Shown here in pieces: positions 1 to 37,889 of a stretch of 37,889 bases of DNA. Each line of letters opens with the position of its first letter. Position 1 is the first letter of the stretch. Position numbers and translations under genes: made by a program. Location of the stretch: sequence record SRR2962707_524, one strand, 5' to 3'. The notes beneath the pieces were generated by a model, which was given only the letters and a program-made list of their open reading frames with translations, had not been told where the DNA came from and did not search any database.

Positions 1-39
1 ACGGCAGGGGTCACAGGTTCAATCCCTGTCACTGTCACA
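1..39 (+). tRNA. 3' half of a tRNA-Val-like sequence (partial, degenerate acceptor end; possible att-site remnant)
   Basis: ACGGCAG-GGGTC-ACAGG-TTCAATC-CCTGT-CAC gives the 3' anticodon-stem strand, variable loop and a perfect T-arm (13-17 pairs with 25-29), as in alphaproteobacterial tRNA-Val as I recall it. After ~32 it reads TGTCACAGG rather than GCCCACCA, so there is no CCA. The anticodon lies outside the window. Confidence 0.6.
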
Positions 40-195
40 GGCAACTTCAATTTGAGAATTTCCTTGAACCTTGCCGGAAACCTGAGCCCGCTTTCATATC
101 AATGGTCGCCTATTAGCAGGTGTCTGCCGACGGCCGGAAGGGGGCAGTTTGTGTTCAATCACGTACGAATGCCTACCTTGACACACCTCAGCGCA

Positions 196-214
196 ATTGA
201 TAATCAATCGCAAA
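196..214. promoter_or_regulatory. Fur-box-like iron-responsive operator overlapping the hemP/hmu promoter
   Basis: ATTGATAATCAATCGCAAA contains the 7-1-7 core TGATAAT-C-AATCGCA (198-212). TTGACA lies at 178-183, directly upstream of a heme uptake operon. Confidence 0.75.
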
Positions 215-233
215 TGGACATGATCTTGTTGAT

Positions 234-419
234 ATGGAGACCGATTTGACCCATGGCGAAATGGCGTCGTGTAACGAAGAGCGAAAGATCGCATGTGTCG
301 GGAACCGCATCGAAAGTGAGGAGCTGTTCCTCGATCAGCGAGAAATCGTGATCATGCACAACGACGAAGAGTACAGACTTAGCATTACGGGTAACCGGAA
401 GCTCATTTTAACCAAGTAA
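234..419 (+). CDS. hemP: Hemin uptake protein HemP/HmuP
   Basis: C-terminal SEELF..QREIVIMHNDEEYRLSITGNRKLILTK is the HemP signature. The start may instead be TTG 246 (after GGAGA) or ATG 261. Confidence 0.92.
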   Translation: METDLTHGEMASCNEERKIACVGNRIESEELFLDQREIVIMHNDEEYRLSITGNRKLILTK

Positions 420-425
420 GGCCAT

Positions 426-481
426 AGCAAGCCACCCAGGGAGCGGGTCCTCCGCCACCGATAGGCAGCAAGCCAAAGCCA
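426..481 (+). promoter_or_regulatory. AGCAAGCCA direct repeats in the receptor leader (HmuP-responsive-element-like)
   Basis: AGCAAGCCA at 426-434 and 467-475, plus AAGCCA at 476-481, between hemP and the receptor start. Confidence 0.55.
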
Positions 482-503
482 AAAAACCGAACGGAGAGAC
501 AGG

Positions 504-2519
504 ATGCAGAGATCCCTGCAACTGGCGTTCGCGGCTGGCTTGTTGTTCTCAACAAGTTTGTCCAGCGCCAAAGTACAAGCACAGGAACCGACGACTACTG
601 CGGAAGAAGTGACGGTATATGCGACTCGAAGTGCGCAACCGTCGTTTGATGTTCCGGCTCTGGTCAGCCGTGTCGACGCCGACGCGCCCGGCAACGCAAG
701 CGCCGGCACCCTTTCCGATTTGCTTCAGTTCACACCCGGTGTGGAGGTGGAGAACGGTCCGCTGCGCAGCAGCCAGGTCGTCACGATCCGAGGCTTTGAT
801 GACGAAGCGATCGTCACCTTGGTCGACGGCCGACGGCAAAACTTCGAATCGGGTCACGACGGGCGCTTTTTCGTCGATACGAGCATCCTGAAATCGGTCG
901 AGGTGGTCCGTGGGAGTTCGTCGGCGAGCTACGGGGGCGGCGCCATTGGCGGTGTCGTCGCGTTTGAGACGAAGGATGCCGCCGACTTGCTGCAGCCGGG
1001 TCAGGACCGCGGCGTACTGTTATCCACATCATACCGCAGCGCCAGCAACGAACTGTCGCCAAGCGCGACGGTGTTTGGCCGTGCCGGGGACCTCGACATT
1101 CTCGCCAATCTGAACTTCATCCGCAGCGGCGACGTGGCGACTGGAGCGGACACGTTTATCAAGGCGAACGACCGGGTGCAGTCCGGGCTGTTCAAAGCGG
1201 GCTATACCTTCGCAGACTTCCATACGGTCAGGTTCAATGCCCAGGCACTGAATCATGACGCAACCGAGCCGTCGAACAGTTCGGAAAGTGAGAGCACGTC
1301 AAACACAACAGTCGACAAGGAAATCCGGGACCGCCAATTTGGCCTGTCGTATACCTTCGACAACCCCGATCAGCCGCTTCTGCAGCCCAAGGTGCATCTC
1401 TATCATAACCGCTCCGAAGTCGACGAGCTCAATATCGACGGCAGTAACGCCGGGCGTAACCGCAGCCGCAAGATGGAGACCCTGGGTTTGAGCGTCGACA
1501 ACAATTCCCGCTTCGATGTCACGGCGGATCAGACGCACACGCTTTCGATCGGTGCCGAGTATTACACCGACGACCAGACCAGTGGCTCCAACATGGGCAC
1601 CTATGGCGGTGTGCCGTCCGCCGAGGCCGAGAACTACGGCGTCTATCTTCAGGACAACGTCGAATGGCGCTCGCCCGCAGGGACGTTCAACCTGATCCCA
1701 GCTGTTCGCTTCGACAGTTATCAGAGTGAGGACGAGGCCGGTAACTCGCAGGACGAAACCGCATTCTCGCCCAAGGTTTCACTGAGCTATAAGCCTGTTG
1801 AGTCGTTCATGGTCTACGGTAGCTGGTCGCGTGCGTTTCGGGCGCCCAACCTGACGGAGCTATATGCCAGCGGTACCCACTTTACGGCGGGCCCGTTCAC
1901 CAACGTCTTCATCGCCAACCCGGACCTGAAGCCCGAGACGGTCACGACATATGAAGCCGGCGCAGGGACGCGGCACAACGACATCTTCGCCGGTGGTGAC
2001 CGTTTCGAAGTCAAGGGAAGCTACTTCCTCAGCAAGGGTGACGATTTCATCGACCAAGAGGTTAACGGCACCACGTCCACGCAGTACGTCAACATATCGA
2101 AAGCGAGACTGTATGGCTGGGAAGTCCTGGGCACGTATACCGTAGGTGCCGTCAGCGCTAAAGTTGGTGCCAGTTATTCGACCGCGTCGAATGAAGAAAA
2201 CGGTCACGATCTCGGCAACAAGCGCCCGCTGCTGTTTCTGACCGACCTCAGCTATTCGCCCGATCGTCTAGACAGCACCTTCGGTTGGCGCTCTCGCATC
2301 GCGAAAAGGAACGACTCCAACGACAGCGCCATCACGTCGACTTCCGGGTACTGGGTCAACGACCTCTATTACAGATTCAAGGGCGATGACGGCGTGCTTG
2401 CCAATCTGACCGTCGATCTCGGGATCGAGAACGTGTTCGATACCGCGTATTCGGCGAACTTCGCCTCGTTATACGGTGAAGGGCGAAGCTACACGGCGAA
2501 GGTCAGCTACCAATGGTAG
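504..2519 (+). CDS. hmuR: TonB-dependent heme/hemoglobin receptor (HmuR/HemR/ShuA-like)
   Basis: Signal peptide, TonB-box-like EEVTVYAT, plug motif VEVVRGSSSASYGGGAIGGVV, FRAP (AFRAPNL) and NPNL-like (NPDLKPE) motifs with an intervening His (SGTHF), C-terminal Trp. Confidence 0.93.
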   Translation: MQRSLQLAFAAGLLFSTSLSSAKVQAQEPTTTAEEVTVYATRSAQPSFDVPALVSRVDADAPGNASAGTLSDLLQFTPGVEVENGPLRSSQVVTIRGFDDEAIVTLVDGRRQNFESGHDGRFFVDTSILKSVEVVRGSSSASYGGGAIGGVVAFETKDAADLLQPGQDRGVLLSTSYRSASNELSPSATVFGRAGDLDILANLNFIRSGDVATGADTFIKANDRVQSGLFKAGYTFADFHTVRFNAQALNHDATEPSNSSESESTSNTTVDKEIRDRQFGLSYTFDNPDQPLLQPKVHLYHNRSEVDELNIDGSNAGRNRSRKMETLGLSVDNNSRFDVTADQTHTLSIGAEYYTDDQTSGSNMGTYGGVPSAEAENYGVYLQDNVEWRSPAGTFNLIPAVRFDSYQSEDEAGNSQDETAFSPKVSLSYKPVESFMVYGSWSRAFRAPNLTELYASGTHFTAGPFTNVFIANPDLKPETVTTYEAGAGTRHNDIFAGGDRFEVKGSYFLSKGDDFIDQEVNGTTSTQYVNISKARLYGWEVLGTYTVGAVSAKVGASYSTASNEENGHDLGNKRPLLFLTDLSYSPDRLDSTFGWRSRIAKRNDSNDSAITSTSGYWVNDLYYRFKGDDGVLANLTVDLGIENVFDTAYSANFASLYGEGRSYTAKVSYQW

Positions 2520-2561
2520 CCCGGACCCGTCGTGTGCATGTGGTGATATAGGAACGCCACC

Positions 2562-3368
2562 GTGTACGCCTTGGCGATTACGCACCAGCAGCGCCCAGCC
2601 AGATGGCTTGTCTTTCTGGCTGGCGCCGTGTGCGTGCTTCAGGCGGGGCTGGCGGCGATGCCGCTGGAGCGGACCCGCGAACCCGCAGTCGAAGTGCCGC
2701 AGTTGCGCGTGACCCTGCAGACCCGGGCTGCGCCGCTGCGCGCAATCGAACCCAAGCCCGCCGACGCGCCTGCACTGCAGGCGAGCTCACCGCTGCCGCG
2801 CATCGAATCAATGCCAGCCGCGCTCAAGAAAGTTGCCCCGGTGCCGAAGACGAAAATGCCCCCTGAAACCGTTACGCCGCCGCCCGAACCTGCGCTCACT
2901 GCGGTGCGCCTGGTCCGCAAGCCGCCGGTGCCGGCACCAGCCGCCGAGCGACCGCGACCGGAAGCGGCAACTCCGGTAGCGATGGAAGAACCGGCGCCGC
3001 CAAAGAGGGTTGCCGTCGATGCGCCGCCGCTACCCGAACCCGACGATTCTCCGGACAACGGAGCATCCATAAAGACACAAACCGCGGCCGTCGTTGAAGA
3101 GGCGCGATACAGGAAACAGACGCCGCCGGTCTACCCGCGCCGCTCGCTCGACCTCGGAGAACAGGGCGTCGTCATGCTGCACGTCGCGGTGTTGCCGAGC
3201 GGCGACCCGGACGAGGTCAAGGTACAGGCGTCGTCGGGGTTTCGGCGACTTGATCTGGCGGCCATGGCGGCGGTCAGGAAATGGGAGTTCGAACCCGTGC
3301 TGGCACGGGGTGAACGAAAGATCACGTGGGTCCGCGTACCCGTACGTTTTGTCATTCGCAACAACTGA
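2562..3368 (+). CDS. tonB: Energy transducer TonB
   Basis: N-terminal TM anchor, Pro-rich linker, C-terminal domain PPVYPRRS..GEQGVV..SSGFRRLD..AVRKWEFEP..VPVRF. Confidence 0.9.
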   Translation: MYALAITHQQRPARWLVFLAGAVCVLQAGLAAMPLERTREPAVEVPQLRVTLQTRAAPLRAIEPKPADAPALQASSPLPRIESMPAALKKVAPVPKTKMPPETVTPPPEPALTAVRLVRKPPVPAPAAERPRPEAATPVAMEEPAPPKRVAVDAPPLPEPDDSPDNGASIKTQTAAVVEEARYRKQTPPVYPRRSLDLGEQGVVMLHVAVLPSGDPDEVKVQASSGFRRLDLAAMAAVRKWEFEPVLARGERKITWVRVPVRFVIRNN

Positions 3369-3385
3369 ATACTAGGAGAATTAAG

Positions 3386-4441
3386 ATGCTGGTCGATGAA
3401 ATTAGGGAAAAACGAGAGTCGTTGATTACGGACAACCGCCAGATGCGGGCGCGCAACCTGGCGCAAGAACTCGGCATCTCGGAGGCGGAGCTTCTGGCGG
3501 CGCAGACGGGCGAGCGGATCGTGCGGTTACGCAACAAGCCTGAGGACATCCTCGAAAGCCTTGAGCCGCTCGGCGAGGTCATGGCGTTGACGCGGAACGA
3601 AGCCTGCGTTCACGAGCGTAAAGGTGTCTACGAGGGGGGAAGTTTCAACCGTCACGGCAAGATGGTCATCGGGCTGTTCAACAATCCGGACATCGATCTC
3701 CGGCTGTTCATGAACCACTGGACATTCGCCTACGCTGTCGAGGAGAACGAGCGGCACAGCCTGCAGTTTTTCGATAAATCCGGCACCGCCGTGCACAAGG
3801 TTTACCTGACAGGTAAGTCGGACAAAGCCGCGTTCGACCGTTTGGTGGAGCGCTTTCGCGCCGTCGAGCAGAACCCGGCGATCGCCGTCGAGGCCTATGC
3901 CGAGCCGGACTCAGATCCCGATGACGATGCCGTCGACTGGTCGGCGTTTCGTGAAGCGTGGGAAAACCTGGGCGACGTCCACAACTTCTTTCCTATGTTG
4001 CGCAAGTTCAAGGTCGGTCGGGAGCAGGCTTTCCGCCGGATCGGTGCCGACTTCGCGTACCGGGTCGGCAACGGTGCGGCGCGCCAGGTGCTCGAACAGG
4101 CGCGCGATAAGGACTGTGAAATCATGGTGTTCGTCGGCAACCGCGGCTGCATCCAGATTCATGCCGGTCCGGTCCGCAAGCTCGTTGAGCACGGATCATG
4201 GTTCAACGTGCTGGACCCCATGTTCAACCTGCACTTGGACGAGGATAAGATCGCGCGGACATGGGTTACGCGGAAGCCGACCGACGACGGCATCATCACC
4301 GCCGTCGAGTTGTTCGATCATCAAGGCGAGCTGATCGTGACGTTCTTTGGCAAGCGCAAGCCCGGCATTCCCGAACTGCCGCTCTGGCGCGAGATCGTCG
4401 GCGGGGTGCCGGCCGAGGAGCCAAGCAATGGAGATCATTGA
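3386..4441 (+). CDS. hmuS: Hemin-degrading/trafficking factor HmuS/ChuS/HemS
   Basis: RARNLA..LGISEAEL, VMALTRNEACVHERKG, IDLRLF, SLQFFD..G.AVHKVY, GNRGCIQIH, FFGKRKPG. RBS AGGAG precedes ATG 3386. Confidence 0.95.
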   Translation: MLVDEIREKRESLITDNRQMRARNLAQELGISEAELLAAQTGERIVRLRNKPEDILESLEPLGEVMALTRNEACVHERKGVYEGGSFNRHGKMVIGLFNNPDIDLRLFMNHWTFAYAVEENERHSLQFFDKSGTAVHKVYLTGKSDKAAFDRLVERFRAVEQNPAIAVEAYAEPDSDPDDDAVDWSAFREAWENLGDVHNFFPMLRKFKVGREQAFRRIGADFAYRVGNGAARQVLEQARDKDCEIMVFVGNRGCIQIHAGPVRKLVEHGSWFNVLDPMFNLHLDEDKIARTWVTRKPTDDGIITAVELFDHQGELIVTFFGKRKPGIPELPLWREIVGGVPAEEPSNGDH

Positions 4442-5021
4442 CGCGGTATTGTTCATGGAAGGATTGATCACGGCCGGAGCCGGCTGGTTTGATACGCTGG
4501 GGCTGATGGCCTGGCCGCTCGCCCTTTGTGCTTTGGCTGTCGCCGCGATCATGCTGGAGAGGGTGTTTTTCTTCATCACCCTGTCGTTTCGATGGCGGGC
4601 CTACAAGGCGAACACGTCAGCGCGGGTTGCCGGCTTAAAGGATTATCCGAAGGCGGTGCGCGACGAGATCGCCTCGCAGATGCTGGCGGATGCACAGGCG
4701 TCCTATTTCACCGGGATACCACTGTTACGGACCATCTCGGTGATCAGTCCGCTGCTGGGTCTGTTGGGCACGATCCTGGGCGTTATTTCTGCTTTCAAGG
4801 TGATCGCCGCACGGACCGGACCGGTATCGCCCAACTTGATCGCCGACGGTCTGTGGGAAGCGATGCTGACCACGGCAGCCGGTCTGTTGATTGCCTTGCC
4901 GGCGATTTTGGCGGCGTACGTCGTCCGCTATTTCGGTGAACATCTGCTGCGTTCCGTGGGGCGCGAGATGAATCGCCTGTCGCTCGAATACGAAATGGCA
5001 AAGTACGAGGTGACACCGTGA
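4428..5021 (+). CDS. exbB: ExbB (MotA/TolQ/ExbB proton channel)
   Basis: SPLLGLLGTILGVISAF and GLWEAMLTTAAGLLIALPA motifs. GAGGAG precedes ATG 4428. Confidence 0.9.
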   Translation: MEIIDAVLFMEGLITAGAGWFDTLGLMAWPLALCALAVAAIMLERVFFFITLSFRWRAYKANTSARVAGLKDYPKAVRDEIASQMLADAQASYFTGIPLLRTISVISPLLGLLGTILGVISAFKVIAARTGPVSPNLIADGLWEAMLTTAAGLLIALPAILAAYVVRYFGEHLLRSVGREMNRLSLEYEMAKYEVTP

Positions 5022-5440
5022 TTCGCGCACCTGTTGATCAGGTAGACGCCAGCGGTCCCCAGGCACCGGATTTGACGCCGATGCTCGACATTCTCTTTAT
5101 CCTGCTGGTGTTCTTCCTGTTGACGGCGGGTGCCGTGTTTCAGGCCATGGACCTGACCTTGCCTGAAACCGTGGCCGAAGACTTGCATCCTCCCGCAGCC
5201 GAGGCGCCGCTGATCCTGGAGATCCGCTCAACCGGGTATGCCGTCGACGGAGAAGCGATGGCATCGTTCGACACGCTCATAGTCAAGCTCGCGGCGGCGA
5301 TCCGAGCCGCACCTGCGCGCGAAATCGTCGTCGCCGGTGACAAGGACGCGTCGATCCAGCGGCTGCTTCGGCTGCTCAACCATCTGCGCACCGAGGGCGT
5401 CGAAGCCGCCAACATTCTCATGAAAAAGGAACTTCAATGA
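5018..5440 (+). CDS. exbD: ExbD/TolR biopolymer transporter
   Basis: DLTPMLDILFILLVFFLLT and AGDK motifs. GTGA overlap with exbB. Confidence 0.92.
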   Translation: MIRAPVDQVDASGPQAPDLTPMLDILFILLVFFLLTAGAVFQAMDLTLPETVAEDLHPPAAEAPLILEIRSTGYAVDGEAMASFDTLIVKLAAAIRAAPAREIVVAGDKDASIQRLLRLLNHLRTEGVEAANILMKKELQ

Positions 5441-6276
5441 TGCGAACTCTGATTGCTGCCGTATTCGTGCTGGTGCTGGCCGCTCAAGCCCATGCGGCGC
5501 CGGCGACGCGCATCGTTTCGGTTGGTGGGGCGGTGACGGAAATCCTGTTCGCGCTCGGCGCCAACGACCGTATCGTCGGTAACGACACCACCAGCACCTA
5601 TCCACCGGCGGCCATAAATATGCCTAAGGTCGGTTACATGCGGGCCCTCTCGACCGAGGGCATTCTTTCGCTCAATCCCGATCTCATTATTCTCACCGAA
5701 GAGGCAGGCCCGCCGCCGGTGATCGCCCAGTTGCGGGCGACGGGCGTCGAGATGCTGCGCCTGACGGCAGCGCGGTCGCTCGATGACATCACCGCGAACG
5801 TGGCCCGGATCGCGGTACGGCTTGGGATCGGCGATGCAGGCCGTGCTCTCAATGCGGAGATTGATCGAGCCCACGAAAAACTGACCAAGGCCGTCGCGGC
5901 GATACCGGCGTCGTCCAGCGTCATGTTCGTTCTCAATCACGGCGGCGGCACGCCGATGGTGTCGGGTACGGATACCGCAGCCGATGCGATGATCGTGCTG
6001 GCCGGTGGGCGCAATGCAGTTGCCGGTTATACGGGGTACAAACCGCTGACACCCGAAGCGGCGATCGACCTGCAGCCGGACGTCATCCTCGTCACCAGCG
6101 AGGGACTTGTGGCTGCCGGTGGCGCCAAGGCGTTCCGTGACATGCCCGGCATCAATATGACCGAGGCTGCGAAACAAGGCCGCATCGTCTCCATGGACGC
6201 GCTCTATTTGTTGGGCTTTGGACCGCGCACGGCGGATGCGGCGCTGGAACTACACAGCCGCCTGGTGACGGAATGA
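5437..6276 (+). CDS. hmuT: Heme ABC transporter periplasmic binding protein
   Basis: RIVSVGGAVTEILFALG, DTTSTYP, VGYMRALSTEGILSL (heme-ligating Tyr), LLGFGPRT. Confidence 0.93.
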   Translation: MMRTLIAAVFVLVLAAQAHAAPATRIVSVGGAVTEILFALGANDRIVGNDTTSTYPPAAINMPKVGYMRALSTEGILSLNPDLIILTEEAGPPPVIAQLRATGVEMLRLTAARSLDDITANVARIAVRLGIGDAGRALNAEIDRAHEKLTKAVAAIPASSSVMFVLNHGGGTPMVSGTDTAADAMIVLAGGRNAVAGYTGYKPLTPEAAIDLQPDVILVTSEGLVAAGGAKAFRDMPGINMTEAAKQGRIVSMDALYLLGFGPRTADAALELHSRLVTE

Positions 6277-7316
6277 CCAGCAGCGCCGATGTTTCCGGCG
6301 CCACGGCGCCTGTCGTTTCGCGCCACGTGCGTGCCGGCGTGCTGTTCTTCGCAGCGCTATGCCTGGCGGGCCTGGTCGGGGTCACGGTCGGTGCGATCGA
6401 GATTCCGCTGCCGCTGCTCGTCAGTGCCCAATTGACGCCGCTGCAGGAAACCGTATTCGCGCATATCCGTTTGCCGCGCGTCGTGCTTGCCGGTCTGGTC
6501 GGCGCCGGGCTCGCTGTATCCGGTGCGGCGATGCAGGGTCTTTTCCGAAACCCGCTGGCCGACCCCGGCCTGATCGGGGTGTCTAGCGGCGCGGCACTGG
6601 CCGTCGGCCTGTTGATCGTTGTCGGTGGCGATCTGTCCGGTCTGCTCGGTATTTACAGTCTCAGCATTGCAGCTTTCATAGGCGGCCTGGCGGCTTCTGC
6701 GATGATTTTTCGTATCGCTGCCGCGTCGGGGATGTTTTCGGTAACGTATCTGTTGCTGGCCGGGATCGCCATCAATGCGCTGTCGGTCGCGGGGATCGGT
6801 TTCCTGACGTTCCTCAGCGACGACCAGCAGCTGAGGACCTTTACCTTCTGGACCATGGGCAGCCTGGGCGGCGCGCTGTGGACCAAGGTTATCGTCGCGG
6901 CGAGCATTATCGTCCCGATGGTGCTGGTCATCGCGCGGTTCGCTAAAAGCCTCAACGTTCTCATGCTGGGTGAGAGCGAGGCAGCGTACCTTGGGATCGA
7001 TACCAGGCGACTGAAGAAAACCGTGGTGATCTCGGCCGCCATGTGCGTCGGCGCCTCTGTCGCCGTCAGCGGCCTGATCGGGTTCATCGGTCTGCTGGTC
7101 CCGCATCTGATCCGGCTCATGGTTACATCCGATCACCGGCGCCTGATTCCTCTCTCGGCGGTGTTCGGGGCCACGCTGCTGATCCTCGCCGATACCGGGG
7201 CGCGGATCATCGTGCAACCCGCGGAGATGCCGGTCGGCGTGCTGACCAGCATGATCGGCGGACCGTTCTTTTTATGGTTGCTGATGCGCCAGTTCTCGGA
7301 TCGGGTCGGCGTATGA
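6273..7316 (+). CDS. hmuU: Heme ABC transporter permease (FecCD family)
   Basis: IRLPRV, QGLFRNPLADPGLIGVSSGA, IGFIGLLVPHLIR, PAEMPVG..GGPFF. Confidence 0.93.
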   Translation: MTSSADVSGATAPVVSRHVRAGVLFFAALCLAGLVGVTVGAIEIPLPLLVSAQLTPLQETVFAHIRLPRVVLAGLVGAGLAVSGAAMQGLFRNPLADPGLIGVSSGAALAVGLLIVVGGDLSGLLGIYSLSIAAFIGGLAASAMIFRIAAASGMFSVTYLLLAGIAINALSVAGIGFLTFLSDDQQLRTFTFWTMGSLGGALWTKVIVAASIIVPMVLVIARFAKSLNVLMLGESEAAYLGIDTRRLKKTVVISAAMCVGASVAVSGLIGFIGLLVPHLIRLMVTSDHRRLIPLSAVFGATLLILADTGARIIVQPAEMPVGVLTSMIGGPFFLWLLMRQFSDRVGV

Positions 7317-8059
7317 TCCGGGGGCAGGGCATATCCGTCCGCATCGGTGCAGCACGCATCCTAGATGGCGTCGATGTCGCGATCGAAGCCGGCGAAGTGC
7401 TGGCCGTGCTGGGCCCCAACGGGGCCGGCAAGTCGACCCTTCTGAAGGTGCTCACCGGCATGCTGGCACCGGACACTGGCGACGTGACCTTCATGGGCCG
7501 TCCGCTGTCGTCGTACGATGCGCGAGACTTGGCAACACGCCGCGCGGTGTTGTCGCAGGCGACGCCGATCAATTTCCCGTTTTCCGTCACAGAAGTGGTG
7601 GGTATCGGGCGCACGCCCTTTACCGGACGCCGCGAAAGCGCGATTGACGTGCGTATCGTTGAGGACGTACTGGCGCGGGTCGAGGCATATCACCTGAAAG
7701 ACCGGCTCTATGTTTCGCTGTCCGGCGGCGAGCAGCAGCGCGTGCAGTTCGCGCGTGTGCTGGCACAGGTCTGGGACCGACCTGAAGCGTGCCTGTTCCT
7801 GGACGAACCAACGGCAGCCATGGACCTCAAGCAACAGATGGCGATCGTCGGCATCGCACGTGAGTTGGCGCTCGATCGCGGATTCGCGGTGTTCACCATC
7901 GTTCACGACCTGATACTGGCGCGGCAATTCGCAGATCGTGTCCTGTTCCTCAAGGATGGTTGCGTCGCACGCGCCGGTCCGGTTGATGGCAATATGAATG
8001 TGGAGACAATTGTTTCCGTCTACGGCATACCGGCCCGCGTGGCGGCAAACTATGTCTGA
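7313..8059 (+). CDS. hmuV: Heme ABC transporter ATP-binding protein
   Basis: Walker A GPNGAGKST, signature LSGGEQQRVQFARVLAQ, Walker B LFLDEPT. ATG 7313 overlaps the hmuU stop (ATGA). Confidence 0.93.
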   Translation: MIRGQGISVRIGAARILDGVDVAIEAGEVLAVLGPNGAGKSTLLKVLTGMLAPDTGDVTFMGRPLSSYDARDLATRRAVLSQATPINFPFSVTEVVGIGRTPFTGRRESAIDVRIVEDVLARVEAYHLKDRLYVSLSGGEQQRVQFARVLAQVWDRPEACLFLDEPTAAMDLKQQMAIVGIARELALDRGFAVFTIVHDLILARQFADRVLFLKDGCVARAGPVDGNMNVETIVSVYGIPARVAANYV

Positions 8060-8097
8060 CGGTTGTTACATACATCCTGCGTGCAGTGAATTTAAGA

Positions 8098-8262
8098 ACC
8101 GCTGCCGTGTTCGAACGTACCCGGGAAAATGGCCTGGTGATGTCGAAATCGGGGAACTTCCGCAATGTGCTCAGAATGGTGCCGCCGCTCTGCCTGTCGA
8201 TCGATGATGTTGACCCGGTGATCGATGGTCTCGACAAGTCCTTTGCGGGTATCGACGCCTGA
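8098..8262 (+). pseudogene. C-terminal remnant of a class-III (PLP) aminotransferase
   Basis: Manual translation gives TAAVFERTRENGLVMSKSGNFRNVLRMVPPLCLSIDDVDPVIDGLDKSFAGIDA*, resembling the G-L-x-x-x-x-x-G..NVLR..PPL C-terminal small domain. The rest of the gene is absent. Confidence 0.7.
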
Positions 8263-8381
8263 CGCGGACTGCCATCACGCGATTAGCTTAGAACTTGTTG
8301 AGCGCATTTTCTTCCTAGAAGCTGCGGTGATATAGATATGGACTGAAATCGCTTTTCGGTTTTGGACGTAGGAATTGTCAA

Positions 8382-9857
8382 ATGCCCAAAGATAACGAGA
8401 TTACGGCGCACAAAATGTTTATTGCCGGCAGTTGGACGGACAGCGTGTCCGGCGAGACGATTGCCGTGCAGAACCCGGCGAACAGGCGTGATTTTGCCTC
8501 TGTTCCCCGCGGCTCGGCCGAAGATGTCGATATCGCGGTCACCGCCGCGGCCAAGGCGTTTGCGTCGTGGAAGCGCGAGCAGCCCCGCGCCCGGGGCCGC
8601 ATGCTTCTGAATATTGCCGAGAAGCTCGAACATCATACCGAAGAGCTGGCGCAGATCATATCCCGCGAAACCGGCAATGCGCTGCGCACGCAGGCACGGC
8701 CCGAAGCGGCGATGACCGCCGACATCTTCCGCTACTTCGGTGGGCTGGCCAGCGAGTTGAAAGGCGAGACGATCCCGCTCGGCGAGCATCTTCTGAGCTA
8801 TTCGCGCCGCGAGCCCATCGGCGTTGTCGGCGCGATCGTGCCGTGGAATGCGCCTTTGCTTTTGTCGGCCCTGAAGATCGCACCGGCGTTGTGCGCCGGG
8901 AATACGATCGTGCTTAAAACGGCGGAAGATGCGCCGTTGTGCATCCTCAAGCTTGCCGAGATTTGCCAGGAATTCCTGCCGCCTGCGGTGCTAAACGTTA
9001 TCACCGGTTATGGGCACGAATGCGGTGCGGCGCTCGCCGCGCATCCGGGGATCAACAAGCTCTCTTTCACCGGTTCGACCAATGTCGGTAAGGAAATCAT
9101 GAAAACCGCGGCGGAGCGGATCGTGCCGGTGTCACTGGAACTCGGCGGAAAAAGCCCGAACATCATTTTCCCGGATGCCGATGCGGACTGGGTGGCTGAC
9201 GGCGTCGTGAGTGCAATGCGGTTCACACGGCAAAGTCAGTCGTGCACGGCGGGCTCCCGGTTGTTCCTGCATGATGACATCTTCGACTCCTTCTTGGATA
9301 AGCTGGTCGCCAAGACCGATGCATTGAAGCTCGGCGATCCCCTCGATGAAGCCACCGACATGGGCGCGATCATCAATGAAAAGCAATTCAATCGGGTCTG
9401 CAGTTATATCGAGGACGGTCTCGGTCATGCGGACGCGCGGTTGATCACCGGCGGCATGCCTCCGACCACGGGGCCGCTCAGTGAGGGAAACTTCGCCGTG
9501 CCGACGATCTTCGCTGATGTATCGAATGACTGGCGCCTTGCGCGCGAGGAAATTTTCGGTCCCGTACTGGTCGCCATTCGTTGGAGCGACGAAGACGAGG
9601 TGATCCGCATGGCCAACGACAGCCATTACGGCCTGGCCGGATTTGTCTGGACCCAGGATATCGGCAAAGGACTGAGAACGGCACATGCCATCGAATCCGG
9701 CTGGGTTCAGGTAAACAACGGCGGCGGCCAGATCCTCGGCCAGTCCTACGGCGGCGTTAAGCAGAGTGGGATCGGCCGGGAGTTTTCGCTCGAAAGCATG
9801 CTCGACAGTTTCACCCAGAAAAAGAGCGTCACCGTCAATCTGCAAGCCGGGCAATGA
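8382..9857 (+). CDS. NAD(P)-dependent aldehyde dehydrogenase
   Basis: IVPWNAP, SFTGST, LELGGKSP (catalytic Glu), QSCTAGSR (catalytic Cys), EEIFGPV. Confidence 0.95.
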   Translation: MPKDNEITAHKMFIAGSWTDSVSGETIAVQNPANRRDFASVPRGSAEDVDIAVTAAAKAFASWKREQPRARGRMLLNIAEKLEHHTEELAQIISRETGNALRTQARPEAAMTADIFRYFGGLASELKGETIPLGEHLLSYSRREPIGVVGAIVPWNAPLLLSALKIAPALCAGNTIVLKTAEDAPLCILKLAEICQEFLPPAVLNVITGYGHECGAALAAHPGINKLSFTGSTNVGKEIMKTAAERIVPVSLELGGKSPNIIFPDADADWVADGVVSAMRFTRQSQSCTAGSRLFLHDDIFDSFLDKLVAKTDALKLGDPLDEATDMGAIINEKQFNRVCSYIEDGLGHADARLITGGMPPTTGPLSEGNFAVPTIFADVSNDWRLAREEIFGPVLVAIRWSDEDEVIRMANDSHYGLAGFVWTQDIGKGLRTAHAIESGWVQVNNGGGQILGQSYGGVKQSGIGREFSLESMLDSFTQKKSVTVNLQAGQ

Positions 9858-9895
9858 GCGAATTGATCAGCCGAGGTTCCTCGGAAGCGGCCAAG

Positions 9896-9926
9896 CACGA
9901 CAATGCCTGCAATCGGCATTGTCGTG
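9896..9926. terminator. Perfect 12-bp stem-loop downstream of the aldehyde dehydrogenase (terminator or 3' stabilising hairpin)
   Basis: CACGACAATGCC-tgcaatc-GGCATTGTCGTG, with no clear U-tract. A smaller CCGAGG/CCTCGG hairpin lies at 9871-9884. Confidence 0.45.
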
Positions 9927-9967
9927 ACTATCATGTATCGATACTCAGGATCGTTTAGGTCCGGGTT

Positions 9968-9986
9968 TCATAGATTGCAGGCATGA
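9968..9986. promoter_or_regulatory. Putative LysR-type binding site upstream of the CoA ligase operon
   Basis: TCATA-N9-CATGA (contains T-N11-A) followed 18 nt later by TTTGA, the same geometry as the site at 16499. Confidence 0.5.
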
Positions 9987-10063
9987 TATCTGCATTTTTT
10001 AGTATTTGATCGAATGATTTGATCGGCGATGATATCCGCATTTCAATCATAGCCGAGATTGCC

Positions 10064-11788
10064 ATGACGACACAGCCTCAATCCGAAACCGCCGGTCATA
10101 CAACGCAGAACGATACGCCCGATATCCTGCGCATTCTCGGGAAAGGGCTGACGGTCTCGGACCTGATCGATGCACACGTCCGCGGCCCCGAAGAGCGGCA
10201 GCGCCAGATCGAGAGCGAACCCCTGCCGCAGAATATCGCGCAGGTGTTGGACGAGGCGGCGGCGGAGATTCCCGATCAGACCGCATGGCATTTCTTTGAG
10301 GACGGGATATCGGAAACCTACCGGCAGGTTCAGGAAAACGTAAATCGTCTCGCCCATGGTCTGCACAAGCTGGGTATCCGCAAGGGCACTCATGTGGGTG
10401 TCATGATCGCCGGAAATGCGGTTTCTTTTCCGACGACATGGCTGGCGCTGGGCCGCCTTGGCGCCGTCATGGTGCCGATCAACGACCGCTACTCGTCACA
10501 CGAACTTGATTACATCATCAATGACAGCGATGCGGAATGGCTCGTCATCGATCATCAGCTTCTGCCCTGCCTGCAGGGTATGAAAGAAAGGCCGGATCAT
10601 CTCAGCGATGAGCGGATTATTCTCGTTGGCGACGGTGACGGCGATCAGGACTATCATCGTCACGCAGACATCATGGCCGGCGGCGATGCCGGGTTTACCC
10701 TCGGCGATGCCCCCGGTCTCGAAGACCTGATGAACATTCAGTACACCTCCGGCACCACGGGCCTGCCCAAGGGATGCATGCTGCGTCACAGTTACTGGAC
10801 GGGTATCGCCAAGGTGGCGGCAAGGCGGGACGGGCTTGTTTACAAGAACATCCTTGCGTCCACACCGTATTATTACATGGACCCGCAATGGCTGACGCTG
10901 ATGGCGTTCTATCAGCGCGGTACGCTATTCGCCGCCCGCAGGCAAAGCTCGACCCGTTTCATGGATTGGGTGCGGACCTATGATATTCATTTCTGTCTGT
11001 TCAACGAGATGTTCTATCGCCATCCCGTGCATCCCGATGATCGCAACAATGCACTGCGCCGGGTGAATATTTACGGGCTTCGAAGAGAAATACATCGCGA
11101 TCTTCAGGACCGCTTCAACGTGCAGGCACGCGAAGCCTTCGGGATGACGGAAATCGGTACGACCATGTTCATGCCTCTGGAAGCGGAAGACATGATCGGG
11201 TCAGGCTCGTGTGGCATGCCGTGCGCATTCCGCGAATGCAAAGTGGTGGATGAAAACGGCAACGAACTGCCGCATGGCGAGATCGGCGAACTGGTGGTGC
11301 GCGGCCCCAACATCATGCTTGGGTATTACAAGAAACCTGAAGCCACACGCGATGCATTCTTTGGCGACTGGTTCCGGACAGGGGATCTGTTTCGCCGTGA
11401 TGAGAACGGCTACTTTTATATCGTCGGGCGTATCAAGGACATGATCCGCAGGAACGGCGAGAACATATCCGCGCGGGAAGTTGAATCGGTGATTGCCCAG
11501 GCGCCGGGGGTGAGCGACGTGGCGGCTGTGGGGGTCCCCCACGACACGCGCGGGGAAGACGTGAAGATTTACGTGATCCCGGAAAAAAGCGGCACCCCTC
11601 TCGATCCGGAAGCACTGATCGCTTTTGCCGCCGACCGGCTGGCCCCGTTCAAAGTCCCCCGGTTTGTGGAATGCATAGAGAAATTCCCCCGCACACCTTC
11701 CGGAAAGATTGCCAAGAATGTCCTGAAGGCCGCCAAGCCGGACCTCCGGGCCGGTTCCTGGGACGGTGAGGAAAAGCGCCAGCGCTAG
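10064..11788 (+). CDS. AMP-dependent acyl-CoA ligase (CaiC/crotonobetaine-CoA ligase-like)
   Basis: QYTSGTTGLPKG, FGMTE, WFRTGDL, GRIKDMIRRNGENIS, PRTPSGKI. ATG 10064 is preferred over TTG 10019. Confidence 0.9.
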   Translation: MTTQPQSETAGHTTQNDTPDILRILGKGLTVSDLIDAHVRGPEERQRQIESEPLPQNIAQVLDEAAAEIPDQTAWHFFEDGISETYRQVQENVNRLAHGLHKLGIRKGTHVGVMIAGNAVSFPTTWLALGRLGAVMVPINDRYSSHELDYIINDSDAEWLVIDHQLLPCLQGMKERPDHLSDERIILVGDGDGDQDYHRHADIMAGGDAGFTLGDAPGLEDLMNIQYTSGTTGLPKGCMLRHSYWTGIAKVAARRDGLVYKNILASTPYYYMDPQWLTLMAFYQRGTLFAARRQSSTRFMDWVRTYDIHFCLFNEMFYRHPVHPDDRNNALRRVNIYGLRREIHRDLQDRFNVQAREAFGMTEIGTTMFMPLEAEDMIGSGSCGMPCAFRECKVVDENGNELPHGEIGELVVRGPNIMLGYYKKPEATRDAFFGDWFRTGDLFRRDENGYFYIVGRIKDMIRRNGENISAREVESVIAQAPGVSDVAAVGVPHDTRGEDVKIYVIPEKSGTPLDPEALIAFAADRLAPFKVPRFVECIEKFPRTPSGKIAKNVLKAAKPDLRAGSWDGEEKRQR

Positions 11789-11797
11789 CCGAAACGC

Positions 11798-11974
11798 ATC
11801 GCCCTGTTCCTGAGCGGCTCAAACATGACATTGCCGAAGAAGATGTTTGAAAACATTATATCTGAAATCGATCCGACCATATCTGCGGTATCCGTGCTGC
11901 AGATCGTGCTGGTCGGGATTGTTCTGTTTCTGTCACAGCGGCTGGGTGCCGGCGTTTCTCCCATTAAATCCTGA
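11798..11974 (+). pseudogene. C-terminal remnant of a PotC-like (polyamine/opine ABC) permease
   Basis: Manual translation gives IALFLSGSNMTLPKKMFENIISEIDPTISAVSVLQIVLVGIVLFLSQRLGAGVSPIKS*, resembling the PotC-family tail (..IALFLSG..TLP..M...I...IDPTIAAVS..). The N-terminal part and the other ABC subunits are missing. Confidence 0.72.
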
Positions 11975-11986
11975 CAAGGCCTGACC

Positions 11987-13312
11987 ATGGACGATATTTT
12001 TCACCCCGATATTTCAACTGATCCCTACTGGTGGCTGGCAGCGCGACCGACGGCGGACGGATCAAAACCCGTGCCCGACGAGACGGATGTTGCCATCGTC
12101 GGCAGCGGTTATACCGGGCTCAATGCGGCCATTGAACTGGCTGAGCGCGGTTTCAAGGTCACGGTGTTGGAAGCAAAGGAATTCGGTCACGGGGCGAGCA
12201 CGCGCAGCGGCGGCCATGTCAGCAGCGGGCTCAATCTGGGCAAAGGCCCGTCCGCGGCCAAGCCGTCGCCGCTTGAGGCGACAATCGGGCATGACCGTTA
12301 CAAGGGATTGCTGGATGAAGCCGCGCAATCGATGGAACGTATCCAGATGATGGTGGCGCGTGAAAAGATCGACTGCCATCTGACCATCGGCGGGCGTTTT
12401 GTCGCAGCATTTACCCCGGGGCATTATGAAAGTCTCAAGTCCAAGATGGCGGTGCTGGACCACGACGGCAAATCCGGCTGCCGGATGGTCCCGCGTGACC
12501 AACAGCGCGACGAAATCGGCACGGACTATTATCACGGCGGCATGGTCGTCGAACGGTCCGGCAAGCTGCACCCGGCGCTTTATCACCGGGGGCTGCTGGA
12601 TGCCTGCCGCCGGCGCCCCGGTATTACGCTGTGCGCCCATGCGCCGGTCACCGATATCCAGCCCAACGGCAGCGGGTTCCGTGTCACGGCCGGGGGTGTC
12701 GAACTGCGGGCGGCAGACGTCCTGCTGTCGACCAACGGCTACAGCCAGAAGCCAAGCCCCTGGCTGAAACGCCGGGTCATTCCGCTGGCCAGCTGCATCA
12801 TCGCCACAGAGGAACTGGACCCGGACGTGATCAAGCGTCTGATCGTCAACGACCGCAGCGTCAACGACACCAAGCGCGTGTTGACCTATTACCGCGTCTC
12901 GCCGGACGGCAAGCGCATCATATTCGGCGGCCGTGAAAGCTTCTTTACCCAGAACCCGCTGGAATCCGGCCGCAGACTGCATGCACGTATGGTGCAGTTG
13001 TACCCGGAACTCGCCAGGACACGGGTGACGCATTCGTGGACCGGCATGGTCGCCATGACCTTCGATCATCTGCCGCATATCGGACGCGAGAACGGCATCT
13101 ATTATGCCGCCGGCTGCAACGGCAGCGGTGTTGCGATGATGTCCTATCTGGGATACCGGATCGGCGCCACCATCGCCGGGGCCAACGAGCGGAGTGCTTT
13201 CGACGGCCTGCCGTTCCAGACGCGCCCGATGTATACCGGAAGCACATGGTTTCTGCCGGCTGTTGGGGCATACTTCAAAAGCATGGATAAATGGGACCGG
13301 ATGTTCGGCTGA
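11987..13312 (+). CDS. FAD-dependent oxidoreductase, DAO family (PuuB/OrdL-like amine oxidase)
   Basis: DVAIVGSGYTGL dinucleotide fold, GASTRSGG, LHPA, IIATEEL, YYR.SPDG.RIIFGG, W.G.VAMTFDHLPHIG, GCNGSGV. Confidence 0.88.
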   Translation: MDDIFHPDISTDPYWWLAARPTADGSKPVPDETDVAIVGSGYTGLNAAIELAERGFKVTVLEAKEFGHGASTRSGGHVSSGLNLGKGPSAAKPSPLEATIGHDRYKGLLDEAAQSMERIQMMVAREKIDCHLTIGGRFVAAFTPGHYESLKSKMAVLDHDGKSGCRMVPRDQQRDEIGTDYYHGGMVVERSGKLHPALYHRGLLDACRRRPGITLCAHAPVTDIQPNGSGFRVTAGGVELRAADVLLSTNGYSQKPSPWLKRRVIPLASCIIATEELDPDVIKRLIVNDRSVNDTKRVLTYYRVSPDGKRIIFGGRESFFTQNPLESGRRLHARMVQLYPELARTRVTHSWTGMVAMTFDHLPHIGRENGIYYAAGCNGSGVAMMSYLGYRIGATIAGANERSAFDGLPFQTRPMYTGSTWFLPAVGAYFKSMDKWDRMFG

Positions 13313-13338
13313 TCCCGCGACCCTGAGGAGAGACGCAG

Positions 13339-14202
13339 ATGATCGACTACGGCAGCTCACCGCCGATTGAAGCTTTCCATCCGCCACAGAAGGCGCATCT
13401 GGAGAACTACCGCAGGATCTATGCTTCCAGCGAAAAACGTGCCGGGCGTCATGAAAGCAAAGTCGGTCCCGAGGCGCTGGCTGCATGGTTTGCCATGTAT
13501 GACGAGCTGGGTGCCGAACACATCGTCATCAAGGCCCGTGATCTCGAAACCACATTCGGCCTCAAGATCAAAAACGAGGATGTCGCCGAGTTCTGCCAGC
13601 AGCACGGCCCGCGCGTCATCGGCTTTGCCGGGGTTGATCCGAACAAGGGTATGGATGCCATCCGCGAGCTGGAATTCGCAGTGCGTGAGTTAGGGTTGCG
13701 GGGATTGAACCTGCAATGTTTCGAGCACAAGCTGTGCATCAACGATCCGAAGATGTATCCGCTGTACGCCAAGTGCATCGAGCTCGATATTCCGGTGAAC
13801 ATTCATGCCAGCATCAATTTCTCGTCCAGCACGGAAATGAAGTATGGCCACCCGATCCATCTCGATGAGGTGATGGTGCATTTTCCTGAATTGCGCGTCG
13901 TCGCCTCGCCGCCGGGCTTTCCCTGGATCAACGAGCTGATCGGCGTCGCCTGGCGGCATGCGAATGTCTATATCGGCATCGTCGCGGTACGGCCGAAGTA
14001 TCTGGGGGTTGCGCATTCAGGTTATGAGCCGCTTCTGCAGTACGGCAATACGGTGCTGCAGGACAAGATGATCTTCGGGTCCGCCTATCCGATGCAGCCG
14101 GTGGCGCAGGCGGTTCAGGACATCGAAGCGTTGCCGCTCAAGGACGAGGTTCGCAAAAAATGGTTGGGCGGCAATGCGGCGCGCCTGCTGGGTCTGGACT
14201 GA
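13339..14202 (+). CDS. Amidohydrolase family 2 (metal-dependent hydrolase/decarboxylase fold)
   Basis: GFAGVDP, ELEFAVRELGLRGL, YPLYAKCIELDIPVNIH, FPELRVV, GFPW, KMIFGSAYP, KWLGGNAARLL. RBS GAGGAG. Confidence 0.88.
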   Translation: MIDYGSSPPIEAFHPPQKAHLENYRRIYASSEKRAGRHESKVGPEALAAWFAMYDELGAEHIVIKARDLETTFGLKIKNEDVAEFCQQHGPRVIGFAGVDPNKGMDAIRELEFAVRELGLRGLNLQCFEHKLCINDPKMYPLYAKCIELDIPVNIHASINFSSSTEMKYGHPIHLDEVMVHFPELRVVASPPGFPWINELIGVAWRHANVYIGIVAVRPKYLGVAHSGYEPLLQYGNTVLQDKMIFGSAYPMQPVAQAVQDIEALPLKDEVRKKWLGGNAARLLGLD

Positions 14203-14241
14203 TCCCGGCTCAAGCCTGTGCCGGCATGGCTGGCGAAACGG

Positions 14242-15495
14242 TCAGGTACCGATATCGTAAGAGAGGTATTTGCGCTGGGTCTCGATGTGATCGGCGAGAA
14301 ATTTCGCGTCGTGCCAGACACCCCAGATGAATGATGAGCCGCGTTGCGACAGCCACGGCAGCCCCAGAAAATAGACGCCGCGTTCGGCTGAAATGCCGCG
14401 GTTATGTTTTGGCCGTCCGTTCTCGTCGAACGCGTTCACCTTCAGCCAGCTGAAATCCGTGGTGAAGCCTGTCGCCCACACAATGGACGTGACGCCGGCT
14501 TCTTTCAGGTCAAGTTCGATCAGCGGGTCGGTCATGCAATCCGGGTCGGGCAGAATGTCTCGGGCGTCCGGTTCTTCCGGCAGATCAAGGCCGTTGCGGG
14601 CAATGAAGGCATCGGCTTCGTCCAGCAAAGACAGATAGTTGGCATCGCCATTTCGGATGTTGTCGGCAATGTCCGGTGCGAAACCCAGCACGCCGTCCTG
14701 ATATGATGTGGTCCTGCCGACCAGCGTCATGCCCTTCGCGGCAAGGCGTCGGAAATCGACCGTGTGCCCGCCATGGGCGCCGCTGACGGCAATCGTCACA
14801 TGCTCGGTGCTGGCGCTGTCGGGTTCCGCATCCCATTTGCCGAGGACACCGAGCCACCAGACGAAATCACGGCCACGATAGCTGCGGGGCGGGCGATGAT
14901 GCGGACCGACCGAAAGATAGACGGGCTTTCCGGCACTTAGAATCTCGTCGGCGATCTGTACACCGGATGACCCGGCACCAATAACCAGCGTGGCCCCGTC
15001 GGGTAGCTGCGCGGGATTTTTATAGGCGCTGGAATGCAGCTGCGTGATCCCCGCATCTTCCGGCACGATGGACGGGATTACAGGCACCTGGAAAGGACCG
15101 GTCGCGGCGACGACATACGAGGCTTCAATCTCACCCGCGGACGTCTCGACACGAAAGCCGGGCCGGTCCAGGTTGCGTTCGACCTTGGTGACGTCGACAC
15201 CGCAGCGGATCGGCGCGTCGATCATCTCGGCATAGGCGGCAAAATAGTCTGCGACCCCGTCCTTGGGCGGAAAACCATCCGGATCGGTATCTGAAAACAG
15301 CATGCCGGGAAACCGGTCATGCCAGGCCGGCCCGTTGGCGACCAGCGAATCCCACCGTTCCGAGCGCCAGCGTTCGGCAATCCGGTGACGCTCCAATACG
15401 AGATGCGGCACGCCAGCATTGCCCAGGTGTTCGCTCATGGCCAGACCGGCCTGTCCGCCGCCCACCACAAGAACCTCGATTTTCTCCGCCGTCAT
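14242..15495 (-). CDS. Flavin-containing monooxygenase-like FAD/NAD(P)H oxidoreductase
   Basis: GGGQAG, W...RWDSL, QLHSSAYKNP (FMO-like fingerprint), GAGSSG, WATGF, YFLGLPW. Confidence 0.87.
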   Translation of the reverse strand: MTAEKIEVLVVGGGQAGLAMSEHLGNAGVPHLVLERHRIAERWRSERWDSLVANGPAWHDRFPGMLFSDTDPDGFPPKDGVADYFAAYAEMIDAPIRCGVDVTKVERNLDRPGFRVETSAGEIEASYVVAATGPFQVPVIPSIVPEDAGITQLHSSAYKNPAQLPDGATLVIGAGSSGVQIADEILSAGKPVYLSVGPHHRPPRSYRGRDFVWWLGVLGKWDAEPDSASTEHVTIAVSGAHGGHTVDFRRLAAKGMTLVGRTTSYQDGVLGFAPDIADNIRNGDANYLSLLDEADAFIARNGLDLPEEPDARDILPDPDCMTDPLIELDLKEAGVTSIVWATGFTTDFSWLKVNAFDENGRPKHNRGISAERGVYFLGLPWLSQRGSSFIWGVWHDAKFLADHIETQRKYLSYDIGT

Positions 15496-15594
15496 GCCTC
15501 GGTCCTTCTTGTCTTCAATCTTATCGGCGAATGTAACGGGGGCATCCCGGCCTGCCCAGCCCGGATTGGTTTCGAGAGCGGCATCCGTTCGGGA

Positions 15595-16485
15595 TCAGTT
15601 TTCCTTCAGGGCCGCGACAAGCGCTTCGGCAAAGGCCCTGACATGTGCCCCGACGGGACGGTTTGCGGCCCGGACCAGCCGTAACTCATAGGGGACACGG
15701 GGCTCGAACCGGCGCAAGGCCAGTCCGGGGCCTTCGTAAGCACGTGCCGTGACCGGATCAAGCACGGAAATACCCAGCCCTTTTGCAACCAGCGCACAGA
15801 TCGATCCTGAATAGGAACTGTCGAAGATCACGTTCGGCGTGACGCCTGCCGCTTCAAAGGATTTCAGGATTCGCTGCTGCATCGGGCTGTATTCCGACAC
15901 CATCAGCATGGGCTCGCCCGCCAGGTCCGCCGGGCGGATGACTTTCTTCTTTGCCAACGGATGCGCGGTGGGCAGGACGGTGACGACCGCGAGGTTCGGC
16001 AGCGGCAGGATTTCCACGCCACGGGTCTGTGGCGGCATCACGGCCAGCCCAAGATCGGATTTGCCCGCGGCGACAAGCTCCATCACTTCCGGTGATGAAC
16101 AACTGTGGAGCGAGACCGTGATGTCCGGCCAGTCTTTGCGAAAGCTGGCGATGGCGGTCGGCAGGGCAAAGAATGATGGCGCCAACGACGCGGTAATGTT
16201 GATCCGTCCGCTGCGGTTTCGTTTTAGATCGCGGGCAAACAGTGCCACCTGGTCGAGGCCGTGAAAGCTGCGCTCGACTTCCTCGTAAAGCGACGCTGCA
16301 TCGGGCGTGGGGGCGATGGTGGTGCCTTCACGAACAAATAACGCAAGACCGATTTCGGCTTCCAGATCGCGGATCAGACGGCTGACGGCAGGCTGCGTAA
16401 TGTTCATCATCTGACCAGCCGAGGTCATGCCGCCGGTCTGGTAAACCGCCCGGAAAGCTTCGATCTGACGCATGTTGAGCCGCAT
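15595..16485 (-). CDS. LysR-family transcriptional regulator (LysR/OccR/NocR-like)
   Basis: HTH RQIEAFRAV..GGMTSAG..MNITQPAVSRLIRDLEAEIGLALFVR plus substrate-binding domain. Divergent from the dioxygenase. Confidence 0.93.
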   Translation of the reverse strand: MRLNMRQIEAFRAVYQTGGMTSAGQMMNITQPAVSRLIRDLEAEIGLALFVREGTTIAPTPDAASLYEEVERSFHGLDQVALFARDLKRNRSGRINITASLAPSFFALPTAIASFRKDWPDITVSLHSCSSPEVMELVAAGKSDLGLAVMPPQTRGVEILPLPNLAVVTVLPTAHPLAKKKVIRPADLAGEPMLMVSEYSPMQQRILKSFEAAGVTPNVIFDSSYSGSICALVAKGLGISVLDPVTARAYEGPGLALRRFEPRVPYELRLVRAANRPVGAHVRAFAEALVAALKEN

Positions 16486-16498
16486 GCAGACAATCTAG

Positions 16499-16517
16499 TC
16501 ATAATATTTTGTTATGA
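16499..16517. promoter_or_regulatory. LysR recognition site in the lysR/dioxygenase divergent promoter
   Basis: Dyad TCATAA-tattttg-TTATGA (ATAA-N7-TTAT, T-N11-A). TTGACA lies at 16537-16542. Confidence 0.75.
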
Positions 16518-16587
16518 GAACCCCTATAATCCAAATTTGACATTGTGGATGGTTGGCGCTTGAGTCTGCCCAGGAGGAAACAAAATC

Positions 16588-17511
16588 ATGGCTTTAAAAA
16601 TTGAGCAGCTTTGCCCGACGTTCGCCGCGCGTGTCGAAGGTCTCGACCTACGCCAGCGGCTGGACGACGAAACATTCGAAGCCGTCCACGCGGCCATCGA
16701 CGAATACGGCGTTCTCGTCTTTAACGGCGAAAAACTGTCCGAGGATCAGCAGGTGGAATTCGCCTCACGGTTTGGTCCGCTGGATGCGGTGAACGGCATT
16801 ATCCAGACCGGCGTCAAACACCGTATCAGCGATCGCCTGGTGGATATTTCGAACCTGGACGAGAAAGGCGAGGTGTTGGACCGGCAGAACCGTCGCCGGA
16901 TGGCCAACTTCGGCAACATGCTCTGGCATACGGACGCCTCCTTCAAGGCGATCACCGCACAGTATTCGCTTCTGCACGCCCACACGGTCGTCAGCGAAGG
17001 CGGCGAAACCCAGTATGCCGATATGTGCGCGGCTTACGATGCATTGCCGCAGAAAATGAAGGACCGCATCGAAGGTCTTGAAGCCGAGCATTCGGTGATC
17101 GCCTCCAGGGCGACCCTGGGCTTCACAGAATTCAGTGACGAGGAACGCGCTGCCCTGCCGCCGCAGGTCAGAACCGTTGTCCGGACGTTGCCGTCGGGCC
17201 GCAGGTCGCTCTATCTCGCATCACATGCATCGCACATTCTCGGCTGGCCGGTCCCCGAAGGCCGGATGCTGATCCGTGAACTGGTGGAGCACGCGACCAA
17301 ACCTGAGTTCGTCTATACCCACAACTGGCAGGTCGGTGATCTGGTGATGTGGGATAACCGCCGCACCATGCATCGTGCGCGGCCGTTCGACGAGAGCGAG
17401 CGTCGTGATATGCGCCGGGCGACGGTCATGGACCCGAACTGGACCGGCCGCGACGTGCTTCCGGCAAATGATCGTGTTCCGGCTCAGCATGCTGCTGCCG
17501 GCGAGGATTGA
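16588..17511 (+). CDS. TauD/TfdA-family Fe(II)/2-oxoglutarate dioxygenase (TfdA-like subgroup)
   Basis: NMLWHTDASF (HxD), GGETQYADM.AAYDALP, SLYLASHA, VGDLVMWDNRRTMHR. RBS AGGAGG. Confidence 0.92.
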   Translation: MALKIEQLCPTFAARVEGLDLRQRLDDETFEAVHAAIDEYGVLVFNGEKLSEDQQVEFASRFGPLDAVNGIIQTGVKHRISDRLVDISNLDEKGEVLDRQNRRRMANFGNMLWHTDASFKAITAQYSLLHAHTVVSEGGETQYADMCAAYDALPQKMKDRIEGLEAEHSVIASRATLGFTEFSDEERAALPPQVRTVVRTLPSGRRSLYLASHASHILGWPVPEGRMLIRELVEHATKPEFVYTHNWQVGDLVMWDNRRTMHRARPFDESERRDMRRATVMDPNWTGRDVLPANDRVPAQHAAAGED

Positions 17512-17584
17512 TATTCCGAGGGTGACGTTCGGAACTGGGGTTTTTATCTGACAGGGCGGGGGCTATCCTGCGGCTTCAGACTGC

Positions 17585-18937
17585 ATGGATAGAGGCGACA
17601 GCCCGTTGAGTGCTGAGAGCAACCCTGATTCCCGATACCCGGCAACGCACGAACCGGATTACGATGTTATCGTGATCGGCGGCGGCCCTGCCGGCAGCAC
17701 CGTGTCAGCCTTGCTGGGCATGAAGAATCGCCGGGTACTGGTGGTGGAAAAGAGCCGCCATCCCCGTTTTCATGTCGGTGAGTCCCTGCTGCCCCAGAAT
17801 ATGCCTTTGTTCAGAAAGCTTGGCGTGCTCGAGGAAATAGAGGCCATCGGGGTTACGAAAAAAGGCGCTGATTTTTCCGTCCCGGACGTCGAGGGCCACA
17901 TGGGCTTTGAGTTCGAACGTGCGCTGAACCCGGATGAGCCCACTGCCTTTCATGTTGTCCGGGCGTCGTTCGACAAGATCCTGCTCGATAATGCACGCAC
18001 TAAAGGTGCCAAGGTTCTGGAAGAAACCGAGGCATTGGATTTTCAGTTCTCTGATGACCGGGTGGTTGTCCGGATCAGGGGGGGCGAAGAGGCGGCGGCC
18101 CCCCGTGACGTCTCCGCAAAATATGTCATAGATGCATCAGGCCGCGATACCTTCATTGCCGGAAAGCTGGGACTGAAGTCACGTGATCCCCGTCATAACA
18201 GTGCGGCGGTGTTCAGCCATTTTACCGGTGTGCCGCTTCGCGAAGGTGAAGAGGCAGGGAATATCAGCCTGTACTGGTATGATCATGGCTGGTTCTGGAT
18301 GATCCCGCTTTCGCCGGAACGCATGAGCGTCGGCATGGTGTGCGCGCCTGAATATCTCAAGCAGCGGGTGGGGTCGCTGGAGGCCTTTCTCGTGAACTCC
18401 TTTTCCCAATGCCCCGCCGTTGCGGCCCGAATGGCGCATGCAAGGCCGTTGGAGGAAGTGCAGGCGACGGGGAATTTTTCATACCGCGCGTCCCGAATTT
18501 TCGGCGACAGATACATGATGGTTGGGGACTCGTATGCTTTTATCGACCCCGTTTTTTCCAGCGGCGTCTACATTGCCATGCAAAGTGCCGAGTACGCCGC
18601 CGATGTGATTGATGAAAGCCTGCGACATCCGGGACGGGCACACCGCCTGATGAGGGAATACGAACGCCGGGTCAATAAAGGGATTTCGGCATTTTCCTGG
18701 TTCATTTACCGGTTTACCGACCCGGTTATGAAGTATCTGTTCATGAACCCGTCGCGCCGCTTCGGCCTGCAGTCTGCTATCATTTCCGTCCTCGCCGGTG
18801 ACGTGTTCGGCAGAACGCGATTATGGCCTCGCCTGGCCCTGTTCAGGGCGATTTTTTCCATGGCCAAGATTTTGGACAGGTTTGGTGTCGGTCCGTTTGC
18901 ACGAACCGGGACAGCCCGGGCGCATGAGCGACAATGA
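17585..18937 (+). CDS. Flavin-dependent halogenase-family protein (xanthomonadin-cluster halogenase-like)
   Basis: GGGPAG, HPRFHVGESLLP, Lys in KKGADF, V.R..FD.ILL, WxWxIP (GWFWMIPL), GDSYAFIDPVFSSGV. Confidence 0.82.
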   Translation: MDRGDSPLSAESNPDSRYPATHEPDYDVIVIGGGPAGSTVSALLGMKNRRVLVVEKSRHPRFHVGESLLPQNMPLFRKLGVLEEIEAIGVTKKGADFSVPDVEGHMGFEFERALNPDEPTAFHVVRASFDKILLDNARTKGAKVLEETEALDFQFSDDRVVVRIRGGEEAAAPRDVSAKYVIDASGRDTFIAGKLGLKSRDPRHNSAAVFSHFTGVPLREGEEAGNISLYWYDHGWFWMIPLSPERMSVGMVCAPEYLKQRVGSLEAFLVNSFSQCPAVAARMAHARPLEEVQATGNFSYRASRIFGDRYMMVGDSYAFIDPVFSSGVYIAMQSAEYAADVIDESLRHPGRAHRLMREYERRVNKGISAFSWFIYRFTDPVMKYLFMNPSRRFGLQSAIISVLAGDVFGRTRLWPRLALFRAIFSMAKILDRFGVGPFARTGTARAHERQ

Positions 18938-19129
18938 ATGGTAGAATGCAAGATGCTCGCACAATCTTGCCCCGCACGCGGATACCCGTATTTCTATCGA
19001 TAAAGCCCAGGCGTGCTGAACGACAGCTTGAACAAGGGGTGTCCCTGACCATAGATTAGGGTACGATCATTAAAAAATATTAATGTTTGCAGCCCTTTGG
19101 GGCGCAATTTCAAGTGAAGGACGTTCAGG

Positions 19130-19405
19130 TTGCCAAATAGCGAAAAGACTCCGATGCAAGCAGAAGTGGCTGAACTGATCGTCAATATCCTCAATCTGGA
19201 AGATATGACGGCTGATGACATCGAACTTGATGCACCCTTGTTTAACGAGGGGCTGGGACTGGATTCGATTGATGCGCTGGAATTGTCACTTGAAGTTTCG
19301 CAACGCTACGGCGTCCAGATCAAATCCGATGATCCGGACATCTCGCGGATATTCGGGTCTCTGCGCCAGTTGACGGAGACGATCGAAACCAGACGCGGGA
19401 AATAG
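19130..19405 (+). CDS. Acyl carrier protein
   Basis: Small acidic protein with LFNEGLGLDSIDALEL (phosphopantetheine Ser). Start is TTG 19130 or ATG 19154. Confidence 0.93.
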   Translation: MPNSEKTPMQAEVAELIVNILNLEDMTADDIELDAPLFNEGLGLDSIDALELSLEVSQRYGVQIKSDDPDISRIFGSLRQLTETIETRRGK

Positions 19406-19425
19406 TCAGAGCAGGAACCAAGCCA

Positions 19426-20067
19426 GTGGATGTCATCCGTGTCGCACGTTTTATGGTGCCTCTTCTATCGGTCGTCCTGCTGCATGTTCTCATCATACAA
19501 GATCAGCTTGTTTTCGCGCCGGGGGCACTGGCGTTGGGGGCCTTTCTGATTGTGCTGCTCGGATTCCTTGATGACGGATTGAGCCGTGCCGGCCGGGTGA
19601 CGGGAGCGCTGGTCGTGATTTTCCTGATCGGATTGCAGGGGCTGGCTTTGCACTTTGATGCCAAACTGGCGATGGTTGTGACGTTGCTTCCCGTACTGGT
19701 CAATCTGGGGGTTGCCTGGGTATTCGGCCGCACGCTCCTGGCCGGGCGGGAGCCTTTGATCCGGCGTTTCAGCCGGTTGAGCCGTGGGGATATCCCTGCC
19801 GAACTGGAAAGCTATACACGGAACCTGACCATTCTATGGACGGTCATCATGGGGCTTATGGCAGTGATGTCCATGCTGATGGCTTTTGTTCTGCCGCCTG
19901 ACGACTGGTCGTGGGTCGTCAACCTGGCAATGCCGCTGGCTGCGTTCATGTTTTTCCTTGGAGAACATGCCTATCGGGCGATCCGCTATTCCCACCTTGG
20001 CGGCAGCAATTCACCGATCAGGACCTTGCAGACCCTCAGCCAGCCGCACCTCTGGCTTTTGCCATGA
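19426..20067 (+). CDS. Integral membrane protein typical of aryl polyene/xanthomonadin clusters
   Basis: Multiple TM helices, FGRTLLAGREPLI..F, YTRNLT.LW, FF.GEH.YR. Positioned between the ACP and the AMP ligase. Confidence 0.78.
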   Translation: MDVIRVARFMVPLLSVVLLHVLIIQDQLVFAPGALALGAFLIVLLGFLDDGLSRAGRVTGALVVIFLIGLQGLALHFDAKLAMVVTLLPVLVNLGVAWVFGRTLLAGREPLIRRFSRLSRGDIPAELESYTRNLTILWTVIMGLMAVMSMLMAFVLPPDDWSWVVNLAMPLAAFMFFLGEHAYRAIRYSHLGGSNSPIRTLQTLSQPHLWLLP

Positions 20068-21665
20068 TGCATTCACCGATCCTGATCACCCGTGACGGCC
20101 AGGTCCTGAGCCGCGATGTACTGATGCGCAAGGCCGCAGCCTTACTTGAAAGTCTCAAAATCGGCAGCGAAAAGCCGGCCCTGATGCCGCTGTGTTCGAA
20201 CTACGGGGATTTCATGGCTGCACTTGTTGCCGGACGACATGCCGGATTGCAGATCGTGCTGCCGAACGATTCAAGTGCTGCGGCACTCGGCAAGGTTATC
20301 GCCGGGATCGGAGAGGTTCTTGTGCTGATCAGCAAAGGTGATGCGCTACCTGAAATTGAGGCGCCGTCGCGTGTTCATGTGATTGAAGATGCCGTGTTGA
20401 AAGAACCAACGGCTCCGCTCAACTGGGATGAGAATAAAGACGGCGGGATCAGTCTTTTTACTTCGGGGACCACCGGTGTGCCGACGCGCCATACCCATAC
20501 TTTTGCGATGCTGCAGGCCGAGGCGTTGAAATGGGCGGAAATGCTGCGCTCGGGTGATGAACATGTAAGCCTCATCTGCACGGTGCCTGCGCAGCATATG
20601 TATGGGCTTCTGGCGGGTATCATGCTCCCGCTATATGATCCGGGGTTTTCCGTTTTCGAGGTGAAGCCGTTCTTCGCGGCAGATGTTGTCGATGCCCTGA
20701 ATGCCGTGGCTTCACCGAAAGTGCTCATAAGTACACCGGTTCATCTGAGACATCTCGTTAATGATGCCGTTACCCTGCCACCGCTTCACGCGGCTGTGTC
20801 GGCAACGGCACCGCTGGCGCGGGATCTGGCGGCGGCGGTCGAGAGCCGTTTTTCTACCACCATGATCGAAGTGTTCGGCACCACCGAGACCGGGATGATC
20901 GCGTCACGCAACACTACCGTTTCGGATGTATTCGTGCCGCGCGATGATCTGCAGCTTTCGTTTCAAAACCGGCGGATGCATGTTGCGTCCCCATGGTGGA
21001 GCGGCGAGGTGTTGATCGATGATACGATCGAGGCGGCGGGGGCGGGCTTTCGTCATATCGGACGTGGCGAGGACTTGATCAATGTCGCGGGGAAGCGGGC
21101 ATCTCTCGCCGGATTGACCCGGACGCTGCTGCAGATAGACGGCGTCGCGGACGGCGTGTTCATCATGCCGGATAAAAGCATGTATAGCCGTGGTGAAGTC
21201 CGGCCGATCGCATTCGTGTGCGCACCGGACAGAACGGCGGAACAGATAAGGACGGCGTTGCGTCAGCATCTGGCGCAGGCCTTCATCCCGAAACGGATCG
21301 TCATGCTCGATGACTTGCCGCGATCGACAACAGGTAAAGTGCTGATCTCGGAATTGCAGAAAATGCTGAACCCGCGCGGGAAAGAAACCGACAACACATT
21401 CACGGTGTCTGAAAATCATCCATCACTGGCGGGACATTTTCCGGGGAACCCGGTGGTGCCGGGGGCGGTTGTGCTGGATTTTGCCCTGCGCACGGTGGGC
21501 GTTCAACCGGACCAGGGTTTGCAGACCGTGAAGTTCAATGGTTTCCTGCGCCCGATGCAGAAATGTTCCGTGGAAAAAAGCGAGACAGGCGGGAAGACAA
21601 CAATCATCTGCCGTGTCGGCGCACAGAAAATCATGAGTGCACAGCTCAGTCCGGTCGGCACATGA
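20064..21665 (+). CDS. Aryl-acid:ACP AMP ligase fused to a C-terminal FabA/ApeI-like dehydratase domain
   Basis: FTSGTTGVP, TVPAQHMYGL, STPVHL, VSATAPL, EVFGTTETG, GKRASL, PRSTTGK, then HPSLAGHFPGNPVVPGAVVL. ATGA-coupled start at 20064. Confidence 0.85.
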   Translation: MMHSPILITRDGQVLSRDVLMRKAAALLESLKIGSEKPALMPLCSNYGDFMAALVAGRHAGLQIVLPNDSSAAALGKVIAGIGEVLVLISKGDALPEIEAPSRVHVIEDAVLKEPTAPLNWDENKDGGISLFTSGTTGVPTRHTHTFAMLQAEALKWAEMLRSGDEHVSLICTVPAQHMYGLLAGIMLPLYDPGFSVFEVKPFFAADVVDALNAVASPKVLISTPVHLRHLVNDAVTLPPLHAAVSATAPLARDLAAAVESRFSTTMIEVFGTTETGMIASRNTTVSDVFVPRDDLQLSFQNRRMHVASPWWSGEVLIDDTIEAAGAGFRHIGRGEDLINVAGKRASLAGLTRTLLQIDGVADGVFIMPDKSMYSRGEVRPIAFVCAPDRTAEQIRTALRQHLAQAFIPKRIVMLDDLPRSTTGKVLISELQKMLNPRGKETDNTFTVSENHPSLAGHFPGNPVVPGAVVLDFALRTVGVQPDQGLQTVKFNGFLRPMQKCSVEKSETGGKTTIICRVGAQKIMSAQLSPVGT

Positions 21666-22561
21666 GCCAAAGCAATATCGCAACCCATTGGGCGGCACGG
21701 CAGGAACGGGGCAGTGCCTATCTGATCCGGTTCATTGCCTGGCTGGCACGGGTCTCCGGACGCAAGGTTACACGTGCGCTTCTGTATCCGATCACGCTCT
21801 ATTTTCTGCTGTTTGCACCATCGGCACGCCGCAGCTCGCTGCAATACCTGAACCGGGTGCTGGGCCGCAGGGCGACATGGCGGGATGCTTTCACGCATAT
21901 CCATGTGTTTGCCGGCACCGTCCTGGATCGGGTGTTTCTGTTGTCGAATCGTCAGGATCTGTTCGACATTGAGTTCGATGGTCTTGATACCCTGCTGGAT
22001 GCGCTTAGCGGCGGTCAGGGCGTTCTGCTCCTCGGTGCGCACTTCGGCAGTTTTGACGCCATGCGATCACTTTCCGAGCGTGCCCGGAATCGTGAGCTGA
22101 AAATTCTCATGTATGACGGCAACGCCAGCACGGTCGGCGCGGTCCTGAATGCGCTTAACCCGGCCTTCGAACAGCATATTATCCGGCTGGGTCCGCCGGA
22201 AAGTATGATGCAGGTCAGTGAAGCGATAAAAGCCGGCGAGATGGTCGGCATTCTGGGTGACAGAGCAACGCATGACGGAAAAACATACGAGGTATCGTTT
22301 CTCGACAATACGGCCAGGGTGGCCTCTGCGCCTTGGGTGCTTGCAACCATCACCCGGGCGCCGGTGATTGTGTTTTCGACGGTTTTTGACGGCGTCAATG
22401 GCTACAAGGTTACCTTGCGGCGACTTCAGGTTGACGAAGGTGCCCGCCCCCGCGATCACGAAAAAGGCCGCCATTTTGCCCAGTCCTATATGAATATCAT
22501 TGAGGCTCAGGTTCGCAACGCCCCGTACAACTGGTTCAATTTTTATGATTTCTGGTCCTAG
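21662..22561 (+). CDS. LpxL/LpxP-like lipid acyltransferase
   Basis: W...QERGS, GAHFGSFD (HX4D), GILGDR, PYNWFNFYDFW. ATGA-coupled start. Confidence 0.87.
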   Translation: MSQSNIATHWAARQERGSAYLIRFIAWLARVSGRKVTRALLYPITLYFLLFAPSARRSSLQYLNRVLGRRATWRDAFTHIHVFAGTVLDRVFLLSNRQDLFDIEFDGLDTLLDALSGGQGVLLLGAHFGSFDAMRSLSERARNRELKILMYDGNASTVGAVLNALNPAFEQHIIRLGPPESMMQVSEAIKAGEMVGILGDRATHDGKTYEVSFLDNTARVASAPWVLATITRAPVIVFSTVFDGVNGYKVTLRRLQVDEGARPRDHEKGRHFAQSYMNIIEAQVRNAPYNWFNFYDFWS

Positions 22562-23132
22562 AACATTCAGCCGTTTTGTGATGGTGCTCGTCCTTTCGGT
22601 ATTCACTGCCGGGGGCATCATGCCGGCGGCGGCGATGACGCTGGATGATCTGGCGCGGTCACTCGAAGATCACGCATCGGAGAAAGTTGACTTCATCGAG
22701 CACCGGCACATCAGTTATCTGGATGCACCGCTGGTATCAAAAGGCACCATGACATTCACCGACGGGGTTCTGACCAAGTCGGTGACGTCGCCAACAACTG
22801 AAAAGTTCGAAGTCAGGGACGATCAGGTTGTGCATTATGATGCCGATCAAAATGAAACCCGGTTCGCTGTCGGGGACAGTCCGGTCCTCCGCAGCCTTGT
22901 GGTCACGCTGCGCTCAATGCTGACGGGCCACCTGAAACCGATGTTTGAACTTTTCGCTGTCGAATTCACCGGAGATGAGACGGCATGGCATCTTGATCTG
23001 ACGCCGAAGTCCGAGAGCCTGAGGGAAGACCTGGATGCGATCAGTATCAGTGGGCGCGGTGGCGACGTGAAGGAGCTGACAATTGACGAGCGGAACGGTG
23101 ACCGGACTTTGATACAAATCCGGAATGACTGA
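22545..23132 (+). CDS. LolA-like periplasmic carrier protein
   Basis: Signal peptide, F.E.R...YLDAPLVSKG, W.L.LTP, ERNGDRT. Located between the acyltransferase and MMPL. Start is approximate. Confidence 0.78.
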   Translation: MISGPRTFSRFVMVLVLSVFTAGGIMPAAAMTLDDLARSLEDHASEKVDFIEHRHISYLDAPLVSKGTMTFTDGVLTKSVTSPTTEKFEVRDDQVVHYDADQNETRFAVGDSPVLRSLVVTLRSMLTGHLKPMFELFAVEFTGDETAWHLDLTPKSESLREDLDAISISGRGGDVKELTIDERNGDRTLIQIRND

Positions 23133-25416
23133 CATGCTGAGGCGCTTCTCATTGCCGGTGTTTATCTTGGCTCTGGTGTTGCTTGTGGTTGCGGTTCGCA
23201 GCGTCAACATCACGACGGACATGTCATTTTTTACACCGGACGGCTCGGCCGGGGACGAAGCCTTTCTGTTCCATGAAATGACGTCATCTTCGGGTATCGC
23301 CATGATTGCCGTCTCGGGCCAGGATTCAGACAAGGTTCTCGCGGCGCGCAATGCGATCTCTGCCAGACTGACGTCGATGCCCGTGGTGTCGCGTGTCATG
23401 CATGACGGGATCAGTGTCGATCCCCGGATGCATGATTTCTTCGTACAGCACCGCTATGTGCTTGGCCCGGATTTGGAAGCGGCGACATTCACGGCAGAAG
23501 GCATGCGCACACGGATTTCAGATGGCCTACAGAAACTCGGCACGGCCATCGGTCCGTTCTATCGCGATATCCTGCCCCGTGATCCGACTGGGCGGGTGCT
23601 CGATTTTATTGAACGGCGTAACGCACGTAACGATGACGGCGCCGCCATGAAGCCGTGGCAGGATGCACCGAATTCCAGACTGCTTCTTGCTTTGCTGAAG
23701 ACCGGATCAGACGATATCCCCGCGCATGCCGAGATAAAATCAGCGGTTCACGATGTGCTTTCAGAGGCGGTCCATAGCGGGGTGCAGGCGGATATCAGCG
23801 GGCCGGGGTTTTTTGCCCTCAACGCGAGTGAACGTATCCGTGCGGAAATGCAGTGGCTGGCGATCCTTGCCACGTGTGCGGTAGCAGTCATTCTGTTTGC
23901 CGTGTTTCGTGCGCCAATCATTCTGCTGGCGATCGCATTGCCGGTCGCATTCGGCATGATGTGCGGCATCCTGCTCACGTCATTCATTTTCGGGCATGTG
24001 CACGGTGTGGCGATTGCATTCGGCTCAGTGCTGGTCGGTGTTGCGGTTGACTACCCGCTGCATCTGGCCGGCTTCCGGCGGCCGGATGAGCCCGCATACA
24101 GTGTCGCGAAGCGTTTGTTCCCGATCATGCTTCTGGGGGCGGGGACGACGCTTGCCGGTTTTCTGATTCTGTCGCAGTCAAGTTTCCCGGGCCTGTCGCA
24201 GGTCGGCACTCTGACGGCAACAGCCATCGTCGTCGCCGTACTCTTCAGCCGCTTTCTGTTGCCGTTATGTCTGCCGGGAAAAGCCGCCGATCTGCGTTTG
24301 GGCGCCGCGTGCTGGAACTTCTTCAGAGATCGCCCTGGGCTCAGGCGGACCGGAAGAATTCTGGTGTGTGCCGTTCCGGTGGCGGGAATCGGGATTGCGA
24401 TCCTGACGCGGCCGGCGGTCTGGGATGACGATATCAGAAACCTGCAGATGCCGAACGATGCCCAGATCCGTATCGATCGTGATCTGCGCACACGGCTCGG
24501 CATGCCGGATGTCAGTCACCTGCTTGTCATCCGCGGAGACAGCGCCGATGACGTCCTCGAAACACAATGGCGCGTATCAGACCGGCTTCGCGAAGCCGTC
24601 GATAAAGGAGACATCGGCGGTTATCTGTCCCTGACGGATATTCTGCCACCGCCCACCATCCAGCAGCAGCGACTTGAAAAAATACCCGACGAACCCCTTC
24701 TAAAAGAAAGGTTGCGTGACGCGGTAGCACCCCTGCCGTTGAAGGCTGAAGCGTTTCAGCCGTTTATCGATGATGTCAGGGCGGCCAAAGCCAAAGGGCC
24801 TCTTCGGGCTGACGACCCGGCATTGCAGCAACTTACGGGGCTGTTGAAATTCCCGGTGGATACGGGGCATGGCTGGGCCAACATCATTCAGCTCGTGCCC
24901 CCGATTAATGCGGAGAATCTCTCTATTCAGGACGCACAACTCATAAACCTGCGGCAGATGGCGAGCGGGATTGTCCGGGACTATCGTGCCGAAGCGACGG
25001 ATCTTCTGGTGATCGGTGCGCTGCTGGGCCTGGCCATTGTCGTGATCGGCCGGCGAAGTTTGCGTTCGGGACTGGAGGTATTTGCCGCCCCCACCATTGC
25101 CCTCCTGGCGACGGTTACGGTGCTGATTCTGGCGGGTATGCCGCTCAGTTTTTTCAATCTTCTTGCGCTGGTGCTGGTGGTCAGTATCGGAGTCGATTAC
25201 GAGGTTTTCTTCGCCGGGTATGAGGTGGACCCGGAAACAGGGGAACACAGTTTCAATTCCATCATGCTCTGCTTCTTCTCCACTTTTGCGGTCTTTGCAA
25301 TCCTCGCCACGTCGAGCTTTCCGATGCTTCATACCATCGGGCTGACGGTATCCATAGGCGCATTAATTTCTTTTCTGTACACCGTCCTGCGCGGCGACAG
25401 GGCGCCGGCATCATGA
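23125..25416 (+). CDS. MMPL/RND-family exporter
   Basis: Two-repeat topology with large periplasmic loops, AFGSVLVGVAVDYPLH, SSFPGLSQVG, LVVSIGVDY. Confidence 0.88.
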   Translation: MTDMLRRFSLPVFILALVLLVVAVRSVNITTDMSFFTPDGSAGDEAFLFHEMTSSSGIAMIAVSGQDSDKVLAARNAISARLTSMPVVSRVMHDGISVDPRMHDFFVQHRYVLGPDLEAATFTAEGMRTRISDGLQKLGTAIGPFYRDILPRDPTGRVLDFIERRNARNDDGAAMKPWQDAPNSRLLLALLKTGSDDIPAHAEIKSAVHDVLSEAVHSGVQADISGPGFFALNASERIRAEMQWLAILATCAVAVILFAVFRAPIILLAIALPVAFGMMCGILLTSFIFGHVHGVAIAFGSVLVGVAVDYPLHLAGFRRPDEPAYSVAKRLFPIMLLGAGTTLAGFLILSQSSFPGLSQVGTLTATAIVVAVLFSRFLLPLCLPGKAADLRLGAACWNFFRDRPGLRRTGRILVCAVPVAGIGIAILTRPAVWDDDIRNLQMPNDAQIRIDRDLRTRLGMPDVSHLLVIRGDSADDVLETQWRVSDRLREAVDKGDIGGYLSLTDILPPPTIQQQRLEKIPDEPLLKERLRDAVAPLPLKAEAFQPFIDDVRAAKAKGPLRADDPALQQLTGLLKFPVDTGHGWANIIQLVPPINAENLSIQDAQLINLRQMASGIVRDYRAEATDLLVIGALLGLAIVVIGRRSLRSGLEVFAAPTIALLATVTVLILAGMPLSFFNLLALVLVVSIGVDYEVFFAGYEVDPETGEHSFNSIMLCFFSTFAVFAILATSSFPMLHTIGLTVSIGALISFLYTVLRGDRAPAS

Positions 25417-26597
25417 CATTGGATATTGCAATCAGGGGCATGACCTGCACCTCCGCCCTGGGTCGCGGCATGGGAGCTATCCGTGAGGCGCTTGCTGCTG
25501 AGCGCTCCGGCTTGGTTGCCTATGAATGCCCGGAAGCGCCACTTGAGACGTTCGTTGGTCCGGTTGCAGATGTCGATGCGGTTTCATTGCCGGACGACGT
25601 CGCCGGGTTCGATTGCCGGAACAACCGGCTGGCCGAGATGGCATTGCATGAAGATGGCTTCCTGTCGCTGGCCAGGTCCGCCGTACGTGAATTCGGCGCC
25701 GAACGAGTTGCGGTTATTCTGGGGACCAGTACATCCGGCATCGGAAACACGGAGCATATCTACAGACAGCATGCCGCAAATGGGCAGTTGCCGGCGGATA
25801 ACCATTTTCTGACGACCCATGACATGATGTCGCTCAGTTCTTTTGTTGCACGAAGAACCGGTGCTGCCGGACCCTGCTACACGATCTCGACGGCCTGTTC
25901 GTCAAGCACGCGGAGCTTCAGTGACGGCGCACGACTGATCCAATCCGGTATATGCGATGCCGTCATCGCGGGCGGTGTCGATACGCTCTGTGAAACATCG
26001 ATACGGGGCTTCAATGCGTTGCAGCTTTTATCCCCGGAACCCTGCCGTCCCAATGACAGAAACCGAAAGGGTATTTCCATCGGTGAAGCCGGCGGTTTTG
26101 CCTTGCTGACGCGCGGCTCGGCAAACGATGAAATCATGCTGTGCGGTTTCGGGGAAAGTGCGGATGCCTATCACATGTCTTCGCCGCATCCCGAAGGGGC
26201 GGGCGCGATCAGCGCCATGGCGGAAGCCCTGCATATGTCCGGTCTTTCGGCGGGGGATATCGGATATGTGAACCTGCACGGCACGGGCAGCACCTATAAT
26301 GACAAGGTTGAGGATCTTGCGATGCTCCATGTCCTTGGGTCGGCGACACCGTGCAGTTCAACCAAGGGTTTCAGCGGCCACACGCTGGGCGGTGCGGGCA
26401 TTCTTGAAGCCGCAATCACGATAACGGCGCTGCGTGATGGAATGCTGCCTGTGAACCTCAACCTCAGGGATACGGACCCTGAATTGAAGAGCATGCTTGT
26501 GCGCGAAACCCGCAGCGCCGCGTTTTCCCATGCGATGACGAACAACTTCGGCTTCGGCGGCAACAATTGCGTTCTGATCTTCTCGAAGAGGACATGA
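25413..26597 (+). CDS. Beta-ketoacyl-ACP synthase (type II PKS KS)
   Basis: Cys-His-His triad: ISTACSSS, NLHGTGS, TKGFSGHTLG. Also GTSTSG and NNFGFGGNN. Confidence 0.93.
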   Translation: MTLDIAIRGMTCTSALGRGMGAIREALAAERSGLVAYECPEAPLETFVGPVADVDAVSLPDDVAGFDCRNNRLAEMALHEDGFLSLARSAVREFGAERVAVILGTSTSGIGNTEHIYRQHAANGQLPADNHFLTTHDMMSLSSFVARRTGAAGPCYTISTACSSSTRSFSDGARLIQSGICDAVIAGGVDTLCETSIRGFNALQLLSPEPCRPNDRNRKGISIGEAGGFALLTRGSANDEIMLCGFGESADAYHMSSPHPEGAGAISAMAEALHMSGLSAGDIGYVNLHGTGSTYNDKVEDLAMLHVLGSATPCSSTKGFSGHTLGGAGILEAAITITALRDGMLPVNLNLRDTDPELKSMLVRETRSAAFSHAMTNNFGFGGNNCVLIFSKRT

Positions 26598-26598
26598 G

Positions 26599-27402
26599 AT
26601 GAAGGCGCGGATTTTAGGGATATCGGTCATTGCTCCCGCCATCAGCGGATGGGATGACATCCGCCCTGTTTTGAGGGGGGAAACGCCCTGGCCGCGTGGA
26701 GAGCTTGAACTGACGGCGCCGGATATTCTGGCGCCACGCGAACGCCGCCGCACCAGCCCGTCCCTCCGTCTTGCACTGAATACAGCCGTAGATGCCTGCC
26801 GCGCGGCCGATATCGGGTTGCATGAAGTGCCGTCGGTGTTCTGCACATCCGTTGGCGATGGCGATGTCTGCGATGCAATCCTCAGTGCGCTGACCCGGTC
26901 CGAGCGACTGGTGTCGCCGACACATTTTCATAACTCGGTCCATAATGCCGCTGCGGGATACTGGAGCATTGGCACCGAAAACAGGAAGTCGTCGGTTTCA
27001 TTGGCTGCCGGTGAGGCAACATTCGGCGCCGGACTGTTGCGTGCGATGTCGGGCCTTGAGCATGACCGATGTCCGACACTGCTGGTGATATCCGATCACC
27101 AGCTGCCGGGACTGCTAAGCGAGATGCATAACGTCGACCATGCGATGGGGGTCGGGTTTGTATTGGCGCCTGCGGATAGTCGCTATCCATCCCTGGCGGA
27201 CGTTGAAATCATGGGCGCGGATGCTGGACCGGAAACGCAGCCTGCCGACAAGGACATGGCAAAGGTTTTTGCGGGTGTCCCGGCGGCCCGGACGATCCCG
27301 TTTCTGACGGCGATTGCCAAGGGTGCCTCCACCCCTGAAGATATGGTCATATGTGCCGGCGGAAACGGCTTCAGGATCAGGGCGCGCGTGAGCGGGACAT
27401 GA
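26599..27402 (+). CDS. Beta-ketoacyl synthase chain-length factor
   Basis: PRERRRTS, VSPTHFHNSVHNAAAGYWSI. Short KS-like fold without the catalytic triad, directly after the KS. Confidence 0.87.
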   Translation: MKARILGISVIAPAISGWDDIRPVLRGETPWPRGELELTAPDILAPRERRRTSPSLRLALNTAVDACRAADIGLHEVPSVFCTSVGDGDVCDAILSALTRSERLVSPTHFHNSVHNAAAGYWSIGTENRKSSVSLAAGEATFGAGLLRAMSGLEHDRCPTLLVISDHQLPGLLSEMHNVDHAMGVGFVLAPADSRYPSLADVEIMGADAGPETQPADKDMAKVFAGVPAARTIPFLTAIAKGASTPEDMVICAGGNGFRIRARVSGT

Positions 27403-27827
27403 AAGACGATATCAACATCGAAGGACTGATTCCCCATGCGGGCAGCATGGTTCTGATTGATGCCATTGCATCGTGGGACCAGCAGGGGATTACGTGCTCG
27501 ACGGCATCGCATCGTGATCCCAACAATCCGTTGCGGAACGATGCCGGGCTGCCTGTGGTTGCCGGTATCGAATATGGCGGGCAGGTTGCCGCCCTGCACG
27601 GCGGGCTGAGCGGTCGACGTATGGATGGATATATTGTCGCCGTCAAAGATTTCACCGCGTCCGTGCAGATACTGGATACGATCCAAAGCGATCTGTTTGT
27701 AGAGGCTGCCTGTATGGCCTCGAATGAACAGTCTGCCATCTACACATTCCGGATATTCTCAGCCGCCGACGAAGACAATACACTGGCCGGGGGGCGACTC
27801 ACCATCGCCCTGGATGACCCGGCATGA
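27399..27827 (+). CDS. Hotdog-fold dehydratase partner (ApeP-like)
   Basis: LIPHAGSMVLIDAI..W, SHRDP.NPLR, GIEYGGQ..ALHG. ATGA-coupled start at 27399. Confidence 0.83.
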   Translation: MKDDINIEGLIPHAGSMVLIDAIASWDQQGITCSTASHRDPNNPLRNDAGLPVVAGIEYGGQVAALHGGLSGRRMDGYIVAVKDFTASVQILDTIQSDLFVEAACMASNEQSAIYTFRIFSAADEDNTLAGGRLTIALDDPA

Positions 27828-28558
27828 GCGATGATGCCATCAAGCGGGCGCTGATAACCGGGGCAAGCGGTGCGCTCGGTGCCGGGATTGCCCGCAATCT
27901 TGCCGGAGAAGGATTTCATGTGATTCTTCATGCCGGCCGGCACCCGGAAAACACCGAACGGCTCGCCCGCGAATTGAATGCAAACGGGGCTTCAGCAGAA
28001 ACCGTGACTTTCGATGTCTGTGATACGGATGCATCCCGTAACATCCTGTTGGCGCTTGTGGAAGCGTCACCCATCCAGGTGCTGGTCAGCAATGCCGGTG
28101 TGCATATCGACGGTCCCATGGCAGGTATGACGGCTGAAGACTGGCAGTTGCCGATCGATGTGACGCTCAACGGGTTTTTCAATGTTGCCCGGCCATTGCT
28201 GATGCCCATGATCCGCTCACGTTGGGGGCGCATCATCGCAATATCCTCGGTCTCGGGGATTCTCGGCAACAAGGGCCAGAGCAATTATGCCGCGGCAAAA
28301 TCAGGACTGCATGGCGCGGTTAAATCCCTGTCGCGCGAAATCGCCGCGAAGGGGGTTACGGTCAATGCGGTCGCCCCGGGGATACTCGAAAACACGGTCG
28401 CCGACGGTGAAATCGATGCTGCACAGCTGAAATCTTATGTCCCCATGCGGCGTGCGGGCAGGATTTCAGAGGTTGCGGATGTGGTGTCGTTTCTGGCTTC
28501 CGATAAGGCATCCTACCTTACGGGCCAGATCGTTGCCGTGGACGGTGGCCTCACCTAA
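27824..28558 (+). CDS. fabG: 3-oxoacyl-ACP reductase (SDR)
   Basis: TGASGALG, SNAG, SSVSG..GN.GQSNYAAAKSG (YxxxK), VNAVAPG. Confidence 0.92.
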   Translation: MSDDAIKRALITGASGALGAGIARNLAGEGFHVILHAGRHPENTERLARELNANGASAETVTFDVCDTDASRNILLALVEASPIQVLVSNAGVHIDGPMAGMTAEDWQLPIDVTLNGFFNVARPLLMPMIRSRWGRIIAISSVSGILGNKGQSNYAAAKSGLHGAVKSLSREIAAKGVTVNAVAPGILENTVADGEIDAAQLKSYVPMRRAGRISEVADVVSFLASDKASYLTGQIVAVDGGLT

Positions 28559-28616
28559 CACTCCCTCTGCACGAATAGATATCGGCACAGGCGTGTTTGC
28601 GACTTATGATGGATTC

Positions 28617-29402
28617 ATGGATCTTCACCTCGACCACAATACAGACATTGGGCATACAGGGAGCGTAGCAGCTGATCATGTTGCGATCGTGATCCCTGCC
28701 TATAACGAAGGTGCGACAATCGGCGCCATTGCCCGGGCGGCTCTTTTGCAGACGCCGAACGTGATTATCGTCAATGACGGTTCAACCGATGATACCGTAT
28801 CGGTCCTCCAGGGCATGGCGGTCCGGCGGATCGATCTTCCGGTCAATCAGGGCAAGTCAGGCGCACTGCTGCGTGGTTTTCAGGAGGCGATGAAGCTGCC
28901 CGGTGTCGAAGCTGTCGTGACACTGGATGGCGATGGGCAGCACCGCGTTGAAGACTTTCCCGAAATCGTCAGGACAGGACGGCTTTATTCCCGGACAATT
29001 GTCGTCGGATCGCGCCTTTGGGATGCCGACAAGTTTCCGATCTCTCGTCTGCGTGCCAACAGATTTGCGAACTTCTGGATTTCATGGGCGGCTGGGCAGC
29101 CGATCGACGACAGCCAAAGCGGTTTTCGGTTTTATCCACTGTCGGTGTTGCGGATGCTTGATCTCGATGCCTGTGCCAGGCGCGGCTTCGTTCTGGAAAG
29201 CGAACTTCTCATTCTTGCGTCCAGGGCCGGTGCGGATATTCGAAGTGTCCGCATTCCGGCAATATATAATGACCGTCTCATGCGCCCGAGCCACTTTCGA
29301 CCCGTTGTCGACATCGCGCGCATCGTGCTGATGGTGGCATGGAAGCTGGCCATCCGCGGCTTGGACATTCCAGGTCTCATACGGTCAAAGCAAAAACGCT
29401 GA
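28617..29402 (+). CDS. Glycosyltransferase family 2
   Basis: VIPAYNE, VNDGSTD, NQGKSGAL, LDGDGQH, DSQSGFRFYP, SHFRPVVD. Start is approximate. Confidence 0.9.
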   Translation: MDLHLDHNTDIGHTGSVAADHVAIVIPAYNEGATIGAIARAALLQTPNVIIVNDGSTDDTVSVLQGMAVRRIDLPVNQGKSGALLRGFQEAMKLPGVEAVVTLDGDGQHRVEDFPEIVRTGRLYSRTIVVGSRLWDADKFPISRLRANRFANFWISWAAGQPIDDSQSGFRFYPLSVLRMLDLDACARRGFVLESELLILASRAGADIRSVRIPAIYNDRLMRPSHFRPVVDIARIVLMVAWKLAIRGLDIPGLIRSKQKR

Positions 29403-29483
29403 CTCTGGAAACCCACTCAAACGACCACGTCTGGAATCAGAGCCTGCGTAATCGCAATGTCGCGCCGTCGTCCCTGTTCCGAG

Positions 29484-30794
29484 CTACAGCAGACCCGGCA
29501 GGAAAGTTGCGATCGGCGGGAACCAGTAGATGATCAGCATCGCCAGCAGGAAGATGCCGACGATCGGCAGGCTTGATGCGAAAATGACGCGCAGGTCGAC
29601 GTCGGGGGCAACGCCCTTGAATGCAAACATGGCGTAGCCGAAGGGTGGCGTTATACCGCCGATCACGACATTCAGAAGCATCAGCATCCAGAACCACATG
29701 GGCTCGAACTGCAGTGCCTCGACCACCGGCAGGTAGATCGGAATGACGACGAGCATCAGGGCGACCTGATCAATGAACATGCAGAAGATGAACACCACGG
29801 CCATCATCAGCAACAGGATCAGCCCCGGTGACAATTCGGAATTCAGGACCAGCGACGCGAGCTTGCTGGTTGCGCCGCTAAAGGCGAGCAGCTGACTGAA
29901 CATCGTCGATGTCGCCATGATGATCAGGATCATGCTGGCGATGATCGCGGCCTGACCCAGACTGTCCCAGACCATTTTCAGCGACAGCTTGCGGAATATC
30001 GCGGCCGTGACGAGCGCGCCGACAACGCCGGTGGCGGCGGACTCCGACGGGGTGGCAACGCCTGTCAAAATGAACCCCATGACGGATGCAATGATGATCA
30101 GGAACGGGGCGCATCTCAGGATCTGTATCAGAGCGCTTGAGTCTTTATTCTTCGGGGCATCCGTTGCGGCGGCGCTGGGGGCAAGGGACGGGTTCAGCAC
30201 GCAACGGCCCAGGGCATACCCCAGACACAGGACCGCAATCAGCAGGCCTGGCAGGATGCCGGCGATCAGCAGACCGGCGACGGAGGCATTCGCCAGGGTG
30301 GCGATGATGATGGCCAGCACACTCGGCGGAATGATCGGCGCCAGGCTGGCGCCGGCGAGGATCACGCCGATGGACAGTTTGGAATCGTAGCCACGTTCGG
30401 CCATGGCAGGATAAACCGTGCGGCCCATCATTGCCGCGACGGCCATGTTGGAACCGGAGAGAGCGCCGAATACGGTTGCCAGCGACATGGCCAGAACATA
30501 TTGGCGGCCCTTGACCCGGCCGATCAGGCTGTCCACCGCATCGAACAGCACACCCGTCGAGCCGGACCGGAAAAGAATCTCGCCCATCAGGACGAATAGC
30601 GGGATCGCCGTCAGGGTGCCGGTGGTCGTCGTGTCGAAAACTGAATTGACGACCATGCCGAACGCGTTCGGCCCAAGGAAGGTGACAACACCACCGACAT
30701 TGATCACAAGAAACGCCAGAAAGATCGGCATGCCGGAAAAGAACAATCCCAGCAGCAAACCTGCAGCAACCAGTAGCGTCGCCCACCATTCCAT
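29484..30794 (-). CDS. dctM: TRAP transporter large permease
   Basis: AIPLFVLMGEI, LAPIIPPS, G.ATPSESAA, ITPPFG. Confidence 0.93.
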   Translation of the reverse strand: MEWWATLLVAAGLLLGLFFSGMPIFLAFLVINVGGVVTFLGPNAFGMVVNSVFDTTTTGTLTAIPLFVLMGEILFRSGSTGVLFDAVDSLIGRVKGRQYVLAMSLATVFGALSGSNMAVAAMMGRTVYPAMAERGYDSKLSIGVILAGASLAPIIPPSVLAIIIATLANASVAGLLIAGILPGLLIAVLCLGYALGRCVLNPSLAPSAAATDAPKNKDSSALIQILRCAPFLIIIASVMGFILTGVATPSESAATGVVGALVTAAIFRKLSLKMVWDSLGQAAIIASMILIIMATSTMFSQLLAFSGATSKLASLVLNSELSPGLILLLMMAVVFIFCMFIDQVALMLVVIPIYLPVVEALQFEPMWFWMLMLLNVVIGGITPPFGYAMFAFKGVAPDVDLRVIFASSLPIVGIFLLAMLIIYWFPPIATFLPGLL

Positions 30795-30797
30795 GTA

Positions 30798-31337
30798 TCA
30801 GGTCTCCGCCATGGGGGTCGTGTCGTCGTGTTTCGGCAAAGTTTTGCCGGTGATCGCAAGACGCAGGTATTCAATGGCCGACAGGGCGAAACCGATGCCG
30901 ATCCAGACGGATATCCACCATTTCGGCACCGGATGTGTGGCCAGCATCTGGATGTTGCGGAGAAACTGCCGGAGCGTTTCACCGGAGGCGAAGTAGGTCA
31001 TCGCTGCACAGGCCAGAAATCCGAGAATATATATGAGACGCATGACGAGCGCGCGGCGTTGCTCGGGCAGGGCGTCGACGACAACGGTGACGGCGACCTG
31101 GCTGCCCGTTGCGGTGACGTAGGGCATCATGGTGAAGACCACCACGCACAGAAGATACGTCACTAGATCAGATGAAAAGGAGGTCGGCGCATCAAACAGA
31201 TATCTGCTGACCACCTCGTAGCTGTAGGTCAGAACGATGCTTGCCAGTGCAAGCTTCGACAGAATGAAGCCGGCGGTACGCAGGAATTCGGACATCCTGA
31301 GCACCGCCGACCATATATGTATCGCGAGCGAGGTCAT
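30798..31337 (-). CDS. dctQ: TRAP transporter small permease
   Basis: Four TM helices, YEVVSRYLFDAPT. Located between dctP and dctM. Confidence 0.88.
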   Translation of the reverse strand: MTSLAIHIWSAVLRMSEFLRTAGFILSKLALASIVLTYSYEVVSRYLFDAPTSFSSDLVTYLLCVVVFTMMPYVTATGSQVAVTVVVDALPEQRRALVMRLIYILGFLACAAMTYFASGETLRQFLRNIQMLATHPVPKWWISVWIGIGFALSAIEYLRLAITGKTLPKHDDTTPMAET

Positions 31338-31382
31338 CGGCAAAAGCCGCCTTGGCGTGATGCGGCCATTACCAGACCATCC

Positions 31383-32438
31383 TTACTCGGTCAGTCCCGC
31401 CTTGAGGGCGAGATCATGCAGACCTTTGGCAGCATCGCCGCAGCAACCGGTTCCAAGTTCCCAGATGCTGCTGATGAACGCGCTTTGCACCTTATCGGCC
31501 ATCGCCGGTGAAAGCTGTTCGACTTTGACGCCCAGCTTATCGAGGGCGGCATCTTCTTCAGCCTGAATCTGGTTGCCGATCCAGGGCATTTCGAGCTCGG
31601 TCAGTTTGCCGGCTTCAAGCAGCACCGACTTTTCCTTGTCGCTCAGGCTGTTCCATTTTGCGAGGTTGATGAACACGGGTTGCGTCGCGGCGCCGAAAGT
31701 CGGGCGAAGACGATAGTTCGCAACTTCATAATGTTTCATCGAGACCATGCCGGCGGCCGGCCAGCCTGCACCTTCGACAATGCCTTTCTGCAGGGCAGAG
31801 TAAATCTGCGAGCCCGGCAAAACGACGGGTTCCGCGCCCAGCGCCCGGATCACGCCATGATAGGTCGGGGTGCCGCGAACCTTGCGGCCAGCCAGATCGC
31901 CGGCGTCGGAGAGCGGCTCCTTGGTGAACAGGTGATAGCCGTACATGCTGACGGACATCATCGCCACCATCTTCAGGCCATGCTTGTCCTGATAGAACTT
32001 GTCGACGTAGTCCCAGACGCCGGAATCACGGCGGGCAATCGGGTCGACCTTGATGGCATCGACGGTCAGTGCAAGCCCGCCTTCACCGGCATGGAAAACA
32101 GGGTGGGTATAGAGGGCATCAAAGACGCCCGAAGAAACAGGCTGCAGCTGCTCGAAAATCGGAACGACTTCCGGGCCGCTGATCACGAAGGTCACGGTGT
32201 CGCCGCCGATCTTCTTGACGTTTTCCATGTAGCGTTCGAGCACGGCGTACGTTGGCTTCTGGGTGGAATTGAAGCTGGAAAGAATTTTCAGCTCGGCTGC
32301 CGATGCGGGATCGGCAGGCAGCAGGGTGCCCCATGCCGTCACGGCTGCGAGGGCGCAGGCGTGGATGATTTTAGACGACCATGTGGTTTTGAGCCTCATG
32401 AGAGATGACTGTAGTGGGTTTCTGGAGACGTGAAACAT
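31383..32438 (-). CDS. dctP: TRAP transporter substrate-binding protein (DctP family)
   Basis: Signal peptide, SGPEVVP.FEQL, DLAGRKVRG, LGAEPV.LP..QIYSALQKGIVEG. RBS AAGGAGG precedes ATG 32438. Confidence 0.9.
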   Translation of the reverse strand: MFHVSRNPLQSSLMRLKTTWSSKIIHACALAAVTAWGTLLPADPASAAELKILSSFNSTQKPTYAVLERYMENVKKIGGDTVTFVISGPEVVPIFEQLQPVSSGVFDALYTHPVFHAGEGGLALTVDAIKVDPIARRDSGVWDYVDKFYQDKHGLKMVAMMSVSMYGYHLFTKEPLSDAGDLAGRKVRGTPTYHGVIRALGAEPVVLPGSQIYSALQKGIVEGAGWPAAGMVSMKHYEVANYRLRPTFGAATQPVFINLAKWNSLSDKEKSVLLEAGKLTELEMPWIGNQIQAEEDAALDKLGVKVEQLSPAMADKVQSAFISSIWELGTGCCGDAAKGLHDLALKAGLTE

Positions 32439-32536
32439 CCAATCCTCCTTGTTGTTAATAAGCCTAATAAATAGGCATGTGCTTAGGCCTGTGTGCATTT
32501 ATTGTGCATAATTGCGCAAAAAATACTTGATTCGGG

Positions 32537-32563
32537 CCTATAAGTAAGTAACTTATTACTTAC
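32537..32563. promoter_or_regulatory. Palindromic operator copy 1 (dctP/amidase divergent promoter)
   Basis: CCTATAAGTAAGTAACTTATTACTTAC, with perfect 8-4-8 dyad GTAAGTAA-CTTA-TTACTTAC at 32544-32563. Confidence 0.78.
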
Positions 32564-32647
32564 TAGCGAGAAGCGTGCCAGTTTTGACGGGGCCGGTTTG
32601 ATTCCCTGAATGGCGTGTTCGCAGACGAAAACAGAAGGTCCGGCAGT

Positions 32648-33904
32648 ATGACGCAACGGCGTAACGGTTTCAGTTTGGAAGATCATCTGGCAGCCCGCGC
32701 CAGGTGGGAGCCGCTGCTGGATGCCTGGGCCCATGTCGAGGATGCCGGTGTCCTCCGGGAAGCCGATCATCTGAGCGGACCGCTTGCCGGTGTGCCGTTC
32801 GGTATCAAGGACGTCATTGATGTAGAGGGACAACCGTCCCGCTATGGCAGTGAGGCTTTTGAAGACGCTCAACCGTCGGAAACCGAATCGCCGGTCGTCA
32901 CGGCGCTCAAGGACGCCGGGGCGATACCTGTCGGCAAGACCCGAAGCACCGAGTTCGCCTTCATCGATCCGACAACCACACGAAACCCGTATGATCCGGA
33001 ACGCAGCCCCGGTGGCTCAAGCAGTGGTTCAGGTGCCGTCGTCGGCGCCGGGGTCGTACCGTTTGCGCTGGGGACACAGACCGCCGGTTCGCTGTGCCGG
33101 CCGGCAACCTATTGCGGGGCATATTCCTATAAGCCCGGGCTGGGTGTTCTGCCCAGGGACGGCATGTCGCCACTGTCGCCGAGCTTCGATGCCATTGGTG
33201 TGATCGCTCAGTCGGCGGATTGGCTTGAAAAAATCTACGACGTGTTGTCTGGCGCATTCAATATTCCGCGCACCGATAAGGTGACGGGGAAGCCGCTCAC
33301 GATCGGTTTCGTCAATGTGCCGGGGCAGCACCCCACGCCTGAGATGATGACAATGATGTCGGAAACCAGGAACCAGTTTGCGGGTCTTGGCCATGTCATC
33401 CAGGACGTTGAAACGCCTGTGCCATTTGATGACATCATTCACCAGCACAGGATTATCATGCTGTATGAGATGGCGAGGGAGCTTTGTCCTTTTGTGCTCT
33501 CCAGGGAAGCACGCCTGCAGCCCCAGTTCAGAACGGCACTTGCCGAAGGTCAGAACATTTCGATGGCAGATGTGGACAAGGCGAGGAAGTGGTTGCGTCT
33601 GGCGCACGACAATTTCTGGTTTGCGATGTCTGGCTACGATTTGTTGATGGCGTATCCGGTGCCGGGGGCGGCCCCGATGGGGCTGACGACAACGGGGGAT
33701 CAGTCTTATCTGACGCCTTGGACGGCGATGGGCGGGCCGCTTGTGTCTGCGCCCACCCGATTGGATGGTGACGGCATGCCGCTGGGCATCCTGCTGGCAG
33801 CACCACCGGGTCAGGATTCGTATCTGATGGGTGAAGCCATGCGCCTAGCCGGTCATCTCCCCGAAATCGCAACGCCGGCCTTACCCGTACAAGTTACGGC
33901 TTAA
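32648..33904 (+). CDS. Amidase signature family enzyme
   Basis: GPLAGVPFGIKD (catalytic Lys), GKTRSTEFA, SPGGSSSGS, GTQTAGSLCRPA (nucleophile Ser). Confidence 0.92.
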   Translation: MTQRRNGFSLEDHLAARARWEPLLDAWAHVEDAGVLREADHLSGPLAGVPFGIKDVIDVEGQPSRYGSEAFEDAQPSETESPVVTALKDAGAIPVGKTRSTEFAFIDPTTTRNPYDPERSPGGSSSGSGAVVGAGVVPFALGTQTAGSLCRPATYCGAYSYKPGLGVLPRDGMSPLSPSFDAIGVIAQSADWLEKIYDVLSGAFNIPRTDKVTGKPLTIGFVNVPGQHPTPEMMTMMSETRNQFAGLGHVIQDVETPVPFDDIIHQHRIIMLYEMARELCPFVLSREARLQPQFRTALAEGQNISMADVDKARKWLRLAHDNFWFAMSGYDLLMAYPVPGAAPMGLTTTGDQSYLTPWTAMGGPLVSAPTRLDGDGMPLGILLAAPPGQDSYLMGEAMRLAGHLPEIATPALPVQVTA

Positions 33905-34394
33905 GCGCGATCACGGCATCCACTTCGACGGCAGCATTGGCCGGCAGACCGGAAACGCCGACGGCGGTGCGGGCATGACGACCGCTGTCACCGAAGAGAT
34001 TAATGAACAGGTCCGATGCGCCGTTGATCACCGCCGGGGACTGATCGAACCCAGACAAGCAATTTACGAAACCGCCGACGCGGACGATCGTGCGGACACG
34101 GCCCAGATCGCCGCCGCACGCCGCGCGAAGATGAAACAGCAGATTGAGCCCACAGATTTCGGCGGCCTTGCGCCCGGTTTCCAGATCCTGAACCTCGAGC
34201 CCGTCGGGGGCGGTCTGTCCGGGGGCAAGGACGGGCCCCGCGTAGGGAACGTCACCGTTCCATTCGCAAATCTGTCCGGCCATGAAAATAAGCGTGCCGT
34301 CCTGATGATAGGGCAGAAAGTTGCCACGGGGGGTGCAGCGCTCAGGCAGGCTCAGGCCCAGTTCTGCGAGACGTGCTTCGAATTGATCTGCCAT
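33894..34394 (-). CDS. Rid (YjgF/YER057c/UK114) family protein
   Basis: RL.ELGL.LP, AGQI, GFVN...FDQSP.VINGASDL...LFG..GRHARTAVGV..LP....VEVD. RBS AGGAGG. Confidence 0.9.
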   Translation of the reverse strand: MADQFEARLAELGLSLPERCTPRGNFLPYHQDGTLIFMAGQICEWNGDVPYAGPVLAPGQTAPDGLEVQDLETGRKAAEICGLNLLFHLRAACGGDLGRVRTIVRVGGFVNCLSGFDQSPAVINGASDLFINLFGDSGRHARTAVGVSGLPANAAVEVDAVIALKP

Positions 34395-34404
34395 GACACC
34401 TCCT

Positions 34405-34431
34405 GTAAGTAATAATCTACTTACTTATAGG
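34405..34431. promoter_or_regulatory. Palindromic operator copy 2 (upstream of the rid gene)
   Basis: GTAAGTAATAATCTACTTACTTATAGG, whose reverse complement matches 32537-32563 at 25 of 27 positions. Confidence 0.78.
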
Positions 34432-34450
34432 CGAAGGGCCGTTTTGGCAA

Positions 34451-35104
34451 TCAGGAATGGCCGCTGTCGTCGACGCCGAGTGTCCGCAGAACCATTTCCT
34501 CAACGTGAATACGCCGTGCGTGAAGCCAGTCTTCATTTCCGAGATCGGTCCGGAACACGGCGGACAAGGTGTGTACGTTGGCAAGGTGATGAGAGCTGAG
34601 CGCGACAATCGAAATATACAGCTGCAGGCCGTCTACATCATGGCGGAAGACCCCCGCTGATACGCCCCGCGCAATCACGTCGTCGATCTGGCGGATCAGC
34701 GGCGAGGACATTTCCGAGATGGCTTCCGAGCGGCGGATGAACTTGCCGCCGACCAGATTCTCGTTGCGGGCGATGTCGATGAACAGCCGGTTCGCCGAGA
34801 TGTGAGCCCAGGTGAAGCGGGTCAGCCTGAGAATGGCATCGAGCGGCGACAGCGTCTCGAGGTCGAGGCCATGTTCGCGCTGACGGATGTCGCGATAAAC
34901 ATTTTCCAGCACTTCCAGATACAGGTTCTCCTTGCTCTGGAAGTAGTGGTACAGCATCCGCATGTTACAGCCGGCGTTCCGGACAATGCGTTCGACCCGT
35001 GCGCCGTCAAATCCGTAGCGGGCAAACTCGTCCGATGCGGCTTCCAACAGGGCGCCGCGTGTCTGTTCCGGATTTCGTGTCCGTGCCTTCTTGGCCACAC
35101 TCAA
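34451..35104 (-). CDS. TetR-family regulator (NicS/RutR-like)
   Basis: RNPEQTR..LLEAA..EFARYGFDGARVERI...AGCNMRMLYHYFQSKENLYLEVLE. C-terminal G...GVFR.DVD..QLYISI. TTG start. Confidence 0.92.
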   Translation of the reverse strand: MSVAKKARTRNPEQTRGALLEAASDEFARYGFDGARVERIVRNAGCNMRMLYHYFQSKENLYLEVLENVYRDIRQREHGLDLETLSPLDAILRLTRFTWAHISANRLFIDIARNENLVGGKFIRRSEAISEMSSPLIRQIDDVIARGVSAGVFRHDVDGLQLYISIVALSSHHLANVHTLSAVFRTDLGNEDWLHARRIHVEEMVLRTLGVDDSGHS

Positions 35105-35196
35105 TGTCCTTCGCCGTCACTGCAGGTCGGGATATTGGGCCGAGTTGAGGGTAAAACACAAGCAGGGGTGTTTTAGATAAAGTCGTGTTGAGATAT

Positions 35197-35802
35197 TCAA
35201 TTCTCGAATGCAGATGGGTATGTTCCACCATCATGTTTGAAAGCACGAATGGCCTTGATGAACCAGCTTTCAAATTTTTCTACGGACATTGCTGTCGGGG
35301 AATGGATTACTCCAAAATGATATTGCGACCATGTAAAGGGTATGTCCCCCGGATAGCCGTCATTCATTGAAAAGTATACCATAGGATTCTTATAACCACT
35401 TTTGATGGCGTATAAGGTTTTTCTTCCGTTATTTGGCAAATCTATAACTTCTGTGGATTGAGCGATTGGCCTGAACTCAGCGTGATGAGAGAGAGCTTCT
35501 CTAAAGACGGATTCGGATATTTCACGAAATATAACTTCATCCGAGTTGGAATACTGTGATCCGGCAGTGCCATTGGACAGTTTGAAGTGGTGCTCTGCCT
35601 GTCTTGGGGTGTTGCACCGTTGAATACTCTCTACTTCCCCGAATAAATTCCACTGCGGCTTTGAGCCATAGAACTCATGCGCACTTTGTAGTTTATGACA
35701 TTCTACCTTTTTGCTGCGTAATTGACCCGATGTCATCTGACAGGCGGATAGGGCCGGAAGCAGAACGGCGAACATGACTATGCGTCTAAATGATAGTGTC
35801 AT
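35197..35802 (-). CDS. Hypothetical lipoprotein, AT-rich
   Basis: 201-aa ORF with a basic N-terminus, hydrophobic stretch and lipobox LSAC. Visibly lower GC than the flanks. No family recognised. Confidence 0.65.
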   Translation of the reverse strand: MTLSFRRIVMFAVLLPALSACQMTSGQLRSKKVECHKLQSAHEFYGSKPQWNLFGEVESIQRCNTPRQAEHHFKLSNGTAGSQYSNSDEVIFREISESVFREALSHHAEFRPIAQSTEVIDLPNNGRKTLYAIKSGYKNPMVYFSMNDGYPGDIPFTWSQYHFGVIHSPTAMSVEKFESWFIKAIRAFKHDGGTYPSAFEN

Positions 35803-35932
35803 TTTACCAGCATGCAGTTAATTCCTGTCATTAGGTCTTGGGGAAAGTGTAAAGTGTGTGATGCTGGTGGAGCAACTTATTAAGGCGTTCAATAAAATTA
35901 TTCGTGTTTAGATTTAAAAGCACGGGTTTTGT

Positions 35933-36703
35933 TCAGGTAAAGTCGAAGCCACGATTTTTCAGGGCGGCGCGAAGCCCATCCCGCGGCCGATTGGAAAACT
36001 TGCTGTCCACTTCGTCGGTCCATGACGCCTCGGTCGTGGTTTTGCCGATGGCATCATAGTGCGCCTTGAGATCCGCATTGTAGGGATCGAGAACGCTGAG
36101 CGACGCGGCGGCATCATATGTGTCGTGATGAACGATTCCGGAAACGGGCATGCGCGGTTTCTGCTTCGGGGCTTCTTCGGGAAAGCCGAGGCACATGCCG
36201 AACACTGCATACACCCGTTTCGGCAGATCGAGAATGTCTGCAATCTCTTCGGGCTTGTTCCGCATAGCGCCGATCATCACACCCTGAATGCCGAGCGATT
36301 CGGCCGAGACATAGGCCGCCATGCCGACAAGCGCGGCATCGATCGTCGCCACAAGGCCGAGTTCCAGATTGTTGTCATCCGCGTTGTGGCCGTTTCGCTG
36401 AAAGGCAGCTTCGATCCGTGTCAGATCGGCCAGGAAAGTGAGAAACACCGGGCAGGCGACAATATGTTTCTGGTTGCCGCACGGTACGGCGATCCGTTCC
36501 TTGATGGCCTGGTTGCGGACCACGATAACACTGTAGGCCTGCACATTCGATGAGGTCGGGGCCCTGAGCGCCGCGCCGAGAATGGCGTCCACATGCGCGT
36601 CCGTGACGGGAACATCCGCATATTTTCGGACACTTCGGCGCTGCATCAGCGTCTCGATGGTTTCGCTGGTGATGGCGGGGATGGGGCTGTCAGGAGGTGT
36701 CAT
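35933..36703 (-). CDS. Nitroreductase, NfsA/Frp-like NADPH-flavin oxidoreductase
   Basis: RRSVRKY, APTSSNVQAYSVI, IDAAL, AESLG...V.IGAMRN, L.LPK.V...FGMCLGFP, KPRMP. Confidence 0.9.
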   Translation of the reverse strand: MTPPDSPIPAITSETIETLMQRRSVRKYADVPVTDAHVDAILGAALRAPTSSNVQAYSVIVVRNQAIKERIAVPCGNQKHIVACPVFLTFLADLTRIEAAFQRNGHNADDNNLELGLVATIDAALVGMAAYVSAESLGIQGVMIGAMRNKPEEIADILDLPKRVYAVFGMCLGFPEEAPKQKPRMPVSGIVHHDTYDAAASLSVLDPYNADLKAHYDAIGKTTTEASWTDEVDSKFSNRPRDGLRAALKNRGFDFT

Positions 36704-36833
36704 CGTGGCTCTCGTTGTTCGCGTGAGGGGGGCAAACATCTTGCCTGCAGCGGGTATTTCTTTGCAATGCAGCAAAACATATTCATAAAATATATAATGT
36801 TATGGTGAAATGTGAAAATTACCTTCTGGGCGA

Positions 36834-36847
36834 TTGATGTGGATCAA
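36834..36847. promoter_or_regulatory. FNR/FixK box upstream of ccoN
   Basis: Perfect TTGAT-gtgg-ATCAA about 85 bp upstream of the ccoN start. Confidence 0.92.
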
Positions 36848-36932
36848 TTACGACAGCGGGATTTATGCCTAGTGTCCGGGCAAGATGGCGCCTTCTTGCG
36901 CCATCCCTTGTGTGCAAGACGGGGTTGAGAAA

Positions 36933-37889
36933 ATGAATTTCCTTATGATTCTACCGCTCGGTATCGGTGCACTCCTCGGACTTTATCTGTCCGCAGGGTC
37001 GGTCGATACGACGATTTATCTGCATGGGATATTGCTGACGGTGTTCTGTGTCGTCGGTATTTTCCGTGTCATTCAGGCCGGCGGCGACGCCGGCGGACCT
37101 GCCAATCCGAATTCGGCCGTGAATTACAATGATGCCGTCATTCGGGCCGGCGTCATCGCAACCACATTCTGGGGTGTGATCGGTTTCACGGTCGGCCTTG
37201 TGATTGCGCTGCAACTGGCCTTCCCGGTCCTGAACCTGGACCTTGAATGGACAAGCTTCGGTCGGCTCCGACCCCTGCACACGTCTGCGGTGATTTTCGC
37301 CTTCGGCGGGAACGCACTGCTGATGACGTCTTTCCATGTCGTCCAACGCACCTGTCAGGCGCGTCTGGCCGGCGGGTATGCCCCCTGGTTCGTGTTCTGG
37401 GGATATCAGCTCGTCATCGTCATGGCGGCGACCGGCTACGTCTTCGGCGTGACCCAGGGCAAGGAATACGCGGAACCCGAATGGTACGTCGATCTCTGGC
37501 TGACGATTGTCTGGGTCGTGTATCTGCTGGTGTTCCTGGGGACGCTCTGGAAGCGGAAAGAACCCCATATCTATGTCGCCAACTGGTTCTATCTGGCGTT
37601 CATCGTGACCATTGCGATGCTGCACATCGTCAACAACCTCGCCCTGCCGGTGAGCTGGTTCGGTGCCAAGTCCTATCCGATCTTCGCCGGGGTGCAGGAT
37701 GCGCTGACCCAGTGGTGGTACGGGCATAACGCCGTCGGCTTCTTCCTGACGGCAGGCTTTCTCGGCATCATGTATTACTATGTGCCAAAGCAGGCCAATC
37801 GTCCGGTATATTCCTACCGTCTGTCGATCGTGCACTTCTGGTCGCTGATCTTCCTGTATATCTGGGCCGGTCCGCACCACCTGCATTAC
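36933..37889 (+). CDS. ccoN: cbb3-type cytochrome c oxidase subunit I (partial, runs off the window end)
   Basis: Manual translation from ATG 36933 gives ..[55 protein letters not shown]. It is absent from the ORF track because there is no stop in the window. Confidence 0.97.

Follow-up and report, generated by a model that had tools for sequence, protein, structure and literature searches.

A compact operon of probable xanthomonadin-type aryl-polyene class encoding a halogenase homologue, probably from an alphaproteobacterium

Organization of the gene cluster

The window analysed here, a stretch of DNA of 37,889 nucleotides (sequence record SRR2962707_524), contains 12 co-directional and mostly overlapping genes between positions 17585 and 29402 of the + strand (Table 1). 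The original prediction had proposed a halogenase-containing aryl-polyene (APE) inventory with intact frames, and every part it listed was recovered at the same coordinates on the + strand, all 12 frames being open and without internal stops. At five junctions, the start codon of a gene overlaps the stop codon of the preceding one by 4 bases, which argues for a single operon. Pfam matches cover all parts except the ApeG-like membrane protein and the free dehydratase (DH2), and curated cut-offs are exceeded by the acyl carrier protein (ACP), the ketosynthase (KS) and the ketoreductase (KR). The ACP reading frame opens with a TTG at 19130, the ATG at 19154 being the likely true start, and the glycosyltransferase (GT2) frame opens at 28437 with a likely start at ATG 28617. 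The start of the LolA-like gene is uncertain and lies between 22500 and 22545, and the ligase ATG at 20064 overlaps the stop of the upstream gene.

Table 1 Genes of the predicted aryl-polyene operon and the evidence for their assignment
Predicted product	Position	Strand	Evidence
Flavin-dependent halogenase, XanB1/ArcA type, 450 aa	17585..18937	+	PF04820, PF01494
Dedicated acyl carrier protein, ApeE/XanC-like	19130..19405	+	PF00550, NF006617
Polytopic membrane protein, ApeG-like, 213 aa	19426..20067	+	Homology to E. coli ape, Azospirillum and G130 proteins
Aryl-acid AMP ligase (XanA2/ArcT/ApeH-like) with C-terminal hotdog dehydratase (ApeI-like)	20064..21665	+	PF00501, PF13193, FabA
LpxL/Lip_A-type lysophospholipid acyltransferase (acyltransferase half of ApeJ)	21662..22561	+	PF03279 Lip_A_acyltrans
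LolA-like periplasmic carrier, ApeL-like	22545..23132	+	PF19574 LolA_3
MMPL/RND-type exporter, ApeM-like	23125..25416	+	PF03176
Aryl-polyene-type ketosynthase (KS)	25413..26597	+	NF006618
Chain-length-factor-like (CLF) KS partner	26599..27402	+	PF13723
Second hotdog dehydratase, ApeP-like, 142 aa	27399..27827	+	AlphaFold fold match
3-oxoacyl-ACP reductase, XanH/FabG3/ApeQ-like	27824..28558	+	NF004200
GT2 glycosyltransferase (glycosyltransferase half of ApeJ)	28617..29402	+	PF00535

Polyene assembly, lipid attachment and export genes

As predicted, only one ACP and one KS are present, the latter accompanied by a CLF-like protein. The KS scores 481 bits against NF006618 (cut-off 407) and its best solved relatives are 6qsp_A and 7f28_B, while the sole solved relatives of the CLF, 7f28_A and 6qsp_B, are the partner chains of these two best KS matches. 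The ACP reaches 113 bits against NF006617 (cut-off 70) and the KR (FabG) 308 bits against NF004200 (cut-off 273). Catalytic motifs, also claimed to be intact, are conserved across 25-46 homologues in the KS (C162, H289, H323), KR (S142, Y155, K159), ACP (D45-S46), GT2 (D104xD106) and acyltransferase (H127), the Hx4D motif of the last (H127 to D132) being read from the window sequence alone.

KS phylogeny, proposed in the original prediction as a check, was carried out as a quick tree consisting mostly of rows from halogenase-selected loci, without flexirubin or Vibrio-type references. The window KS pairs (support 97) with that of one sampled genome, G130, inside a xanthomonadin-type clade of 35 rows (support 98) that includes KS from Lysobacter, Dyella, Rhodanobacter, Variovorax and Dechloromonas. 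The KS of Azospirillum and Skermanella fall into another subclade, and the E. coli ApeO-type KS, 42% identical to that of the window, lies outside the clade. By gene content and KS placement, the proposed kind of cluster, an aryl-polyene-type type II PKS with lipid export, was correctly recognized, and we consider it very probably to be an APE cluster of the xanthomonadin type. This analysis established the identities and families of the genes, the conservation of their catalytic residues, the synteny and the KS clade placement.

The predicted dehydratase pair is real but arranged differently, as one member is the C-terminal part of the ligase reading frame and the other a free protein. The last ~100 residues of the ligase frame (about 21370-21665) match a FabA-like dehydratase (E 1.4e-5) and carry the motif GHFPGNPVVPG. 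A single alignment piece runs through ligase and dehydratase in five loci (L042, L067, L068, L077 and L102), whereas Azospirillum and Skermanella encode them as two neighbouring genes. For the free 142-aa dehydratase, sequence searches of Pfam and PDB found no match. By fold, however, its AlphaFold model (pLDDT 93.4) is closest to 6qsr_B (TM 0.79), part of the Xenorhabdus ApeI:P dehydratase heterocomplex, with FabZ structures ranking next, and all 28 sequences compared share residues H13, H38, E58 and H67.

Among the remaining components, with roles for ApeJ, ApeD, ApeG, ApeL and ApeM as described in Grammbitter et al. 2020, GT2 aligns to the first half of the ApeJ region in the E. coli locus (L118) and the acyltransferase to the second. 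The MMPL exporter has same-position homologues in L118, in the G130 locus L102 and in the Azospirillum locus L106, and its HpnN/HAE3-like matches score under their cut-offs; the LolA-like protein reaches 52 bits against NF053544, below the cut-off of 125. The original prediction had missed the 213-aa ApeG-like membrane protein. It matches no Pfam family at threshold, but is homologous (E 2e-6) to a hypothetical protein encoded after the two ACPs in the E. coli ape locus, has same-position homologues in L106 and L102, and shows hydrophobic segments readable in its sequence.

Halogenase, starter unit and predicted product

The FAD enzyme matches PF04820 (97 bits) and PF01494. Its sequence contains GGGPAG and GWFWMIP, corresponding to the predicted GxGxxG and WxWxIP, as well as FIDPVFSSG and a lysine, K92, whose position relative to CmlS is ambiguous by one residue in the alignment. 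These features are kept in 17 of 17 aligned homologues, bar two variable WxW positions. The WxWxIP motif is said to block monooxygenase chemistry in halogenases. Solved relatives include 8zop, CmlS (3i3l), PltA (5dbj), ChlB4 and 3e1t, and, with the exception of 3nix ('Flavoprotein/dehydrogenase'), each of the ten best solved matches carries the name halogenase. The best of these, characterised halogenases, score 166-191 bits, compared with 30 bits or less for monooxygenases. Some solved halogenase relatives act on carrier-bound substrates. The nearest named homologue, 67% identical, belongs to a Rhodospirillales MAG, and at least three other cluster genes lie within 10 kb in 37 of the 80 loci fetched via the halogenase.

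The Xanthomonas cluster encodes two FAD enzymes, XCC4001 ('halogenase') and XCC4013, or XanB1 ('reductase/halogenase') (Table S4 of PMC3949708). Of the two copies in a Xanthomonadaceae locus (L037), the one beside the ACP shares 46% identity with the window enzyme and the one beside GT2 27%, so that by sequence the window enzyme is of the XanB1/ArcA type. An XCC4001-type second halogenase is absent from the window cluster, where the sole FAD enzyme is 27% identical to that type, and no flavin reductase partner is evident within the cluster. In Xanthomonas, the XCC4001-type halogenase may carry out the bromination.

A serious, though less probable, alternative is that the operon makes the same aryl-polyene lipid without halogen, the FAD enzyme being silent at normal halide levels, acting as a reductase or hydroxylase, or serving another step. 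Besides the missing XCC4001 type, this is suggested by Azoarcus sp. BH72, which carries ArcA, 46% identical to Xcc XanB1, and whose pigment arcuflavin, a polyene-resorcinol ester, has the reported halogen-free formula C41H52O4 (PMC3949708). Annotations are equally ambivalent, with 'reductase/halogenase' used for the family in Xanthomonas (PMC3949708, PMC3838355), 'halogenase/reductase' for Daro_4197 and only 'NAD(P)/FAD-dependent oxidoreductase' for the Azospirillum and Skermanella homologues at NCBI. However, the methods of PMC3949708 describe Azoarcus cultures in LB without added bromide, so that a bromide-preferring enzyme could have been idle, and the conservation of WxWxIP, the lysine and FxDPxFSxG, together with the clear preference for halogenases among solved structures, argues against a non-halogenating enzyme. 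The predicted step from halogenase to halogenated product is weakened because the enzyme is of the XanB1/ArcA type and Azoarcus, with ArcA, makes a halogen-free pigment. Because of that formula, product halogenation is likely yet unproven, and we judge the chances that the window pigment actually carries halogen to be evenly balanced. On balance, we favour a compact xanthomonadin-type APE pigment-lipid operon, the predicted product being a yellow membrane pigment-lipid of an operon kind that is already well known.

The starter unit was considered from the ligase and ACP. The ligase frame contains AMP-binding and AMP-binding_C domains and is matched by general AMP-binding models only, its score against TIGR02372 (95 bits) being below the cut-off of 335. 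In the known systems, 3-hydroxybenzoic acid (3-HBA) is activated by ArcT (PMC3949708), and PMC6859482 cites XanA2 as a 3-HBA:ACP ligase. None of the starter-forming enzymes XanB2, UbiC and TAL is encoded in the window, and among five related alphaproteobacterial genomes PF21168 was found in one and UbiC (PF04345) in none. These observations would fit a lipid with a polyunsaturated or hydroxy-acyl chain but no aryl head, built from an aliphatic or other starter by an APE relative rather than a true APE system; a conjugated fatty acyl chain of non-aryl type is also among the products of the Xenorhabdus ape system (Grammbitter et al. 2020). We consider this improbable, as the ligase is 31-37% identical to those of clusters with XanB2 beside the halogenase (e.g. 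L042, L022), the ACP shares 46% identity with the first ACP of the E. coli locus, the aryl-loaded one, compared with 29% for the second, and an aryl substrate suits a phenol-type halogenase.

For the favoured APE operon, we infer the chemical steps, starter unit, halogen, anchor and location by homology to the characterised Xanthomonas, Azoarcus, Lysobacter and Xenorhabdus systems. The ligase domain would adenylate a hydroxybenzoate-like aryl acid, the source of which is not encoded in the window, and load it onto the dedicated ACP. Malonyl units would then extend the chain via the KS:CLF heterodimer, each extension being followed by FabG reduction and dehydration by the ligase-fused and free hotdog proteins, yielding an ACP-bound conjugated polyene. 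The XanB1/ArcA-type enzyme, whose nearest solved relatives are halogenases, probably brominates or chlorinates the aryl head or the polyene while bound to the ACP. The LpxL-type acyltransferase and GT2, together equivalent to a fused ApeJ, would attach the polyene acyl chain to its glyco(phospho)lipid anchor. Transport to the outer membrane, where pigments of this kind protect against light and oxidants, would fall to the ApeG-like protein, MMPL exporter and LolA-like carrier.

Related clusters and distribution

The Xanthomonas campestris pig cluster (XCC3998-XCC4015; Table S4 of PMC3949708, PMC3838355, PMC6859482) was compared through Xanthomonadaceae, Lysobacter and Dyella proxies. It shares with the window one KS with a CLF-like partner, one ACP, an AMP ligase (XanA2), two FabA/Z-like dehydratases, FabG3/XanH, an LpxL-type acyltransferase, GT2, an exporter, a LolA-like protein, a small membrane protein and XanB1 adjoining the ACP. 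The proposed closer parallel to xanthomonadin than to the E. coli ape locus holds for gene content and KS tree, but not for the XanB2 chorismatase, the methyltransferase and the second, PlsC-like acyltransferase, which are missing from the window; in addition, the window genes all lie on one strand and include the ligase-dehydratase fusion. The arc genes of Azoarcus sp. BH72 likewise correspond to those of the window, namely ArcA (halogenase), ArcV (ACP), ArcU, ArcT (ligase), ArcS (dehydratase), ArcR (acyltransferase), ArcQ (LolA) and ArcP (exporter), along with KS, CLF, dehydratase, KR and glycosyltransferase, whereas in Azoarcus these genes lie in two unlinked clusters, and its dialkylresorcinol cluster, XanB2 (ArcB), methyltransferase and deacetylase have no counterpart in the window (PMC3949708). 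Orthologues in Azonexus and Dechloromonas loci are 45-48% identical to the window halogenase.

With respect to the E. coli and Xenorhabdus doucetiae ape systems, sequence comparison identified window counterparts for ApeC, E, G, H, I, J, M, O and Q, while the ApeP-like dehydratase was recognized by fold and the LolA-like carrier by family. Gene-by-gene homology to the E. coli locus follows the order CLF, ACP, ApeG, ligase, dehydratase, GT2 plus acyltransferase, MMPL, KS and KR, and the logic of type II PKS, lipid attachment and export is that of Xenorhabdus (Grammbitter et al. 2020). Compared with E. coli, the window lacks ApeF (second ACP), ApeR (second KS), ApeB (methyltransferase), ApeD (PlsC acyltransferase), ApeK (thioesterase) and ApeN (DUF3261), has ApeJ split into two genes and adds the halogenase.

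The host is probably an alphaproteobacterium and probably marine. The predicted alphaproteobacterial context is supported indirectly by the MAG halogenase mentioned above, by a flanking aldehyde dehydrogenase that shares 93% identity with a cluster whose members include Rhodospirillales MAGs and by weak matches of flanking DNA to Rhodobacterales plasmids. Uncharacterised clusters with the window's ACP-to-FabG gene order are found on plasmids of the Rhodospirillales Azospirillum ramasamyi (NZ_CP029832) and Skermanella sp. TT6 (NZ_CP067421), with 47% identity for the halogenase homologue, 47-48% for KS and 57% for KR; the A. ramasamyi cluster has full homology to that of the window. They differ by an additional polysaccharide deacetylase, two methyltransferases, a PlsC-type acyltransferase and MipA, and by GT2 and halogenase on the opposite strand. 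A Roseomonas plasmid KS is 49% identical to that of the window. In Acetobacteraceae, alphaproteobacterial APE clusters of another family have been described, with an adenylate-forming protein, a 'probable halogenase' and transporters linked to the KS and no product isolated (Guzman and Vilcinskas 2021, PMC8776678).

Among 401 sampled genomes of the Rhodospirillales relative's class, the KS occurs in 24, 12 of which, including G130, also encode the halogenase. The claim of a novel system was therefore overstated: similar halogenase-bearing clusters have been recorded before in related bacteria, their product never having been isolated, and the window cluster is thus fairly ordinary. A silent or decaying remnant without product in the host is very improbable; although silence under laboratory conditions is common among APE clusters, that of Xenorhabdus having needed promoter exchange (Grammbitter et al. 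2020), and the G130 cluster, the nearest relative, has no KR, the window retains open frames, intact catalytic residues and translational coupling, and its gene order is the same as in G130 at 33-69% protein identity, implying purifying selection.

Architecture of the pigment operon

The pigment operon comprises twelve genes, all encoded on the plus strand between positions 17585 and 29402 of the window, and Pfam together with NCBIfam searches assign ten of them. The ORF interpreted as an ApeG-like membrane protein has a homologue in the E. coli ape locus, encoded after the two acyl carrier proteins (ACPs), and others at the same position in Azospirillum and in G130, the closest syntenic relative; the available part of Grammbitter et al. 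2020 gives this position after the ACPs as that of ApeG. Neither Pfam nor PDB gave a sequence match for the free second hotdog dehydratase (DH2), and its AlphaFold model (pLDDT 93.4, built from 28 homologues) best matches the fold of 6qsr chain B, part of the Xenorhabdus ApeI:P dehydratase heterocomplex (TM 0.79), with FabZ structures ranking below. The other dehydratase, which makes up the last ~100 residues of the ligase ORF, resembles FabA (E 1.4e-5) and has a GHFPGNPVVPG motif. Two features of aryl polyene (APE) clusters, a FabG-type reductase (KR) and two hotdog dehydratases, are both present, as is a set of lipid-attachment and export genes encoding the acyltransferase, GT2, MMPL, LolA-like and ApeG-like proteins. 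The only PDB matches of the chain-length-factor-like protein (CLF) are 7f28_A and 6qsp_B, which are partner chains.

Features of the pigment operon in gene order, of its surroundings, and regions in which locus L102 of G130 differs
Feature	Coordinates	Strand	Basis or remark
Halogenase, FAD		+	PF04820, PF01494
ACP		+	NF006617, 113 bits (cut-off 70)
Polytopic membrane protein, ApeG-like	19426-20067	+	homology and position
AMP-binding ligase		+	PF00501/PF13193
Lip_A-type acyltransferase		+	Pfam/NCBIfam search
LolA_3 protein		+	Pfam/NCBIfam search
MMPL transporter		+	Pfam/NCBIfam search
Ketosynthase (KS)		+	NF006618 (PRK09185), 481 bits (cut-off 407)
CLF-like protein	26599-27402	+	PF13723, 95.5 bits
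DH2	27399-27827	+	fold match of predicted model
FabG		+	NF004200, 308 bits (cut-off 273)
GT2		+	Pfam/NCBIfam search
Haem-uptake genes	504-8059	+	
DAO-family oxidoreductase gene	11987-13312		
474-aa ORF	12062-13486	-	no Pfam match
LysR regulator	15595-16485		upstream, divergent
TauD-family dioxygenase	16588-17511		upstream
TRAP transporter to TetR regulator	29484-35104		downstream; DctMQP on minus strand
YjgF-like ORF	33894-34394		
L102 (G130:C10), regions of differences	4800-5400, 13689-14648		

Counted with the most plausible ATG starts, five junctions (membrane protein/ligase, ligase/acyltransferase, MMPL/KS, CLF/DH2 and DH2/KR) show a 4-base stop/start overlap. LolA and MMPL overlap by 8 bases, and the CLF starts 2 bases past the KS stop. 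These codon overlaps fit a single operon reaching from ACP to GT2, while the halogenase lies 192 bases upstream of the remaining genes on the same strand. Promoter and terminator scans of ~16400-19500 and 29000-29700 gave nothing above shuffled expectation.

Residue conservation was judged over 25-46 homologues taken from fetched loci, a pool that may include L095, a locus from the unpublished genome G243. The Cys-His-His triad of the KS (C162, H289, H323) is conserved across 46 sequences, and so are, among homologues from the fetched loci, S142, Y155 and K159 of the KR, D45-S46 of the ACP and the D104xD106 motif of GT2. DH2 homologues conserve H13, H38, E58 and H67. In the acyltransferase, H127 is conserved among homologues and the Hx4D motif (H127 to D132) was read in the window sequence only. 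For a Lysobacter CLF-like protein, glutamine Q166 has been reported as essential (PMC3691225). A glutamine of this type is not conserved over 36 CLF homologues and was therefore dropped as a membership feature. CLF homologues instead keep SPTxFHNSVHNAxxGYW and an invariant aspartate, D166 in the window protein, which also has a glutamine, Q168, two residues further on. The cluster is real, intact and well annotatable. As a side observation, the KS gene of one gammaproteobacterial MAG is in two pieces (L045, 3778-4794, ORFs of 173 and 117 aa), which points to a frameshift or a fault in the assembly.

Relationship to xanthomonadin-type and E. coli-type clusters

In the E. coli ape locus, an annotated plasmid record to which Ape letters were assigned from gene order and the available part of Grammbitter et al. 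2020, the window proteins find their counterparts in order, namely the CLF, first ACP, ApeG, ligase, dehydratase, GT2+acyltransferase, MMPL, KS and KR. GT2 and acyltransferase form one frame (ApeJ) in E. coli, whereas they are two genes in the window. E. coli-type ape clusters further contain two ACPs, a second KS (ApeR), ApeK and ApeN, extras that the window operon lacks: both E. coli ACPs (ApeE/F) match its one ACP, both E. coli KS, including ApeR, match its one KS, and the E. coli methyltransferase, PlsC-type acyltransferase, thioesterase (ApeK) and DUF3261 protein (ApeN) have no window match at tblastn E <= 0.01.

KS relationships were examined by a quick maximum-likelihood tree of 45 sequences, seven of them FabF/FabB-like and serving as outgroup; its rows come mostly from loci picked via the halogenase, with flexirubin and Vibrio-type references absent. 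Eight rows, including the E. coli ApeR-type KS, fell on the outgroup side of the root, and the remaining 37 form an APE-type clade with support 100. Inside this clade, the E. coli ApeO type pairs with one gammaproteobacterial row (support 98) and stands outside a 35-row xanthomonadin-type clade (support 98) that holds the window KS together with those of Lysobacter sp., Dyella sp., Rhodanobacter terrae, Variovorax sp., Dechloromonas hankyongensis, Azospirillum and Skermanella. The window and G130 form a pair (support 97) that is sister to the other 33 rows (support 88). The check by KS phylogeny thus places the window KS, in this quick tree, with xanthomonadin-type clusters and not with the E. 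coli type. Family matches and gene-by-gene homology agree, and the original prediction was right in calling this a xanthomonadin-like APE cluster. Flexirubin equivalogs were not reached, with 237 bits against a cut-off of 340 for the FlxB reductase (NF053542) and 52 against 125 for LolA2 (NF053544). The ACP lies above its NF006617 cut-off, and the ligase, a member of PF00501/PF13193, is a putative aryl-acid ligase.

The operon differs from the Xanthomonas pig cluster sensu stricto, in which XanB2 supplies 3-HBA and which additionally holds an XCC4001-type second halogenase and an O-methyltransferase. The window has none of the three, its sole cluster FAD enzyme being 27% identical to the GT2-adjacent copy of L037, a Xanthomonadaceae MAG locus. 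In two betaproteobacterial loci (L042 and L022), genes for a XanB2-type chorismatase (PF21168), a PlsC-type acyltransferase and GT2 come after the halogenase gene, and a UbiE-like methyltransferase is encoded close by, an arrangement matching the Azoarcus arc and Xanthomonas pig clusters in the available part of PMC3949708. Searching the window for XanB2, the PlsC-type acyltransferase and the methyltransferase gave no match (tblastn best E 0.5 or worse). The XanB2-like proteins of these two loci reached a best E of 0.58 against the window, and the Pfam signature of the XanB2 N domain (FkbO/Hyg5-like) is absent from flanking ORFs. The possibility that a YjgF-like ORF downstream is what remains of XanB2 was discarded, since the ORF lacks an FkbO N domain and does not resemble XanB2-like proteins. 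It should be noted that, among five alphaproteobacterial genomes with a halogenase-APE cluster (G001, G002, G130, G360 and G228), which are possibly incomplete, PF21168 was found in one and UbiC (PF04345) in none. The sources of the hydroxybenzoate starter and of the ubiquinone ring are puzzling in these five genomes.

What is distinctive about the cluster is its compactness, the ligase-dehydratase fusion, which is common to several betaproteobacterial loci too, the lack of XanB2, methyltransferase and PlsC-type acyltransferase, and the deep KS branch shared with G130. Twelve genes on one strand, the fusion and the lack of these three components and of a second halogenase are traits of a streamlined operon. 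We consider it possible, if rather doubtful, that the window and G130 represent a separate, early-branching and streamlined APE operon lineage of marine Rhodospirillales-like bacteria, whose product might be a new chemotype, namely a free-phenol, bromine- or chlorine-bearing aryl polyene on a simple glycolipid anchor.

The halogenase and the predicted product

The hallmarks of flavin-dependent halogenases, GxGxxG, WxWxIP, FxxPxxSxG and a lysine, are all present in the window enzyme, and an alignment of 17 homologues conserves the corresponding GGGPAG, GWFWMIP, FIDPVFSSG and K92. The KK pair of CmlS, one lysine of which is catalytic, lies opposite K92/K93, the local alignment being ambiguous by one residue. 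The best ten solved relatives include 8zop, CmlS, PltA, ChlB4, 3e1t, 5buk, 5bul/5bva and RadH, all named halogenase, the exception being 3nix ("Flavoprotein/dehydrogenase"). Solved halogenase relatives score 124-191 bits and monooxygenases at most 30 bits.

Two FAD enzymes are encoded in the Xanthomonas campestris cluster according to Table S4 of Schoner et al. 2014 (PMC3949708): XCC4001, termed halogenase, shares 26% identity with Azoarcus ArcA and 55% with a Variovorax protein, and XCC4013, termed reductase/halogenase, is 46% identical to ArcA. The XCC4013 gene has been named XanB1 and is located between the ACP and XanB2 (PMC3838355). The pigment cluster of L037 mirrors this pair, encoding two halogenase-like FAD enzymes (284-1903 and ~10001-11230), one adjoining GT2 and one the ACP. 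With 46% identity to the ACP-adjacent copy against 27% to the GT2-adjacent one, the window enzyme is of the XanB1/ArcA type. The pigment of Azoarcus sp. BH72, a strain with ArcA, is arcuflavin, to which the halogen-free formula C41H52O4 was assigned (PMC3949708), a counter-indication to halogenating activity on a pathway intermediate. The literature searched for the brominating enzyme of xanthomonadin, a body outside which Cao et al. 2018 lies, named none, and the available parts of PMC8269204 and PMC10469690 hold nothing on polyene-linked halogenases or alphaproteobacterial APE clusters. Judged by its sequence, the window enzyme is nevertheless likely to halogenate, though this activity is not established for the XanB1/ArcA family.

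The standard APE-lipid pathway is the best-supported reading of the operon, and we infer each of its chemical steps. An aryl acid would be loaded on the ACP and the polyene built by cycles of KS:CLF, KR and the dehydratase pair, probably being halogenated while on the carrier. The split ApeJ pair of acyltransferase and GT2 would then transfer the polyene to a glycolipid, with export mediated by the ApeG-like, MMPL and LolA-like proteins. In the Xenorhabdus model, as presented in the available part of Grammbitter et al. 2020, the second ACP (ApeF) and the PlsC-type acyltransferase (ApeD) serve a conjugated fatty-acyl branch. As the operon has neither, its product is predicted to be free of this branch.

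Aryl-polyene lipids belong to the commonest bacterial pigment pathways and guard cells against light and oxidants. To our knowledge, very few APE products have been solved, none of them from Alphaproteobacteria. Being compact, with all catalytic residues intact, the operon is a convenient candidate for heterologous expression. While it reveals no new kind of system, it would be useful for asking whether XanB1/ArcA-type enzymes really halogenate aryl polyenes, a question that arises even in Xanthomonas.

Distribution, host and flanking genes

The halogenase family is very large, with at least 7971 homologues at E <= 0.001 (7971 of 8000 scored candidates). Loci were fetched with the peptide PRFHIGESL where the window reads PRFHVGESL, so the closest relatives were missed and all 80 fetched loci are only 41-51% identical; closer halogenase relatives (62-70%) are known as proteins only. 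The 80 loci, several of them short, derive from Beta- and Gammaproteobacteria, Nitrospirota, one Polyangiaceae MAG and three alphaproteobacterial MAGs. At least three other cluster genes lie within 10 kb of the halogenase in 37 of these loci and none in 29.

Among 401 genomes of the class of G001 (a MAG labelled "uncultured Rhodospirillales bacterium"), presumably Alphaproteobacteria, the halogenase (E <= 1e-60) was found in 13, the KS (above the NF006618 cut-off) in 24 and both in 12, numbers that include the unpublished G243 and become 12, 23 and 11 of 400 without it. In 10 of the 12 genomes with both, halogenase and KS are at most 10 kb apart on one contig. Gene order in G130 is the same as in the window (halogenase, ACP, membrane protein, fused ligase-dehydratase, acyltransferase, LolA, MMPL, KS, CLF, dehydratase, GT2), with protein identities of 33-69%. 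G130 differs in that a KR is missing between DH2 and GT2, that a DUF218 gene, encoded on the other strand, separates halogenase and ACP, and that the halogenase is preceded by a GntR regulator gene. Clusters with a halogenase are also present on megaplasmids of Azospirillum ramasamyi and Skermanella sp. TT6, both of them cultured. The available part of Guzman and Vilcinskas 2021 (PMC8776678) reports APE clusters for 47 of 139 Acetobacteraceae type strains and names "a probable halogenase" as one of the linked genes, and halogenase genes were already drawn in Xanthomonas and Variovorax clusters in that of Wang et al. 2013. The novelty suggested by the original prediction is overstated, such a cluster being neither rare in Alphaproteobacteria, given the 12 genomes with both genes, nor unnoticed in print, as the accessible text of PMC8776678 attests.

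Our best guess for the host is a marine Rhodospirillales-like alphaproteobacterium. Among the matches listed, the nearest named halogenase homologue (67%) is from a Rhodospirillales MAG, and P0009, a 62% homologue, clusters with Tara Oceans sequences. A protein cluster with Rhodospirillales MAG members matches the flanking aldehyde dehydrogenase at 93% identity, the search having given few names and the taxonomy coming from cluster members only. Flank DNA shows 71-72% matches to Salipiger and Sulfitobacter plasmids. Of the sampled sequence words, one sequencing run contains a share of 0.51 and three contain 0.10-0.16, with no RNA run among those listed, which says nothing on habitat or expression.

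The TauD-family dioxygenase and the LysR regulator were considered as cluster members and rejected. Neither they nor the downstream TRAP transporter on the opposite strand have homologues beside the clusters of three related genomes (G130, G360 and G228), which places all three outside the cluster. Genes for the TRAP transporter, an amidase, a YjgF/RidA-like protein and a TetR regulator lie downstream of the operon and appear to form a small catabolic island that has no connection with the pigment cluster. The 474-aa ORF, which lies antisense to the gene for the DAO-family oxidoreductase, is probably spurious, an open frame arising from GC-rich DNA. At its start, the window further holds a complete haem-uptake set consisting of a TonB-dependent receptor, TonB, a HemS/ChuX haem-degrading protein, ExbB, ExbD, a periplasmic binding protein, a FecCD permease and an ABC ATPase.
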